Shown: in pieces, positions 1 to 64,000 of the stretch
Position numbering within the stretch: position 1 is the first letter of the stretch
Layout: every line of letters starts with the position of its first letter
Assembly: GCA_965219415.1 (NCBI GenBank)
Contig: CBDCNP010000002.1
Coordinates: 4,288,001-4,352,000, forward strand
Length of the DNA stretch: 64,000 bases
Source: Candidatus Marinacidobacterales bacterium
Lineage (GTDB): Bacteria > Acidobacteriota > Vicinamibacteria > Marinacidobacterales > DATDRI01
Direction of reading: 5' to 3'
Position numbers and translations under genes: made by a program
Notes under the pieces: model-generated
Told to the model about the DNA's origin: nothing
Seen by the model: only the letters and a program-made list of their open reading frames with translations
Databases searched by the model: none

Positions 1-1
1 C

Positions 2-516
2 GACATCGACGTAAAGGGAAAGGCATACGAAGAGATCGTAGGCTCCAATCTTCGCGGCGATCGCGGAGAGTTCTTTACCCCGCGTAATATTTGTCGCATG
101 GCCGTTGAGATGCTTGACCCCGACCCAAAACATCTCGTCCTTGATCCCGCATGCGGCACGGGCGGCTTTCTCACGATCGCCATGAATCACGTCATGAGAA
201 AGATTCGTCGCAGCGCCGAACGTCGATGGCGTGACAAGAACCACCCTACCGAAGCTGAGCTTCGCGAGCGGTTTAAAAAGATCCAGGAGTACGCTGACAA
301 AAAGATCGTCGGGATAGATATAAATCCGAACTTGGTTAAGGCCACGAAGATGAACATGGTGATGAACAACGACGGTTCCGGTGGCCTCTACCAGGGCAAT
401 GCGCTTGAACGCCCCATAACGTGGAGAGAGGCTCTCCGTGCCCGCGATTTGATGGGGCAAGTATCGTGCCTTTTCACAAACCCTCCATTTGGAGGCAAGA
501 TCCCAATCGATGACCC
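2..516 (+). pseudogene. N6-adenine DNA methyltransferase (HsdM/type IIG-like), 3'-truncated; starts before the window
   Basis: Frame from nt 2 reads GEFFTPR, DPACGTGGFL (motif I) and NPPF (motif IV). An IS end starts at 517, just after NPPFGGKIPIDD. Confidence 0.85.
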
Positions 517-992
517 CGTCCTGTGCCAAAACTCGGCCCTTTTGAAATACACCATAAATCAGCAGCTTAGTGTCTGTGTTTGCAACCGGGCCAAGGGCCG
601 TGGGCTTTACAATCGTCTGGCCCGAGGGTGTTCTCTTCCAGATCCATGATCCCGATCGTCTGAACCCACAACGGTGCCAGCGGACGACCATCTCAAGTTT
701 CAAGGTGACGAGGACGCTCTCCCAGTCAGTCCAGATTCTGCACAACAGCACCCAAAACTCGCAATCGGCATTCGAGAGCCGCGGCCGTTTCACCGAACGA
801 CGGAGGACGGCAAGCTGCTGCCGAAGAGCGACATTGTCGAGAGCCAGCTCGCGACGAGCCTTGAAGGCAGAGATGAGAGCGGGAACCAACGACGAAATCA
901 TGCAGGCATGGTGCCGGCAGGCCGGAGACTAATCAAGTTCGGTGCGCGCGGATGAATAAATGGAAGGCACAGCCGAGTTTTGGCACAGGACG
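517..992. mobile_element. Fused rve-type IS remnants (lineage A end, inverted lineage E 5' part, second A end)
   Basis: CGTCCTGTGCCAAAAC at 517. Minus strand encodes MISSLVPALISAFKARRELALDNVALRQQL, similar to the N-terminus of the 349-aa transposase. Ends at 971 and 992. Confidence 0.75.
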
Positions 993-1169
993 GGGTCCGG
1001 CAAGGCTTGAGAGCATCTCGTTCATCATCGCTCCCCGGCTCGTTCTTGATGGCCTTGGACCGGATCATCAGGCGGACCCGTGAGCTCAGTAAGCAGGCCC
1101 TGCCGCGCACGGACGCCGCGACCGAGGTCGGATCCCAGCCTCGGTTGGCGCCCAGCACGACACGCGGGG

Positions 1170-2072
1170 TCAGCGAGTTGCCGTCCCTGTCGGGAACATG
1201 CTCGCGATGTTGTCCATGGGTTGGAGGACGGCCGGCCCAACATCTTCAATGTTCGCGTCCACCAGCGGCTTCAGTGTGAAGGGGGCAGGACGGTTGTCTG
1301 GCTCCGGTTCGATCGATATAACCGCGTGGTAGCCGATCAGCGAGACCGATGGCGTGATGAACTCCTGCCCTGGGAATGGCGGCGTGCCATCCGGGCCTCT
1401 CGCCGGTCCACCCGCGTCCGAGTCGTCACCCGTCACCTGAGTGAATCGGCCCGTCGACACCGGGCCTTCGGGGCCGACCACCCAGCCTTCGTAAACCCAG
1501 CCCGCAGGCAACTCCGGCAGCACCAGCGACGCGCGATGACCGGCAGGGTTAAGCCACCAGATGCCCGACGCATAATCACCCGCCACAGCGGCCGTCGAAG
1601 GTGTCTCCAGAATGAAGCTCCCGGACGCGGAAGTGAAGTCGCTCCCCAACGCTGCACCATCCGCCACAGAAAGCGCAGCGCTGTTTCCAGCGAAGTCACC
1701 GGCGAGATACTTCGTCCCCGACGGCGCAGGGTCAGAATCCGGCGAAGGCTCAATGCTTAGGATGAACTTCGTCGCAGACGACAGCGCCGCCTCATCGACG
1801 GGAAAGTTGAGTTGACTCAAGCTGCCATCGTCACGGACCCTGAAAGTGCCCGTCGAGACGGGATTGCCGTCCACCAGGATCCAGCCCTCGTAGACGAAAT
1901 CAGAACCTAGACGCTCGAGACCGTTGAACGACAACCCGAGACCCATCGAGCTGGATCCGGTGGGGGTGTTCTGGCTGGGCCCCGTGGGACTGTCGTTGTC
2001 GTCGCCACACGCGGTGACAAAAGCAACCGTCATGCCAAGCAGCACCATCGCTACCGTCATGAATCGTTTCAT
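1170..2072 (-). CDS. Lipoprotein with duplicated YEGW..GPVSTG.F motif (RskA-like 'anti-sigma factor' family annotation)
   Basis: Signal peptide with lipobox (FVTAC), AGGAGG RBS, two YEGW-x-V-x-G-x-P-V-S-T-G repeats. Confidence 0.7.
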   Translation of the reverse strand: MKRFMTVAMVLLGMTVAFVTACGDDNDSPTGPSQNTPTGSSSMGLGLSFNGLERLGSDFVYEGWILVDGNPVSTGTFRVRDDGSLSQLNFPVDEAALSSATKFILSIEPSPDSDPAPSGTKYLAGDFAGNSAALSVADGAALGSDFTSASGSFILETPSTAAVAGDYASGIWWLNPAGHRASLVLPELPAGWVYEGWVVGPEGPVSTGRFTQVTGDDSDAGGPARGPDGTPPFPGQEFITPSVSLIGYHAVISIEPEPDNRPAPFTLKPLVDANIEDVGPAVLQPMDNIASMFPTGTATR

Positions 2073-2103
2073 GATCTATCCTCCTTCGGTTGTGGGGATC
2101 GCT

Positions 2104-2223
2104 GGTATTGTCAAGTTGAGGCATTCAGGGCTGACCCGACCCCAAGATGTTGGCAACGCGGTGCGCTCGAACCCTATTATCTAGAGGCCCGCCCCGAGCT
2201 TGAAACCTCAACTTGACTGTACC
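2104..2223. mobile_element. 120-bp MITE with 18-bp IS6-like TIRs; empty target of the IS110
   Basis: GGTATTGTCAAGTTGAGG ... CCTCAACTTGACTGTACC. Homologous inverted copy at 2520-2629 and remnant at 16627-16659. Confidence 0.8.
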
Positions 2224-2519
2224 GTCTCTGGGGCTATGCCAGCGAACTACACCGCCACATTATAGCTCATCCCTGCTCGAACGCACTTGAGGATTTTCTC
2301 TTGGCGCTTGGGGGTGAGTTTGGTTTTCCGTCCAGCCATGTGTTTTGGGGAATTTTACCAGGGTTGCCTGAAGATATGATGAAATTGACGCAATAGGTCG
2401 CGGTTGGCCTTCTCCCCACGCGCGAAACAGGCGTAGAATGTGGCTTATTGACGCCTGCGACCTGCCCAGCTTCCTTATTACTTATTCCAGCCCGAACGCA
2501 CTCCAGGATGGTTTTTGGG
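2224..2519 (-). pseudogene. Degraded tandem phage-type HTH fragments
   Basis: Minus strand gives ILECVRAGISNKEAGQVAGVNK and MAGRKTKLTPKRQEKILKCVRAGMSYNVAV*FAGI (similar repeats, internal stop). Confidence 0.4.
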
Positions 2520-2639
2520 GTTGCTGTCAAGTTGAGGTCTCGAGCTCGGAGCGGGCCGCTAGATAATGGGGCTCGAGCGTACCGCGTTGCCAACATCTTG
2601 GGGTCCGGTCGGTCCCGAATGCCTCAACTAATAAGAAAC

Positions 2640-3878
2640 TCAGGGTGTAGCGTTGGCAAGAGGTGTGAGAGTGACGTCAAAACCGAGCTCCCTTAGGCGT
2701 CGTGTCATTCGTATTGTGAGCTGTTCCTTGTCGCGTTGATGGAAGTAATCGGCACCCAGTTCCCGGTATGGAATCTCATTGTGGAGCATGTAGTAGACGG
2801 CGGTGATGATGGAGGCGGCGACGGCGACGACAGCTTTCTTGGGGCCCCGACGAGACTTGAGCCGGAAGAACTGGGCACGCAGATAGCTGTCGCGCTTGCG
2901 GCTTGCCGCCCAAGCGGCTTGGACAAGAGCGGTCTTGAGCCATGGAGCCCCTTTGCGGGTTTTCTGAGAAAAGCGTTTACCGGCACTCTCATGAAGCCGT
3001 GGGCATAGACCGGCCCAAGAGCGAAGGTGTCCGGCCGTTGGGAATGCCGAGACATCGGGTCCGATCTCGGCGACGAGAATGGCCGCCGTGGCTTCACTGA
3101 TGCCCGGGATCGTCACCAGAAGCTCGACGGCCGATCGAAAAGGGCGCAGGCTCTCTGTGATACGGGATTCGAGCGCGCTCACTGAGGCTTCAAGCTGCTC
3201 GATATGATGGAGATGAAAACCCAACAGGAAACGATGATGGTCGGTAACGTAGCCCTCGAGCGCTGCGCTCAATTCCTGTTCAGTGGCTTTGAGTCGGCTC
3301 GAGCCCAGCTCACTCAGCTTGTGAGGGTCGCTTTCTCCCGCAATGATCGCTCGGAGAATCGCCCGCCCGCTTACTCCCAAAATCGTGCTAATCACGCTCG
3401 TCAATTTGATGTTCGCGTCTTCCAACGTCTTTTGAATTCGCTGGGTCTCCCGAGCGATTTCTCGAACGAACTGCTTTCGCGTTCGGGTCAGCTCTCGCAG
3501 TTCCTGGATCGGCGTTGGCGGAACGAAGCTAGCTCGAATGAGACCATGGGCAAGCAAATCCGCTATCCACAAGGCATCACTGATATCGCTCTTACGACCC
3601 GGCATGTTCTTGACGTGGGCCGGTTGTGCCAACACCAACTCAAAATGACCTTCGAGCACATGCCACACCGGCTTCCAATACACTCCGGTCGCTTCCATCG
3701 CTACAATCGTGCAACCGCACTGCCCCAGCCAATCCAACATTTCCAGCAATTCGCTCGTGGCCGTGCCGAACACACGCGTCTCGCGCACCACCTTCCGCTT
3801 CGACGCTACCCGCACGCAAGCCGTAATCGATTTCTGGTGGACGTCCAATCCGGCGCATCGCTTATGAACCACTCTCAT
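2640..3878 (-). CDS. IS110-family DEDD recombinase/transposase, apparently intact
   Basis: CAGLDVH, AMEATG and KSDISDA (DEDD); TIPGIS; HESAGK serine motif. ATG at 3878 follows AAGGAGG. Confidence 0.95.
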   Translation of the reverse strand: MRVVHKRCAGLDVHQKSITACVRVASKRKVVRETRVFGTATSELLEMLDWLGQCGCTIVAMEATGVYWKPVWHVLEGHFELVLAQPAHVKNMPGRKSDISDALWIADLLAHGLIRASFVPPTPIQELRELTRTRKQFVREIARETQRIQKTLEDANIKLTSVISTILGVSGRAILRAIIAGESDPHKLSELGSSRLKATEQELSAALEGYVTDHHRFLLGFHLHHIEQLEASVSALESRITESLRPFRSAVELLVTIPGISEATAAILVAEIGPDVSAFPTAGHLRSWAGLCPRLHESAGKRFSQKTRKGAPWLKTALVQAAWAASRKRDSYLRAQFFRLKSRRGPKKAVVAVAASIITAVYYMLHNEIPYRELGADYFHQRDKEQLTIRMTRRLRELGFDVTLTPLANATP

Positions 3879-4107
3879 CGCAGCCTCCTTCACGTCGCAC
3901 CGGCGTGGAGCCCACGAACTTGTAATCTAATAGACGCGCTCAACTATCCCAGCTGGAATAGAAAACGCAATTTGGGGTACGCGCAGGACTCCCAGCCAAA
4001 CTTGACAACGGGCTCAGTCGCACCAACGTTAAGCCGAGCTCTGAGCCGGTGCCACCTTCACAGACTACCGCGTTTCATTTATTCGGGGTGACCGCCAGGC
4101 CGTGGAA
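3879..4107 (-). ncRNA. Candidate IS110 bridge RNA region (left non-coding end), copy 1
   Basis: About 230 nt, conserved in three copies, with several stems and target/donor-matching segments. Position is as known for IS110-group bridge RNAs. Confidence 0.65.
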
Positions 4108-4124
4108 AACTTGACAGTACCGTA

Positions 4125-4268
4125 GTGCACTATCACACAGAACGGAACCACCAAGGTCTCGGCAACGAGCTCATCACACCTCTGCCGGCAAGCGCGAATG
4201 ACGCTGGCCCCATCGTGTCGCGAGAGCGACTCGGGGGCATTCTCAACTACTACTACCGTGCCGCGTAG
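4125..4268 (+). pseudogene. C-terminal fragment of rve-type transposase
   Basis: VHYHTERNHQGLGNELI...RERLGGILNYYYRAA*, similar to the C-terminus of 11312..11962. Confidence 0.75.
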
Positions 4269-4336
4269 ATTGTCGCCGGCGACGGTAGCCCCTCGGTGGG
4301 CTCGACCGACGTAGCGTGGAAACAGCTTCAGGAACA

Positions 4337-4776
4337 ACTCCGGTCGCTTCCATCGCTACAATCGTGCAACCGCACTGCCCCAGCCAATCCAACATTTCCA
4401 GCAATTCGCTCGTGGCCGTGTCGAACACACGCGTCTCGCGCACCACCTTCCGCTTCGACGCTACCCGCACGCAAGCCGTAATCGATTTTTGGTGGACGTC
4501 CAATCCGGCGCATCGCTTATGAACCACTCTCATCGCAGCCTCCTTCACGTCGCACCGGCGTGGAGCCCACGAACTTGTAATCTAATAGACGCGCTCAACT
4601 ATCCCAGCTGGAATAGAAAACGCAATTTGGGGTACGCGCAGGACTCCCAGCCAAACTTGACAACGGGCTCAGTCGCACCAACGTTAAGCCGACCTCTGAG
4701 CCGGTGCCACCTTCACAGACTACCGCGTTTCATTTATTCGGGGTGACCGCCAGGCCGTGGAAAACTTGACAGTACC
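4337..4776 (-). mobile_element. IS110 copy 3: left end plus 5' part of transposase, same target junction
   Basis: Near-identical to 3682-4121, including AAAACT|TGACAGTACC. Confidence 0.9.
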
Positions 4777-4779
4777 GTC

Positions 4780-4945
4780 GGTGCTTGCGCTGTTTACTGT
4801 TGGTAATATGTACGCATCCCTTTGCAAAAGGGGCGCTTACGCTCCATTTAGCGTGCAGCGAAGGTCGTAAGCGCTATTTTGGCTGTAATTTAATGCACCG
4901 TAAAGTCTTAGCGTCATCTCACCAACACTTAATGGCGGAAGCACC
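4780..4945. mobile_element. 166-bp IS1-type MITE, copy 1
   Basis: GGTGCTTGCGC ... GCGGAAGCACC termini match the IS1 at 49214-50413; seven copies in the window. Confidence 0.85.
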
Positions 4946-5039
4946 GGGTCGCTTGCGCCTGACCGATGCGAAACGTCCCGTCGCACCAGTCTCAAGTCCG
5001 TTTGTGTTTTTGGACACGAGGGGATGACGAGGTGGTCGG

Positions 5040-5906
5040 ATGATCAAGGTGGTGAGCTGGAACATCGGCAAGCGCAAGAAGCCGTGGCGCCAACTGGTGC
5101 AGATGGCTCGCGAAGGTGACGCGGATTTGGCGCTCTTGCAGGAAGCGGGAAGCCCACCCGGAGACTTGGTGCACTGGATCGAATACATGGACAAGGTGTT
5201 CTGGAACCGGCAACTATACGACCGCTGGCCGTTGGTCGTGAAGCTGTCCGATCGAATCACCGTCGAGCCGTACCGCCAAGTCCCGCCGACCAACGAACTC
5301 GGTGAGGATACGATTGGTGTCAGTGGCATCGGCACCATCGCCGCCAGTAGGGTGATCCCGTGCGACAACGAGGAAGAGGCTTTTGTGGCAGTGTCGATGT
5401 ACGCACGCTGGTTGCATCCTCATCCGTCTACCAGGAGCAGTTGGGGTGTCGGTTACTCGGATGCCTCAGCCCATCGGATCATTTCGGACCTGTCCGCGTT
5501 CATAGGTCATTCCGACCCTACGAAGCACAGGATCCTGGCTGCGGGTGATCTGAACATGTTCTACGGGGCAGTCGGTTCCAGGTTGTCGCTGCCGGAACGT
5601 GACCGCACGGTGTGGGATCGGATGCAGGCGCTCGGGCTGGAGTTCCTGGGTCCGCAGGCGCCGCACGGTCGGCGCGCACGAACTGCGCCAGACGACGTAC
5701 CGCCGACCACGAGGAACGTGCCGACCTACTACCGCCCGGGAACCGAACCGGAAACCGCGGTGAATCAATTGGACTACGCGTTCGCGTCGCGCGGGTTCCA
5801 CGAGAAGGTCTCAGTGCTGGCGATGAACGAGATTGAGGAGTGGGGCCCGAGCGATCACTGCCGTCTGATGATCGAGGTAAATGTGAAAGGCCACAACAAG
5901 AGTTGA
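5040..5906 (+). CDS. Endonuclease/exonuclease/phosphatase (EEP) family protein
   Basis: VVSWNI, LLQE, GDLN, LDY and SDH motifs; GAGG RBS. Confidence 0.9.
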   Translation: MIKVVSWNIGKRKKPWRQLVQMAREGDADLALLQEAGSPPGDLVHWIEYMDKVFWNRQLYDRWPLVVKLSDRITVEPYRQVPPTNELGEDTIGVSGIGTIAASRVIPCDNEEEAFVAVSMYARWLHPHPSTRSSWGVGYSDASAHRIISDLSAFIGHSDPTKHRILAAGDLNMFYGAVGSRLSLPERDRTVWDRMQALGLEFLGPQAPHGRRARTAPDDVPPTTRNVPTYYRPGTEPETAVNQLDYAFASRGFHEKVSVLAMNEIEEWGPSDHCRLMIEVNVKGHNKS

Positions 5907-6502
5907 CTTCCCTCGACTGGACCGCCGTACTAGCCACGAGGGATCACGCGCCGCGACGGACGGCCATGATCCGAAAAAAAGATCGCGTATTGATGAGCAA
6001 ACAGCGTCGTGTCCGAAAATACAAACGGAGCCCGAAAGCTCGAATCCTAGAGGCTTTCTCGAAATTCGCGGAGACCAACCGGGTTCCCAAGCATGCGCGG
6101 GGATGAACTCCGCATACCTCGTAGGGCAAGCCGGCGCGAGAGAAGGAAAGAAGAAAGGGATGAAGATCGAGCCAACAGAGCCGAACGAGTTCATCAATGA
6201 CCTGGTGCTGCTAAGTTTCATTGTGTTGGGGATTTTCGCGTTCTACTACGTGAGCGCTTGCGTGTTTTGATGTTATGTTTCCAATGAAGTGAAGCGTCCT
6301 CCCGCAAAGCTGATCTTTTCGAGAACCCGGTTCTCCTCGAGCACGTAGACGATAGTGGACTGTTGGTCACGCTGGACTCGACCAGCAATGGCGACGACCA
6401 ACTATGTCAAGGACTGGATCGGCGTGCGAAGACCGAGGATTCTAGCTTCCATCGGCCAACCAAACCTAGATATCTCTATTCCGAAACGTCACGGCGCGAC
6501 GG

Positions 6503-6739
6503 CGTCGTGTCCAAGAATACGAACGGAGCCGGAAAGCTCGAATCCTAGAGGCGTTCTCGAAATTTGTGGAAACCCGCCGACGCGGCACTGGCTCTGCTAA
6601 GGACTGCCGACGTATTCTTCTGCCTCGGTCAACGCGTTCCCGAGCCCTTGATGGTTGCGCTCTCTGTAATAATGATGAATGAACTCAGCGACGGCCCGGC
6701 GCGCCGGTCTTGAGTTCGTTTGTATTCTTGGACACGACG
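6503..6739. mobile_element. 237-bp miniature of rve lineage C
   Basis: TIR CGTCGTGTCCAAGAATAC at both ends; internal RNHQGLGN transposase remnant on the minus strand. Confidence 0.8.
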
Positions 6740-6885
6740 GAGTTTTTGGGTTTGCCAAAAAGATGTTACGCCATTCTTATTTCCACGGGAATCGGGACAG
6801 ATCCTATTTTGCGGATCACAACCAGAGGTGCCACCCTAGTATGGCTGACCGACAGAACTAATTTTGGCAGAACCAGGAGAACAAG

Positions 6886-7320
6886 ATGGCAAGACTAACG
6901 ATAAGCTCCTATAGAAAACCCGCGGTGATCATAAGTCGAAGCGCCGTTGCACGAGACCACCTCGTCTATATTGCCGTCGCTAACAAGCCCATGAGGTACA
7001 GATATGGGCGCTCCAGAATCGTCTATATCGGTACGACTAGAGCAGGCGCCTCACGGATCGCGCAGAGTGCCGCTGGTAAGGCCAATCATATGCTGGCTCT
7101 TCACGGGGTAACTCACCTCCAGTTTTATGTTGTTTCGTGTCCGCGACGGCAACGTGTTCAAACGTGGAAAAAACTGGAGCGTGGGCTACTTCTTTGCTTT
7201 CGTGAGCAATTCGGCGAAGTGCCCGAGTGCAACACGCAGGGAAGGCGAATGAAATGGCGAGATGAGCTCAAGTACTTTACAGAACGCCGCATGCGATCCG
7301 TCATCTTCAAGTACTCTTGA
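6886..7320 (+). CDS. Stand-alone GIY-YIG-like nuclease
   Basis: LVYI...IVYIGTT...R, LERGLL and a terminal CN; AGGAG RBS. Confidence 0.65.
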   Translation: MARLTISSYRKPAVIISRSAVARDHLVYIAVANKPMRYRYGRSRIVYIGTTRAGASRIAQSAAGKANHMLALHGVTHLQFYVVSCPRRQRVQTWKKLERGLLLCFREQFGEVPECNTQGRRMKWRDELKYFTERRMRSVIFKYS

Positions 7321-7336
7321 GATTGGATCGTCTGAT

Positions 7337-7490
7337 ATGAGTGAAGAAATCGCCCTTGTCGGTATCGATTGCGCGACCCAGCCATCCAATGTCGGACTTG
7401 CGCTCGGCGTTTGGCGTCTCGGCTCTCTAGAAATTCGCGAACTGGGAAACAGAGAACATTCTCCCCAAGAAACAATAACCCACTGGTTGA
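7337..7490 (+). pseudogene. DUF429-like (RNase H-fold) protein N-terminus, truncated
   Basis: MSEEIALVGIDCATQPSNVGLA; cut by IS256 sequence at 7491. Confidence 0.55.
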
Positions 7491-7629
7491 ATCAGCGTAC
7501 CCGTACTGGTCGCGCTCGGGGTCGCGCCAGACGGGCAGAAACGTCTGTTGTCATTGCGTCTGGCGGTGAGCGAAGCCTCGACGCATTGGGGCTCCGTGCT
7601 GGAGGGACTCCAGGCTCGAGGACTCCGGG
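7491..7629 (+). mobile_element. Internal IS256 fragment
   Basis: Near-identical to about 45346-45485. Confidence 0.85.
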
Positions 7630-7849
7630 CTTTATTAGGGAAGAGAAGAAGAAGGAAGAATCAAACTAGTTGCTCTCGGACCGCCCAAGAGTAGCCGCCA
7701 CCGACGAGAACAGACATGGGATGCCCCCCGGGTCTAGTGTCGGCGTGAGCGCTGGCGCTCTACTTCCTCCAGATCTTTGCGCTGGTCTTCTGCACTGCCC
7801 AGAAACGTTGCCCGAACCGCCTTCATGTTCCACTTTTCCTTAGGCTCCA

Positions 7850-8295
7850 GTCTCATTCCGTCGAGGAGCCCACCCTAAGCCCGGCGCGCAAGGCTGCGCT
7901 TCGACGTAGGTGGGCGGATCTTATCCGTCGGGTGTACGAAGTCGACCCTCTGCTTTGTGAGCGCTGCGGTGGCCAGCTCCGAGTGATCGGCTTCATCACC
8001 GAGCCTCGTGTCATAGGAAAGATTCTTGAGCATCTCGAAAAGCGAGACCGACATTCACGAGCTCCACCTCCTGCTCAGCCGGTCTCGGTATCTTGAGCCC
8101 CTCCCCCGGCGCTCCATCGACTCTCTTCGTGTGTCTAGACGAGCAGAGCCTGCCCGCAAGCCCTCGAGCACACCACCAGCTTTCCCTCTTCAACTCGAGA
8201 TGCTATTCTTCCCCTTCCAAAGGAGGGGAGAACGCACCTACGGGGGTGAAAAGCACCGGTATCGGAGGAGCACCCGCGGGTCAAAATCCCTATCC
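7850..8295 (+). mobile_element. IS91/ISCR-like 3' remnant with oriIS-like end
   Basis: RRRWADLIRRVYEVDPLLCERCGGQLRVIGFITEP..KILEHL..RAPP*, followed by AAAATCCCTATCC at 8283-8295. Confidence 0.7.
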
Positions 8296-8306
8296 TTTGG
8301 TAGACC

Positions 8307-9521
8307 ATGGATCATCGAAGTGGACTCAAACTCGCGGACATCCGCAACCTCGCCGACCCCGCGGAGCTCTACGGGAGGTTGCGCCAGGATCCGGTTTCCT
8401 GGTCAAAGGAGTTCGACGGATGGTTTCTATCCCGATACGTCGACGTCAAGAACGCCTTGCTCGAGGCTTCTTTGAGCAACGAGAGAATCTCTCACCTAAA
8501 GGACGAGCTTCCCGGAATGGAAGACCTGCTGAAGGACTACGCCCGGGTCCTTCGTGGCGCCATGTTCATGGCCGATCCTCCGATCCACACCCGGTTAAGA
8601 AAATTAACTCGGGGAGGGTTTACACACGCTTCCGTCGAGCACTGGCGGTCGGTCATTCAAGGTGTTGTCGATTCTTGTCTGGACAAGGTGCAAAGCGCGG
8701 GGCGGATGGATATCGTGGCCGACTTCGCCGATCCCATCCCATCGATCTTCATGGCCGAGCTCTTCGACATCTCCGCCGGAGATCGAGATGAATTCTTCCA
8801 ATGGTCGATCGACCTAGCCGCTTTCTTCGGCTCGCCTTTAGGCGACGTCAAAGAAAAGGCGCGTCTAGCCAATGAAGGTACTCGCAAACTCGAAGAATAC
8901 TTCCTTGAGCTCATCGACCGGCGCCATCGGAAGCCAGGGGAAGACCTCGTTAGCTTCTTCATTCAAAAGCAAGAGGAGGGAACTTTGAGCGAGGCCGAGG
9001 TGAGTGCTCAGTGTGTAGCTCTGCTGGCGGCGGGAACTATTACCACTGCCGACCAACTCAGCAACAGCATCGATGCCCTTCTCCGAAACCCGGATCAACT
9101 TAAACGATTGCAGCAGGTCCCGGGTCTCATCGTGGGAGCGGTCCAAGAGACACTGCGCTACGAGCCCGCCTCTCCGTTTATCTACAAGCTGGCTACCGAC
9201 GACTTCACCCTGGCCGGCCAAGAAATCCACAAAGGCCAGCGAGTTTTCCTGTGCTTCGGTCCAGCCAACCGGGATCCGGAGATGTTTCCCGAACCCGATC
9301 GCCTGGACATCGAGCGGTCGAACAGCCGGCAGCATCTCGCCTTCGGATCGGGCCCCCACTGGTGCCTCGGCGCAGACCTGGCCAGCGTTGAGATAGAAAT
9401 TGCGCTGGGGACATTGTTGAGGCGCCTGCCCCAACTGCGATTCGACGAGACTCGACCCGCGACACGCCGCTGGGAAAGCTTGACGTTCCGCGGCTTCTCA
9501 GAGCTATCCGTTGTTTTCTGA
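8307..9521 (+). CDS. Cytochrome P450
   Basis: DPPIHTRLR, ETLRY (ExxR), ANRDP and heme motif FGSGPHWCLG. Confidence 0.95.
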   Translation: MDHRSGLKLADIRNLADPAELYGRLRQDPVSWSKEFDGWFLSRYVDVKNALLEASLSNERISHLKDELPGMEDLLKDYARVLRGAMFMADPPIHTRLRKLTRGGFTHASVEHWRSVIQGVVDSCLDKVQSAGRMDIVADFADPIPSIFMAELFDISAGDRDEFFQWSIDLAAFFGSPLGDVKEKARLANEGTRKLEEYFLELIDRRHRKPGEDLVSFFIQKQEEGTLSEAEVSAQCVALLAAGTITTADQLSNSIDALLRNPDQLKRLQQVPGLIVGAVQETLRYEPASPFIYKLATDDFTLAGQEIHKGQRVFLCFGPANRDPEMFPEPDRLDIERSNSRQHLAFGSGPHWCLGADLASVEIEIALGTLLRRLPQLRFDETRPATRRWESLTFRGFSELSVVF

Positions 9522-9541
9522 ATATAAGGAGGAGGTGCGCC

Positions 9542-10339
9542 ATGGCGAAGACGGTCACTCCTGATGGCGTCCAGATCGACTACGTGAGCAGAGGACAGGG
9601 TAAGCCCATCTTCTTCGTTCACGGGTGGTTTTGCAGCCAGCGCGTCTGGGACTGTCAGTTCCACGCTCTGCAAGACCGATACCGCTCGGTCGCTCTCGAC
9701 CTCCGCGGCATGGGCCAGTCGGAGAAAGCGGACTGCAAGTACACGTTCGAGGAGTTCGCCTCGGACGTTCGCCACGTCATTAAGGAGCTTGGGCTCAAGG
9801 AGGTGACGCTGGTGGGTTGGTCGATGGGCGTCAGCGTCTCGCTTGCGTATATGGAGAACTACCAGGACGACGGGGACGTGGCCCGGGTCGTGCTCATCAA
9901 CGGCCCGATCAAACTGATCAGCTCGCCGGGTTGGGACTTCGGTATCGAGGAAAAAGAGTGCATGGGCTATATCAATGGATTGGCCAACGAGTCCATTAAC
10001 GGGCGCAGAAGTTTTGCCGCGGCGAATCTCTACAAGCCGACGGAGGCCGAGATCGATTTCCTCTTCAACTTATCGCTGCAGACGCCCCTCGACATCGGAC
10101 TCAAGGCGGCTTACAACCAGATGGAGCTGGATCAGCGCTCGGTCTTGAAGTCCTTGAAGGTTCCATGCCTCGCCATGCAAAGCGACCACGACTTCTACCC
10201 GGTGGGGCTGGGGCATTACATCTCCGAGACTGTCCCTAAAGGACACGTGAAGATCTTCGAGGACAGTGGGCATGCCCTTCCGTTTCAAGACACCGCTCGG
10301 TTCAACGAGGCTCTCATCGAGTTCATCGAGTCCACTTAG
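9542..10339 (+). CDS. Alpha/beta hydrolase (arylesterase/perhydrolase-like)
   Basis: FVHGW, DLRGMGQS, GWSMG nucleophile elbow, SGH; AGGAGG RBS. Confidence 0.9.
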   Translation: MAKTVTPDGVQIDYVSRGQGKPIFFVHGWFCSQRVWDCQFHALQDRYRSVALDLRGMGQSEKADCKYTFEEFASDVRHVIKELGLKEVTLVGWSMGVSVSLAYMENYQDDGDVARVVLINGPIKLISSPGWDFGIEEKECMGYINGLANESINGRRSFAAANLYKPTEAEIDFLFNLSLQTPLDIGLKAAYNQMELDQRSVLKSLKVPCLAMQSDHDFYPVGLGHYISETVPKGHVKIFEDSGHALPFQDTARFNEALIEFIEST

Positions 10340-10372
10340 TCGTACGAAAGCTTCGCAGGAAGGAGCAAGGAG

Positions 10373-10690
10373 ATGATCAGAATCTCGGTCCTCTATCCTC
10401 ACGAGTCGGGTGCGCGATTCGACCATCAGTACTACTCGACGACCCACGTCCAACTGATCAAGGAGAAGCTCGGGCCCGCCGGTTTGGTGCGCGTGGAGAT
10501 CGACCGCGGGGTTGCGGGAGAATCGGAAGGAGCACCGGCACCGTATACCGCCGTCGGACACCTGGTGTTCGAGTCGCTCGAGGCCTTCGGTTCGGCCATG
10601 GCCGCTCACGGGGAGGCGCTGGCCGCCGATATGCCGAACTACACGGACCTCAAACCGTCGGTTCAGATTAGCGAGATCCTCCACAGCTAG
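10373..10690 (+). CDS. EthD family protein
   Basis: SVLYP...FDHQYY...H...DMPNYTD..P..QISE pattern; AAGGAG RBS. Confidence 0.85.
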   Translation: MIRISVLYPHESGARFDHQYYSTTHVQLIKEKLGPAGLVRVEIDRGVAGESEGAPAPYTAVGHLVFESLEAFGSAMAAHGEALAADMPNYTDLKPSVQISEILHS

Positions 10691-10702
10691 AGCGACTCGG
10701 AG

Positions 10703-11162
10703 TCATCTCCAACTCAGGGTGTCGTAGCGTTCGCCGGCTTTCATCACCAAGTGGATCTTGTGCCAGGCCCAGCGCTTTTCGAGCGGGTTGGCTTCGAGAG
10801 AGATGATGTCGGCCAACTTCCCAGGCTCCAAGGTACCCAGGTCGTCCCCTATGCCGATGTTCTGGGCGCCGACCGCGGTGCCAGCACGGATGGCATCCAT
10901 CGGCGTGAAACCGCCCTCGATCAAGAACTCGATGGCGTTTCCGATGCCGCCGATGTAGAGCGGATCCATCCCCAGGCTTACCGGGATACCAGCTTTGAAG
11001 GCGGCCAAGACCTGAGTCTGTTGTGTCCGGATGGAAGGGGAAAAATCGCGTCCCCGGCGATTCTCGTCGAAGTCATCGTAGGGACGATCTTCGGTCTCGA
11101 CTTCGGGGTGGGCCTTCCGATGCTCGAAGTATTGTTTCTTCTCGAAGTCGATCCATTCTCCT
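10703..11162 (-). pseudogene. Amidohydrolase 3' fragment, paralogue of 20835-22262
   Basis: Near-identical C-terminal protein sequence; 5' part replaced by the IS at 11163. Confidence 0.85.
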
Positions 11163-12485
11163 CGTATTGTGCCAAAACCCGATCGGCCGACTTTATCAAT
11201 ATTAAGCCGCGCCCGCGGGGCTTTGAACCGAACGCGGTGATTCGGGGCAGATCGAACTTCGATGCGGGACGTCCGTGCTCAGAACCCAGTGGAAACGATA
11301 TCCCGGTCCGCTTACGCTGCCTCTCGATAGTAATACCGGAGCGTTCCGCCGAGCCGCTCCCGACATTCGATGCGACCGTCGGACCGGCAGGATTCCCGCG
11401 ATGGCGTGATGAGTTCGTTATCAAGACCTTGGTGATTCCTCTCCAGATGATAATGGGCGACGAAAGCGCGAATACTCGCGCGGAGGTGATTCTCTCCCAG
11501 AGGTATCATGCGGCTAAGGCACTCACTCTTGATGGATCTAACAAAACGTTCGGCGTAGGCGTTCAGATCCGGGCTTCTCGCCGGCAGCTTCACCGTCTCC
11601 ACATCGACGCCACGAAGTGTCGCGCGGAATGATGCTGAGAACAACGGGTCGCGGTCATGGATGAGAAAGCGAGTGTCTCGAAGAAAGCCATCAATCGCGT
11701 CCGTCAGGTTTCGCGCTATTTGCGTCATCCAGTCGTCGTAGGGCTGATTAGTGATGCCTGCGATCTCGACGCGGCGCGTCTTGAGGTCGATAACGAAGAG
11801 CACGAAGTAGCGAATCAGCCCGCTGCTGGTTAGCACCTCAACCGTGAAGAAATCGGTCGCCGCGATGGCTCCCCAATGAGCTTTCAAAAACGTACCCCAT
11901 GGGATTCGCTTGCGGCGCTCCGGTGCAGACTCGATTCCGTGCTCCGCGAGGATGCGCTTCACCGTGTTTCGGCCGACGTCGTGGCCCAGGTTAACGAAGA
12001 GCGCCGCAAATCCTTGTATAGCCCCAGGTTGAATTTTGGGTTGCCATCCTGACGACGAGCTCGCGTATCGTTTCTGCCACGCGAGGCGGTCCCGGACCGC
12101 GGCGCTTGCTCCCGTCGTACTTCTTCGCGATCAGCCGTGTGTACCAGCGCAACAGTGTGTCGGGCGTGACCAGGCCTGCAACCTCCTTCAGCCCATCCCT
12201 GCCCAACGCTCTCGCTTTCGCCGCAAGACGCCGCCGCTGCTCATCGGTGAAACGCAGTCGGCGTCCACCCAATTGTTCCCGGAGAACGCGATTCTCTTCC
12301 TTCAGGTATTCGATCGCATCCTGTTGGAACCGGTTGACCCAGCCGGCGAGGGTCACGACGAGCAACTGCCAAAGGTGAGGCTGCATGGACCGGATTCTAC
12401 CGGCTCTCGGTGCTGGCATCGCCGCGGCCCACAAGGGCCTACTAATACTCGATATCCGGAGTCGGCCGAGTTTTGGCACAGTACG
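11163..12485 (-). mobile_element. rve/DDE IS (lineage G), full length with frameshifted transposase (11312-12386)
   Basis: TIRs CGTA(T/C)TGTGCCAAAAC; ATDFF/HDRD/AERFVRSIKSE. One extra T near 11992 breaks GALRNLGH. Confidence 0.85.
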
Positions 12486-12501
12486 CGGGCCGATCATCAC
12501 C

Positions 12502-12682
12502 TGTGCCTTCTATTTATTCATCCGGGCGCCCCGAACTTGATTAGTCTCCGGTCTGTCGGCACCATACCTGCTTGATTTCGTCGTTTGTTCGTGCTCTCAT
12601 CTCCGCCTTCAAGGCTCATCGCGAGCTGGCTCTCGACGAGCCTTGAAGGCAGAGATGAGAGAGCGAACAAACTACAAAATCA
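12502..12682. mobile_element. Lineage E end with head-to-head inverted duplication
   Basis: TGTGCCTTCTATTT at 12502; arms 12573-12625 and 12630-12682 are imperfect reverse complements. Confidence 0.75.
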
Positions 12683-13467
12683 TGATGAATCGAGATGCTT
12701 GGGACCCGGAACAATATGGACGCTTTCGACGCGAGCGAAAACAACCCTTCTTCGATCTATTGGCTCTTGTTCGTCCCAAATCCAGAATGCGCATCGTGGA
12801 CCTGGGATGCGGTCCGGGGGAGTTGACGGACGAGCTACACCGACGGCTGAGCGCTCACGAAGCGCTTGGGATCGATATCTCGGAGGCCATGCTTCGAGAA
12901 GCCGATGGTCGGGAAGGCGAGGGGCTAAGTTTTCGACAACAGGACATAGCCGATTTCGCCGATTCGTCCGAAGGGGCTGCCTATGACTTGGTCTTCTCGA
13001 ACGCCGCCCTGCAATGGGTTCCCGATCACCGAGAACTGATTTCGAGGCTCACCGAAGCGCTGGCCGAGGACGGGCAGCTTGCGATACAGGTGCCCGCAAA
13101 CTTCGACCACGTCTCTCACGAGACCGCCAGTGAGATTGCGGGGGGAATCGCCCTTCCGGGAAGCACTCGGGGGCTTCACTCATCCGCTATTCGTTCTTCA
13201 GCCGGAGGCCTATGCGTCTCTTCTCGACGAACTCCGCTACCGAGAGCAGCACGTCAGGCTTCAGGTCTACTCCCACCGGCTCGGATCGAGAGAAGAGGTG
13301 GTGGAGTGCTCAAGGGCTCGCTACTTACACTCTACGAAAGCCGGCTGACCGGTGAGCTATTCGAGCGTTTTATCGCGAGCTACCGTGATCGGTTGCTGCC
13401 CCGGTTGCGCGATGGGCGGCCGTTCTTCTTTACTTTCAAGCGTATCTTGATCTGGGCGGCACGCTGA
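12682..13467 (+). pseudogene. tam: Trans-aconitate 2-methyltransferase-like, two compensating frameshifts
   Basis: WDPEQYGRF..ER.QPFFDLL, DLGCGPG, FSNAALQWVPDH. The native-looking middle part lies in the frame of ORF 13079..13348. Confidence 0.75.
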
Positions 13468-13572
13468 ACAGAACCCGTCGCGTCCGAAAATTCGGTGCTT
13501 CCGCCATCAAGTGTTGCTACGCGGCTGCGGGCAGTGGTACAGGTGCGGAAGAGACCGGGTTGCGCGCCCTAC

Positions 13573-13816
13573 GGTGCTTCCGCCATCAAGTGTTGCTACG
13601 CCGTGTTTGAATGCTAATGTCAGCTGGCCTGCCTGTGTCGGCGAACGCCATTAATGAGGATGTCGGCGTGCACACGAAGGTGTCCCTGAATGTCAGGCAC
13701 CGTGTGGTCAGCCCAGCCCGCATCGCCGAAAGAACTGCGTCTCCCGAAATCAGGCTCAAACTCTAGCACACGAGCGGGTTACGCGGCAGCCACCAACACT
13801 TGATTGCGGAAGCACC
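13573..13816. mobile_element. ~245-bp IS1-type MITE
   Basis: Both IS1 termini; inverted homologue at 28949-29194. Confidence 0.8.
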
Positions 13817-14370
13817 ACGCAACGATTGACCGTGTGTTCAAAGAATACGAGCAGTATCTGCGGGACTGGCCGTCCGTCGTTAATCGGCACAGGCGGAGCT
13901 TGAAGCTGACATTCGTGCTGGACAACGCGGGCACAGCACCAGCCGATAGCGTGCATGTACGGTTCTGGACAGAAGCCGATGGCGTATGGCTGGAGGAACT
14001 GCCCGACGTGCCGCAACTGCCCGCGATGCCCAAGAGGCGCGGCCCGTTCGACCTGGGCTTTGACTTTCGGGCGCCGCTGTACAACGCAACCCATCTGCCC
14101 CAGCTCGACCGCGACATGGAAGGCCCCACCATTACGGACGACGAACCGAAGCAGGTCAAGTTCTGGATGAAACGCGTGATGCATCATTTACCGGTGAAAC
14201 TGCCAGCGGTGCATTTTCAGTTCCGCGCGGATGAGAGTGTCAAGTCATTCGGCATTAACTATCAGTTGGTCGCGGCGAACATCCGGAAACCTAAGACGAA
14301 CGTTCTCCACGTGAAGCTGTCAATGGCCGCGCCCATGGCGCCGCCGCTGCCGGGCAGCGAAGCGGACTAG
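13817..14370 (+). pseudogene. 5'-truncated hypothetical protein
   Basis: Long open, protein-like frame starting directly at the MITE end. Confidence 0.5.
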
Positions 14371-15132
14371 TAGGTAGGGTGTGCGCCGCAGCGGTCATTC
14401 CAACTGACGCATGACAAAACAACTCCAGCGCTTCTTTCCATTCGGCCTCTTTCGATTGCACGAATATGGCGATCGCGCTCCTGCATGGCGGTGTTCGAAT
14501 TCTGACTGAGCGTAGCGTTTCGTTGCGGCGGAATCACCACGCGCGTCCTTCGTCCTGGGCTGTGCGCTTCGATGGCTTCGTAGACCGCTTCCTTGTCGTA
14601 TGCACTGTCCGCCACCACCGACGCTAGAGGTGCTTGAATCTGTGTTAGCAAAGGGGGGACTCGCGTTGCGTCGCGAGCTCGTGACGCCGTCAGTTCCGAC
14701 GCAACAATGTTGCCGGTCTTGCGATCAACGGCGATGTGCAACTTGCGCCAGGCGCGCTGCTTTGGCGGTTTGCGGGCGGTTCCAACATGAATCCTCAAGC
14801 CCGTGCTATCGAGCATTAGGTGGATTGATTGCTTGCTTGCGGCTTTCCCAATCCGCCGCTTCTTGCAGAGCAGCCTCGACCGCCGACACCACGTCGAGTA
14901 GTCCGGGAGCTCGATACACAGCCGGAGAAGCGAGGCGATCGAGTGCAAGAAACCCTCGGTTTGGCGGTAGGCAAGCTTGTACACCATCCGGACAACCAAG
15001 CCCGTTTCAATCGCCATCTCTGAATAGACCCGTTGACCGCCAGGCTTACCGCTCTTGTCGGCCTTCCAGTTCGCGATTGCCTCCTCGTCAAACCAGACCT
15101 TCAAATCGCCCCGGCGGCGCAGCCCTTCGTTG
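14367..15132 (-). pseudogene. IS5-family (IS903 group) transposase, truncated at both ends
   Basis: NEGLRRRGDLKVWF, PDYST, LDSTGL, WRKLH, ADSAYD. N-terminus cut by the MITE TIR at 15133. Confidence 0.85.
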
Positions 15133-15146
15133 GGTACTGTCAAGTT

Positions 15147-15375
15147 TTTCACGGCCTGACGGCCACCCCGAATGAATGAAACGCGGTAGTCTCTGTAGGT
15201 GGCACCGGCTCAGAGGTCGGCTCAACGTTGGTGCGACTGAGCCCGTTGTCAAGTTTGGCTGGGAGTCCTGCGCGTACCCCAAATGGCGTTTTCTATTCCA
15301 GCTGGGATAGTTGAGCGCGTCTATTAGATTACAAGTTCGTGGGCTCCACGCCGGTGCGACGTGAAGGAGGCTGCG
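15147..15375 (+). ncRNA. Candidate IS110 bridge RNA region, copy 2
   Basis: Target-like TGTCAAGTT at 15247-15255 and donor-like TATTAG at 15322-15327. Stems GCACCGGC/GCCGGTGC, GGCTCAG/CTGAGCC and CTATTCCA/TGGGATAG. Confidence 0.65.
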
Positions 15376-16614
15376 ATGAGAGTGGTTCATAAGCGATGCG
15401 CCGGATTGGACGTCCACCAGAAATCGATTACGGCTTGCGTGCGGGTTGCGTTGAAGCGGAAGGTGGTACGCGAGACGCGTGTGTTCGGTACAGCCACGAG
15501 CGAATTGCTGGAAATGGCGGATTGGCTGGGGCAGAGCGGTTGCACGATTGTAGCGATGAAAGCGACCGGAGTGTATTGGAAGCCGGTGTGGCATGTGCTC
15601 GAAGGTCATTTCGAGTTGGTGTTGGCACAACCGGCCCACATCAAGAACATGCCGGGTCGTAAGAGCGATATCAGTGATGCCTTCTGGATAGCGGATTTGC
15701 TTGCCCATGGTCTCATTCGTGCTAGCTTCGTTCCGCCAACACCGATCCAGGAACTGCGAGAGCTGACCCGAACGCGAAAGCAGTTCGTTCGAGAAATCGC
15801 TCGGGAGACCCAACGGATTCAAAAGACGTTGGAAGATGCGAACATCAAATTGACGAGCGTGATGAGCAGCATTTTAGGAGTAAGCGGGCGAGCGATTATC
15901 CGAGGGATCATTGCGGGAGAAAGCGACCCTCACAAGCTGAGCGAGCTTGGCTCGAGCCGACTCAAAGCCACTGAACAGGAATTGAGCGCAGCGCTCGAGG
16001 GCCACGTTACCGACCATCATCGTTTCCTGTTGGGTTTTCATCTCCATCACATCGAGCAGCTTGAAGCCTCAGTGAGCGCGCTCGAGTCCCGTATCACAGA
16101 GAGCCTGCGCCCTTTTCGACCGGCCGTCGAGCTTCTGGTGACGATCCCGGGCATCAGTGAAGCCACGGCGGCCATTCTCGTCGCCGAGATCGGACCCGAT
16201 GTGTCGGCTTTCCCAACCGCCGGACACCTTCGCTCTTGGGCCGGTCTGTGCCCACGGCTTCATGAAAGTGCCGGTAAACGCTTTTCTCAGAAAACCCGCA
16301 AAGGCGCTCCATGGCTCAAGACCGCTCTTGTCCAAGCCGCTTGGGCGGCAAGCCGCAAGCGCGACAGCTATCTGCGTGCCCAGTTCTTCCGGCTTAAGTC
16401 TCGTCGCGGCCCCAAGAAAGCTGTGGTCGCCGTCGCCGCCTCCATCATCACTGCCGTCTACTACATGCTCCACAACGAGATTCCATACCGGGAACTGGGT
16501 GCCGATTACTTCCATCAACGCGACAAAGACCAGCTCACAAAACGAATGACACGACGCCTGAGGGAGCTCGGTTTTGACGTCACTCTCACACCTCTTGCCA
16601 ACGCTACACCCTGA
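15376..16614 (+). CDS. IS110 recombinase, full length, catalytic E changed to K
   Basis: AMKATG in place of the AMEATG seen in copies 1 and 3. Confidence 0.9.
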   Translation: MRVVHKRCAGLDVHQKSITACVRVALKRKVVRETRVFGTATSELLEMADWLGQSGCTIVAMKATGVYWKPVWHVLEGHFELVLAQPAHIKNMPGRKSDISDAFWIADLLAHGLIRASFVPPTPIQELRELTRTRKQFVREIARETQRIQKTLEDANIKLTSVMSSILGVSGRAIIRGIIAGESDPHKLSELGSSRLKATEQELSAALEGHVTDHHRFLLGFHLHHIEQLEASVSALESRITESLRPFRPAVELLVTIPGISEATAAILVAEIGPDVSAFPTAGHLRSWAGLCPRLHESAGKRFSQKTRKGAPWLKTALVQAAWAASRKRDSYLRAQFFRLKSRRGPKKAVVAVAASIITAVYYMLHNEIPYRELGADYFHQRDKDQLTKRMTRRLRELGFDVTLTPLANATP

Positions 16615-16943
16615 GTTTCTTATTAGTTGAGGCATTCAGCGCCGATCCGACCCCAAGATGGTATTGGTCAACAGCCCGACGATAGACCTTCACATGGCGG
16701 CTCTTGTCGAAGTCTCGACGGTCGACTGTGAAGCCCCTCAGAATGTTGATGCAATCGTCCATGTGCTGCATCAGGCCCTGGACCCACGAGATGATGGGCC
16801 GAGAAGCTATCGAGTACACGCGGGGCAAGGAAGTTGCGGATGCGCTAGACACCTTCCTAGCCGAGTACGACAAGACCACGACATCTAGTGAGCGGTCCAA
16901 CCAAGAGATATAGTAGCGTAAAATCGCATGATGGAGACGTTGC

Positions 16944-18197
16944 GTGCTTAGCCCGCTGCACGACTGGCTGCTTAAGTGGGGGATGAGCGAGGCGGGCGCC
17001 ACGCTGCTGACACAGCTTGGAGGCGTCCTGCTCGTCCTGTTCGTCGCCCTGATCGCCAACCGTATCACCAAGAGTGTCGTGGTTCGCGGTATCGCGCGGC
17101 TCGCGCGACGGACGAACTCGAGTTGGGACGACGTCGTGATGCAGCACCGCGTGTTACAACGGGTGTCACATCTCGCGCCGGCGCTGGTGATCTACCACTT
17201 CGCGACTCCGGTGCTCACCGGATACGACCAGCTGACAGCCGTCGTGCGGCAGGGGGCGCTCATCTCCATGATCGTCATCGCGGCGCTGGCGGCCGACAGC
17301 GTTGTGAACGTGGGGATCGAAATCGTCCGGGGTTCGCGGCTCCCGCGGGAGCTACCGGTGCGGAGCATCGCCCAGGTGCTCAAGCTGGTGGTGTACGCCG
17401 TAACGGCCATCAGCGTCCTGTCGCTCGTCCTCGGCCGCTCGCCGCTGCTGCTGTTGAGCGGCCTCGGCGCGATGAGTGCGGTGACTATGCTTATCTTCAA
17501 GGACGCCATTCTTGGCTTCGTCGCCGGCATCCAGCTGTCGGCGAACCGAATGGTCTCGCGGGGCGATTGGATCGAGATGCCGAAGCACGGCGCCGACGGC
17601 GACGTGCTCGATGTGGGATTGACGACAGTGAAGGTGCAGAACTGGGACAAGACGATCACCACGATTCCCACCTACGCGCTGATTGTGGAATCGTTCAAGA
17701 ACTGGCGCGGCATGGCGGAATCGGGTGGCCGGCGCATCAAGCGAGCCCTCTACATCGACGTCGGCTCCATTCGTTTCTGTGACGAGGAGATGCTGGCGCG
17801 CTTCTCGAAAATTCAGTACATCGCCGACTATCTGAAGGCCAAACGAGAGGAAATTGCAAGCTGGAACGCGGAGCGCGGGGTCGAACCGGCGAGCTTGGCC
17901 AACGGCCGCCATTTGACGAACGTCGGCACGTTTCGCGCCTATGTTGTCGCGTACCTTCGCCACCACCCGATGGTGTACCAGGACATGACGTTCCTAGTCC
18001 GGCAGCTGGCGCCGACCGAGCACGGGCTCCCGATCGAGGTCTACGTCTTCAGCCGCGATCAGGTCTGGAGCCGCTACGAGGCGATCCAGGCGGACATCTT
18101 CGACCACCTGCTAGCGGTGGTACCGGAGTTCGACCTGCGAGTGTTCCAGAGTCCGTCGGGGCGCGACGTGGAGCGGGCGATCGGCACCTGCTTATAA
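16944..18197 (+). CDS. MscS-family mechanosensitive channel (YbdG-like)
   Basis: FKDAILGFVAGIQLS, GDWIEMP, VKVQNWDKTITTIPTY, GGRRIKR. Confidence 0.92.
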   Translation: MLSPLHDWLLKWGMSEAGATLLTQLGGVLLVLFVALIANRITKSVVVRGIARLARRTNSSWDDVVMQHRVLQRVSHLAPALVIYHFATPVLTGYDQLTAVVRQGALISMIVIAALAADSVVNVGIEIVRGSRLPRELPVRSIAQVLKLVVYAVTAISVLSLVLGRSPLLLLSGLGAMSAVTMLIFKDAILGFVAGIQLSANRMVSRGDWIEMPKHGADGDVLDVGLTTVKVQNWDKTITTIPTYALIVESFKNWRGMAESGGRRIKRALYIDVGSIRFCDEEMLARFSKIQYIADYLKAKREEIASWNAERGVEPASLANGRHLTNVGTFRAYVVAYLRHHPMVYQDMTFLVRQLAPTEHGLPIEVYVFSRDQVWSRYEAIQADIFDHLLAVVPEFDLRVFQSPSGRDVERAIGTCL

Positions 18198-18445
18198 TAA
18201 GCGCGACGCCCGTCCGTGTCCGAAAACGCGAACGGAGCCGAAATCTCGAACCCTAGAGGCGTTCTCGAAATTCGCGGAGACCAGCCGACGCGGCACTGGC
18301 TCTGCGATAGGCGCGCCCGAGCAGAGCTCTCCTCCAGACCATCTGTTCCGTCCAACTGGTGCGCCCGAACTCCTATGCAGCGTCGCGGTGGTAGTAACGG
18401 AGCAAGCCCGCCCAATCACTTACGACTGTGAGCATGATAGTGGGG

Positions 18446-18558
18446 TAAGTTACAGCCAAAATAGCGCTCGTGACCTTCGCTGCGCGCTAAATGGAGCGTA
18501 AGCGCTTCTTTTGCAAAGGGATGCGTACACATCACCAACAGTAAACAGCGCAAGCACC
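18446..18558. mobile_element. 166-bp IS1-type MITE, partial copy; a lineage D left end follows to about 18637
   Basis: Matches part of the other copies. Confidence 0.75.
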
Positions 18559-18722
18559 AGTTTCGCCGTCTTCGGCCCGGAATTCAAGCGGAGCGTAAGT
18601 CCTTGATTTCGTGGGCGGAGCAGTTTTGACGATGCACAGGCAGTGACGCCCTGATATGCGCGATCTTCTTTTTTGCGGATCACAGCACCGGCCCGAAAGG
18701 GCTGGCTTTTCTGCTTCCGGCC

Positions 18723-19463
18723 CTATGTTTTGGAGGTCAGGGACGCACGAATACCGGGGTAAGCGACTCGGCTGTGGGTGAGCCCGGCATCCAGGAGAAC
18801 CGCCAGTGTATGGATGGTGACGGCAAGCGGGTCGATGAGGGGCACTCTCAACTTCATGGCCTCTAGTTTCTTCCGGAGATCTCTGGCAAGAAACGCGAAC
18901 CCCGTGCAGCAAAGCACCAGCGTGTCAGCATTCGCTCCGCAGATCGCTCTCCGGGCCGCTTCGACCAGTAAAGCTGTGGTTCGTCCCGGATCGGCCCCTA
19001 TCTCATCGGGCGGAATACCAACTACTTCGCAGGACGCGAGCCGCGCGCCCAGCCCTACCTTCTCCGCCTGTTCCTCGAAATAACGCGCAGAGAACTCGCT
19101 GGTCACCAGGAGACTAAACCGTCGCCCCACCAAGGTGGCCACATGCATCGAGGTTTGGCCGGGCCCGAGCACCGGGATGGCAACATTCTCGCGCATCTCC
19201 CGCACGCCGGGATCGGCCATGCAGTTGACGACGATTCCTTCCACCCCTTCCCGCTCGGCCTTCACGGCATTCGTGATGAGCTGGGGTACAGAAAGGCTGA
19301 GCGTGGTGACGGATTCCGTTGTTTCGAGCTCCGGTTCCCCTTCTGGGTAGCCTACGCTGAGGGTCAAACCCTCGCCGCCATAGCGCTCGTTTACTTGGCG
19401 ATGCAGTTCCTCCGACCGATCTTTCTTTGGCACGAAGGCCCCAACTAGTCTGATGTGTTTCAT
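18723..19463 (-). CDS. Asp/Glu/hydantoin racemase family protein
   Basis: VVNCMADPG and LVLCCTG catalytic cysteine motifs. Confidence 0.9.
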   Translation of the reverse strand: MKHIRLVGAFVPKKDRSEELHRQVNERYGGEGLTLSVGYPEGEPELETTESVTTLSLSVPQLITNAVKAEREGVEGIVVNCMADPGVREMRENVAIPVLGPGQTSMHVATLVGRRFSLLVTSEFSARYFEEQAEKVGLGARLASCEVVGIPPDEIGADPGRTTALLVEAARRAICGANADTLVLCCTGFAFLARDLRKKLEAMKLRVPLIDPLAVTIHTLAVLLDAGLTHSRVAYPGIRASLTSKT

Positions 19464-19567
19464 TCGAGACTACCCAAAATGATACTACCACTCCCCGGGC
19501 CGGCGCAATCACTGCTTACGGTCGTCGAGCTTGCCCAGACGAGCCAAGCTGTTCGCAAGGTGGAGCC

Positions 19568-19623
19568 TGTGCTCCGCAAAAAGTCGATCCAGCGGTACGC
19601 GATCTTCTTTTTTTAGGATCACA
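19568..19623. mobile_element. 56-bp minimal element made of the two lineage F ends
   Basis: TGTGCTCCGCAAAAAG ... CTTTTTTTAGGATCACA. Solo ends at 5965-5993, 6805-6820, 18655-18684, 27129-27160, 29286-29312 and 56871-56897. Confidence 0.65.
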
Positions 19624-19769
19624 GCCCCGAATTCCCGAACTTCCAACATCGGGACACACAGACACTAAGCTGCTGATTGATGGTCTATTTCAAAAGAGCC
19701 GAATTTTGGCACAGGACGCCCTCGACTACGATGCCCGAGACACGTAACGACACACTGACAGAGTTGAAC

Positions 19770-20436
19770 AGGTCTGTCGCAGCGATAGCGCCCCAATGAG
19801 CCTTGATGAAGGTGCTCCACGACATGCTCTTGCCCCGCTCCGGGGCAGGCGCGATACCGTGGTCGGCGAGGATCCTCTTGATAGTGTTGCGTCCGAGTTC
19901 TCATGTCCTAGGTTCTTGAGTGCGCCTTGCAGGCGCGTATATCCCCACGTCGGGTTCTCCTGCGCCACGCGCACAATGAGCTCACGGATGTCCTTCGCCG
20001 TCGGAGGTCGGCCTGGGCTCCGGTTCTTGCTGCCATCGTACTTGGCTGCGATGAGGCAGCGGTACCAACGCAGAAGCGTAGCGGGTGTGGCAACGGACGC
20101 AATCTGGGCCAGCGCCTCCCGGCCCAAAGCCTGGGCCTTGACCGCGAGCCTGCGCCGCTCGTCGTCCGAGAGCCTGAGACGCTTGCCCCGAAGCCCGGCT
20201 CGGAGCACACGGTTCTCCTCTCGCAGGTAATCAATCACATCCTGCTGCTGGCGGTTGACCCAGCCAGCCAGAACGAGCAGTAGGAATTGCACGTGGTACG
20301 TCATGATGGCTCCGAAGATAACACCCTCGGGCCAGGCGATTGTGAAGCCCACGGCCCTTGGCCCGGTCGTAAAACACAGACTCTAAGCTGTTGATTTATG
20401 GCCTATTTCAAAAGGGCCGAGTTTTGGCACAGGACG
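19770..20436 (-). mobile_element. rve lineage A left end plus truncated transposase
   Basis: MTYHVQFLLLVLAGWVNRQQQDVIDYLREENR; terminus at 20436. Confidence 0.8.
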
Positions 20437-20829
20437 GGATCCGATTGGATCGTCAAATTGATCGACGTCTATCCCGGCGATGCACCTGCCAGCACCTTCT
20501 GCGATATACCGATGGGCGGTTTCCAAATGCACCTCGCCGGGGAGATCATGCGGGGGCGGTTTCGAAACAGTCTCGAGGATCCGCAGCCGATGAAGCCTGG
20601 CGAAGTCACGCCGATTGTCATCGATCTTCGCGACCGCTATCACACCTTCAAGGCCGGGCACAGCATTATGGTCCACATTCAGAGCTCGTGGTTCCCGGCC
20701 TACGACCGGAACCCTCAAATTTACGTAGACATTTACCGGGCCCAACCGGAGGACTACCAATCCGCGACCCAGACGGTTTATCGCTCGGCCCAGTACCCCT
20801 CTCACCTCGTTTTAGGAGTGCTGCCTTAA
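20437..20829 (+). pseudogene. CocE/NonD-family hydrolase C-terminal fragment
   Basis: DWIVKLIDVYP, RGRFRNS, HTFKAGH, QSSWFP..DRNPQ. Confidence 0.85.
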
Positions 20830-20834
20830 GGCAT

Positions 20835-22262
20835 TTACCTCCAACTGAGCGTGTCGAAACGTTCGCCGGCTTTCATGACTAGGTGAATCTTGTGCCACGC
20901 CCAGCGCTCTTCGAGCGGATTGGCCTGGAGTGATATCATGTCGGCGAGCTTGCCGGGCTCCAAGGTTCCGAGATCGTCACCTAAACCGATGTTTTGAGCG
21001 CCGACCGCGGTGCCGGCACGGATCGCATCCATCGGTGTGAAGCCGCCCTCGACCAAGAACTCGATGGCGTTTCCAATGCCGCCGACGTAGAGCGGGTCCA
21101 TCCCAAGACTAATAGGAACACCTGCCTCGAAGGCCGCCAGAACTTGGGTCTGTTGTGTCCGGATAGAAGGGGAGAAGTCGCGTCCCCGGCGGTTCTCGTC
21201 GAAGTCATCGTAGGGGCGATCTTCGGTCTCGACCTCCGGGTGAGCCTTTCGGTGCTCGAAATATTGTTTCTTTTCGAAATCGATCCAATCTCCCGGCCCG
21301 CGCGCACCGGTGTCCATGAACTCCCAAGTGGACTCGTCCGGTCGGAAGCCAACGTACACCAGCGGAGTGAAACAGACGGCGGTACCGCGCTCTAGCATCA
21401 TGTCGATAATCTCCGGGGTCATGGGCCGGGCATGCTCGATGGTATCGACGCCGGCTAGAATGGCGGTCTTCATCGAACGGCCCCATGTACCCGTCGCATG
21501 GGCCGCCACTTTCATGCCCAGACGGTGCGCCTCGTCGACGATCGCTACCATCTCGGGAAGGGTCACCGAGGACTCTTCGGGAGTTTGACCGTACAAACTC
21601 ACCTTGATCCATTCCGCCCCGTGATCGAAGTTCTGCCGGACCTTTTGTGTGGACTCCCAGTTGGGCAGGGGCACCAAGTGAAGCCCGCTGGGATCATCCA
21701 CCCACCGTCCAGATGTCGTCGGGCTCGTCGAACCGAGTAGGCCCACGCCGCTGATGAGAAGACGGGGGCCGGGGATGAGACCTTTCCGGATCCCTTCTCG
21801 CAGGTGTTGGTCGTTGTGATGAGCCTCTCCGGTCACTCTCATCGTCGTTACGCCGCTTAGAAGAGAAACACGCGCGTGCCGAACCATACGAATGGTTTGG
21901 ATTGCGTCGTGCTGCATCATCTGTTCCATCATTCCCGGATTTCCAAGCTTGGGCGTGCCGGAGTCCAGAGCGACTCCATAGCGGATGCTCAGATGGTTGT
22001 GTCCATCGATGAGGCCAGGCAAGAGCGTTTCGCCGGGAAGGTCGATCACGTTTGCGTCATCGGGAATCCGAACGGAAGACTGGGGACCAACCGCTTCAAT
22101 CCGATTCCCGCGAACGACGACCACTCCGTCGATGATGGGCGGCCCGCCGGTGCCATCGATGACGCGGCTGGCCTTGATGGCGATAGGAGATTGCTGCGCT
22201 CCCGTCGTGACTGACGAAGACAGGAACAAGACGAGAGTCAATAAACAACCTATAATTTTCAT
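20835..22262 (-). CDS. Secreted metal-dependent amidohydrolase
   Basis: Signal peptide, PGLIDGHNH, AAHA, IEH, GTLEPGKLAD. Confidence 0.9.
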   Translation of the reverse strand: MKIIGCLLTLVLFLSSSVTTGAQQSPIAIKASRVIDGTGGPPIIDGVVVVRGNRIEAVGPQSSVRIPDDANVIDLPGETLLPGLIDGHNHLSIRYGVALDSGTPKLGNPGMMEQMMQHDAIQTIRMVRHARVSLLSGVTTMRVTGEAHHNDQHLREGIRKGLIPGPRLLISGVGLLGSTSPTTSGRWVDDPSGLHLVPLPNWESTQKVRQNFDHGAEWIKVSLYGQTPEESSVTLPEMVAIVDEAHRLGMKVAAHATGTWGRSMKTAILAGVDTIEHARPMTPEIIDMMLERGTAVCFTPLVYVGFRPDESTWEFMDTGARGPGDWIDFEKKQYFEHRKAHPEVETEDRPYDDFDENRRGRDFSPSIRTQQTQVLAAFEAGVPISLGMDPLYVGGIGNAIEFLVEGGFTPMDAIRAGTAVGAQNIGLGDDLGTLEPGKLADMISLQANPLEERWAWHKIHLVMKAGERFDTLSWR

Positions 22263-22309
22263 GAATACACTCCAGGACGGGCTCAAACCCGCGAAGCGAA
22301 TAATAGACG

Positions 22310-22340
22310 AAAAGAAAGGCCCGGACGAGCCGGGCCCTTT
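22310..22340 (-). terminator. Rho-independent terminator
   Basis: GGCCCGG-ctcgt-CCGGGCC followed by TTTCTTTT on the minus strand. Confidence 0.6.
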
Positions 22341-22637
22341 GCGCTTGAGCCTTTCTGCAAGCTAGGTTTGGCTGTAGCCCAAACGCCTCCACCACCTGTC
22401 CATCATCATTATTTGTCCGGGACTGGACTCTAGGCCCGGACTGCCCTTGAGCACATGCTGGAGAGCGTGGTCAGCGCGCGAGGGAAGGTTGTCCATCATC
22501 ATTATTAATCCGGGACTGGACTCTAGGGCCCGGACCGCCCTCGAGCACATGCTGGAGAGCGTGGTCAGCGCGCGAGGGAAGGTGCTGAGGACGAACTTCT
22601 CGGCGACCAGCCGAGTAACGCGAGCGACCAAGCTGAC

Positions 22638-23687
22638 TCAGGCTGCCTCTCGCCACTCGTATCGATGGTGCAATCCACCGACTCGCGGCAGTGCGACTAC
22701 TTTCGCCGTAGGAGACGGTCGGTGCGTGACCGTTCTCAAGCTCGGTGTGTCCTTGTTCAGCCCCAAGTGGCAACGGTCCTCATGATAGTAGCTGATGTAA
22801 GCTCGCACGAGCCGGATGAGATGACATGCACCGAGAACCACGACGCGCTCAAGGAGCTCGCGACGGCAGCTGCCGACCCACCGCTCCGCGGTTCCGTTTT
22901 GCCATGGGCTGCGAAACGAAGTGCGAACGGGCTTTGTGCCCGTTGCTTTGATGAACTCGATGACCGCAGCGTTAAAGATGAAGTCGCGATCGAAGATAAG
23001 ATATTTCGGAGCGGTGTCGTAGGGAAACGCCTCGCGTAGTTGCTGAATAACCCAAGCAGACGTCGGGTGGAACGTGGCGTTGAAGTGAACGATGTGCCGA
23101 CGGCCGTGCTCGATGACGAAGAAGCCGTACAGCATCCGGAGCGAAGCGGTGGGCACGGTGAACAGATCCATGGCCGCGATATCGTCTTTATGGTTGCGCA
23201 AGAAAGCCATCCATCGCTTCAGCTGGTCGGGCTCCGCGGGATGCCGCGGCAGATATCGCGACACCGTGATCTCGGAGATGATGAAACCGAGCTTGGTGAG
23301 CTCAGCATGGATGCGTGGCGCCCCCCAGCCGTCTTGCGCCATCGTGCGGACGAGGCGACGAATCTCGGCATCAATCCGAGGCCGACCGGGATGGCGGCGC
23401 TGCGAGATCTTTGCCCAGTACCGTCGGAATCGGTCGCGATGCCAACGGGCTACGGTGTCCGCGTGGACGATGAGCAGGCGGCTCGCCCACACGGGCCACG
23501 AACCTCGAAGGGCAACCCAGAAAGCTCGTTCCGTGTCGTCGAGCGGTGGGCGTGGGCGCTCTTTCTTCAGCGCCGTCACTTGCTGCCGCAAAGCGACGTT
23601 CTCCAACACCAGATCGGCGCGGCGCCGACACATCGCCCGAATGGCACGGACGCCAAGTGAGACGAGGAAGACAACAACGTTGAGCAT
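22638..23687 (-). CDS. Integrase-core (rve) DDE transposase, 349 aa
   Basis: WGAPRIHAEL, AMDLF, FDRD, NGTAERWVGSCRRE, VGGLHHRY. Confidence 0.9.
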   Translation of the reverse strand: MLNVVVFLVSLGVRAIRAMCRRRADLVLENVALRQQVTALKKERPRPPLDDTERAFWVALRGSWPVWASRLLIVHADTVARWHRDRFRRYWAKISQRRHPGRPRIDAEIRRLVRTMAQDGWGAPRIHAELTKLGFIISEITVSRYLPRHPAEPDQLKRWMAFLRNHKDDIAAMDLFTVPTASLRMLYGFFVIEHGRRHIVHFNATFHPTSAWVIQQLREAFPYDTAPKYLIFDRDFIFNAAVIEFIKATGTKPVRTSFRSPWQNGTAERWVGSCRRELLERVVVLGACHLIRLVRAYISYYHEDRCHLGLNKDTPSLRTVTHRPSPTAKVVALPRVGGLHHRYEWREAA

Positions 23688-23732
23688 AGCGGCGGAGTTT
23701 CGCCGTCTTCGGCCCGGAATTCAAGCGGAGCG

Positions 23733-23745
23733 TAAGTCCTTGATT
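23733..23745 (-). promoter_or_regulatory. IHF-consensus site in the lineage D left end
   Basis: AATCAAGGACTTA fits WATCAANNNNTTR. Also at 50697-50709; lineage A has AATCAGCAGCTTA (557-569). Confidence 0.45.
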
Positions 23746-24376
23746 TCGTGGGCGGAGCAGTTTTGACGATGCACAACTCCACTGGCGTGCGCGATATGTT
23801 CATTTGGGCTCGACTCCAATACTGTGATACGAGTGGACGGACTCAGTGGTCGAAGGTAGGCGTGTTCCGTCTCGTCAATGCTCCTCCAAACGAGTTTCAC
23901 ATCTGGGCCAGTGATGTCAGCCCAGACCCCCGCGAAGTCAACCATCCAGACTGCCAGAAGTAGCAACGCTCTCAACTTCCGTCACGCCTGTGCCTTCTAT
24001 TTATTCATCCGGGCGCCCCGAACTTGATTAGTCTCCAGTCTGTCGGCACCATACCTGCTTGATTTCGTCGTTTGTTCGCGCTCTCATCTCCGCCTTCAAG
24101 GCTCATCGCGAGCTCGCTCTCGACAATGTCGCTCTTCGGCAGCAGTTCGCCGTCCTCTGCCGTCCGGTGAAACGGCCGCGGCTCTCGAAGGTCGACCGCG
24201 GGTTGGGTAACTGTAAAGCCTAGGGGGCCCTTGGCCCAGTCGCTAAGCTGCTGATTTATGGTCTATTTCAAAAGGGCCGAGTTTTGGCACAGGACGGGAA
24301 GTCACATACGGCTGCGGAAGATGACCGGCTGAGTTCTTGCACCATAAGCGCTACGCGTCGCAACAAGAGCGTCAAG

Positions 24377-26209
24377 TTACTCGGGTCGGCCCATGCCGGA
24401 GCCCCGCGCCTTAAGGCACCACCCATTCTTCTGCAACGCTTCGATGTACGTGCTCGGGCTCATCCGCCCAGCACGCGAGACGCGGCCAGAGAACACCACC
24501 TCCTCCACATTCCCCCGGTGCACGTAGAGCGTGTACGTCCCCGTCCCGGAAAACGTCGCCCAACCGACTGCCCTGGAGAACGACGCGCGCTCGAACTCCA
24601 CGACCACCACGCACTCCCGAATCACGCATACACTCTTCACGATCGGTCCGAACCAACTCACTAGGTCCACGATGAATTCGGCGGCGTACCACCCCGACGC
24701 CGCCGCCCGTTCCCGGTCCTCCCCGTCGAGCAGATCCACCGCCGTACCCAGGGAGCGCCAGCACGCCAACGCGTGCTCTACCTCGGCCCGGCTGCACCGC
24801 GCGAGACCCTCGTAGCGCCGAGGCGGCCTCGGCATGCTCGGGTTAAGGCACAGTTCGAGCACGAATCTCGGATCCGTCGTCGGTTCGTCCAGCGCTTCGA
24901 ACCGGTCCTCCGGCGGTACTTCGAGTGCCTGCGGCAGACCGCCCGTACCGGGATCTTCGACGATCGCCGGATTCGTCCGAAGCGTCTCTATGCGCAAGCG
25001 TTTCGTCTCTTCTTCCCGGTAGACCTTGTGAGCGAACCGCACCTGCCCACCGGCCTGCTCGAACACAATGATGTCGGGTTGCTTCGCCTCCTCGGGAAAC
25101 GGCTCGGAGACCTCTTCCGGCGACGTTACCGTCTCTTCGACGATCTCCTCCCTCGCCCGGCCCGAGCCAGGCTCGCCGTCCTTCCAGTTCCCGCTCTCGC
25201 GCCGCACCCTACGTCGCTGGTAGGTGTAGCCCCGGTACGTCTCTTGCTGGTCGCCGGGTTCCCGTTCGTCCCGTGCCATCGTCACCGGACCGTTGGCCAC
25301 GCCCAGCGGAGACTTCACCGGCAATAGGCAATCCCTCAGCATCCCCGAGACGGGCAGGTCGAACACCTCGCCCGCCTCCGGCCGGATCGACAACATGGCG
25401 AACCGGTACTCCTTCTGTGCCGCGTACTCGCGCGACTCCACATAGATCATCGAACAGATCTTCGCCCATCCCGCCTCGGCCTCGGCGATGCAGTGATAGG
25501 GGTCGTCGACGTACAGGACAGGGCCGTGCAGAACGATCTGCGGCGTTCGATGCACCTCGAACATCTTGAATCCGTGAAAGGCCCCCGTCACGGGGGCCGG
25601 CTTCCCGGTCGCACCGATATGCTCGCACACCCCCAGTCCCAGCGCCTGCGCGAACTGCGTGGGCCGATGGATCCGGGCCACGCTCGTATAGCTCTCAGGG
25701 AACGTGCGGCGCCAAGCGTCCTCTTCGCCAGCCTCCGGCCAGAGCGACGTGCAGTAGATGAGCCAGTCCTTGCCGAACGTCAATGCCGACGTGGCGGTAT
25801 GCGTCCTTTCCGCCTTCATCGTGCCGCTCACTGACAGCTTCGCGTGGCGCAGCCGCAGGCCCGTGTTGACCGCGCGCACGCGCCTGTCCATCTGGGTCGT
25901 CGCTCCTGTCGGACCCTCAATCGTTTCGCGCGTCGATGTCCGGGAGCGTCCCTCCTGTTCGTCCTTGACGAGAACTTCGCCGGTCTCCCGGAAGACGCTT
26001 GGGCGCGAGAGCCGAACTGAGTCCGCCGTTCTGAGGTCGAACCGGGGCTCGGAGGCCTTCGCCAGGCTCAGCGCTTCGGGTGGCAGCTTGCCGGCCAGGT
26101 CGACGTAGATCGTCTGGACCACGTTACCCTGCGGCGTCGTGAACGCTCCCTCGCTCAGCATCCGCGCACCAGCGAACATGGATCGGCTCGTCTGACTTGT
26201 CGTCTTCAT
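24377..26209 (-). CDS. Hypothetical protein, 610 aa
   Basis: Long ORF with GAGG RBS; no family recognised with confidence. Confidence 0.7.
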   Translation of the reverse strand: MKTTSQTSRSMFAGARMLSEGAFTTPQGNVVQTIYVDLAGKLPPEALSLAKASEPRFDLRTADSVRLSRPSVFRETGEVLVKDEQEGRSRTSTRETIEGPTGATTQMDRRVRAVNTGLRLRHAKLSVSGTMKAERTHTATSALTFGKDWLIYCTSLWPEAGEEDAWRRTFPESYTSVARIHRPTQFAQALGLGVCEHIGATGKPAPVTGAFHGFKMFEVHRTPQIVLHGPVLYVDDPYHCIAEAEAGWAKICSMIYVESREYAAQKEYRFAMLSIRPEAGEVFDLPVSGMLRDCLLPVKSPLGVANGPVTMARDEREPGDQQETYRGYTYQRRRVRRESGNWKDGEPGSGRAREEIVEETVTSPEEVSEPFPEEAKQPDIIVFEQAGGQVRFAHKVYREEETKRLRIETLRTNPAIVEDPGTGGLPQALEVPPEDRFEALDEPTTDPRFVLELCLNPSMPRPPRRYEGLARCSRAEVEHALACWRSLGTAVDLLDGEDRERAAASGWYAAEFIVDLVSWFGPIVKSVCVIRECVVVVEFERASFSRAVGWATFSGTGTYTLYVHRGNVEEVVFSGRVSRAGRMSPSTYIEALQKNGWCLKARGSGMGRPE

Positions 26210-26289
26210 CCTCGTCGGTCCCTGGCCGAGCGGCCCACGAGCCTAGCCCAACCCATTGGATTCACGCAGATTCTGCCAAGAGCTGAGTG

Positions 26290-26475
26290 GTGGCCTGGCG
26301 CGCCGCGGGCCGGCACCCGCGCGGTCGGATGCACAGCTGCTGGCGGCCATTCGCAGCGATTCGGCGCGCTCACCGTTCCAGGGTGAGGGCCATCGCAAGG
26401 TCCACGCGCGGCTGCGGATCCTCGACAAGATCCGAGTCTCCCGGACGCGGGTGTTGCGGGTGATGCGTGCGCAGA
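26290..26475 (+). pseudogene. IS3-family transposase fragment
   Basis: RRGP...SDAQLLAAIR...SPFQGEGHRKVHARLR...RVLRVMR. Confidence 0.7.
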
Positions 26476-26539
26476 GGACTGCTCTCGCCCCACAGCCGCG
26501 TAGCGCAAACGTGTGTCCAAGAAACCGGTTGCGGTACAG

Positions 26540-26718
26540 GCGGTTGATCCTGCTTCGTATCGCGGATTCAGGGCAAGAAGAGCGTCTGGCCCAAAACGGC
26601 CTTCTTCATACTCTTGTTCAATCGCCTCACGCAGGTCGGCCGCCTTAATCTTGCTGAAAGACCTAGAGAATCGGGCGTAGCTCTCTACAATGTGGCGATC
26701 AAAGGGAAAGGCCTTCAT
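26540..26718 (-). pseudogene. N-terminus of a large DEAD/DEAH helicase, truncated
   Basis: MKAFPFDRHIVESYARFSRSFSKI...GRFGPDALLALNPRYEAG resembles the N-termini of RM-associated helicases. Confidence 0.55.
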
Positions 26719-27196
26719 CTAGCCCTCTGTATTTGTGCCCGCGGGAATCGCTCCCAGAACATCAAGTTTTCGCCGGATGCCGTCTCTGATTCTTAACGGA
26801 TGAAGCCTACCATGATCGGGTGAATCAGGCGGGTACTGTCAAGGTTGGCGTCGAACGGAACCACCCGACTCTGGCTCGGTCGCAAACACAGACACTAAGC
26901 TGCTGATTGATGGTCTATTTCAAAAGGGCGAGTTTTGGCACAGGACGGGATCAAGTTTTGGCACAGGACGCCCGCCGTAGGAATCGATCTCGAGGCGAAG
27001 GTGGTTGCGAACGGAGTGACTCATAACGTGACGGCCACAAGTTCAAATCCTATCCTCCCGACCCACCTTTTCAAAACCTCTGGGAGGAACCTACGGAGTT
27101 TCGCAGGCCTCTCATGGCTCTCTGCTCGTCAATACGCGATCTTCTTTTTTGCGGATCACAGGTAGTAACTACTGTGTTGGTATTTTGTACGCTGGC

Positions 27197-27694
27197 TTAG
27201 GCAGGAGAGACTTCCTTGATCCGTCCAGTGGCACAATCATAGACAAAGCCGCGGACTTGATCCTTGTAGCAGATAAAGGGATTGGCCTGAACGCGGGACA
27301 TGGATTGACGAACATCCTGTTCTAGATCCCTGAACGCCTCCAACGCAAAGGATGGGCGCAAGCCGGTATCAGCTTCGATGGAGTCTTTAACGTCGTCATC
27401 ACGGAAGGTGAGCATCCCGCAGTCTGTGTGGTGAATCAGCATGATTACTTGAGTGCCCAACAGTCGTTGGGAAATTACTAGTGACCGGATGGCATCGTCG
27501 CTTACGACGCCGCCCGCATTGCGTATCACGTGAGCGTCGCCTTCCTGAAGACCCAGGATCCGGTGAAGATCCAGGCGTGCGTCCATACAGGCCAAGACAG
27601 CCAGCTTACGTTCCGGAGGCAGTGGTAGGTTGCCTTTGTCGAAACTTTGTGCATAGCGGGCGTTATTGTTAAGCACTTCGTCAATCACACTCAT
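27197..27694 (-). CDS. Beta-class carbonic anhydrase (clade D-like)
   Basis: CMDARLD, RNAGG and HHTDCGM zinc motifs. Confidence 0.92.
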   Translation of the reverse strand: MSVIDEVLNNNARYAQSFDKGNLPLPPERKLAVLACMDARLDLHRILGLQEGDAHVIRNAGGVVSDDAIRSLVISQRLLGTQVIMLIHHTDCGMLTFRDDDVKDSIEADTGLRPSFALEAFRDLEQDVRQSMSRVQANPFICYKDQVRGFVYDCATGRIKEVSPA

Positions 27695-27701
27695 TTGACC
27701 T

Positions 27702-27848
27702 CGTCCTGTGCCAAAACTCGGCCCTTTTGAAATAGACCACAAATCAGCAGCTTAGACGCCCTTGGAATCCGCGCAGAATCCAGGGTATTTCGCGCCGCAG
27801 GGCTGACTTCCGACCCATGGGCTGGCGGATGAATAAATAGAAGGCACA
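27702..27848. mobile_element. 147-bp MITE joining lineage A and E ends
   Basis: CGTCCTGTGCCAAAAC ... AAATAGAAGGCACA. Copies at 30471-30617, 48335-48482, 48483-48594 (partial) and 48869-48990 (partial). Confidence 0.85.
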
Positions 27849-28023
27849 CCACTCGTCACTCGATTACAACAGCCCAATGGTGTTCGAACGGATGCATGGC
27901 CTCAAAACTGCTCATGTGAGATAATCAACCTGTCCTCTTTTCCTGGGCAAGGTCACCAGTATGCTCCTCACGAGCGTGTTGCCAGCCCCACTATCCGTCG
28001 GTAGCGGTCAAGATGGAACGAGC

Positions 28024-28497
28024 ATGCTTGAGTTGTTGACTGCGTTACTTACGCCTCTGATCGCTGCTATTGCGGTATACATTGCCTATCAGCAATGGCA
28101 AACCAACCGCCGAAGACTCGATGTCGACCTCTATGACCGCAGGCTGCGAATATACGAAACCGTCACCAAGTATATCAGTGCTGTGCTGACAACCCTCCAT
28201 CCGACGTTGGAAGACCTTCTTGAGTTTCGGAGGTCTACCGCAGAGGCTGATTTTCTTTTTGGATCTGATATCAGGAAGTACTTGGACGACCTATTCGCGC
28301 ACGGCCTCGAACTACGAAAGTGGCAGGAAAAATACCGGGACTCAACGCAAGACTACCCAGCAGACGACGATCACAACACGGTCGTTGAAGGACAAACCTC
28401 GGAATCCTCTTGGTTTGCCGACCAACACGAGATAGCGCTCCGGCGATTCAAGGAATACTTGAACCTTCTGCCAGAAAAGCGGTGCTTCCGCCATTAA
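28024..28497 (+). CDS. Hypothetical protein with N-terminal TM helix; stop codon supplied by the MITE
   Basis: LTPLIAAIAVYIAYQQW...DLYDRRL; last codons overlap the MITE from 28481. Confidence 0.65.
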   Translation: MLELLTALLTPLIAAIAVYIAYQQWQTNRRRLDVDLYDRRLRIYETVTKYISAVLTTLHPTLEDLLEFRRSTAEADFLFGSDIRKYLDDLFAHGLELRKWQEKYRDSTQDYPADDDHNTVVEGQTSESSWFADQHEIALRRFKEYLNLLPEKRCFRH

Positions 28498-28646
28498 GTG
28501 TTGGTGAGATGGCGCTAACACTTTACGGTGCATTAAATTACAACCAAAATAACGCTCGTGACCTTCGCTGCGCACTAAATGGAGCGTAAGCGCCTATTTT
28601 GCAAAGGGATGCGCACACATCACCAACAGTAAATGGCGCAAGCACC
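28481..28646. mobile_element. 166-bp IS1-type MITE
   Basis: Full copy with both termini. Confidence 0.85.
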
Positions 28647-28948
28647 CGGAGGATAGCGAGAGGGAAGATCTCATTCGCATCCTGCGCGTGGTAGGCCAAA
28701 TCCTTCACTGGCGAAGGGAACCCGGCCTGCCAGCGGCCATCGATACAATAAAGCATGTGACGACAAGACATCCCTTGATATTCGCCGATGACTGCGAGAG
28801 ATTGGTGCTTGAGGGGTTACATCGCATGATCGGCGATACGACCATTCATGCGCCAGGCGGCGGCCCGTGTCTCGACACGGACCGAGATGGTCTGGACGTG
28901 TCCACGAAACTGGTCGTGAGGCGCGCGGCGGCCCGTTTGGCGTATGTG

Positions 28949-29194
28949 GGTGCTTCCGCAATCAAGTGTTGGTGGCTGCCGCGTAACCCGCTCGCGTGCT
29001 AGAGTTTGAGCCTGATTTCCAGAGACGCAGTTCTTTCGGCGATGCCGGCTGAGCTTACCACGCGGTGATTGTGACGTTCAGAGACATCTTTGTATGCGCG
29101 CCGACATCCTTATTTGTGGCGTTCGCCGACACAGGCAGGCCAACTGACACTAGCATTCAAACGCGGCGTAGCAACACTTGATGGCGGAAGCACC
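28949..29194. mobile_element. ~245-bp IS1-type MITE
   Basis: Both termini; flanks CGTATGTG/ACTATGTG may be a decayed 8-bp TSD. Confidence 0.8.
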
Positions 29195-29332
29195 ACTATG
29201 TGCGGCTGCCTGAGTAAATACGTTCGAGTGCCGTCCCGAGCCGCCCCGTGGGTTCGGGTCAGGTCAGTCTAAAGCGCCCAATCAACGCTGGATAGACTTT
29301 TTGCGGAGCACAACCGTGTAAAAGAGGAACGA

Positions 29333-30100
29333 ATGATGATGCCCAATGTGCCCGAACAGTTGACCGATGCCTGGACGCGTCTGTATCGCGCAAAAGAGAA
29401 TTACGAGGCCCTAACAGAGGAGGTCACGAAGTTCCTGTATGAATACGTGAAGGGGATGGTCAAAGGGTGGAATCCTGAAACCGATGGTTTCGTACTGCAA
29501 CTTCGGCATCCCAGAGAGAGCATAATGACTGGAAGGCCACGAGCCTTGGTTGTAGATATTGTAGAGGATGTGCGTGCTGCACTTGACTACATGGTCTTTG
29601 AATTATCCGCATTGAGCACGCCCGACTTGAATGAAAAGACACCACAATTTGTCATTGCCGACACAAAAGAAGATTTTGACTGGCAGAGCAAAATCAGGCT
29701 GCGCTATTTAACTGATGAGCAAAAAACGGCATTCATCGAGGAATTACAACCTTTTAATGGAAATCAACTGTTGAGTCTATTGCGTGACATAGCGGGCCAA
29801 AGCAAACACAGGCACTTGCTATCGGTACGGGACAATTCCGGCTGGGATATCTATATGGCGGAGGCCACAAAAAGAGAGGAATATAAGGACTGCTTTATGT
29901 ATCCGATGGAAAAGGGCCGAGCCTTTTTCGCAAAACCAAAATCCTACAGCATCATTTTATTGGAAAAGTACGATGCGATGAAGACACTGAAAGCGATGGC
30001 CGAGCACGTAGGGGATATCGTCCAGTTATCTCACTGTTTCTTCGAAGGCCGCCCGTTCGAGATGAGCATCGTAACATCCGCAGCGTCGGAAGAATTCTGA
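29333..30100 (+). CDS. Hypothetical protein (RAALDY...KHR; possibly HEPN-like)
   Basis: AT-richer ORF with AGAGG RBS. Confidence 0.65.
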   Translation: MMMPNVPEQLTDAWTRLYRAKENYEALTEEVTKFLYEYVKGMVKGWNPETDGFVLQLRHPRESIMTGRPRALVVDIVEDVRAALDYMVFELSALSTPDLNEKTPQFVIADTKEDFDWQSKIRLRYLTDEQKTAFIEELQPFNGNQLLSLLRDIAGQSKHRHLLSVRDNSGWDIYMAEATKREEYKDCFMYPMEKGRAFFAKPKSYSIILLEKYDAMKTLKAMAEHVGDIVQLSHCFFEGRPFEMSIVTSAASEEF

Positions 30101-30168
30101 TTAACTTCTAGTATGTTCGATCATGCAGTGTCGGTCGGAGGTCGAGCCTTCCTGATCACAGCCGTCCT

Positions 30169-30617
30169 CGTCGTGTCCAAAAATACAAACGAACTCAAGA
30201 CTCGCGCGCCGGGACGTTTCGGATTAGAGGTGTCTAGTGTGCATCGTCAAAACTGCTCCGCCCACGAAATCAAGGACGTACGCTCCGCTTGAATTCTCCG
30301 GGCCGAAGACGGCGAAACTCCGCCGCTATGCTCGACGTTGTTGTCTTCCTCGTCTCACTTGGCGTCCGTGTCATTCGGGCGATGTGTCGGCGCCGCGCCG
30401 ACCTGGTGTTGGAGAACGTCGCTTTGCGGCAGCAAGTGACGGCGCTGAAGAAAGAGCGCCCACGCCCACCTGTGCCTTCTATTTATTCATCCGCCAGCCC
30501 ATGGGTCGGAAGTCAGCCCTGCGGCGCGAAATACCCTGGATTCTGCGCGGATTCCAAGGGCGTCTAAGCTGCTGATTTGTGGTCTATTTCTAAAGGGCCG
30601 AGTTTTGGCACAGGACG
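30169..30617. mobile_element. Nested ends: lineage C, lineage D 5' part, 147-bp MITE
   Basis: C end at 30169, D end at about 30238, MITE at 30471-30617. Confidence 0.8.
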
Positions 30618-30626
30618 GGTAAACCG

Positions 30627-30974
30627 TCAATGAGCTTTTTCCCCTTGTTCCTCTGGTACTTGGATCTGGGGACTGCTCGTCTGGCTTTTGCCTGTAGACC
30701 TTAGGTACGCTTCAAGCTTTTCGTCTGCATCGACCGCGAGTTCACCGCGTTCGGTGTAGACACCGATCTCCCGCGCTAGGTCATCCGCTCGTGCCGGGAT
30801 GAAGGCCGTCTCACCTTGGACGCGGCGGATGATGTCCTGCAGTGTTGTGTCGGCATCTGTTCGTTCCTGCGCTCTTTTTCGGTAGTTTTTTGCTGCATCG
30901 GCCATCAGTGTGGTGCCAACATATGTGGCAGCGAGAAGCATCAAGGCGAGAATCACAGACAGTAATGGGCGCAT
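30627..30974 (-). CDS. Small hypothetical protein with N-terminal hydrophobic helix
   Basis: 115-aa ORF with AAGGA RBS. Confidence 0.5.
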   Translation of the reverse strand: MRPLLSVILALMLLAATYVGTTLMADAAKNYRKRAQERTDADTTLQDIIRRVQGETAFIPARADDLAREIGVYTERGELAVDADEKLEAYLRSTGKSQTSSPQIQVPEEQGEKAH

Positions 30975-31812
30975 GGGTCTGTTCCTTTTTTTGGTTCGCT
31001 CCCCCGGTGATCGTAAGTGGTCATCGGGCCAGTCGGCTAGAACAACCTACGATTAACCAACGCTGAAGACCACTGCGATAGTGAACGCATCGTGACGATT
31101 GGAAGTCTTCATATGAATGCTCCTTTTTCCAGCAAGGGAGCCGATTACTCGTAGCGTGAGTGGGCTCCTTATAAGGCTCGCCGGCCCCCGGAATTGGGTG
31201 CCGGGCCAGTTGCTAGACAAACGCTGCATTTGCAGGGTTCCCCGTCTATTCCCCCCGGGAAAGGGGGTGTTTTATTCAACAGGTGACCCGACGTCGGATC
31301 AGCGTTTGTCTAGCGCTACGGAATGTAGCAGAATCGAGAGTGGAAGTTCAAGAGGGGGGTTTCAGGCGGTCAAGCCCTAATTTTCCTGTCAAATCTCCGC
31401 ATGGTTCCCGAACTCGGTTTGACCCCGCCCGGGTTTTGTGGATGACTTTGCCCAGGAAAAGTGGACAGGTTGATTATCTCGCATGAGCAGTTTTGAGGTC
31501 ATGAATCCGTTCGAACACCCCGTATGGTGTACGTCGAGCTCGACGTCGGCCTGTGGAGGATCGATGACCGGATCTGGGCGAACGCGAGGATTCGATGGGC
31601 CGCCAGCCGAAGTCAATGCCACGACGATACGAAACCCACGCGGCGGCTCGGATGGCACTCGAACGTATCTACTCAGGCAGCCGCACGATAGTAATAACGA
31701 GGTAGGCCGCCGAGTCGCTCGCGGCTGTGCCTTCTATTTATTCATCCGGCGCGCCCCGAACTTGATTGAAGCGAGTGCCTGGATGCGTATTGCGTCGTCT
31801 TCCGGGAAAAGC

Positions 31813-32043
31813 TCAATTCAGCGAGCAAGAACCCGGGCCTCGAGGGTCACCGCAAGATCCGCAGGCCCCGGGCGCCTCAGCTGCCGCCGCCCCGTTTCCA
31901 CTGCTGACCGCAAAGACTGAAAGCTGCTTTTCCAGCTTGTCGCTCTCGCAGGAAGGACAGCGCGGCGCGTCCTCGCTCGAACTCAGGACAAGCGATTCGA
32001 AACGCTTGTCGCATTTCAAGCAGGCGTATTCGAAGATCGGCAT
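31813..32043 (-). CDS. FmdB-family zinc-ribbon protein
   Basis: MPIFEYACLKC...CPSCES...LSVFA. Confidence 0.85.
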   Translation of the reverse strand: MPIFEYACLKCDKRFESLVLSSSEDAPRCPSCESDKLEKQLSVFAVSSGNGAAAAEAPGACGSCGDPRGPGSCSLN

Positions 32044-32119
32044 ACCGAGATTATAGCCCGATTGGACCGGCTAGTTAAGTTAATCGGAACGCCACAGGCT
32101 TCCGCGATTCGCCGGACCT

Positions 32120-32741
32120 CGTCGTGTCCAAAAATACAAACGAACTCAAAACCAGCTCGCCGGGACGCTTCGTATTAGAGGCGCCTAGGCTTGGTTCGCC
32201 AATGGGAGCTAGAATCCTCGGTCATGAGGACGCCGATCCAGCCCTTGACCTTGTTGGTCGTCGCCATCGCTTGTGCCTTCTATTTATTCATCCGCGCGCA
32301 CCGAACTTGATTAGTCTCCGGTCTGCCGGCACCATGCCGGCATGATTTCGTCGTTTGTTCGCGCTCTCGTCTCTGCCTTCAAGGCTCGTCGCGAGATGGC
32401 TCTCGAGAATGTCGCTCTTCGCCAGCAGCTCGCCGTCCTCCCCCGTTCGGTGAAACGGCCGCGAGTTTTGGGTGCTGTTGCGGGTGCTTCCGCCATTAAA
32501 GTGTTGGTGAGATGACGCTAAGACTTTACGCTGCATTAAATTACAGCCAAAATAGCTCTCACGACCTTCGCCGCGCACTAAATGGAGCGTAAGCACTTTT
32601 TTTGCAAAGGGATACGTACACATCACCAACAGCAAACAGCGCAAGCACCTCAGTCCGAGCGCAAGGTGCGCTACCGTGGACGGCTTGGCGGGTTGCTACG
32701 TTTCTACCATCGAGAAGCCGCATGAGTGTTTTGACCTCACG
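32120..32741. mobile_element. Nested ends: C, E, 166-bp IS1 MITE (32483-32649), lineage H end
   Basis: Each segment matches copies elsewhere. The H end TTTTGACCTCACG also ends at 51170, 54229 and 62990. Confidence 0.8.
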
Positions 32742-33243
32742 GGGTCGATACTGCAGGTCGCCACCACGGGGCGCACCCTCAAAACGTCCTACATGAAGAC
32801 GACCAAAGCATCCGGGTTGCAGGCAGTTCGCCAAGTTCATGTAGCTCGAGTTTATGGAAGGGACAACCTCTCGGCTATCGAATCCAGTGAACTTGCCGCA
32901 GATCATCAAGGAGCCACGAGTATGTCAATTTTTCAGCTGCGTCTAAGTCGAATACGTCCAGCACAGAAGACCTGAAGCTGTCGATCTGCCGATTCTCAAG
33001 TCTGTCGTTGACGTGATCGAAGAAGGTCTTCCACGCGCTCTCATTCCCCAGTTGTAGATTTACTGTGAAGTCAGGGCCACTTAGATTCGGCTCTCGGTAA
33101 TAACAAATACAAGGCCCCCTATGCCACACCTTAGGTTCTGTCGCAGTCCTGACCATGCCAATCAACTTGAACGGACGTTTGGATTCGAGCCGTAAGTCGC
33201 CGCAAAAACGGGGAAACCAGCGATCGACCACCTCAAAGTACGC

Positions 33244-34528
33244 TGTCCATCATCATTATTTGTCCGGGACTGGACTCTAGGCCCGGACTGCCCTTGAGCA
33301 CATGCTGGAGAGCGTGGTCAGCGCACGAGGGAAGGTGCTGAGGACGAACTTCTCGGCGACCAGCCGAGTAACGCGAGCGACCAAGCTGACTCAGGCTGCC
33401 TCTCGCCACTCGTATCGATGGTGCAATCCACCGACTCGCGGCAGTGCGACGACTTTCGCCGTAGGAGACGGTCGGTGCGTGACCGCTTTCAAGCTCAGTG
33501 TGTCCTTGTTCGGCCCCAAGTGGCAACGGTCCTCGTGATAGTAGCTGATGTAAGCTCGCACGAGCCGGATGAGATGACATGCGCCGAGAACCACGACGTG
33601 CTCAAGGAGCTCGCGACGGCAGCTGCCGACCCACCGCTCCGCGGTTCCGTTTTGCCATGGGCCGCGAAACGAAGTGCGAACGGGTTTTGTGCCCGTTGCT
33701 TTGATGAACTCGATGACCGTAGCGTTAAAGATGAAGTCGCGATCGAAGATGAGATATTTCGGAGCGGTGTCGTAGGGAAACGCCTCACGCAATTGCTGAA
33801 CAACCCAAGCAGACGTCGGGTGGAACGTGGCGTTGAAGTGAACGATGTGCCGACGGCCGTGCTCGATGACGAAGAAGCCGTACAGCAGCCGGAGCGACGC
33901 GGTGGGCACGGTGAACAGATCCATGGCGGCGATATCGTCTTTATGGTTGCACAAGAAAGCCATCCATCGCTTCAGCTGGTCGGGCTCCGCGGGGTGCCGC
34001 GGCAGGTATCGCGACACCGTAATCTCGGAGATGATGAAACCGAGCTTGGTGAGCTCAGCATGGATGCGTGGCGCCCCCCAGCCGTCTTGCGCCATCGTGC
34101 GGACGAGGCGACGAATCTCGGCATCAATCCGAGGCCGACCGGGATGGCGGCGCTGCGAGATCTTTGCCCAGTACCGTCGGAATCGGTCGCGATGCCAACG
34201 GGCTACGGTGTCCGCGTGGACGATGAGCAGGCGGCTCGCCCACACGGGCCACGAACCTCGAAGGGCAACCCAGAAAGCTCGTTCCGTGTCGTCGAGCGGT
34301 GGGCGTGGGCGCTCTTTCTTCAGCGCCGTCACTTGCTGCCGCAAAGCGACGTTCTCCAACACCAGATCGGCGCGGCGCCGACACATCGCCCGAATGGCAC
34401 GGACGCCAAGTGAGACGAGGAAGACAACAACGTTGAGCATAGCGGCGGAGTTTCGCCGTCTTCGGCCCGGAATTCAAGCGGAGCGTAAGTCCTTGATTTC
34501 GTGGGCGGAGCAGTTTTGACGATGCACA
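33244..34528 (-). mobile_element. rve/DDE IS lineage D copy 2
   Basis: Same termini as copy 1. Confidence 0.88.
33391..34440 (-). CDS. Integrase-core (rve) DDE transposase, 349 aa
   Basis: Near-identical to 22638..23687. Confidence 0.9.
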   Translation of the reverse strand: MLNVVVFLVSLGVRAIRAMCRRRADLVLENVALRQQVTALKKERPRPPLDDTERAFWVALRGSWPVWASRLLIVHADTVARWHRDRFRRYWAKISQRRHPGRPRIDAEIRRLVRTMAQDGWGAPRIHAELTKLGFIISEITVSRYLPRHPAEPDQLKRWMAFLCNHKDDIAAMDLFTVPTASLRLLYGFFVIEHGRRHIVHFNATFHPTSAWVVQQLREAFPYDTAPKYLIFDRDFIFNATVIEFIKATGTKPVRTSFRGPWQNGTAERWVGSCRRELLEHVVVLGACHLIRLVRAYISYYHEDRCHLGPNKDTLSLKAVTHRPSPTAKVVALPRVGGLHHRYEWREAA

Positions 34529-35538
34529 ACATGCTGGAGAGCGTGGTCAGGGCGAGAGGGAAGGTGCTGAGGACGAACTTCCCGGCGACCGGCCGAGTAA
34601 CGCGAGCGACCAAGCTGACTCAGGCTGCCTCTCGCCACTCGTATCGATGGTGCAGTCCACCGACTTGCGGCAGTGCGACTACTTTCGCCGTAGGAGACGG
34701 TCGGTGCGTGACCGTTCTCAAGCTCGGTGTGTCCTTGTTCAGCCCCAAGTGGCAACGGTCCTCGTGATAGTAGCTGATGTAAGCTCGCACGAGCCGGATG
34801 AGATGACATGCGCCGAGAACCACGACGTGCTCAAGGAACTCGCGACGGCAGCTGCCGACCCACCGCTCCGCAGTTCCGTTTTGCCATGGGCTGCGAAACG
34901 AAGTGCGAACGGGTTTTGTGCCCGTTGCTTTGATGAACTCGATGATCGCAGCGCTAAAGATGAAGTCGCGATCGAAGATAAGATATCTCGGAGCGGTGTC
35001 GTAGGGAAACGCCTCACGCAGTTGCTGAATAACCCAAGCAGACGTCGGGTGGAACGTGGCGTTGAGCGGAGTTTCGCCGTCTTCGGCCCGGAATTCAAGC
35101 GGAGCGTAAGTCCTTGATTTCGTGGGCGGAGCAGTTTTGACGATGCACAGGGTCGGCAGCTGCCGTCGCGAGCTCCTTGAGCACGTCGTGGTTCTCGGTG
35201 CATGTCATCTCATCCGGCTCGTGCGAGCTTACATCAGCTACTATCATGAGGACCGTTGCCACTTGGGGCTGAACAAGGACACACCGAGCTTGAGAACGGT
35301 CACGCACCGACCGTCTCCTACGGCGAAAGTAGTCGCACTGCCGCGAGTCGGTGGACTGCACCATCGATACGAGTGGCGAGAGGCAGCCTGAGTCAGCTTG
35401 GTCGCTCGCGTTACTCGGCTGGTCGCCGAGAAGTTCGTCCTCAGCACCTTCCCTCGCGCGCTGACCACGCTCTCCAGCATGTGCTCGAGGGCGGTCCGGG
35501 CCTAGAGTCCAGTCCCGGACTAATAATGATGATGGACA
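34529..35538. mobile_element. Two further partial lineage D copies (34529-35149 minus, internally deleted; 35150-35538 plus)
   Basis: Direct sequence match to lineage D; termini at 35149 and 35538. Confidence 0.85.
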
Positions 35539-35554
35539 ACCTCCTGCATCATCC

Positions 35555-35747
35555 ACTCCCCGACGATTGGGAGAAACAGCGCGCCCTCATCGCAACGTTT
35601 TAAGGTAGACCACGCTGTAAGCGAACCCGCGGCGGCTGTCACACTCGCTCTTGGTCTCCATCAGTCGGCGAACGGCATCGCCCCCCTCACTAATGATGAC
35701 ATCGGCGGCGTGCGGGTTTTGAGTTCGTTTGTGTTTTTGGACACGAC
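35555..35747. repeat. ~190-bp repeat ending in a lineage C terminus
   Basis: Homologous to about 49010-49201. Confidence 0.7.
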
Positions 35748-36546
35748 GGCGTTTTCCCATTAGCTGAGCGATTAACGCTCGATTCAGCCCCGAAATGCCC
35801 TCCAATTGCATTTTTATGACCTGTTTTGCACCGTTACTGCTTGTTTGCTGCCAAGACCCGAATAGCTCCACTTGCCCCCACTTAAGCCTTACGACTGCGA
35901 TAGTCGGAAAGGTGTTCCCGTCAACGACGCGTCCATCGATGAGGCGTAAGAGCTTTTCACTACAATGATTTACGAGCGGAGCCTCCGTCGGAGGGTTTAC
36001 AACACGGTCCTCTTACAGGCGTCAAGGAGGTTGAGATTGCCGCCTAGAAAATCGGATTTAATGTCAATTCGCAAATAAACTCGAACGACCCCCCGTCGAT
36101 GAGGCGTGCGGGGACCAGCACGTGACGGATAGCTTTAAATCACTGCAGGACAATAGGATAGAACGACGTGGGCACCAGGGCTTCTCTGAGTTTTCGCTAC
36201 ATTGCCCCACCACGCGCGCGGCGAAAGGGGCACCTCAGACTTGAAAAACTCTATAAATACCTTTTACCGAGACCGGATAGCTCCGAACTGCACCATCCGC
36301 CAACTAGTCTGGCCAATTGTGGCCCCGCAGAGATGGGTGGGATTTTCCGCGCGGTTTGCGGGGTTTTCCAGGATTAGGTGGCACCAGAGACGCGCTAGAA
36401 GGGCTGAACGGGCCTCATTTTCGGATTTGGTCTCTAATCTCGATTTCCGAGGGACAAGTTTGCACAAAAGGGGGGAGCGGGTCGCTGACAGGGCCGTGCA
36501 GCGTCGGAAAAGAGGCCGCCCGAGGGGTCCAGAATCAAGGCCAGGG

Positions 36547-37875
<1,329 letters not shown>

Positions 37876-37926
37876 CTCGAGCTCGCTGTGAACTAACGTT
37901 CAACTCGTTCCGGCAACCCGAGAGCG

Positions 37927-38735
37927 TTGACGGGGGCCAGAGATGGTACGGCTTTTGGGGACGAGCAACGAGATCTCGGCCCAGTGGCTCGAGCAGCGCC
38001 GCCGTCTGGAAAACGAAGCCGGTGCTCCGAACGATCTATTGCGATTTCTATCGCCGTGTCGGCGAGTGGCTCACTCACGGCCCGACGATCGAGCTCGGAT
38101 GTAGCTCGGGAAACTTCAAGGCATTCCTTCCTGGATGCATGGTAGTTGATGTTCTCCGCGCTCCCTGGCTAAACGTCGTGGCCGACGCCCACGAGCTGCC
38201 CTTTGCCGACTCGAGCGTGTCGAACATCGTTCTCATCGACGTGATCCACCATCTGGCAGAACCGCGTCGGTTTCTGGAGGAAGCTGAACGGGTGATCGAG
38301 GAGACTGAACGGGTGATCACGGAAGGCTCTTGCTGGTCGAACCCGCGATAACACCACTCAGCTGGTTGTTCTACCGCTTCTTCCATCCCGAGCGCGTGGA
38401 CCTTTCCGCCGATCCGTTTACGGAGGCCGACGAAGAGACCAAGAAAGACCCCTACGACGGTAACCAGGCCATACCTACGTCGCTGTTCGGCAACAGGCAC
38501 GATCGCCTCGATGCCGAAATGCCGTTTCTGAAGGTCCAGTACAAGAACCTTCTGAGCCTTTTCGCTTATCCTCTGTCCGGAGGTTTTCGCCCCTGGAGCC
38601 TGGTGCCGCAGGCCGTCACCCCACCTCTCCTGCGGATCGAGGAGCGCTTGTTGCCCGCGCTCGATAAAGTGGATGGCGTTTCGCATGTTCGTGGTGCTTG
38701 AGCGCGTCGCCCCACAGGAGACTGCGGATCTGTGA
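37927..38735 (+). pseudogene. Class I SAM methyltransferase, frameshifted
   Basis: IELGCSSG, DAHELPF and DVIHHL in one frame; VEPAITPLS...YPLSGGF in another; 21-bp tandem duplication at 38277-38318. Confidence 0.75.
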
Positions 38736-39604
38736 TCATCAAGGCCTCGACCAAGATCGCTGTCGCGTCCGTGCTCTGCCGGTACCTGCTCTCTTTGCGC
38801 TGGCTCGCGGGACTCGGCCCAGAGGTCGATGTCACGAGAGACGGGATCCGCTGGCATTTGGACCTCACAGAAGGTATCGACCTCGCTATCTATCTTGTCG
38901 GGCGGTTCGAGCCTCGCACCGTTCACGTCTTCCGCTGCTTGATCCGAGAGGGAGACGTGGTGATCAACATTGGCGCCAACATCAGCGCGAATACCATGGA
39001 GTTAGCCCGTTGCGTCGGACCCAGGGGTCGCGTCATCGCATTCGAGCCTACGCTTTTTGCCCTGGAACGGTTGAAGCAAAATCTCGAGTCGAACCCCGAA
39101 CTTTCGCGAAGTGTCACACCCGAGCAGGCGGCTCTGGGAGACGACAGTGCTAACAGCAAGACGTCGGCGTTCTACTCCAGTTGGCCGCTTCTGGGTCACA
39201 CCCACAATGGCGTCCATGAAAGGCACAGGGGCCGCCTGAAGAGCGCGGTATCCGCCTCCCATTGGACGCTGGACCACTACCTGAAAGACAAGGGCATCCG
39301 GTCCATCCGGCTGATCAAGCTCGACATCGACGGCAACGAATGGTCCGTTCTCAATGGAGCGAAAGGCACGATCGAGAAGATCCGGCCATCCATCGTCATG
39401 GAGATCACTCCTTACGTTCTCGACGAAAAGGACGGTGCTCTCGAAGGCGTCGTGAGCCTCTTGCGGGAGGCGCGCTACGATTTGACGGATATCAGCTCCG
39501 GGAAAAAAACTTCCCGTCTCCGCCGATGCGCTCAGAGCCGCCATCCCCGACGGCGCCAGCGTCAATGTCCTGGCTCAGGTCGATGCATCACGACGCTCGA
39601 GTAG
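38732..39604 (+). CDS. FkbM-family methyltransferase (C-terminus probably frameshifted at the A-run near 39503)
   Basis: IGANI, AFEP, ALGD, TLD, IKLDIDGNE. Confidence 0.8.
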   Translation: MIIKASTKIAVASVLCRYLLSLRWLAGLGPEVDVTRDGIRWHLDLTEGIDLAIYLVGRFEPRTVHVFRCLIREGDVVINIGANISANTMELARCVGPRGRVIAFEPTLFALERLKQNLESNPELSRSVTPEQAALGDDSANSKTSAFYSSWPLLGHTHNGVHERHRGRLKSAVSASHWTLDHYLKDKGIRSIRLIKLDIDGNEWSVLNGAKGTIEKIRPSIVMEITPYVLDEKDGALEGVVSLLREARYDLTDISSGKKTSRLRRCAQSRHPRRRQRQCPGSGRCITTLE

Positions 39605-39616
39605 CTGAGGATCGCG

Positions 39617-41071
39617 CTACACGAACTTGATCAGTCTCGCCGCGAAGACGGCCATCTTGAGCAGCAACCATCCGTGTTTCCAGCGGTGGATGTTGGTGCT
39701 GCCGTAAGTTCTCTCGCGATAACGGATGGGCATCTCCGTGATCTGCAAGTTCAGCTTCGCGGCGCCAAAAAGAAGATCGAAATCCCCGAACGGATCGAAT
39801 TCCCCGAAGTAGTCACGATTCTCTTCGATCTTCCGATAATCTTCCCGTCGCAGCACTTTGGTCCCACAGAGCGTATCTTTGATGTGCTGGCCCAGGATCC
39901 ATGAGAACACGAAGCTGAAAAACTTATTCCCAAGGAGATTGAAGAACCGCATAGCCTGATTCTCCATGGGATACACGAGTCGCACTCCGTTAATGAACTC
40001 CCCCCGTCCCGAAACGAGCGCGTCATAGAACGATCGAAGACCTTCGGCTGGCACCGTCAGGTCCGCGTCGAAGATCATCAGGATATCGCCGCGTGCTCTG
40101 GAAAAGCCGAGACGCACAGCGTCGTTTTTGCCTTGTCCAGACTGTCGAAGGAGCTGAACCGTTCGATCCGGAAACACCTTCATCTCTCTCTCTATGACCT
40201 CATAAGTGCCGTCGGTGGAGCCGCCTTCCACAAACAAGATCTCCGTCCCGCTTCCGAGCTCCGGCACTTGCTCCAGAATTTCTCGAATGTTCCCAGCTTC
40301 GTTCCTCGCCGGAACAACCACGGACACGCTCGCATTCTCGACCGCCTCCCGTGGGCGTGCCGCCGGCCGCGCTACGACAAAATTGGTCAGTGCGCCGAGC
40401 TTGAAGGGCCAGAGCTTCACAAGGACCTTGTTACAGAGTCCGCTCCAAAACGGTGCTGGCAGTGGCCACAGCACCTCGGGCCAGCTCCGGAGCGCCTCGA
40501 ACCCCGATACCCGCAGGAAATTGAGCATGTCTTCCGTCGTGACCCAACTCTGCGCCGGAGTGGGCCTCACGAGCGACAACCGACGCGCGGACACGAGCAC
40601 CGGCTGCCATAGGCGACTGTAGAAGTTGAAGATCACTCGGGTACGCGGATGGCACCACTCTTGACAACGTTCGAGTACGGCTCGAATATCCCAGAGATCG
40701 TTGACGACATCGGACAGAATGATGAAGTCGAACGTTTCATCAAACTCGACATCTTCGATGCTGTTTTCAACGAAACGAAGAGCAGGATGCCGGGCTCGAG
40801 CCACATCGAGCATGTTCCCGGCGAAGTCCACTCCGAGCCCGTTCGCCGGAGCGAGCGCCGCCAGAAGGTCGCCGCGTCCACAACCGAGCTCCAGCACGCT
40901 TGTCCCGGGGCTGACGACAAACCGATAAATCTCGGCCAGCCGCCGGTGGTAGGCGTCGCCCCATCCTTTCGAGACCGCCGCCTGGTTCCATATTCGACGG
41001 TGCTCTTCGATGAAACTCTCCCGTGCGGAAGGCGTCTCATCAACCCCCACCGAATTCAACTGAGCTGCCAT
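39617..41071 (-). CDS. Methyltransferase-GT2 glycosyltransferase fusion
   Basis: LELGCGRG; VVVPARNE, DAD, DTLCGTK, DPFGDFDLLFGA; GGAGG RBS before the ATG at 41071. Confidence 0.9.
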   Translation of the reverse strand: MAAQLNSVGVDETPSARESFIEEHRRIWNQAAVSKGWGDAYHRRLAEIYRFVVSPGTSVLELGCGRGDLLAALAPANGLGVDFAGNMLDVARARHPALRFVENSIEDVEFDETFDFIILSDVVNDLWDIRAVLERCQEWCHPRTRVIFNFYSRLWQPVLVSARRLSLVRPTPAQSWVTTEDMLNFLRVSGFEALRSWPEVLWPLPAPFWSGLCNKVLVKLWPFKLGALTNFVVARPAARPREAVENASVSVVVPARNEAGNIREILEQVPELGSGTEILFVEGGSTDGTYEVIEREMKVFPDRTVQLLRQSGQGKNDAVRLGFSRARGDILMIFDADLTVPAEGLRSFYDALVSGRGEFINGVRLVYPMENQAMRFFNLLGNKFFSFVFSWILGQHIKDTLCGTKVLRREDYRKIEENRDYFGEFDPFGDFDLLFGAAKLNLQITEMPIRYRERTYGSTNIHRWKHGWLLLKMAVFAARLIKFV

Positions 41072-41354
41072 GCCCTCCCCTCGAGACGAAACCGGCGCGC
41101 CGTCACATCCGATCGCTACGAACACTAATGCACGCTCGCGATGAAATCCATCCTCGCTAGGGCGAACCGACAGATGGACCGAAGGCGCTACTCTTGGACC
41201 AAAGTCTTGAAGCAGGACTTTTTTCTTCCCGACTCCGGATAGCGAAACGTCTCTCGTCAGGTGACGAATTACTCGGCTCGCAAAGTCGACGATATGATGC
41301 TGAGACGTGCCATATCGACGACGACGCATCGCCTGGCTTCTTTAGGCCGACACT

Positions 41355-43613
41355 TCAAGGAGCGGGTAGCAGCTCGATCTCTGGAAGAATCCACGGGTGC
41401 AGAACGTAGTGCAGACCGTCGTCGTTCACGCCCTGACCTATCCTGACGAGCAGCACGGTGACCTCGACCGGCTCGAAGCTGTAGTCCATCGAGGCGCGCT
41501 CGGGCGATCCTAGCAGATCACCGAGGTACTCTACGCTGTCGAGGTCATTCCAATCGGCGAGACGCCACCGCCTGCCGCGCGTCTCCGTGATCAACTCGAG
41601 CCGGCGGGGATACTCGTGAGAGTAGCGTCCCGTGACGATCGAGACGCCTCTCAGGCGTACCGGCCGGGAAAGCCGCAGCCGGACGAGATCACCACTCGTC
41701 TGGAAGATCCTGGTAGTGAAGTAGGTGTCGAGCCTCCCGTCGAAGGCCGCCTCGCAGCCGCTGTGGCGGCTCAGCGTCTCGCATCGCCACCCGTACCGGT
41801 CCAGTTCCAGTCGCGGCCAATCGTCCGTCTCGACCTTGACTGAGGGCGGCTCCTCGGGCAGGACGCGGTAGACGCGTTCGCCACCCAAAGTGCCGAGGTC
41901 AGCGTCGAACACTCCTCGGTCGCCGAACTCCTTCATCAACTCAAGATTCCCGCTGTAGGCAGCCTGCCTGCGCTCGAAGCGTTTCGCTGCATGCCTCGCC
42001 TCCGGGAAACGACCGTAGTCGGGGTGAAAGACCACGTAGCGTACTCCCAGAGCTCGGACAAGCCGCAACGAGTCGATGTTGGGGAACATCGTAACGAGCT
42101 GATCCAGAACGAAGTAGTGAGCCAATGGGTAGTTTGTGCCATAACCGTTGACTATAGGTAGCCAGTGGCGCGCCGACTGAAGCACCCAGAGCGACTCCCA
42201 GTGTCGTCCGCGGCTTGGGTTCATAGGGTATTCGAGGATCGGCGTGCCGGCCGGCAACGATTCGAGCCAGTTGTAGACCTCGGGTTCACTGGAACCGACC
42301 GGCAGCCGATAGGTCGGGAGGGGCGTCGACAGGTGCTCGATGGGCAACGCGAAGACGAGCACGCCGAGCGGCAACCAGGGGCGGGTCAGAGCGAGGTGCC
42401 GCGTCAGGAGCTGGGCGCCGAGGCCGGCGAATACAGCGACCGAAAGGCGGACGAACATCGAGAAGCGAGATGGAACGCGTGTCTGGTCGTAGCCCGGCAC
42501 GTGCTCATGCAGCCAGGCGTAAGGACCCGGCAGGTCTCCGCCTCCTGGGATCGGGAGGAACTTGCCGCAACCGAGCAGAAAGGCCAGCGCCCCGAACGCA
42601 GCAAGGAACGCCAGCCATCGGTAGCGATCCTTCGGGCCGAACGAGCCACTTCTTCTCGACCCCGCCACGACCAGTCCGAGCCCCGCCAACGAGAGTGTGA
42701 CGAAGCCGAGGAAGTACCGGTCGTCGTACCCTGTGTGTTCGAGCCCGATTCGACCTCCGTAGAGCCAGTTTCCGGAGAGCACGTTCCAGTAGCTCGTCTG
42801 GGGTAGCGCGCCGACACGGAGCGGCTTCTCGGTTCGCACGCTCTGGAGATGCTCCCATTGCGCGGTGTAAAGGGGGACAAGCAGGAGCAATGCGACAACG
42901 AGGGCGAGGGCTACCCCGCGCCATCGCCTACTCCACAGCTCACGGTCGCCCCGGACCAGCAGCAGTGTCGGAGCGAGAACGACGAGCAACGTAGCAAGGT
43001 ACAAGGTGTAGTAGTGGCAGCTCAGTCCCTGCATCACAGCGGCGGCACTCATACCGAGAGCGTCTCGCGTGCGCCCCTGGCGCCAAAGGCGGACGAGAAA
43101 GAATAGCAGCAGAGGCGTCCACTGGCCCGAGACGATCTGGAGCCGCGCCGCCGAGTCGTAATTCGCTGTCGTGAAGGCGAACACGACACCCGCGATCGTC
43201 GCCGCCGCCAGGGACCCGAGCACCTCGCGCACGAGCAGAAACATGCTCAGTGCCGACAACACAAGGGTCAGCACGAAGGTGAGGTTGTAGGTGGCGGCCA
43301 CATCGCCGGTGACCATCCAGATCGGCCAGGCGAGGAAACCCACGCCGATCGTCGGCTCGCTATAGAGAAGCGCCGCGCGATCGGGATGGGAGATGTTGGC
43401 AGCGAACAGGGTGGACGGCGTCGCTGGCAAAGCCCGTGCGACCCAACTGGTCGTCCACGCATTCAACAAGCTGTTGTTGCTGCCCGGCAGCACTTCGGAC
43501 GGAGTCGTGGCGAGCGGATGGCTCGTAGCTACGGCGAGCACGACGTAGACCGCCAGCGCTGTCGCGATCGGATGCCGGCGCAGCGTGTCGAGCGTCTTGC
43601 TGTTAGCGATCAC
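41355..43613 (-). CDS. Multi-TM GT-C-like membrane protein with C-terminal discoidin-like domain
   Basis: Many hydrophobic segments; RVPSRF, IVNGYG; AFDGRLDT...YPR. Confidence 0.7.
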   Translation of the reverse strand: MIANSKTLDTLRRHPIATALAVYVVLAVATSHPLATTPSEVLPGSNNSLLNAWTTSWVARALPATPSTLFAANISHPDRAALLYSEPTIGVGFLAWPIWMVTGDVAATYNLTFVLTLVLSALSMFLLVREVLGSLAAATIAGVVFAFTTANYDSAARLQIVSGQWTPLLLFFLVRLWRQGRTRDALGMSAAAVMQGLSCHYYTLYLATLLVVLAPTLLLVRGDRELWSRRWRGVALALVVALLLLVPLYTAQWEHLQSVRTEKPLRVGALPQTSYWNVLSGNWLYGGRIGLEHTGYDDRYFLGFVTLSLAGLGLVVAGSRRSGSFGPKDRYRWLAFLAAFGALAFLLGCGKFLPIPGGGDLPGPYAWLHEHVPGYDQTRVPSRFSMFVRLSVAVFAGLGAQLLTRHLALTRPWLPLGVLVFALPIEHLSTPLPTYRLPVGSSEPEVYNWLESLPAGTPILEYPMNPSRGRHWESLWVLQSARHWLPIVNGYGTNYPLAHYFVLDQLVTMFPNIDSLRLVRALGVRYVVFHPDYGRFPEARHAAKRFERRQAAYSGNLELMKEFGDRGVFDADLGTLGGERVYRVLPEEPPSVKVETDDWPRLELDRYGWRCETLSRHSGCEAAFDGRLDTYFTTRIFQTSGDLVRLRLSRPVRLRGVSIVTGRYSHEYPRRLELITETRGRRWRLADWNDLDSVEYLGDLLGSPERASMDYSFEPVEVTVLLVRIGQGVNDDGLHYVLHPWILPEIELLPAP

Positions 43614-43693
43614 CCAGCCTCAATCTCCACGAGCAGTATCATAGTCTCAATCGGTCCCACGATGTTTGCATCACAGCGCACCGCGTCCTGTGC

Positions 43694-44059
43694 GGTGCTT
43701 CCGCAATTTAGTGTTGGTGGCCAGCCCCTAACCCGTCTGCGTGCTAGAGTTTGAACCAGAATTCCGAAGACACAGTTCTCTCATCGTCAGGGCCGAGCCG
43801 AAGTGAAGAATCGCAGATGCTATTACAACTTCGTCCGACCGCACGGAGCTCTGAAGTTCGGACGTGAGATCCGAACTCCGGCTATGCAGGCTGGTCTGAC
43901 GACGCGACGGCTCACCTTTCGAGACATCTTCTTGGCGACGACGATTCCTTTGTGGTCGCAGATCGAGGTTTGCGTGCTCACTGGGGCGCGTAACTCGCTC
44001 TCTTCCGCACCTGTACCACTGCCCGCAGCCGCGTAGCAACACTTGATGGCGGAAGCACC
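43694..44059 (+). mobile_element. IS1 internal-deletion derivative (366 bp)
   Basis: Both termini; MKNRRC fused in frame to YYNFVRPH. Confidence 0.85.
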
Positions 44060-44279
44060 CACCAAGGCAGCATGGTGCTGGCAGACCGGAGATTAATCAA
44101 GTTTGGTGCGCGGATAAATAAATAGAAGGCACAGGAGAATGAGACACACTCATTCCGGCTGGCTGTCCCTTCCATAGACTAAGAAGCGCTCCACGGCTGG
44201 CGAACCAAGACTAGACACCTCTAATCCGAAACGTTCCGGCGCGCCGGTCTTGAGTTCGTTTGTATTTTTGGACACGACG

Positions 44280-44694
44280 CCCGGGGCCGTCCGGGCTGTT
44301 TCCGCCGCTCGCTGTAGTCCCACTTCTGCGCGATGAGCCTTCGGTGCCAAGCCAGAAGGGTTTCCGGTGTGACGATACCGGCGACTTCTGTCAAGAGTTT
44401 CGGGCCAAGCGCCTTACCCTTTACCGCCAGCCGACGTCGCTCGTCGTCTGTGAGGCGAAGCTTCCTCCCGCAGAGCCGAGCCTTGAGGACTCTGTTCTCC
44501 TCGAGTAAGTAGACGATAGCGACCTGTTGGTCACGCTGGATCCAACCAGCGATGGCGACTAGCAACAGTGTCAAGGGCTGGATCGGCGTCCTCATGACCG
44601 AGGATTCTAGCTCCCATCGGCCAACCAAGCGTATACACGTCTATTCCGAAACGTCCCGGCGAGCCGCTCTTGAGTTCGTTTGTATTATTGGACA
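44280..44694 (-). pseudogene. rve lineage C left end and transposase N-terminus
   Basis: MRTPIQPLTLLLVAIAGWIQRDQQ...PETLLAWHRRLIAQKWDYS. Confidence 0.8.
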
Positions 44695-46061
44695 GGATCC
44701 GTCCCGCTTCCCGTGGAAATAAGAATGGCGTAACCTCCGGTTAAGCAAAACGAAACCGCGCCTGGAAAGGCGAGGAGGAGGATTACGCCATGAAGAAGCC
44801 TACCACCATATTGAAGGAGTCTGTAAGCGAGTACCGGGAGTTCGTCCAACTTCGGCTGCGTAAGCGGGTACTGGAGGCGATCGAGGTTGTGCTCGAGGAA
44901 GAAGTCGACCAAGCGCTGGGGTGTTGTAGCTACGAGCGTGCGGAAGACCGCCGTGGATATCGCAACGGAGCCGAAACCCGTCGCGTGACGACGTCGGTGG
45001 GAACTCGCGAGCTCCGGGTGCCACGAGCCCGCGTGCGAGACGAGGAAACGGGAGAAACGACAGAGTTCAGGAGCGAGCTGTTGCCCCGGTACGCGCGCCG
45101 GACTCGTGAGGTCGACGAGGCGCTCTTGGGGACGTACTTGTCGGGCGCGAATAGCCGCCGGATCCGCAAAGCGCTGAAACCACTGCTCGGTGAGGAGCAC
45201 CTATCGAAGAGCGCGGTGTCTCGCGTGGTTAGCCGGCTGAAGGAGCGCTTCGAGGAATGGCAGAACCGTGCTCTCAGCGAGGAGGTCTACGCGATCGTTT
45301 ACCTGGACGGCTTCCACCTGAAAGTGCGGATGGCGAAACGTGTGATCAGCGTACCCGTACTGGCCGCGCTCGGGGTCGCGCCAGACGGGCACAAACGTCT
45401 GTTGTCATTGCGTCTGGCGGTGAGCGAAGCCTCGACGCATTGGGGCTCCGTGCTGGAGGGACTCCAGGCTCGAGGACTCCGGGCTCCCAAGCTAGTGATC
45501 AGCGACGGCCACAAGGGGCTGACGAAAGCGCTGGAGAAGTGGCCGGGGTGCCGGTTGCAGCGATGTACCGAGCACAAGCGCGCCAACTTGCTCCAACATT
45601 GCCCGGCGCACGCACGCCGTGAGCTCCGGCGTGACCACAACCGGATCGTCTACGCCAAGAACGGGTTCGATGCTCGCAAAGCCTATGACGAGCTCGTCGC
45701 CAAGTGGACGCCTCTCTCGCCGGCCGTCGTCCGAAGCCTAGAGGAGGCCGGTAATCAGCTGCTGACCTTCTATGAATTCCCTCGTGCCATGTGGAAATCG
45801 ATTCGAACGACCAATGCTCTGGAGAATCTCAACCGCGAGTTTCGACGCCGGACGAAAACCCAAGCGTCGTTCTCCAGCGAGGAGTCTGCGGTCGCTTTGC
45901 TGTTTGGGCTTATCGCCTCTGGCCAGATTCAACTACGACGCATCGACGGCTACCAACGTCTGAGCGAGGTTCTCGAACACGCGAAGGTTGTCGCCTGATA
46001 CGATACTCTGATGACGGAGTGGAGGGCGCCGTTCTTTTTCCACGGACCTCGGGACACATCC
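44695..46061 (+). mobile_element. IS256-family element, lineage 1
   Basis: TIRs GGATCCGTCCCG..CCGTGGAAA and GGATGTGTCCCG..CCGTGGAAA; no TSD. Confidence 0.9.
44790..45998 (+). CDS. IS256 transposase
   Basis: GYRNG, VPRAR, YLDG, ISDG, QRCTEH, RTTNALENLNREFRRR. Confidence 0.95.
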   Translation: MKKPTTILKESVSEYREFVQLRLRKRVLEAIEVVLEEEVDQALGCCSYERAEDRRGYRNGAETRRVTTSVGTRELRVPRARVRDEETGETTEFRSELLPRYARRTREVDEALLGTYLSGANSRRIRKALKPLLGEEHLSKSAVSRVVSRLKERFEEWQNRALSEEVYAIVYLDGFHLKVRMAKRVISVPVLAALGVAPDGHKRLLSLRLAVSEASTHWGSVLEGLQARGLRAPKLVISDGHKGLTKALEKWPGCRLQRCTEHKRANLLQHCPAHARRELRRDHNRIVYAKNGFDARKAYDELVAKWTPLSPAVVRSLEEAGNQLLTFYEFPRAMWKSIRTTNALENLNREFRRRTKTQASFSSEESAVALLFGLIASGQIQLRRIDGYQRLSEVLEHAKVVA

Positions 46062-46190
46062 AGCAGAAACGCTCGCGACTCGCATCGAAAAGGCGTCGCG
46101 TTCCCTTCGTGACAACGGCATCGACGGCGAGGTCATCATCGCCGACAACGTCAGTACCGACGGGTCGGTGGAGATCTCTGCCGCCATCTC
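46062..46190 (+). pseudogene. GT2 glycosyltransferase N-terminal fragment
   Basis: AETLATRIEKA...GEVIIADNVSTDGSVEIS. Confidence 0.6.
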
Positions 46191-46243
46191 AGCAACGCTT
46201 GTTGGTGGCTTCAACTTCCAGGCGAGCAGGATAGAAGTCCCTC

Positions 46244-48229
46244 GTGATAGCCTTCCGTGGCGCGCATCGTGGCTGTCGTACTGGCGTTCGAGGCATCGTG
46301 AGCAAGACTTCTTTTCTCGTGACTGCGTTGCTTCTTCTACTCTTTGCGCCCATCTACTTTGCCGTCTACCAGGCACAGAAAACGCGACGCTTCAACATCG
46401 GGTCGTGGGACAAGCGTTATCTCGAAAATCCTGAAACCTTTTCCCCTCGATTGGAGATGACTGGCCCGTTCCGACACGAGGACGGCTCCGTCGACGTCAT
46501 CGGTTCCGACGGAAGGCTTTCCGGGAGGACGGCTACGCTCCAACTTCCCTTCCACGCACTGCGTTCACCTTTGAGAATCTGGGTTAGAAGCCACCGTTTT
46601 GGGCTCGCCGGAACCGTACGAATGAGCGTCAACGATGTTCTTATTGATGACTTCGTTTTCACCGAGAACTCTTATCCGTGGGCAGGCATCCGGACGGTCA
46701 TCCCACAAGAAGTGGCGGAGCGCAGCGCCCTCCACATCGATCTTGTCGTTTCGGGAGGTAGGTCTCCACCGAGTCATTTGCGCTCGGACATGGGTCTGGG
46801 CATGGATTGGGTCGAGGTCGATCCTATGTCCGGCGGGGCGATGTTGTTGCCGACTGCCTACGAGTGGATGGTGCCTTATGTCTTCCTCGTTCTGGGAGCG
46901 ATCTCCTTTCGCCTCTTCGGCTTCTCTACCAGGGTGTTTTTTCTCGTCCTCGGAGCTTTGATTCTCGCTATTGCAGCACTTACCGCACTGCGGCCAGTAG
47001 AAAGCTCCACCGTCTTGTTCTGGCTGTGGTCGATCTTTCCTGCGGGTATCGTGTTGCAGCGGAGCATTCTCTTCGCGTACTCGCGAAGCAGGCGCGTGCT
47101 CTTTCCTGTCCTCGCCACCACCGTGAGCACGCTCGTGTCCCTGACGGCAACGGAGGTGTTTCTGAGAAGCTATGAGGCCTGGCAGCACGAGCAGCAACAG
47201 TTGCCACCAGAGAAACTATCGCTTTTCGAGCCCAACCCCGAAGGGACCGGCTCCTATCGACTCAAACCGAACCTCGATCTTGTGACTAGCGTTGCTGGCT
47301 CCGAGGTGAAGATTCACACTAACAGCCACGGGATGCCTTGGCGAGAAGTATCGGTCGAGCCATCAGGGAAAAGGCGCATTGCCTTTTTTGGAGACTCCTT
47401 TACGTTTGGAAGTTGGGCGGACTCCGTCGAGAGGAGTTTCGTCGGCGTATTCGAGGAAAGCCTTTCCTCGGAGTGGGAGGTGCTTAACTTCGGAGTAGGT
47501 GGATACGGCTTCGCCGATGTTGAGCTGCTCCTCGCCGAGAAAGGTATCGATTTCGAGCCGAGCTTCGTGGTCGTCGTCATGTACAACGGTAATGACTTCC
47601 GAGACACTTACCTCGGTCTCTGGAAGGAGCTCCTCGTTGACGGTACCGCTGTCCTCAATGAGCAGAACCTGAAGGAGAGAGTCCCGGAGCGGTTCGTAAA
47701 CGCTCCTCACACGATGGCGCACCCGAGTCCTGAGACATCCATCTTGAAGGAGTGGCTTCGCCGTCTCGCGGTGTTCCGGTTCGTCGCGCCCTTTTTGAGG
47801 ATGGAGAACCTGACGGTAGATTTCGTGGCGAGCAGCCGATTCGTCTCCTACTCTTTCTGGTCTCAGTTTCCCTACTCGGAGGTTGCGGTCAGGGCCAAGG
47901 ATGTTTCTCTCGAAACGCTGACGAGAATCGACGATCTGGCCCGTACGAACGGTGCTAGGCTGATCGTCGTAGCCCTTCCGACGCGTGACCAGGTCTATAG
48001 TGGGCGTATGTCTGGGGACCACTACGATATCGATTTGCCGCAGGCATATGTTCGTCTTTTTGCCCGAGAGGCGAACATTCCGTTCCTTGACCTGCTCCCA
48101 CCGCTGAGGGCCTATGTAGCCGAAACGAACAAGAATCTCTTTGTGCGCGGCGATACTCATTTGAATAACAAGGGACACCTCCTTGTCGGACGATACCTTG
48201 CCGACTGGTTCGACTGCTGCGTGAACTGA
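46244..48229 (+). CDS. Membrane-anchored SGNH/GDSL hydrolase-domain protein
   Basis: GDSFTFG, NFGVGGYG, GNDF, DTHLN; central TM segments. Start codon uncertain. Confidence 0.8.
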   Translation: MIAFRGAHRGCRTGVRGIVSKTSFLVTALLLLLFAPIYFAVYQAQKTRRFNIGSWDKRYLENPETFSPRLEMTGPFRHEDGSVDVIGSDGRLSGRTATLQLPFHALRSPLRIWVRSHRFGLAGTVRMSVNDVLIDDFVFTENSYPWAGIRTVIPQEVAERSALHIDLVVSGGRSPPSHLRSDMGLGMDWVEVDPMSGGAMLLPTAYEWMVPYVFLVLGAISFRLFGFSTRVFFLVLGALILAIAALTALRPVESSTVLFWLWSIFPAGIVLQRSILFAYSRSRRVLFPVLATTVSTLVSLTATEVFLRSYEAWQHEQQQLPPEKLSLFEPNPEGTGSYRLKPNLDLVTSVAGSEVKIHTNSHGMPWREVSVEPSGKRRIAFFGDSFTFGSWADSVERSFVGVFEESLSSEWEVLNFGVGGYGFADVELLLAEKGIDFEPSFVVVVMYNGNDFRDTYLGLWKELLVDGTAVLNEQNLKERVPERFVNAPHTMAHPSPETSILKEWLRRLAVFRFVAPFLRMENLTVDFVASSRFVSYSFWSQFPYSEVAVRAKDVSLETLTRIDDLARTNGARLIVVALPTRDQVYSGRMSGDHYDIDLPQAYVRLFAREANIPFLDLLPPLRAYVAETNKNLFVRGDTHLNNKGHLLVGRYLADWFDCCVN

Positions 48230-48334
48230 GAACGGTGGCGGTGACCTTAGAAGGGGCGCTGTTGCACGATTCAACCCCGGCGCAAGTGGGGCCGCTTTCC
48301 CAACCCCTCGTTCACGACACCACAGCGTCAACCC

Positions 48335-48990
48335 CGTCCTGTGCCAAAACTCGGCCCTTTAGAAATAGACCACAAATCAGCAGCTTAGACGCCCTTGGAA
48401 TCCGCGCAGAATCCAGGGTATTTCGCGCCGCAGGGCTGACTTCCGACCCATGGGGCTGGCGGATGAATAAATAGAAGGCACACCACAAATCAGCAGCTTA
48501 GACGCCCTTGGAATCCGCGCAGAATCCAGGGTATTTCGCGCCGCAGGGCTGACTTCCGACCCATGGGCTGGCAGATGAATAAATAGAAGGCACAGCCTCT
48601 GCACTGGGTGCTTCCGCCATTAAGTGTTGGTGAGATGACGCTAAGACCCTACGGTGCATTAAATTACAGCCAAAATAGCGTTCGTGACCTTCGCTGCATG
48701 CTAAATGGAGCGTAAGCGCCTTTTTTGCAAAGGGATGCGTGCACATCACCAACAGTAAACGGCGCAAGCACCTCGCGCACCAGTCGATTAATGAGCGAGT
48801 TCTCATCGTTACTGTCTAGGGCCGCCAACGCTGCGGCCAGCTGCTTGGCTCGATCTTCATCGGCACCCCGCCCTGTGCCAAAACTCGGCCCTTTTGAAAT
48901 AGACCACAAATCAGCAGCTTAGATGCCCTTGGAATCCGCACAGAATCCAGGGCATTTCGCGCCGCAGAGCTGGCGTCCGACCCCTGGGCT
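48335..48990. mobile_element. MITE cluster: tandem 147-bp MITEs, 166-bp IS1 MITE (48607-48772), partial 147-bp MITE
   Basis: Direct matches to the other copies. Confidence 0.85.
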
Positions 48991-49213
48991 ACGGGTGGCG
49001 GCGACAGGCCCACCGGACGATTGGGAGGAGCAGCGTGCCCTCCGTCGCAACGCTGTGAGGCAGATCACGCTGTAAGCCAACCCGCTACTGCTGCCACGCT
49101 CACTCTTGGTCTCCATCAGTCGGCGATCGGCATCGCCCCTTACTAATGATGATATCGGCGGCGTGCGGGTCTTGAGTTCGTTTGTGTTTTTGGACACGAC
49201 GAGGTCGACTGGC

Positions 49214-50413
49214 GGTGCTTCCGCCATCAAGTGTTGCTGCGCGGCTGCGGGCAGTGGTACAGGTGCGGAAGAGACCGGGTTGCGCGCCCCAGTGAGCAGG
49301 AAAACCTCGATCCGCGACCACAAAGGAATCGTCGTCGCCAAGAAGATGTCTCGAAAGGTGAGCCGTCGCGTCGTCAGACCAGCCTGCATAGCCGGAGTTC
49401 GGATCTCACGTCCGAACTTCAGAGCTCCGTGCGGTCGGACGAAGTTGTAATAGCAACGGAGCAACTCCAGGTGCTCATCGAGCCTCTCCGTCGAGCGAGC
49501 GTGGGAAAGCGTTCGTCTCGAAAGGTATGCCGAGCTTTGCCGGATGGTCAGATTCAACCGCTAGATGAACGACGTGTTCAATGTCGAAGAGTCCTCGGAG
49601 TTATTGAGCGCGTCTTCGAATCGCCACGCGGCTCCGTGCAGCGCTCTCCGTTCGACCTTGATGATGCGATCGTTCCTGCGCGTTTTTAGGACCTGGCCGT
49701 AGAGACACGCTGGCCCGAAGAAGCGACGGATGACCTTCTGGTAGAATTCGAATCCATCCGTGACGATCAAGGGAAGACGCTCGAAATTCATCCGTCTCGA
49801 AAGGTCGCGAAACAGAGCGTGAGTGTTCCGGTAGCTTCGCCTTCCCGTCACCGTCGATGGCCAGAGCCGAGACCAGACTTCGATCGTAACGAAGACCCAA
49901 CTCGGTGTCTTCTTGTTGCCCGCGAACGTGCGAATCTCGTCGGCTTGAAGCTCTTCGGCAGCGAAGCCAGCGATCCTTCTGTGATTGAATCGACGACACA
50001 CTTGGGCTGCCTTCTCGAGCCAGCGGGCGACGGTGTTCCAGGCAATCCCTTTGATCCGGGAAATCGAGGAAATGCTGACACCCTCGACTCTGAGAGCGAT
50101 GACCACATCGAAAGTAGCTCTTCGATGTTGGAGACGGTAGTAGGGCGTGCCTTTCGTCGAGGAGAACGTCTTTCCGCACTCGCCGCACCGGTATCGACGG
50201 CGTTTCCCGGACCTTGTTCGGTAGAATCCGTGGCGAACGATGTTTCCGGAACTGACTTTGCCCCGCAACGGACATGCGAGATTGAGACATCTGCGATTCT
50301 TCACTTTGGCTCGGCCCTGACGATGAGAGAACTGTGTCTTCGGAATTCTGGTTCAAACTCTAGCACGCAGACCGGTTAGGGGCTGGCCGCCAACACTTAA
50401 TTGCGGAAGCACC
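49214..50413 (-). mobile_element. IS1-family element, full length, transposase with nonsense codon at 49561-49563
   Basis: TIR GGTGCTTCCGC-A-T-AAGTGTTG; zinc ribbon, HTH, ADE, TDG, NTSFI*RLNLTIRQ. Confidence 0.88.
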
Positions 50414-50612
50414 GGCGGGGGTTTTGATTTCTTGCCCGAGCTCTTGGTGCTCCTCGACACTCAGGGTTTTCGAATCAAAGAACTGCCATTCCGTTACCGA
50501 GCAAGAATGGAGGGGGCGTTCGCATGCCAAACTGCTGTGCTTTGGCTGGGCTTACCTGAGGACCTTACTCCGAATGCGGCGGCTGAGGACGTCGGTTCAA
50601 TCCGCCGACTAA
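50414..50612 (+). pseudogene. GT2 C-terminal fragment
   Basis: GFDFLPELL...IKELPFRYRAR.EG.SHAKL, with a frameshift. Confidence 0.6.
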
Positions 50613-50634
50613 GCGACGGCCGCGGCTTTAGTAG

Positions 50635-50666
50635 GGTGCTGTCAAGTTTTTCACGGCCTGACGGCC
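50635..50666 (+). mobile_element. IS110 left-end remnant in the same TIR target (copy 4)
   Basis: GGTGCTGTCA|AGTTTTTCACGGCCTGACGGCC, cut by lineage D at 50667. Confidence 0.8.
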
Positions 50667-51060
50667 TGTGCATCGTCAAAACTGCTCCGCCCACGAAATC
50701 AAGGACTTACGCTCCGCTTGAATTCCGGGCCGAAGACGGCGAAACTCCGCCGCTATGCTCGACGTTGTTGTCTTCCTCGTCTCACTTGGCGTCCGTGTCA
50801 TTCGGGCGATGTGTCGGCGCCGCGCCGACCTGATGTTGGAGAACGTCGCTTTGCGGCAGCAAGTGACGGCGCTGAAGAAAGAGCGCCCACGCCCACCGCT
50901 CGAAGACACGGAACGGGCTTTCTGGGTTGCCCTTCGAGGTTCGTGGCCCGTGTAGGCGAGCTGCCTGCTCATCGTCCACGCGGACACCGTAGCCCGTTGG
51001 CATCGCGACCGATTCCGACGGTACTGGGCAAAGATCTCGCAGCGCCGCCATCCCGGTCGC
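50667..51060 (+). mobile_element. Lineage D left part with nonsense codon
   Basis: Left terminus; TGG changed to TAG at 50953-50955. Confidence 0.85.
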
Positions 51061-51437
51061 GTCTGGTCAAAATACTCGAACGCTCAATGGGTCAGCAGTT
51101 TGCACCTTACGGCTTGGCGGGTTGCTAAGTTTCTACCATCGGGAAGCCGCATGAGTATTTTGACCTCACGGGTTACGCCATTCTTATTTCCACGGGAAGC
51201 GGGACGGATCCAGTAACTGCCACGTGTTGAAGCAATTCCTTGTACCTCCGTAGCGTCCTATATCTGCGCTCTGCGTGAGACTTTGCTGTACTTGGGAGTG
51301 GAACCCCCGCAGCAGTCGACGCGCCGAAGCGGCGAGACCTACGAGAGCTTGTTGCGCGGACTGGCATCGGTGTCCGGCATCCCGACGCCAACCAGGGCGG
51401 AACTTGCCCGCTGTATCCTCAGTCGGCCTAAGCCAAT

Positions 51438-52157
51438 TCACGATCCGCTCGCTAGGTCTTTATCGCGCTTCGGCCGATCTGGCACGGAGGCCTTGAGTTT
51501 CTTAATTCCGTCGCCCAGGACAAATGAGCGATGAAGAAACGATTCCACAGCATCGACCATCGTGCTCAACGCATCGGCTTTCGGTCGCCATCCTCGGTGA
51601 GCAGCAGCGCTACCCGCGTCCACAAGAACCTGCAAAATCTTTTTCTCGTCGACACTTATTTTGCCGCCAGCAAGCAGGCTATCCAGCTTCTCTTTGAATC
51701 CGATTAGGGGATCGACTCGAAGCAATTCTGATGCACGATCAAAGACAGTCCGCACGGCGATAGCTGTAAGAACACGAAGATCGTTGTCCAGCGCTGCATA
51801 CATTTCTTTCAAGATATTGGCGATATCTCGGTCGGCCTCTTCAAACTTCCCGAGCCAATGTGGACGTTGGCGGCTGACTGGCGTGGGCCAATACACTGTC
51901 ACGACGCCACCCTCCAGTCTCGGCTCGCCGGTTATCGGATGAGTGCCAATCGTTTCCCATTCAGAAAACCAGATGTCTCTTCGAAAGTAGATTTGCTCAC
52001 AACCGCAGCACTGAAGAATCATCCCGGTATCTCTCGTGTGGGTTCCGTCATCTTCGTCGGTTGAGTGGACGACGTGCTCACACCGGACGTAAGCATTGCG
52101 GTCGCTACGGCAATTCGGACAATGGCCTTTGATGATCTTCGGCTCGGGCGGTGTCAT
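51438..52157 (-). CDS. DUF4145 (HEPN-like) domain protein with N-terminal zinc ribbon
   Basis: CPNC...CCGC; RTVFD; GSAAAHRG. Confidence 0.75.
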   Translation of the reverse strand: MTPPEPKIIKGHCPNCRSDRNAYVRCEHVVHSTDEDDGTHTRDTGMILQCCGCEQIYFRRDIWFSEWETIGTHPITGEPRLEGGVVTVYWPTPVSRQRPHWLGKFEEADRDIANILKEMYAALDNDLRVLTAIAVRTVFDRASELLRVDPLIGFKEKLDSLLAGGKISVDEKKILQVLVDAGSAAAHRGWRPKADALSTMVDAVESFLHRSFVLGDGIKKLKASVPDRPKRDKDLASGS

Positions 52158-52389
52158 TCGGACATTATCCCAAATCGGGTTAACCCTAAGACCGATCCAT
52201 CAAGAGAATCATCCTCAAGATCGATCCCGCACTCAGGATCGGCTTCACATGTCCCGCCCAAGGCAATGCCCTCCAGGCACCGTCAGCGTTAGCGCCGTCA
52301 ACGCAGGCACAGGCACCTGAGAATTGCCCTCGGGAGGTTCTCCCAGTAGAGCGAATGGACGTTCGACCAAAAGGTCCAGCGTTGGATGG

Positions 52390-52527
52390 CGTCCTGTCCA
52401 AAAACACAAACGCGTTGCCAAGCCCTTGATGGTTGCGCGCTCCATAGTCTCCATAACAATGATAGATGAACTCGGGGACGGCCCGGCGCACGGGTCTTAG
52501 AGTTCGTTTGTATTTTTGGACACAACG
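52390..52527. mobile_element. 138-bp miniature of lineage C
   Basis: Two C-type termini; same internal junction as 6503-6739. Confidence 0.7.
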
Positions 52528-52822
52528 AGCAAGGTATCCACCGATCCCGTCCTGTGCCAAAATTCGGCCCAGCCGACATCGACGAAAGAACTGCGCCTCT
52601 AGAAATTAGGCTCAAACTCTAGCACGCGAACGGGTTACACGGCAGGCGCCAACATTTGACTGCGGAAGCACCACTGTGACGGCTCCATTCGGTCATTGAT
52701 CTCCCGGCCAGTCGGCGCTGCGTTGATCACCGGCCGAACGATACCACTATCATACTTGCAGTCGTAAGCGATTGGGCGGCTTGCTCCTTTATTTACCACC
52801 GCGCCGCTATTACAGGAGTTCG

Positions 52823-52988
52823 GGTGCTTTCGCCATTAAGTGTTGGTGAGATGTCGCTAAGACGTCACGGTGCGTTAAGTTACAGCCAAAATAGCGCTCA
52901 TGACCTCCGCTGCGCGCTCAATAGAGCGTAAGCGACTCTTTTGCAACGGGATACGTACACATCACCAACAGTAAACAGCGCAAGCACC
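52823..52988. mobile_element. 166-bp IS1-type MITE
   Basis: Full copy. Confidence 0.85.
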
Positions 52989-53157
52989 GGTTAGGGGCTG
53001 GCCGCCAACACTTAATTGCGGAAGCACCGAACTACACCTTGTTCCCGTCGAAAATGTGAAGTTATTTTTGCGCGGGTACTAAGCTGCGATGAGGTAGCGG
53101 TACCAGCGCAGAAGCGTAGCGGGCGTGGCAACGGACGCAACCTGGGCCAGCGCCTCG

Positions 53158-53863
53158 GGATGTGTCCCGAGGTCCGTGGAAAAAGAACGGCGCCCTCCAC
53201 TCCGTCATCAGAGTATCATATCAGGCGGCAGCCTCCGCGTGTTCGAGAACCTCGCTCAGACGTTGGTAGCCGTCAATACGTCGTAGTTGAATCTGGCCAG
53301 AGGCGATAAGCCCAAACAGCAAAGCGACCGCAGACTCTTCGCTGGAGAACGACGCTTGGGTTTTCGTCCGGCGTCGAAACTCGCGGTTGAGATTCTCCAG
53401 AGCTTTGGTCGTTCGAAACGATTTCCACATGGCACGAGGGAATTCGTAGAAGGTCAGCAGCTGATTACCGGCCTCCTCTAGGCTTCGGACGGCGGCCGGC
53501 GCGAGAGGCGTCCACTTGGCGACGAGCTCGTCATAGGCTTTGCGAGCATCGATCCCGTTCTTGGCGTAGACGATCCGGTTGTAGTCACGCCGGAGCTCAC
53601 GGCGTGCGTGCGCCGGGCGATGTTGGAGCAAGTTGGCGCGCTTGTGCTCGGTACATCGCTGCAACCGGCACCCCGGCCACTTCTCCAGGGCTTTCGTCAG
53701 CCCCTTGTGGCCGTCGCTGATCACTAGCTTGGGAGCCCGGAGTCCTTGAGCACGGAGTCCCTCCAGCACGGAGCCCCAATGCGTCGAGGCTTCGCTCACC
53801 GCCAGACGCAATGACAACAGACGTTTCTGCCCGTCTGGCGCGACCCCGAGCGCGGCCAGTACG
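53158..53863 (-). mobile_element. IS256 lineage 1, 3' half
   Basis: Near-identical to about 45356-46061. Confidence 0.9.
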
Positions 53864-54317
53864 CCGATGTCCTCAATGATATAATGTTGATATGAGCCTG
53901 TCGAACTACGAAGTCGCTGCGATTCTACGTCTTAGGGACGACCTCGCGCGCGCCATGGGTGCAAATCAAGGTCAGATCACTGCGGCCCTGAAGGCTGCGG
54001 ACCAGATGCGTGACATCGTCAACTCGCCGGCACTCCGCCAGATGCAGGAAATGTACGGGCGAGACCTGCTGTACCTTCGCGAACTACGCGATGCCAGCGA
54101 GCAGATTAAGTCGCAGTTCGGGATGGCACAGGTGAAGGCTGTTGCCGACGCGTTCGTCGGCCTGAAGGTGTTCGATTCGGAGCAGACGTTTCTACCATCG
54201 GGAAGCCGCATGAGTATTTTGACCTCACGATCACCAACTCAACAGCGGAGCCGTAGCGGGCATGTCTACCAAACGATGACCTCCATCACGACGATTCAAC
54301 GACAGCCGCAGGGCTTA

Positions 54318-56462
54318 TCATTGTCTTGCCTGAAAACGGACACTGTATAGGGCGACTCCCAGGTTGCGGCTGTCCGCTTCTCCGGGTGGACTCAAGGCCG
54401 AGACGCTGATTATCAGTTTGTGTTTGCTGTCCCTTCCAGCGCCGATAAGGGTGTCCGGAACGGACAGGGTTTCCTCTCTCCTTTCTCCAGGTCCCAGCCC
54501 GAACTCGCCAATCTTCCGGGAGTCCATCAGCACTTGAACCTGTTGATCGGGATTGCGGCCGTGATTTGCCGCCTCAACGCTGACGTTGTATCGGCTACCG
54601 GGCTTGAGCCGCGCGTACAAGACCGCCCGCCGCGAGCTCATCCACCTCCAGGTTTCGTCGCCGTCGGTCTCGAACGGGTGCCATCCCATTCCGTAGTGAA
54701 ACGTTTCGTCGGACGGTGAGAAGGTGATCGCATTGCCCCGTCCATCGAAGAGAGGGAGCGCTTCCTCACCGTGAAAGGTGATGCTGTTCAAGGCCACACC
54801 CAGGCGCCGAGGATCTCCTCTCCCCGGCGGGTTCAAAACATCCACGCTGACGGAGACCTTGTAGCGAAAAGCACCTGGAGAGAGGAGACTGGCCGGCAGG
54901 CGAACCGTCTCTACCTTCCGCTCTCCCCGCTCCATATCGAACGCGCCGAGTTCCACCGAATCCAACCACACTCGCACCTGTTGATCTGGATTGTGAACGT
55001 GGTTGCGCAGGTCCAACTCGAGGCGGTAGTTGAGGCCGGCTTGCAATCGAACATAAAGGTGTGCGACTGGTGCGCCCATCCATCGGTAGGTATTTGTTCC
55101 GTCACTCTCGAAAGCAAACCAGCCTTGACCGAAATGTCCTTCCGGCTCTCCGGGGATGAAGGCGATGGTCTCACCCTCTCCGTGAAACTCGCGTAGTCCC
55201 ATCAAAGCGTGGGTCTTCGAACCATAGGTCAGAACTAAGATCGTCACCATCGAAGCCAACACCACCCAGGGAAGCTTTTGCACCACCACCGTGCTTTCTT
55301 TCTGAGGTCGTTCCCACTTGACGATCGAGATCACTGTCCAGAGGAACAGGGCAGCAACAACGAGTTGGTCGATCGTTTTCGCCTCTTCGTAGCCGAAAAT
55401 CTTCTTTGGGATCAACAACAACGAGATCATGAGAATCGGCAGAAACAGATTTCGAGTCTCTTTCGAACGAAAGGCAATCAACAAAGGGATGTACATCAAC
55501 GTCAGCTTGTAGTCCCAGGACAGCACCGGTATCCAGATCACCAGAATTGTCAAGAGGGTGACCTCGAGAAGTAAGGGAGGATGCCTTCGGAAGAGAAACA
55601 AAACCGCTGCTGCAACTATGGCAAGGCTGAGGAGCGAGTACCACAGGCCGATCCACTGCTGGTTTCGTCCGTACCAATCCGGCCCCAGGAGCGTGGTGAG
55701 AAACTGCTTGTAAGGCACCACCAGGCTCGAGTTCAGGCAGGCATCGGTAGACTCGAAACAGTATTCGGCGGCTTTCTGGATCTCTCCCAGGAAGGTCTGG
55801 AGTTGATGAATCACCGGGCCTTCAAAAGCCAGGAAGGAAAGACTGCTTAAACCGACCAACAACGCCGCCGCTTGAAAAAAGGTCCGGAAGTCGCGGCGGA
55901 CGAAAAAAACAACCATGAACAGAGCCGGGTAGAGTTTCACTGCTGCGGCAACTGCCAGGAGGATAGCCGACAAGGTCCGCCAGTTTCGCCACTGGTAGCC
56001 GGTCAGGGCAAGATAAATCCAGACAAAGACCCATCCGTCGGCGTTCCCCCGGTCCAGGAGAAACAACACCGGATAGCTGCAGAAAACCAGGGGGATGGCG
56101 ATCAAAAAGCGCTCGGGTAGCTCCAAGCCGTCGAGGCTCCGGTCGACGAGAAAGAAAAAAAACAACAGGAAGCCGCCCAGATACAGAACCGTCGCCCAGG
56201 CCATGGGGAGTTGCGCCAGACCAGCGTAAACAAGCAGGCCGAACGGACCGTAGGGCACGGCTTCGAAGGGGAGGTAGGCTCTGATGTTGTCGAAGGGCGC
56301 CAGCTTGCTGCTGATACCCAGCGGTCGGACGTAATCGTTGACGACGAGATCGGGACGTTCCCCGAAGCCGCTCAGCGGCCAGGCGGCACCAGCGTAGTGG
56401 CCGGCAATGACGTAGTGGAAACAAAGACCCAGTCCAGTGCCGAGGAGGAGAAACACCGCCAC
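54318..56462 (-). CDS. GT87/DUF2029-like GT-C glycosyltransferase with two repeated C-terminal domains
   Basis: PYGPF, LDRGNAD, AVKLYP, WDYKL; two GW..FE.DG...RWM...D.R.LGVAL repeats. Confidence 0.8.
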   Translation of the reverse strand: MAVFLLLGTGLGLCFHYVIAGHYAGAAWPLSGFGERPDLVVNDYVRPLGISSKLAPFDNIRAYLPFEAVPYGPFGLLVYAGLAQLPMAWATVLYLGGFLLFFFFLVDRSLDGLELPERFLIAIPLVFCSYPVLFLLDRGNADGWVFVWIYLALTGYQWRNWRTLSAILLAVAAAVKLYPALFMVVFFVRRDFRTFFQAAALLVGLSSLSFLAFEGPVIHQLQTFLGEIQKAAEYCFESTDACLNSSLVVPYKQFLTTLLGPDWYGRNQQWIGLWYSLLSLAIVAAAVLFLFRRHPPLLLEVTLLTILVIWIPVLSWDYKLTLMYIPLLIAFRSKETRNLFLPILMISLLLIPKKIFGYEEAKTIDQLVVAALFLWTVISIVKWERPQKESTVVVQKLPWVVLASMVTILVLTYGSKTHALMGLREFHGEGETIAFIPGEPEGHFGQGWFAFESDGTNTYRWMGAPVAHLYVRLQAGLNYRLELDLRNHVHNPDQQVRVWLDSVELGAFDMERGERKVETVRLPASLLSPGAFRYKVSVSVDVLNPPGRGDPRRLGVALNSITFHGEEALPLFDGRGNAITFSPSDETFHYGMGWHPFETDGDETWRWMSSRRAVLYARLKPGSRYNVSVEAANHGRNPDQQVQVLMDSRKIGEFGLGPGERREETLSVPDTLIGAGRDSKHKLIISVSALSPPGEADSRNLGVALYSVRFQARQ

Positions 56463-56942
56463 GAAACGGGGGGCAGTATAGTCGCCGCTGAATCTAACTG
56501 TTCTCAGGGGAATCCTCGCCCTTATCGAGATCGGTTGCTACGGCTCGGAAAGGTCTCGGACGCTCTCGACCATTCGTCCGACGCGGGCGGTCCGACATCC
56601 TTCGAGCGCAATGACCTTTTTGGGAGCGGCTCGAGGTGCTTCTGCCATCAACTGAACCCGTCACGTGCTGCGCGTGACACTGCCTGATCGGTCATCTCAA
56701 TTCCCTGTTCGATTATCTCAAATTCACTGGCTTCGGGTAAGGCGACCCCAGGGACCGCGCCCCCGGGCGCTTCTCCGCTCCACTTGGGCAGCGTTGCTAA
56801 GACAGATTTGGCAGAGCCAGGTCGACCGGCACGAACCAGCCGAGCATGGCAGTCTAAAACCCACAATCAAAGCTGGATCAACTTATTGCGGAGCACAGGT
56901 TTATGGCGTGAAGGTTCACCGTAGTGTATTCTGCCTGGCGCA

Positions 56943-58332
56943 ATGTGGATTACTTCCGGCACGATCCGCCCGGGGTACGACTGCTATGTAATCGGCTCTG
57001 GCCCGGCGGGCATCACGCTCGCCCTGGAGCTGGCCAAGAAAAATAAGAAGGTGCTGGTCTTTGAGTCCGGCACTGCAACGGATGCTCGGGCCGACATGCC
57101 AAACGCCATCAACCAAGGACACCTTCCAGACGGCTGGTGGGATAGACACTCTACACGTACACTCGGTGGCACCTCAAAGGTCTGGACAGGCTGGTGTACC
57201 ACGTTAACGGAGCGGGATTTCGATAACCCGGCCGTCGGCGTTCGCTGGCCGATTACTCGCACCGAGTTGGTGCCGTACTATCGGCGCGCGGCTGAAGTCC
57301 TGGACCGAGATACCTCTATCGTCGATGTCGAGACGCCCCTGGTGCCGGGGTTCGTCTACCGACCGTTCTCAAGAGCTACTCCGACCCGTCTCGGCCTCAA
57401 GTATTTCGATGTACTGGAGAAATCCTCGACGATTCACGTTGCGCTCGCCTCCTCGGTGGTTGGCCTCGACGCCGATACGTCTCGCTCCGCGGTACGGACG
57501 CTGACGTATTTTCATCATTCTTCAAGCACCACGCACCAGCTTGCCATCGATCCCGCACAGCCGGTCGTCCTCGCGGGCGGCGGCATCAGCAACGCGCAAC
57601 TGCTACTTCAGCCTCGCTCGGACGGTGCGGTCCCGGTCGGCAACGAGAGCGACCAGGCAGGGAAGTTCCTGATGGAGCATCCGCATTTCATTGGAGTGGC
57701 CGAACTCGTGCTTGACGAAGACCTGAACCGGCAACCCAGGCCCGCTGCCTTTGGGGGAATCACCCATGCGATGGTGCCGGACAATGCCCTGACGATGCAG
57801 TACGGGTTATTCGGGTGCAGTGTGGACTGTCAAGACCAAACTACCGATCAATCCAATGGTCGAATATCTCTCCAGGGAGTACGGGAAGCCCTTCTATCAC
57901 TACACCAGCTCGGTACGATCTGAAATGTTGCCCTCTGCCAGTAACCGTGTGTTGCTGACCGGGGAACGCGACGCCGCGGGGTTCTACCGGCCCAGCGTCC
58001 GATGTGTCTTCAACGCCGGGGACTTCCTCAACGCGGAGACGACGCTGCGGCTCCTCGGAGAATTGCTGATAGAGTCGAAGAAGGGCCGGGTACGCATTCA
58101 CAATAATGTCCTATACCGGCGGGCGGACGGTGGCGGGCACATCATGGGAACGACCAGAATGGGCACGAGTCGGTCGACTTCGGTGGTCGATCGAGACTGC
58201 CGGGTGCACGGGTACCGCAACCTGTTCGTCGCTGGCTCGTCCGTGTTTCCCACCGGCGGGTACGCGAACCCGACGCTGACGATTGTCGCGTTGTCTCTGC
58301 GACTGGCTGACACTCTCGCGACGTCACGGTGA
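56943..58332 (+). pseudogene. GMC-family FAD oxidoreductase, single frameshift near 57850
   Basis: IGSGPAG, LGGTS, LMEHP in frame 1; HIMGTTRMG, GSSVFPTGG.ANPTLT in frame 2. Confidence 0.85.
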
Positions 58333-58949
58333 AGATGCCTGACATGACACGCCGCATCTCACGACGGACATTCGTGATGGGGTTCGGCGGTGGTGCCGCT
58401 TCCGCTTCGCTCGTCTGGGGACTCTGGGGGTTTAGGCGTTGGCCGCAAACGCCCGGCGAAGAACATCCGGTCATCGCGAGGTGTTGTGCCTACGCCGAGT
58501 ACGATGGTTGGCTGGTCACGACCGAGGACAAAAGACGCCTCCCCTTAATTATTGTACTGACCTACACCAGCGGCTGGTACCCGAAGGAAACAGGAGGCGA
58601 AACGCCGGGGCGATGGACCCATCAGGCCGCCACACTGTCGTTTTTGAACCCGAAAGCGGACGCGACGTTCTCCCTCGACTACGCCGCACGCGCGAAGCAG
58701 ACGGTCACGGTCAGCGTCGGCGGCCAACTGCTGCAGTCATTCGTCACCGATGCTTCTGGCCGCCGCCGCTGCCGCCGTATTCTCCTCCCCGCCGCAGTGC
58801 TGGGAAATGGGGATAGGGCCGAGATTCAGATCACTGTGGACCGGACGTTCGTGCCAGCGAATCTGATCGTGGGCTCGCGCGACGCCCGTGAACTCGGCAT
58901 TAAGGTCTATCATGCTGCCGTTGAACGCGATCCTGTTCCAACTCCCTGA
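58329..58949 (+). CDS. Probable Tat-exported protein with GW..E..RW..D.R.LG domain
   Basis: ISRRTFV twin-arginine motif; GWYPKE...RWT...DARELG. Confidence 0.6.
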   Translation: MKMPDMTRRISRRTFVMGFGGGAASASLVWGLWGFRRWPQTPGEEHPVIARCCAYAEYDGWLVTTEDKRRLPLIIVLTYTSGWYPKETGGETPGRWTHQAATLSFLNPKADATFSLDYAARAKQTVTVSVGGQLLQSFVTDASGRRRCRRILLPAAVLGNGDRAEIQITVDRTFVPANLIVGSRDARELGIKVYHAAVERDPVPTP

Positions 58950-59162
58950 CGGGTACTGCCAAGTTTGACGAAAAGCTAGCTGTGCCCGCGATGGTTCCAA
59001 TGGAACCCGTTATGTGCTGTACGTAATATTTCCCCTGTTCGCTTATCTCTATTCTCCTGTTCTTCCAGAGCAAATTCACTGAAACTCGGCCGCTCTCTGG
59101 TCGCGCGTTTCCGAGATCGTTACCCCTCCGCCATCCAGTGTCTGGAGAAGGACCTCAAGGAG

Positions 59163-60622
59163 GGGGATGTCCCGCCGGATGTTGAATTTGGGGTAGCGGC
59201 GGCTCCTTGGCCGGCCTAAGAATAGGTCTGCCAAACAACCGTCTCCAGAGGGGGACAAAGAGCCACCAATGCCTAGGAAATCAAAGAAGCCAGTAAGAAA
59301 GCAAACGCACTCGCCTACGGGCAAGGTAGTTGGCCAAGTCGGTCAGATACTGCTACCGATGATAGCTGGGATCGCGGCCACGAAGGCGGAACTGACGGAA
59401 TGGGTGTACGAGCAAGGACTGACAGCTCTGCACCTACTGCTCAGAGAGGACGCCGAGGAGATCGCGGGGCTCAAGGGCAAGCACGAGAAGGAGCGAACTC
59501 ATAACCACTGGGGGAGCACGAACGGAGAGCTGAGCTTCGGTGGTCGTCGCATCCAAGTGTCGCGACCTCGAGTTCGCTCGAAGTCGGGCGAGGAGGCGTC
59601 GCTTCCACACTTCGAAGCCTTCCGCGAAGAAGACCCGCTTCCAGAGCGAGTGTTGAATCAGATCTTGGTGGGGGTATCGACCCGAAATTACGAATCGAGT
59701 CTGAACAAACCCGCGGCCAAGTTGAAGTCTCGTGGCACGAGTAAGAGTGCCGCCAGCCGTCACCTCGTGAGCCAGACGACTAAGAAGCTCGAGGAATACC
59801 TGTCTCGGCGGCTAGAGGAGTTCGAGCTTGCGGCACTGATGCTGGATGGCCTTGAGGTGGCCGGACAGACCGTCGTCGTAACTCTAGGTATCACAATAGA
59901 TGGAACGAAGGTGCCCCTGGGTATATGGCTGGGCTCGACGGAGAACTCTCGGGTGTGCACCGCGATGTTGCAGGACCTTCTCGAGCGGGGCTTGCGCGTC
60001 GATGAGTCGATTCTCTGCGTAGTGGACGGAGGCAAAGGCATCCGCAAGGCACTCGTCGACGTTTTGGGGGACCTCGCGGTCATCCAAAGGTGCCAGATCC
60101 ATAAACTCCGGAATCTTCGCTCGTACCTTCCCAAGTCTCGTCACGCCTACGTACTCCAGACGATGAAGGAAGCCTACAAGTGCAAGAGTGCCGACAAGGC
60201 GCGCAAGCGACTTCAGGCATTGGTGTCGTGGCTCGAGCGAAACGGCTACGACGAAGCTGCCGGAAGCCTTCGTGAAGGGATGGAAGAGACACTCACGGTC
60301 GTGAAGCTCGCGCTGCCCGCCTTACTTCGCCAGTCTCTTGCCACGACGAACGCCATTGAGAATCTCAACGGAACCATTCGCAGAGTATCGAGAAACGTCA
60401 AGCGTTGGAAGAGTCCTTCCATGGTTCGCCGATGGACCGCTCTTGGCGTCGTCACCGCGCAGAAAAAGTTCCGGCGTATCAAAGGCTATCGCCATATGGG
60501 CGCTTTCGTTCACGCGCTTAGAAGCAAACAGAAATCTCTTGACAGCGATGAGTTTGCTGCCTAAGAGTATTCACAGGTGCCGCCGCTACCCGACCAAATT
60601 CAACAGCGGCCGGGACATCCCC
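59163..60622 (+). mobile_element. IS256-family element, lineage 2, with 8-bp TSD TCAAGGAG
   Basis: TIR GGGGATGTCCCG; TSD at 59155-59162 and 60623-60630. Confidence 0.92.
59269..60564 (+). CDS. IS256 transposase, intact
   Basis: RPRVR, MLDG, VVDG, QRCQIHK, TTNAIENLN. Confidence 0.95.
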   Translation: MPRKSKKPVRKQTHSPTGKVVGQVGQILLPMIAGIAATKAELTEWVYEQGLTALHLLLREDAEEIAGLKGKHEKERTHNHWGSTNGELSFGGRRIQVSRPRVRSKSGEEASLPHFEAFREEDPLPERVLNQILVGVSTRNYESSLNKPAAKLKSRGTSKSAASRHLVSQTTKKLEEYLSRRLEEFELAALMLDGLEVAGQTVVVTLGITIDGTKVPLGIWLGSTENSRVCTAMLQDLLERGLRVDESILCVVDGGKGIRKALVDVLGDLAVIQRCQIHKLRNLRSYLPKSRHAYVLQTMKEAYKCKSADKARKRLQALVSWLERNGYDEAAGSLREGMEETLTVVKLALPALLRQSLATTNAIENLNGTIRRVSRNVKRWKSPSMVRRWTALGVVTAQKKFRRIKGYRHMGAFVHALRSKQKSLDSDEFAA

Positions 60623-60932
60623 TCAAGGAGACCGTCATCTATCTTCGCTTTCCCACGGGACATCACAAGCACATCCGAACCACCAATCGACTCGAACGAC
60701 TTTACGGCGAGGGCCAGCGTCGCTCCAAGGTGATCCCGCGGTCTCCTTCTGAGACGTCGTCCCTGACCTTATGTACGCCACGCTCATTACCGCGTCGCGC
60801 CGGTGGCGAGGCGTCCGGATCATCTCCTCTGTCTGCGAGGACGGTCGAGTGTTTTTTGCGTGAGGTGGTGGTTGTGGCGCAACCGAACGCATGTCGCCGA
60901 AGCCCGCCGGCAACGCGATTACGTGACTTGAT

Positions 60933-61973
60933 TTACCGCGGCCGGGCAAGAATGAAATCGAAAGGCTCGGATAGATACTGCCTTTGAAACGAGCCGCTCA
61001 ACCGCCATACGCCGGCATCGACCACGAAGTGAGACATCACTAGGCCCAGGTAGCAGCCAAAAACGAAACGACCGCCGCCACCCCAGATGAGCTCGTCACT
61101 CATCAACATCAGCACTCCGCCGCCAATCAACGCCAGAAGCGCAACGGTGGCTACCCGCCCGAGAGCCCTTCCCTGCCGACGGTTGCCGCTCACGAAATAC
61201 ATGAACACGAAATACTGGAATCCATGCGCCAGCGCGTAGCTCAATATGGCAGAGGGCATGTCGCGGAACAAGAACGTGGGTAGATAGAAGAGAGCACAGA
61301 GAAGCAGACCCCCGAGTCGAGCCGGTGACCTGATAATGGCTGGATTGGAAACGAGCACGCCTATCACGAACAAAGGCAGGACGAGATAGACGGCGAGCCC
61401 GGTGTAGTAGAGAAGGACCTCTGAACCTTCCAGAACGGTTCCTTCCTGAAGCCCCATCAATCGCACCATCCCCAGAATCCCTGCAATCACTCCCAGATTC
61501 AGTATCACTTTCTCCAGCCAGTGCAGTCGCACCGTGTCGGTCGCGGCCGAAACAAAGGCAAGGATCCCGTAGTTCTGCCGCATGTAGTGGTAGGTCTGCC
61601 AGGAGAAATAATAGAGCAGAATGTAAGAGGTATAGGCGACACCCAGCGAGTGATAGAGGAGACCGGTGACCAGAACCAGAGTCAGAGGCGCCACCAAATA
61701 GCGACCGCGATGTTCACGCATGTAGCTCTTCAGCGGTCTGTCGGTATAGAAGAATAAAGTCGTCGCGACGTGACCGTTGGCGCCCAGGAAGATCAACAGG
61801 TTGGTAACCGACTCGATACTGGTAGAGGCAGGCGTGACCCTTGCCAAGAGCGGCATGAGAACCAGAGGAGCCACGGTAGCCAGCAACAGCAGGGAAAGAA
61901 AGAGCGTACGGTTTTTCTCGTAATCGGAAGCCTTTTCTGTAGGAGCGGCAGGCTGCGCCGTGACGGCAACCAT
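60933..61973 (-). CDS. Multi-TM membrane protein with His motifs
   Basis: HVATT, WQTYHYMRQNYG, HGFQY, HFVVDAGVWR; ATG at 61973 lies just downstream of the 61979 stop. Confidence 0.7.
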   Translation of the reverse strand: MVAVTAQPAAPTEKASDYEKNRTLFLSLLLLATVAPLVLMPLLARVTPASTSIESVTNLLIFLGANGHVATTLFFYTDRPLKSYMREHRGRYLVAPLTLVLVTGLLYHSLGVAYTSYILLYYFSWQTYHYMRQNYGILAFVSAATDTVRLHWLEKVILNLGVIAGILGMVRLMGLQEGTVLEGSEVLLYYTGLAVYLVLPLFVIGVLVSNPAIIRSPARLGGLLLCALFYLPTFLFRDMPSAILSYALAHGFQYFVFMYFVSGNRRQGRALGRVATVALLALIGGGVLMLMSDELIWGGGGRFVFGCYLGLVMSHFVVDAGVWRLSGSFQRQYLSEPFDFILARPR

Positions 61974-61978
61974 GATCT

Positions 61979-62479
61979 CTATCGGCCGGGGAGCGGGACG
62001 ATCTCCATCGAGGCCATGCCCAGGCCCAGTAAACGCGAATCGTCGCCTCCCTGGAGCTCTCGTGGGCTTATCGGGTGAGGAACAGTGAAGTGAACACTTC
62101 GAGAGGCGCCGATCTCTTCGAAGAAGATCTCGTGCCGTTCCAGCTCTGCCGATAGAGGTAACACCTGGTACGCGTCTCCAACCGTGACTCCAATCGGTTC
62201 GCTGGCGTTGGGTCCAAAGGCTTTCGCGGTGAGAATCAGCGAAAAGCTGCCTGGAAGCCTCCCCATGAAGCTGACCGAGGCCTCTTTGCTCGTCGACCAG
62301 CGACCCCAAGGCTCAGCACTGGAAAAACCGCTCAAGCTAACCGGGCGGGGCATGGCTTCGGAGAAGCGAAGCTCAAGCGGAAGAGGGAGCGGGCGGACGC
62401 TCCACCCAACGACTCCAATGTAGGCGGCAGCAACCGTCATCAGTGTCACTACCCAGACCTTTGGCCCAAACGAAAGCAC
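61979..62479 (-). CDS. Membrane-anchored protein or gene 3' fragment with GFS.AEPWGRW..D.R.LG domain
   Basis: GFSSAEPWGRWS...DSRLLGLG. Confidence 0.55.
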   Translation of the reverse strand: MLSFGPKVWVVTLMTVAAAYIGVVGWSVRPLPLPLELRFSEAMPRPVSLSGFSSAEPWGRWSTSKEASVSFMGRLPGSFSLILTAKAFGPNASEPIGVTVGDAYQVLPLSAELERHEIFFEEIGASRSVHFTVPHPISPRELQGGDDSRLLGLGMASMEIVPLPGR

Positions 62480-62674
62480 GACCGACCAGTTCCTTTACGA
62501 CGCCTATCCTATCACGGCCCGATTGCTACGTTTCTTCGTGGTAGGTACCATCGACATGCGCCCGAAAGCGCTCAATCCGTCATTCTCGGTGGTGGGCGCG
62601 GTGATCGCTGGACTTCAGGCGGGGCGTCGCGGCAAATGCCGTTTGGATGGCTGTGTCACGTACCGACTTTTCAT

Positions 62675-62840
62675 GGTGCTTCCGCCATTAAGTGTTGGTG
62701 AGATGACGCTAAGACTTTACGCTGCATTAAATTACAGCCAAAATAGCGCTCACGACCTTCGCCGCGCGCTAAATGGAGCGTAAGCGCTTTTTTTGCAAAG
62801 GGATACGTACACATCACCAACAGCAAACAGCGCAAGCACC
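62675..62840. mobile_element. 166-bp IS1-type MITE
   Basis: Full copy. Confidence 0.85.
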
Positions 62841-62993
62841 AGAGGAATCATCAAGGCAAGGAGAATCTGCTGCTGTTCCCAGCCAGCGACCAGTTACCTC
62901 AGTCCGAGCGCAAGGTGCGCTCCCGTGAACGGCTTGGCGGGCTGCTACGTTTCTACCATCGGGAAGCCGCATGAGTATTTTGACCTCACGGGT

Positions 62994-64000
62994 TCATTTA
63001 GAGAGGCGCAGGCTCCGAACGTTGGCTAGGGGCACGCCAGCCTTCTCCTCGAATTCAAGGCACAGTAAATTTTCACCAGGAATCAACAAGCGCTGGGGTA
63101 GGTCCGTTCTATGTTTCTCCCACTCCTTGCCCAACGGCCACCTGACCAAAACATGTCCGTTCAGCGTGACCGCAGCTATTACGAGGCCGCGGCGCGGGTG
63201 GGCTCGGGCCTCGACATGGAAGCGGAGGTCGGAGGGATCGAGGAGGGCAAACCTCATACAGGCCTGACCGCCCAAGACCTCCCGGTACCGAGGGAACCCA
63301 GCCGCGTTGCGCGGCACAGACCAGTCGCCAGTCAGGAACGTGCGCTCCGGAACAGCCATGTTGATTCGCCCGTCTCGGGCGGTTTTGCTCCAGAAGAAAT
63401 AACGGCCAACAAAGTAGTCGTAGACCAGGGAGCGGCTCGAGGGACCCGCAAGGAAGCCCAGCCATGATTCTGCCTTCCGCCGAGCGAGACGTGCCTGCCG
63501 GGCCAGGAGGTCGTCAACCGCCGCTTCGTTAGGAAAAGCGTGATTCCGCCACAGCGTGACGAACCCGGTATTCCAGAGGAAAAGCGCTGTGAGGACCACT
63601 ACTGGGGCTACCAGAGGCGCCGCGATCGCACCCTCCAGCAGTGTTGCATAGCCCAGAGCGGCGAGGGGAACGATGATGTCGAAACGCCGCGCTCCAAATG
63701 CATCGCTACCGTTCCAGCCGAAGGAGGGAAAAAGAGAACCGTTCAACCAGGCCGTGAGCAGAAACGTGAGCAGCCCAGCTCCAGCGAGCAACTTCCACCT
63801 CCGAAAGCCTATGGCCAGACCAACCACGCCGACGAACATCCCGGGCGTCCAAGAGAAGAACCCGCGATCTGCAGAGAACAGAACCGAAAGAAAGCGGGGA
63901 GACCGCAAGGAGAGCCAGCTCTCTTCCAGCATGCCCGGGCCGAGTCCAAAGGGTGAGCCGTAGATAATCCACCAGACGAGAATCTGCGGAAGGACGGCGG
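62994..64000 (-). CDS. GT-C-like membrane protein, 5' end outside the window
   Basis: VLFSADRGFFSWTP, AFGARRF, TM segments and a soluble C-terminal domain. Confidence 0.65.
   Translation of the reverse strand, partial: AVLPQILVWWIIYGSPFGLGPGMLEESWLSLRSPRFLSVLFSADRGFFSWTPGMFVGVVGLAIGFRRWKLLAGAGLLTFLLTAWLNGSLFPSFGWNGSDAFGARRFDIIVPLAALGYATLLEGAIAAPLVAPVVVLTALFLWNTGFVTLWRNHAFPNEAAVDDLLARQARLARRKAESWLGFLAGPSSRSLVYDYFVGRYFFWSKTARDGRINMAVPERTFLTGDWSVPRNAAGFPRYREVLGGQACMRFALLDPSDLRFHVEARAHPRRGLVIAAVTLNGHVLVRWPLGKEWEKHRTDLPQRLLIPGENLLCLEFEEKAGVPLANVRSLRLSK

What the first reader, a model, noticed from the sequence alone, without database searches (positions are those of the whole stretch)
2104..16659. 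IS110 recombinase that targets the terminal inverted repeat of a 120-bp IS6-like MITE
Seen: all four IS110 left junctions (4108-4121, 4763-4776, 15133-15146, 50635-50648) read GGT(A/G)CTGTCA|AGTT, with unrelated sequence further out. Both right junctions (2621-2629, 16625-16634) continue AGTTGAGGCATTC into the MITE body. An empty MITE at 2104-2223 supplies the pre-insertion site, so target = GGTACTGTCA-AG-TTGAGG and predicted circle-junction donor = TTCTTATT-AG-TTTT(T/C)CAC. Known: IS621 targets REP repeats via a bridge RNA, and IS4321/IS5075 target Tn21 TIRs. Inference: this is a bridge-recombinase system with an AG(TT) core whose target is a non-autonomous element. I cannot tell whether this pairing has been described.
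Basis: partly seen in the sequence, partly recalled or inferred. Interest (0 to 1): 0.85.

Follow-up and report, generated by a model that had tools for sequence, protein, structure and literature searches.

The report
IS110 element that targets IS6 ends
An RNA-guided IS110-family insertion sequence in an acidobacterial genome inserts specifically into the terminal repeat of another transposon (an IS6-family element and its miniature derivatives); this is a new example of a known kind of behaviour.

Summary
In the window, all four left junctions and both right junctions read as described. In the whole genome, 18 of 18 IS110 left ends follow GGNNNTGTCAAG. In eight related genomes plus this one, 26 of 28 distinct left junctions carry TGTCAAG exactly and 2 carry one mismatch.

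The target is the terminal inverted repeat of an 806-bp IS6-family element (NCBIfam IS6 equivalog, 212.7 bits) and of its 119-120-bp MITEs. Right flanks continue into at least five different such elements, so the insertions were independent.

The 216-nt left end holds segments that match the target. One is identical to the left target (UUGUCAAG). One is complementary to the right target (CUCAAC). A third is identical to the element's own right end (UCUAUUAG). The first and third covary with the flanks across 49 related loci. The second covaries weakly.

The guide order differs from IS621, and the right-donor guide was not found.

This is a new member of a known kind; IS4321/IS5075 in Tn21 ends is the precedent. 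Guide-less 145-bp mini-IS110 derivatives, and an excess of solo left ends, are side findings.

The parts
2104..2223 (+). Empty 120-bp MITE (type A) with IS6-type terminal inverted repeats. It supplies the uninterrupted target GGTATTGTCA-AG-TTGAGG.
2515..2629 (-). Body and far repeat of a second type-A MITE. It forms the right flank of IS110 copy 1. The AG core copy is at 2628-2629.
   Evidence: It aligns with the empty MITE from AGTTGAGG to the far end.
2630..4109 (-). IS110-family element, copy 1 (1480 bp without the core). The ORF is 2640-3893 (417 aa from GTG; the likely ATG is at 3878). The left end is 3894-4109. Guide segments: RTG 4028-4033, LTG 4001-4008, LDG 3927-3934.
   Evidence: (96.35% identity to copy 2).
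4110..4121 (-). Outer 12 bp of the MITE repeat (GGTACTGTCAAG), split off by copy 1.
4337..4776 (-). Relic: IS110 left end nt 1-428 (4337-4764) plus the outer 12 bp of a repeat (4765-4776). It is cut off by the end of another repeat that has 46 copies starting at the junction.
15133..15144 (+). Outer 12 bp of an IS6-type repeat (GGTACTGTCAAG), forming the left flank of copy 2. Metagenome contigs break or diverge exactly at 15132/15133.
15145..16626 (+). IS110-family element, copy 2 (15145-16624 plus the AG core at 16625-16626). The ORF is 15361-16614 (likely ATG at 15376).
15145..15375 (+). Non-coding left end with the predicted bridge RNA. RTG CUCAAC is at 15221-15226. LTG UUGUCAAG is at 15246-15253, followed by UU. 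The donor-loop stem is 15262-15268 paired with 15341-15347. LDG UCUAUUAG is at 15320-15327.
16627..16659 (+). Truncated MITE-A remnant (TTGAGGCATTCAG...), forming the right flank of copy 2. Contigs from other samples diverge at 16660.
50635..50666 (+). Relic: the outer 12 bp of a repeat (GGTGCTGTCAAG) plus IS110 left end nt 1-20.

Best explanation
This is a site-specific IS110-family insertion sequence of 1482 bp including one AG core. It encodes a DEDD recombinase of about 412-417 aa.

The element recognises its insertion site through an RNA encoded in its 216-231-nt left end. One RNA segment (UUGUCAAG, left-end nt 102-109) has the sequence of the top strand left of the insertion point, so it would pair with the bottom strand. 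A second segment (CUCAAC, nt 77-82; CUUAAC in copy 1) is complementary to the top strand just right of the insertion point (G-TTGAG). A third segment (UCUAUUAG, nt 176-183) has the sequence of the element's own right end, so it would hold the donor.

Recombination takes place at an AG dinucleotide shared by donor (..TTCTTATT-AG-TTTTCCAC..) and target (..TGTCA-AG-TTGAG..). The roughly 13-bp target lies 10-12 bp inside the terminal inverted repeat of an 806-bp IS6-family element and of its 119-120-bp MITEs. The IS110 element therefore lands in, and splits, the ends of another transposon family.

Shown here: the junction anatomy, the identity of the target elements, the independence of the insertions, covariation of the LTG and LDG segments with their flanks, and a conserved covarying stem. 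Inferred: that the RNA is made, that it is what guides the recombinase, that a circle is the intermediate, and that insertion disables the IS6 or MITE end.
For: Junctions:
- 18 of 18 left ends in this genome follow the motif. Across 9 genomes, 26 of 28 distinct left junctions match exactly.
- Empty sites read continuously across the insertion point.
- In this genome 5 of the 6 right flanks continue into four different IS6-type elements: MITE-A (twice), MITE-B, a short MITE, and the IS6 end next to the transposase start. The sixth (TTAAGCAG...) was not identified. In relatives, flanks also include the other IS6 end, an IS6 variant and the opposite end of MITE-A.

The target element:
- It matches the IS6 equivalog NF033587 at 212.7 bits (cut-off 125) and PF13610.
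- There are 7 complete 806-bp copies and 6 complete MITEs.

The recombinase:
- PF01548 and PF02371; NF033542 at 280 bits.
- It is a distant homologue of the IS621 transposase, E = 7.7e-10.

The guides:
- In an unbiased column-by-position scan of 49 related loci, left-target positions covary with left-end columns 103-107 (35-42 of 49 identical, z 6.6-8.2). Left-donor positions covary with columns 177-180 (29-48 of 49 identical, z 5.7-11.5).
- The right-target complement exceeds permuted pairings: 4.125 against 3.72 +/- 0.13, with 3 of 2000 permutations reaching it. In a fixed register it is 2.66 against 2.32 +/- 0.13, with 49 of 5000.
- In this element the match is 6 of 6.

Structure and strand:
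- The stem 118-124/197-203 is paired in 98% of cells of 51 sequences. Double-sided changes occur at 5 of 7 pairs. Slid controls give 37-62%.
- In that stem, G-U cells (17) outnumber A-C cells (3), which fits transcription of the sense strand.

Core:
- Only AG is shared by the left and right junctions of relatives.
- Tandem RE-AG-LE junctions exist in nature.
Against: - No RNA evidence exists. No RNA run holds the locus, and Rfam has no matching family.
- The simple sigma-70 scan finds no promoter in the left end or at a natural RE-LE junction.
- No right-donor guide was found. The variable positions of the left-end start covary with no other column.
- The support for the right-target guide is modest, and many relatives pair at only 1-3 of 5 positions in the fixed register.
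- The guide order (top-strand guide 5' of bottom-strand guide) is opposite to the one solved for IS621 (PMC11208158, passages read). The IS621 mechanism therefore cannot simply be transferred.
- The covariation z-scores come from related sequences and overstate independence.
- No empty-site or circle-junction contig was seen for the window's own copies.
- Only two intact copies exist against 12 truncated relics, so current activity is unproven.
Confidence: 0.85

Rival explanations
1. There was a single ancestral insertion of the IS110 element into one MITE. The MITE::IS110 composite was then spread by the IS6 transposase acting on the MITE ends. On this view the constant flanks reflect hitch-hiking, not IS110 site specificity.
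For: Copy 1 sits in a MITE that still has both ends (2515-4121), so it is a possible composite. IS6-family transposases are present in 7 copies.
Against: Right flanks belong to at least five different elements, not one MITE. The mini derivative sits in four different hosts. No composite is flanked by a duplication. The left-end guide segments match the flanks and covary with them in relatives that have quite different targets.
Confidence: 0.05
2. The 12 bp on the left and TTGAG on the right are the true ends of the IS110 element. The so-called MITEs would then be its own deletion derivatives.
For: The motif is present at every left junction. Deletion derivatives of the IS110 element do exist (the 145-bp minis).
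Against: The same repeat bounds an 806-bp element with its own IS6 DDE transposase, at both ends and in inverted orientation. 25 places read GGNNNTGTCAAG followed by TTG[A/G].., as in empty repeat ends, with no IS110 sequence. The minis keep the IS110 ends proper and are themselves flanked by the split repeat. The outer bases vary in step with the host element.
Confidence: 0.02
3. Site choice is made by the recombinase protein, or by a structural feature of the repeat. The matches in the left end would then be incidental or regulatory, for example antisense control, and not guides.
For: No RNA has been shown. No right-donor guide was found. A 2026 preprint abstract (10.64898/2026.03.19.712850, search listing only) reports structure-dependent target recognition, in addition to base pairing, for another IS110 element.
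Against: Position-by-position covariation of left-end columns with left target and left donor across relatives with different targets. Guide use has been established experimentally for family members (PMC11208160 and PMC11187229, passages read).
Confidence: 0.08

Closest known systems
IS621 (E. coli) bridge recombinase and bridge RNA
   Same: DEDD recombinase plus Tnp domain. Long non-coding left end upstream of the gene. A dinucleotide core shared by donor and target. An RNA segment identical to left target plus core, another complementary to the right target, and a third identical to the left donor. The natural target is a repeated genomic element.
   Different: Only the C-terminal domain aligns well (E = 7.7e-10). 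The protein is 412-417 aa against 326 aa. The core is AG, not CT. In the target loop the top-strand guide lies 5' of the bottom-strand guide, and the donor bottom-strand guide lies on the 3' side of its loop. In IS621 the LTG is at nt 50-58 and the RTG at 77-80. No right-donor guide or junction promoter was found. The target is a transposon end, not a REP.
[quoted passage not shown]
   Same: An IS110-superfamily element whose specific target lies inside the terminal inverted repeat of another transposon, in one orientation, so it splits that end. My knowledge of these elements rests on the title of Partridge & Hall 2003, seen in reference lists, and on a passage of PMC11187229 stating that the IS4321 target logo was recovered from nearly 900 insertions.
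   Different: Those elements belong to the IS1111 group, with subterminal inverted repeats and the non-coding region downstream. Here the non-coding region is upstream, there is no long subterminal repeat, and the target family is IS6 and its MITEs rather than Tn3/Tn21.
REP- and attC-targeting IS110/IS1111 elements (ISPpu9, ISPpu10, ISPa11, ISKpn4, ISPst6)
   Same: Site-specific insertion into a short multi-copy sequence, which supplies many safe landing sites (abstracts and passages).
   Different: Their targets are host repeats or integron sites, not the ends of an autonomous IS and its MITEs.
IS1111-type seekRNA layout
   Same: The order 'top-strand complement first, bottom-strand match second', as stated for IS1111 seekRNAs (PMC11187229, introduction).
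   Different: That RNA lies downstream of the transposase gene. Here it lies upstream, as in the IS110 type.

Membership tests
IS110 family (RNA-guided DEDD transposase) | Recombinase with the DEDD/RuvC-like N-terminal domain and the Transposase_20 C-terminal domain | tested here: met
   PF01548 at 98.1 and 93.9 bits, PF02371 at 83.2 and 83.9 bits. NF033542 at 280.3 bits against a cut-off of 140. IS621 transposase in the PDB, E = 7.7e-10.
IS110 family (RNA-guided DEDD transposase) | No terminal inverted repeats of its own. Insertion at a specific sequence, with only a short core shared by both junctions. | tested here: met
   The ends TTTTCCAC... and ...TTCTTATT are not inverted repeats. AG is present at both junctions and once in the empty site.
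IS110 group (as opposed to the IS1111 group) | The long non-coding region lies upstream of the gene (left end much longer than right end) | tested here: met
   The left end is 216-231 nt. The right end is 10 nt after the stop codon.
Bridge/seek RNA system | Non-coding-end segments that match the left target and the left donor and covary with them among relatives | tested here: met
   Columns 103-107 against the left target (z 6.6-8.2). Columns 177-180 against the left donor (z up to 11.5). 49 loci.
Bridge/seek RNA system | [quoted passage not shown] | tested here: inconclusive
   6 of 6 in this element. Across relatives the signal is weak but above permutation: 3 of 2000 and 49 of 5000.
Bridge/seek RNA system | A segment complementary to the right donor | tested here: inconclusive
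   No column covaries with the variable positions 3-5 of the left-end start. No convincing complement was seen by eye.
Bridge/seek RNA system | The RNA is transcribed, in IS621 from a promoter rebuilt at the circle junction | not testable with these tools
   No RNA run is listed. No sigma-70-like site was found in the left end or at a natural RE-LE junction. The scan is crude and the host is an acidobacterium.
IS621-type bridge RNA architecture | Bottom-strand guide on the 5' side and top-strand guide on the 3' side of each internal loop | tested here: not met
   RTG (nt 77-82) precedes LTG (102-109). LDG (176-183) lies 3' of the inner hairpin, within the stem 118-124/197-203. IS621 positions come from PMC11208158.
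IS6/IS26 family (the target element) | A single DDE transposase of the IS6 type in an element of about 0.8 kb with short terminal inverted repeats | tested here: met
   NF033587 at 212.7 bits (cut-off 125) and PF13610 at 129.7 bits. 806 bp, repeats beginning GGTATTGTCAA, 7 complete copies.
IS6/IS26 family (the target element) | 8-bp target-site duplication | tested here: inconclusive
   0 of 13 complete IS6 or MITE copies have a direct repeat of 3 bp or more. One 8-of-8 match links the ends of two different IS6 copies, against about 0.03 expected by chance. This fits scrambling by recombination between copies.
MITE | Short, non-coding, multi-copy, with the terminal repeats of an autonomous element present in the genome | tested here: met
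   119-120 bp, 6 complete copies of two types plus fragments. The first ~17 nt of the repeat are shared with the 806-bp IS6 element.
IS1111 group (IS4321/IS5075-like) | Subterminal inverted repeats of 7-17 bp and the non-coding region downstream of the gene | tested here: not met
   The non-coding region is upstream and only 10 nt lie downstream. No long inverted repeat was seen at the ends by reading them.

The most novel reading that the evidence does not exclude
The element may represent a clade of left-end-encoded bridge RNAs whose guide layout is permuted relative to IS621. The top-strand guide precedes the bottom-strand guide in the target loop, and the donor bottom-strand guide sits on the 3' side of its loop. 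That combines the IS110-type location with the IS1111-type order.

Together with its guide-less 145-bp minis, which would be mobilised in trans, it may act as an RNA-guided hyperparasite that specifically disables the ends of IS6-family elements and their MITEs. This would be a natural transposon-against-transposon system, spread across two families of the order.
Probability: 0.3. Interest if true: 0.6.

Novelty: new member of a known kind. Interest (0 to 1): 0.4.

Why it matters
The locus adds a clear natural case in which a bridge-RNA recombinase has evolved to land in the terminal repeat of another transposon family, IS6 and its MITEs. Many independent insertions and empty sites allow the target, the core (AG) and three of the four guides to be read off the sequence.

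It supplies a non-CT core and a guide layout different from IS621. Both are useful for understanding how far the architecture can vary.

It also supplies natural guide-less mini donors.

Nesting of one mobile element in the ends of another bears on how IS loads are limited in very IS-rich genomes.

It does not change the known picture of the family.

Tried and rejected
**Negative results**
- Rfam scan of window 1-20000: nothing relevant. The only hit was a snoRNA at E = 0.76, below threshold.
- MFE folds of the single left end and a whole-alignment RNAalifold were uninformative. Sub-region folds gave the two loops. The last sub-fold of that script crashed on an index error.
- Right-donor guide: I searched by covariation and by eye in the 5' side of the donor loop, in the conserved AUGAAAC motif and in GUGG-like words. 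No assignment survived.
- A closing stem for the target loop, tested in the wrong register, failed with 0-47 of 51 paired. RNAalifold later placed a 4-bp stem. I did not count pairs for it.
- Sigma-70 promoter scans of the left end and of a natural RE-LE junction: none found.
- Sequencing runs: no RNA holder is listed. The contigs of 4 DNA runs showed no empty-site joint and no circle junction for copy 2. Because contigs drop rare forms, this says nothing either way.
- (fixed-register test) used wrong alignment columns and found only 16 right junctions. Its result is void, and one search replaces it. In one search, 6 of the 51 left-end sequences were dropped before de-duplication to 44 pairs: copy 1, 2 with a tandem left end as right flank, 1 without anchors, and 2 too short. 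Some further tandem cases were not caught and dilute the score.
- In one search the right junctions of win_c1, L001 and L044 were misdetected and left in.

**Ideas considered and dropped**
- An immunity idea, that intact IS6 copies escape because one end reads CAAATT (no core G), was considered and dropped. 11 perfect empty targets (TGTCAAG-TTGAG) remain unoccupied.
- The excess of solo left ends (12 relics against 0 solo right ends) was not explained. In 7 of 10 relics examined, the end of another high-copy repeat abuts the break. That does not explain the one-sidedness. A 2026 preprint (10.64898/2026.08.14.744561, passages read) reports asymmetric use of IS110 ends. I could not connect the two.

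**Literature**
- Three full-text searches found no paper describing an IS110-family element that targets IS6 or MITE ends.
- Supplementary tables were closed and I did not request them. The target logos for ISfinder entries in PMC11187229 and Supplementary Data 2 of PMC11208160 may hold such a case.
- ISfinder itself could not be queried.

Full report
**Where and what.** The window is G000:C3:4288001-4352000 of an 8.05-Mb, 3-contig genome. The closest copies of the element outside this genome lie in a MAG labelled Candidatus Marinacidobacterales (Acidobacteriota, Vicinamibacteria). The genome search places that MAG in the same order as the window's genome: G016 coordinates coincide with L003. 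The host is therefore probably a member of that order. This is an inference.

**The observation.** I read the window directly.
- IS110 copy 1 occupies 2630-4109 on the minus strand.
- Copy 2 occupies 15145-16624 on the plus strand.
- Both encode 417-aa ORFs with PF01548 and PF02371 and match NCBIfam 'IS110 family RNA-guided transposase' at 280 bits.
- A 428-nt left-end relic lies at 4337-4764, and a 20-nt relic at 50647-50666.
- All four left ends are preceded by GGT[A/G]CTGTCAAG, with unrelated sequence beyond.
- Both right ends finish ...GTTTCTTATTAG and run on as TTGAGGCATTC.
- The 120-bp element at 2104-2223 reads through the site without interruption. Its body aligns with the right flank of copy 1 to the far repeat. 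It aligns with the right flank of copy 2 for about 34 nt.

**Genome-wide check.** A BLAST search with copy 2 gives only these two full copies. It gives 16 left ends of 58 nt or more and only 6 right ends. A motif search adds two shorter left-end relics. Of 84 matches to GGNNNTGTCAAG, 18 are followed by the IS110 left end and 25 by TTG[A/G].. as in uninterrupted repeats.

Four of the six right ends belong to 145-bp mini elements made of left-end nt 1-68 joined to right-end nt 1405-1481.

Five of the six right flanks continue into four different IS6-type elements:
- the 120-bp MITE (twice);
- a 119-bp MITE of another type;
- a shorter MITE;
- the end of an 806-bp IS.

The sixth right flank, beginning TTAAGCAG, was not identified.

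**The target element.** The relaxed motif search and the pairing of ends show 7 complete 806-bp elements bounded by GGTATTGTCAAGTTGACG.. and GGTATTGTCAAATTGAGC.. in inverted orientation. Their single ORF matches the IS6 equivalog NF033587 at 212.7 bits (cut-off 125) and PF13610. The MITEs (4 complete of 120 bp, 2 of 119 bp) share about the first 17 nt of that repeat. So 'IS6-like MITE' is right, and the target is the IS6-type end in general.

None of the 13 complete copies has a target duplication. One 8-of-8 match links opposite ends of two different IS6 copies, against about 0.03 expected by chance. This fits an 8-bp duplication later scrambled by recombination between copies. The feature remains inconclusive.

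**Relatives.** The recombinase has 519 confirmed relatives among the 590 pattern matches scanned.
- The four 96%-identical copies in the Marinacidobacterales MAG have left flanks ending TGTCAAG.
- One of them (L002) continues on the right into the 806-bp IS6 end.
- Another (L001) continues into a mini element, giving a natural RE-AG-LE junction.

A DNA search of 40 other genomes of the order finds the left end in 8 of them, spread over 2 of 3 families. In the 30 loci fetched there are 28 distinct left junctions:
- 26 have TGTCAAG exactly;
- 2 are degenerate relics with one mismatch;
- 20 have the full GGNNNTGTCAAG;
- the other 8 have different outer bases.

What is constant is therefore the inner part of the repeat. 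The 7 right junctions run into an unidentified sequence, an IS6 variant end, the opposite end of MITE-A, MITE-B, TTGACG.. and a deleted end. These are many independent insertions, not one inherited event.

**The guide RNA.** Upstream regions of 80 related loci plus the two window copies align through the whole left end. Conserved blocks are separated by a few variable stretches. Numbering starts at the first base after the AG.
- Variable stretch 102-109 reads UUGUCAAG here. In each relative it reads the same as that relative's left flank.
- Stretch 176-183 reads UCUAUUAG. It tracks each relative's right end (..GTTTC-NNNNN-TAG).
- An unbiased scan of every alignment column against every flank position in 49 loci picks out exactly these. 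Left-target positions match columns 103-107 (35-42 of 49 identical, z 6.6-8.2). Left-donor positions match columns 177-180 (29-48 of 49 identical, z 5.7-11.5). The sequences are related, so the z-scores overstate independence.
- A third variable stretch, 77-82, is CUCAAC in copy 2 and CUUAAC in copy 1. It is the exact complement of G-TTGAG, the core G plus the right target.
- Across relatives this pairing is weaker. The longest complementary run averages 4.125 against 3.72 +/- 0.13 in permuted pairings, with 3 of 2000 permutations reaching it. In a fixed register it is 2.66 of 5 against 2.32 +/- 0.13, with 49 of 5000.
- I found no right-donor guide.
- A 7-bp stem (118-124 with 197-203) is paired in 98% of cells of 51 sequences. 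Double-sided changes occur at 5 of 7 pairs, against 37-62% pairing for slid partners. G-U cells (17) far outnumber A-C cells (3), which fits a sense-strand RNA.
- Sub-region consensus folds place the 77-82 and 102-109 stretches on the 5' and 3' sides of one internal loop. They place 176-183 on the 3' side of a second loop, closed by the covarying stem.

**Core and donor.** In the 58-65% relatives the left junction is always ..AG|TT.. and the right junction is ..TAG| followed by variable bases. Only AG is common to both. The TT after AG in this element's target is part of its right target.

**Comparison with what is known.**
- Passages of PMC11208160 and PMC11208158 define the IS621 scheme. [quoted passage not shown] - PMC11187229 states that in IS1111 seekRNAs the top-strand complement comes first, and in the IS110-type element it studied the order is reversed.
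- The present element has the IS110-type location, upstream, but the top-strand complement comes first.
- Its protein size (412-417 aa) fits the cluster around IS110 itself (395-455 aa, same paper) rather than the IS621/ISEc21 cluster.
- Diverse predicted structures are already acknowledged in the family. I therefore treat the layout as a variant to be confirmed, not as a new kind.
- Targeting the terminal repeat of another transposon has a precedent in IS4321/IS5075 and Tn21-family ends. I know this from the title in reference lists and from one passage on the IS4321 logo.
- Three full-text searches found no report of an IS110-family element aimed at IS6 or MITE ends. Supplements and ISfinder could not be consulted.

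**Other samples.** Twenty coded runs from 10 studies hold part of the stretch, all as contigs and none recorded as RNA. I laid four runs from four studies on 14300-17300.
- Contigs diverge exactly at 15132/15133, the outer end of the repeat, and at 16660, the end of the truncated MITE.
- In two studies a contig joins 15212 to 16549. This is the mini form.
- No contig restores the empty site, and no circle junction was seen. Contigs cannot exclude either.

**Verdict.** It is a bridge-RNA-type IS110 element whose roughly 13-bp target, ..TGTCA-AG-TTGAG.., lies in the terminal repeat of an IS6-family element and its MITEs. It is a new member of a known kind.

Three side observations deserve a specialist's glance: the permuted guide order, the guide-less minis that outnumber full copies in several genomes, and the unexplained excess of solo left ends.

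Still not shown: the RNA itself, the right-donor guide, the circle, and present-day activity.

Noticed in passing
G000 C3:3521504-3521640, 4370105-4370242, 4602945-4603090, 4618567-4618703; L001 right flank; joint 15212->16549 in runs X2 and X8: 145-bp mini derivatives of the IS110 element (left-end nt 1-68 joined to right-end nt 1405-1481). They lack all guide segments and the gene. Each is inserted at the same AG, in a different IS6-type end. In one search, left-end matches that stop at nt 68 are about as numerous as full-length ones, or more so, in several related genomes. They look like non-autonomous donors mobilised in trans.
   Followed up: partly
Whole genome G000; in the window 4337-4776 and 50635-50666: There are 18 left junctions but only 6 right ends. 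12 are solo left-end relics, cut at nt 20 to 785, and there is no solo right-end relic. In 7 of 10 relics examined, the terminus of another high-copy repeat abuts the break. Four of these are the same GGTGCTTCCGC.. end. The one-sidedness is unexplained.
   Followed up: partly
G000 C2:82285; C3:4280467, 4600778, 4682942, 4840896, 5669551: A six-copy repeat ends ..GGGCCGTTTCGTATTAG and is followed each time by ACGTGTCTACGC. The GTTTC-N5-TAG end resembles the right end of this IS110 clade. It may be a second IS110-type element with another target.
   Followed up: no
Window 4785-4950, 18440-18600, 50380-50416, 50700-50750; genome-wide: The repeat load is very heavy. Termini such as GGTGCTTCCGCAATTAAGTG (112 copies begin at the junction tested) and CGTCCTGTGCCAAAACTCGG (217 copies) recur, and elements are nested in one another. 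The left flank of copy 2 (about 14400-15132) is itself a multi-copy element: k-mer depth in metagenome contigs reaches the thousands.
   Followed up: no
G000 C3: 7 IS6 copies and 6 MITEs; C3:3101431 and C3:4760914: No complete IS6 or MITE copy has a target-site duplication. However, the 8 bp outside one end of the IS6 copy at 3.10 Mb equals the 8 bp outside the opposite end of the copy at 4.76 Mb. This suggests rearrangement between copies.
   Followed up: partly
IS6-type repeat, e.g. window 4110-4121 and 2206-2223: Read outward, the repeat contains a perfect TTGACA hexamer (..CAACTTGACAGTACC). This could serve as an outward-facing -35 box, as is known for IS6-family ends (recalled, not tested).
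   Followed up: no
All 7 complete IS6 copies: The end next to the transposase start reads ..GTCAAATTGAGC, with A in place of the core G. The other end reads ..GTCAAGTTGACG or ..GTCAAGTTGGCG. Neither end of an intact copy is a perfect match to both guides, yet 11 perfect empty targets exist in MITEs.
   Followed up: partly

Follow-up and report, generated by a model that had tools for sequence, protein, structure and literature searches.

The left end of an IS110-family insertion sequence very likely encodes a bridge RNA with two left guides, one matching the left flank of the target and one matching the right end of the element, and covariation supports an order of target guides that is reversed relative to IS621. 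The element lies in a stretch of 64,000 nucleotides that was analysed as a whole (the window) and is made up of a 231-nt left end, a transposase gene and a 12-nt right end (Table 1). Both left guides change together with their DNA partners across 30 homologues and again in an independent set of metagenome loci, and 18/31 base pairs of the predicted RNA carry compensatory changes.

Table 1. Positions of the element, its candidate guides and predicted RNA helices, and its further copies in the window.
Feature	Position	Strand	Remarks
IS110-family insertion sequence	15145-16626	+	From BLAST against window and genome, junctions and Pfam; left end, transposase gene, short right end ending in core AG
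Left target flank TGTCA with core AG	15138-15144	+	Core 15143-15144; lies within a terminal inverted repeat that belongs to a MITE of ~110 bp
Conserved GAAAC	15178-15182	+	Complementary to GTTTC of the right end (16615-16619); complement present in 30/30 homologues
Candidate bridge RNA core as modelled	15199-15360	+	Covariance model R1, 157 positions; 124.6 bits, E = 4.7e-26
Predicted outer stem, 5′ strand	15201-15209	+	Pairs with 15350-15358; nine pairs, 7 changed on both sides; 96.3% paired
Predicted target-loop closing helix, 5′ strand GGTC	15215-15218	+	Pairs with 15257-15260; 99.2% paired
Candidate right target guide CTCAAC	15221-15226	+	Complement of core G and TTGAG of the right flank; within variable loop 15219-15228
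Invariant hairpin TGGTGC...GCCCG between the two target guides	15229-15245	+	100% paired, no both-side changes
Putative left target guide TGTCAAG	15247-15253	+	Equals 5 nt of left flank plus core AG
Two-base 3′ extension TT of left target guide	15254-15255	+	Equals bases 1 and 2 of the left end of the same element
Predicted donor-loop closing helix, 5′ strand GGAGTCC	15262-15268	+	Pairs with 15341-15347; 97.8% paired
Variable hairpin in putative donor-binding loop	15293-15311	+	Sequence changes across family; enclosing helix includes pair 15287-15317
Putative left donor guide	15321-15327	+	In the window copy TATTAG (15322-15327) equals last 6 bases of right end
Transposase gene, 412 aa	15376-16614	+	Residue 62 is K (15559-15561), E in relatives
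Right end	16615-16626	+	GTTTC, then 5 programmable bases TTATT, then core AG
Right target flank TTGAG	16627-16631	+	Right flanks of full and mini copies are TT(G/A)(A/G)(G/C)
Second full copy	2628-4109	-	96% identical; bridge RNA 3894-4055; E at transposase residue 62
Third copy	4337-4764	-	Truncated within transposase gene; bridge RNA retained at 4549-4710

Element boundaries, target and copies

BLAST of positions 15001-16800 against the window and the whole genome returned a repeated unit at 15133-16660. To fix the ends of the element within it, we used multi-copy homologues and, from the genome itself, 18 left junctions, five empty sites and four mini-elements. All 18 left junctions examined share the 7-mer TGTCAAG, 5′ of which the sequences diverge. 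The five empty sites run uninterrupted across the insertion point, and at occupied sites the element is flanked by ...TGTCAAG and TTGAG.... For the window element the two junctions and the empty site have the stretch AGTT in common, and the source genome by itself therefore does not fix where the crossover falls. Five families from other genomes, each with several copies, have right ends that always finish at ...TAG and left ends that begin after ...AG; in one of the clusters, cluster A, the bases following TAG vary between copies and the right flanks are nearly random after AG. Because the empty sites and the 30 homologues resolve the shared AGTT to AG, the duplicated core is AG, present at both junctions (15143-15144 and 16625-16626) and once in the empty site, which in turn sets the limits of the element; the core TT given in a preliminary description of this DNA was two bases off. 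The motif GTT[TC]C-N5-AG stands directly 3′ of the stop codon in 30/30 representatives, a count that has to be read with the fact that the motif itself served to set the right boundary.

In nature the element targets a small MITE of ~110 bp, at its terminal inverted repeat. A 12-mer spanning the target site has 16 copies in the genome (0.96 expected), most of which lie at the two ends of such MITEs. The strings on which the preliminary description was built are all in place, with TGTCAAGTT at 15247-15255, TATTAG at 15322-15327 and 16621-16626, and GCTCAAC at 15220-15226. TGTCAAGTT is present nine times in the window (0.24 expected; 0/100 shuffles reach 9), and by position its nine sites are element junctions (one at 15138-15146), the internal guides of three left-end copies, or MITE terminal repeats.

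The three copies of the left-end segments that had been described earlier were recovered in the window by BLAST and by covariance model R1, as was the replacement of GCTCAAC by GCTTAAC in two of the three; the BLAST span of the second full copy is 4121-2594 on the reverse strand. Elsewhere the genome has many 3′-truncated left-end fragments, as well as the four MITE-like mini-elements, which lack ~15213-16548 and are nevertheless located in matching target sites; we count these as pointing to action in trans. In total R1 finds ten copies of the bridge RNA in the genome compared with two full genes, so the solo left ends and MITE-like derivatives belong to the system. A plasmid search returned relatives that are only ~70% identical.

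The transposase matches DEDD_Tnp_IS110 (PF01548, 1.1e-26) and Transposase_20 (PF02371, 1e-23), and its C-terminal (Tnp) domain, the sole domain to align significantly, aligns to the solved IS621 recombinase at 7.2e-10. Residue 62 is lysine in the window copy and glutamate in 8/8 compared relatives, the second copy included, and the column is nearly invariant glutamate in 12 sequences. A weak alignment (domain i-Evalue 41) puts this residue on the glutamate of the IEATGTY stretch of IS621, where E60 is listed as catalytic (PMC11208158). The lysine replaces a conserved, probably catalytic residue, and the recombinase of the window copy may be inactive, in which case its RNA may depend on the recombinase of the second copy. 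Of four metatranscriptome runs, two have contigs that span 15237-15476 (1 mismatch) and 15310-15497, and the mini-element joint 15212/16549 is present on one contig; such contigs give no strand, ends or level, may include DNA carry-over, and are uninformative about the parts that they do not cover. A scan of 15050-15450 returned neither a sigma-70-like promoter nor a terminator.

Guide covariation and RNA structure

A scan of one genome per species yielded 424 relatives, of which 80 loci were kept and clustered, and 29 representatives plus the window copy made up the comparison set of 30 sequences, whose left ends were aligned (alignment A1). Ends were set from motifs free of guide sequence, namely the conserved start of the left end and GTT[TC]C-N5-AG downstream of the stop codon. 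Across the seven columns of 15247-15253, the guide equals the sequence's own left flank plus core in 24, 28, 29, 30, 30, 30 and 30 of 30 sequences, and across 15321-15327 it equals its own right end in 17/30 at the first position and 30/30 at the following six. Mutual information between the left guides and their DNA partners is 1.0-1.7 bits, which 0/300 permutations reach. When own and shuffled partners were compared in a sliding scan of the whole left end, the peaks fell at the left guides (z = 12 for target, z = 11 for donor), and all other windows gave z <= 2.8 for the left-flank and right-end queries. These data support the reading of the segments at 15247 and 15322 as what Durrant et al. 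call a left target guide and a left donor guide, respectively. Since the left target guide has the sequence of left flank and core, it would pair with the bottom strand; in IS621, too, the 5′-side guides pair with the bottom strand and hence read like the top strand (PMC11208160).

The same relationships appear in independent loci. A metagenome scan gave 80 further loci, 70 of them distinct, with 53-64% protein identity, and R1, which was built from the 162-nt core, has a full match upstream of the gene in 75/80. Of the 67 loci whose flank is long enough, 57 have the left-target-guide 7-mer again upstream, in most cases 52-57 nt ahead of the model start, and the left-donor-guide 7-mer recurs downstream in 46/58; we estimate a chance 7-mer match at ~1% per locus. 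R1 also matches upstream of relatives on Variovorax and Cupriavidus plasmids, where the guides again match the flanks. The preliminary description had proposed target- and donor-matching segments in a bridge RNA, with the caution that matches this short could be chance, and had suggested guide covariation and a covariance model of homologous left ends as checks. Both segments covary with their DNA partners in the homologues and in the metagenome set, which excludes chance as their source, and the covariance model finds all three window copies.

Directly 3′ of the left target guide, two further bases follow the element itself. They equal bases 1 and 2 of its own left end in 28/30 and 29/30 sequences and bases 1 and 2 of the right flank in 6/28 each. 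Eight elements have a left end that begins with something other than TT, and five of these match at both bases. In the metagenome set, with ends defined by the 7-mer guide matches, the extension agrees with left-end bases 1 and 2 in 50/55. The handshake guides of IS621, by comparison, are placed 3′ of its right guides, and their pairing partners are positions 6-7 on the top strand of the other DNA (PMC11208158).

For the right side of the target, the signal comes from a variable loop of 8-9 nt between conserved GAGGTCGG and TGGTGC, which in the window copy is 15219-15228 and contains GCTCAAC. It is the best window of the left end for complementarity to the right flank's top strand (z = 4.4; next unrelated window 1.6). 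With the register anchored to the conserved flank, two adjacent registers are significant (0 and 1 of 3000 shuffles) and the others are at chance. Using metagenome ends defined by the 7-mer guide matches, we found a mean longest complementary run of 3.0 between loop and right flank versus 2.5 in shuffled pairs (z = 4.3, 0/5000), a flat same-sense control (1418/5000 shuffles) and a sliding-scan peak at the same loop (z = 4.4). The effect is modest, as two registers are needed and many elements have only 2-3 complementary bases, and because two registers occur a column-by-column mutual-information scan did not pick it up; it is visible to the run-based and register-anchored tests only. Some individual elements show long matches by eye (L013, L016, L101, L144, L155 and L151), with 10/11 bases complementary in L013 and core G plus five bases in L016 and the window element. 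The right sides of the window element's sites, TT(G/A)(A/G)(G/C), are what CUCAAC or the CUUAAC of the sister copies allows with wobble, and in the window copy core A stands opposite G in the candidate guide.

On this evidence the right target guide probably sits in loop 15219-15228, 5′ of the left target guide. On the other, 3′ side of that guide, the stretch that reaches as far as the donor loop is conserved between elements whose targets differ and is therefore not a programmable guide. The data support an order reversed with respect to IS621, in which the putative top-strand guide comes first, the bottom-strand guide second and the left donor guide last. In both loops the left guide lies 3′ of the inner hairpin, and in the target loop the right guide is on the 5′ side; each loop could be read as a circular permutation in which closing stem and inner hairpin swap roles. 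The suspicion voiced earlier that the layout differs from that of IS621 was well placed, as the only window that tracks the right flank is the GCTCAAC loop and the IS621-like 3′ position is conserved. GCTCAAC had also been said to complement both GTTGAG of the target and an internal GTTGAGC. The former holds (top window, z ~4.4, two sets); the internal pairing is not conserved, and no such column pair passed an all-against-all scan.

No right donor guide was found by 5-mer matches, pairing matrices or sliding windows, nor, following the example of the target loop, in the donor loop's 5′ strand, nor in the 45-nt leader or the 25-nt tail; in neither the homologue nor the metagenome set did any window exceed z = 2.3. 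Between 15327 and the closing helix, scans of both sets found nothing that covaries with the start of the left end. A conserved right donor guide that pairs only with conserved bases is conceivable. The conserved GAAAC of the left end forms a 5-bp pair with GTTTC, 33 nt from the left end and 7 nt from the right end respectively, and in L023 GGAAC is paired with GTTCC by eye. This may be a short sub-terminal inverted repeat, as Durrant et al. mention, or an extra pairing, as one matched change cannot decide between the two.

The structure of the RNA was taken from the alignment, since a single-sequence fold of the left end is no better than shuffles (z = -0.70). In the consensus computed by RNAalifold on the 30 sequences of A1, 96.9% of cells are paired and 18/31 pairs have compensatory changes (0/500 shuffles reach this), and with slid partners pairing falls to 34-43%. 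RNA from the + strand is favoured because G-U pairs in the helices would be A-C mismatches on the opposite strand. In the target-loop closing helix, GGUC/GGCU (also GGUC/GACC), one sequence has a double change at each of two pairs, attributed by eye in A1 to L059 and L067. The hairpin between the target guides is invariant, and covariation therefore neither supports nor contradicts it. For the donor-loop closing helix, 5/6 pairs of helix 4 and the adjoining single pair of helix 5 are changed on both sides. The all-against-all scan also returned pair 15287-15317 (alignment columns 171 and 218), which is C-G in 21/30 and U-A in 9/30 sequences and closes the variable hairpin, mirroring the target-loop hairpin.

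Of four stems proposed in the preliminary description, the outer stem (96% of cells paired, 5/5 pairs with both-side changes) and the variable hairpin 15293-15300/15304-15311 hold up. GGCTCAG/CTGAGCC and TTTGG/CCAAA are not conserved: outside the invariant GGC/GCC the former is unpaired in 26 and 19 of 30 sequences, and the latter has 52% of cells paired, so that these two would be lineage-specific at best. A GGUGC-GCACC pseudoknot was also considered; it is broken by L077, and the local hairpin fits all sequences. Rfam held no matching family, returning two chance-level matches with E about 1.

Proposed mechanism and alternatives

The explanation that we favour, and hold to be likely, is an IS110 element with a bridge RNA in its left end that has two multi-branch loops and a reversed guide order. 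Transcription of the left end on the + strand would give a ~160-nt bridge RNA (15199-15360) in which a long outer stem encloses the two loops. The target loop would present a 5′ guide CUCAAC, the invariant hairpin and then a 3′ guide UGUCAAG to pair with the bottom strand, the two bases past which match the beginning of the element's own left end. The donor loop, closed by GGAGUCC/GGGCUCC, would contain the variable hairpin followed by the guide UAUUAG, which equals right end plus core. By analogy with IS621 and ISEc21, this RNA on the DEDD/Tnp recombinase would join a circular donor junction to the target, with strand exchange at the AG core.

The part of this scheme most open to another reading is the right target guide. 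It may be that only the two left guides are encoded in RNA, that the match at 15221-15226 is accidental or otherwise caused, and that the right halves are read by the protein or barely read at all. The small size of the loop/right-flank effect, the nearly random right flanks of cluster A after AG and the failure of the scans to return a right donor guide would all fit such an arrangement. Against this, the loop is the top window in two separate sets with the same z of 4.4, and the related run-length test gives z = 4.3 while its same-sense control is flat; the long matches seen by eye in six elements, and insertion sites that keep TT(G/A)(A/G) as the loop predicts, also speak against an accident. 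We regard this reading as unlikely. A guide order of the IS621 type has precedent in its favour, being the order found in IS621, ISEc21 and ISPpu10 (PMC11208160, PMC11187229 and bioRxiv 10.64898/2026.03.19.712850), and is very improbable here: the place it reserves for the right target guide is occupied by sequence conserved despite different targets, no window in this 3′ stretch follows either the right flank or the right donor half, and from the left donor guide to the closing helix nothing covaries with the left-end start.

That the matches act at the DNA level or arose by chance, with no guide RNA at all, is compatible with expression data that lack strand and ends and with the lack of a promoter match in 15050-15450. 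Guide covariation at z = 11-12, compensatory base pairs including G-U wobbles, and a protein homologous to recombinases that have been found by experiment to be RNA-guided make this an extremely remote prospect. A broader generalization of that layout can be offered only tentatively, and we think it somewhat doubtful as a whole: the IS110 relatives with long transposases (~405-417 aa) in Acidobacteriota, Planctomycetota, Gemmatimonadota and Proteobacteria might constitute a distinct class of bridge RNA, with circularly permuted IS621 loops, no right donor guide, a left target guide continuing 2-4 nt past the core as a bottom-strand "handshake" that reads the product junction, and GAAAC pairing with GTTTC beside the left donor half.

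Relation to known bridge RNA and seekRNA systems

Bridge recombinases are under development as programmable genome-writing tools. In the parts of the literature covered here, mechanistic work on bridge RNAs rests nearly all on IS621-like RNAs. A family with reversed order, a 5+2 nt guide and an extension that follows the donor tests which features of IS621 are essential and which are one solution, and it supplies design rules for a second scaffold. It also offers natural reprogramming across roughly 100 distinct elements (30 homologues and 70 distinct metagenome loci). For annotation, solo left ends and MITE-like derivatives are to be counted with the system.

Published work already describes bridge RNAs and how diverse they are, as well as the reversed order in IS1111, and the present element belongs to a type of system already known, with a layout that varies from it. 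A recent preprint gives 86 bridge RNA covariance models, many of which visibly deviate from IS621 and yet covary with target and donor (bioRxiv 10.64898/2026.10.21.760802); our comparison with this catalogue is by its text only, and S12 of the preprint may show a reversed order. In the text of the bridge RNA and seekRNA literature, as reached by a full-text search not specific to guide order, we found no description of a left-end-encoded bridge RNA with reversed order, nor of a donor-tracking extension or a missing right donor guide.

The closest counterparts are IS621 and the IS1111 seekRNAs, and the element shares features with each. As in IS621 (Durrant et al. 2024, Hiraizumi et al. 2024), a DEDD and Tnp recombinase would be combined with an RNA encoded in a long left end upstream of the gene, with target loop before donor loop and left guides of top-strand sense that take in a 2-nt core. 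As a top-strand complement with core bases the right target guide, here a modest signal, is likewise of the IS621 kind, and the target is again a repeated element. Unlike IS621, whose guide rules we take from PMC11208160, the element has core AG instead of CT, a left target guide of 5+2 instead of 7+2 nt, and a right target guide that would lie 5′ of the left one, with the left donor guide on the 3′ side. Its 2-nt extension tracks the right half of the donor, whereas the published handshake guides, 3′ of the right guides, read the top strand; a right donor guide was not found here, and the recombinase is 412 aa, in contrast to the 328-residue IS621 chain in the PDB.

With the IS1111 seekRNAs (Siddiquee et al. 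2024) the element shares the right target guide 5′ of the left target guide (PMC11187229), an order that sets IS1111 apart from the IS110-type ISEc21, which has that of IS621 in the same source. It also shares a target in the terminal repeat of another mobile element, as for IS4321/IS5075 (by a title cited in PMC11208160), and may also have a short sub-terminal inverted repeat. In IS1111, however, the non-coding region is downstream of the gene, whereas here it is upstream, with a right end of just 12 nt. The candidate inverted repeat has 5 bp here and is placed asymmetrically, against the 7-17 bp given for IS1111, and the protein of 412 aa is longer than the 330-350 aa given for IS1111.

Bridge-RNA copies and mini-elements

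The bridge RNA, the guide RNA encoded in the left end of the IS110-family element, is present in 10 copies in the genome, whereas full-length transposase genes number just two. The other eight left ends retain the bridge RNA but break off within the transposase gene, at differing points. In a solo fragment at 50628-50666 of the window, the target flank is followed by just the first ~20 left-end bases, and the sequence is divergent beyond them.

The genome also holds four MITE-like mini-elements, in which the left end's first 68 nt are fused to the final 78 nt of the right end. All four are without the bridge RNA. Each has TGTCAAG as its left flank and TT(G/A)A as its right flank, and this setting implies that they would be mobilised in trans. 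The mini-element joint, 15212/16549, was also found in a metatranscriptome contig.

Coordinates of features in the window, its genome (G000) and homologous elements from other genomes (L-numbers)
Feature	Location	Strand	Domains
MITE-like mini-element	G000:C3 ~3521492-3521640		
MITE-like mini-element	G000:C3 ~4602933-4603090		
MITE-like mini-element	G000:C3 ~4618555-4618703		
MITE-like mini-element	G000:C3 ~4370254-4370105		
Truncated left end retaining bridge RNA	window 4337-4764	-	
~110-bp MITE family	window 2109-2220 and 2525-2533		
IS5-like DDE transposase gene	window 14367-15152	-	PF13737, PF01609
Elements in tandems	L028, L029, L033, L041, L042, L045, L071-L080, L082		

Target MITEs and flanking repeats

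The IS110 insertion site lies within the terminal inverted repeats, at both ends, of a MITE family of ~110 bp that comprises at least two sequence subfamilies, with 16 sites in the genome. Similarity of the neighbouring IS5-like gene to its other genomic copies stops exactly at 15132, so by sequence comparison this gene is cut at its 5' end, either by insertion of the MITE plus IS110 or by rearrangement. The right flank of the IS110 element, from 16660 onwards, is part of a further, different repeat.

Transposase residue 62

In a protein comparison, residue 62 is Glu in the second full-length copy and in seven other relatives (motif VAMEATGVYW). This Glu probably serves as the DEDD domain's second catalytic acid. 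The copy whose gene starts at 15376 has Lys at this position (AAA, 15559-15561), and may therefore be dead.

Left ends and junctions across the family

A hairpin a few bases in from the left terminus (15152-15165) is conserved at the matching place in homologues (columns 8-22 of an alignment of 30 left ends). Its arms covary within the family, columns 20 and 21 with left-end positions 10 and 9. This hairpin might contribute to recognition of the right donor half, which is the start of the element's own left end.

At the left junction of one homologue (L017:1244-1272) there is a 14-nt direct duplication, and the left target guide is matched by its outer copy, not the inner. Genomes of Vicinamibacterales and a Variovorax plasmid contain head-to-tail tandems of related elements, and at the tandem junctions the right end meets the next left end directly or via a short repeated flank.
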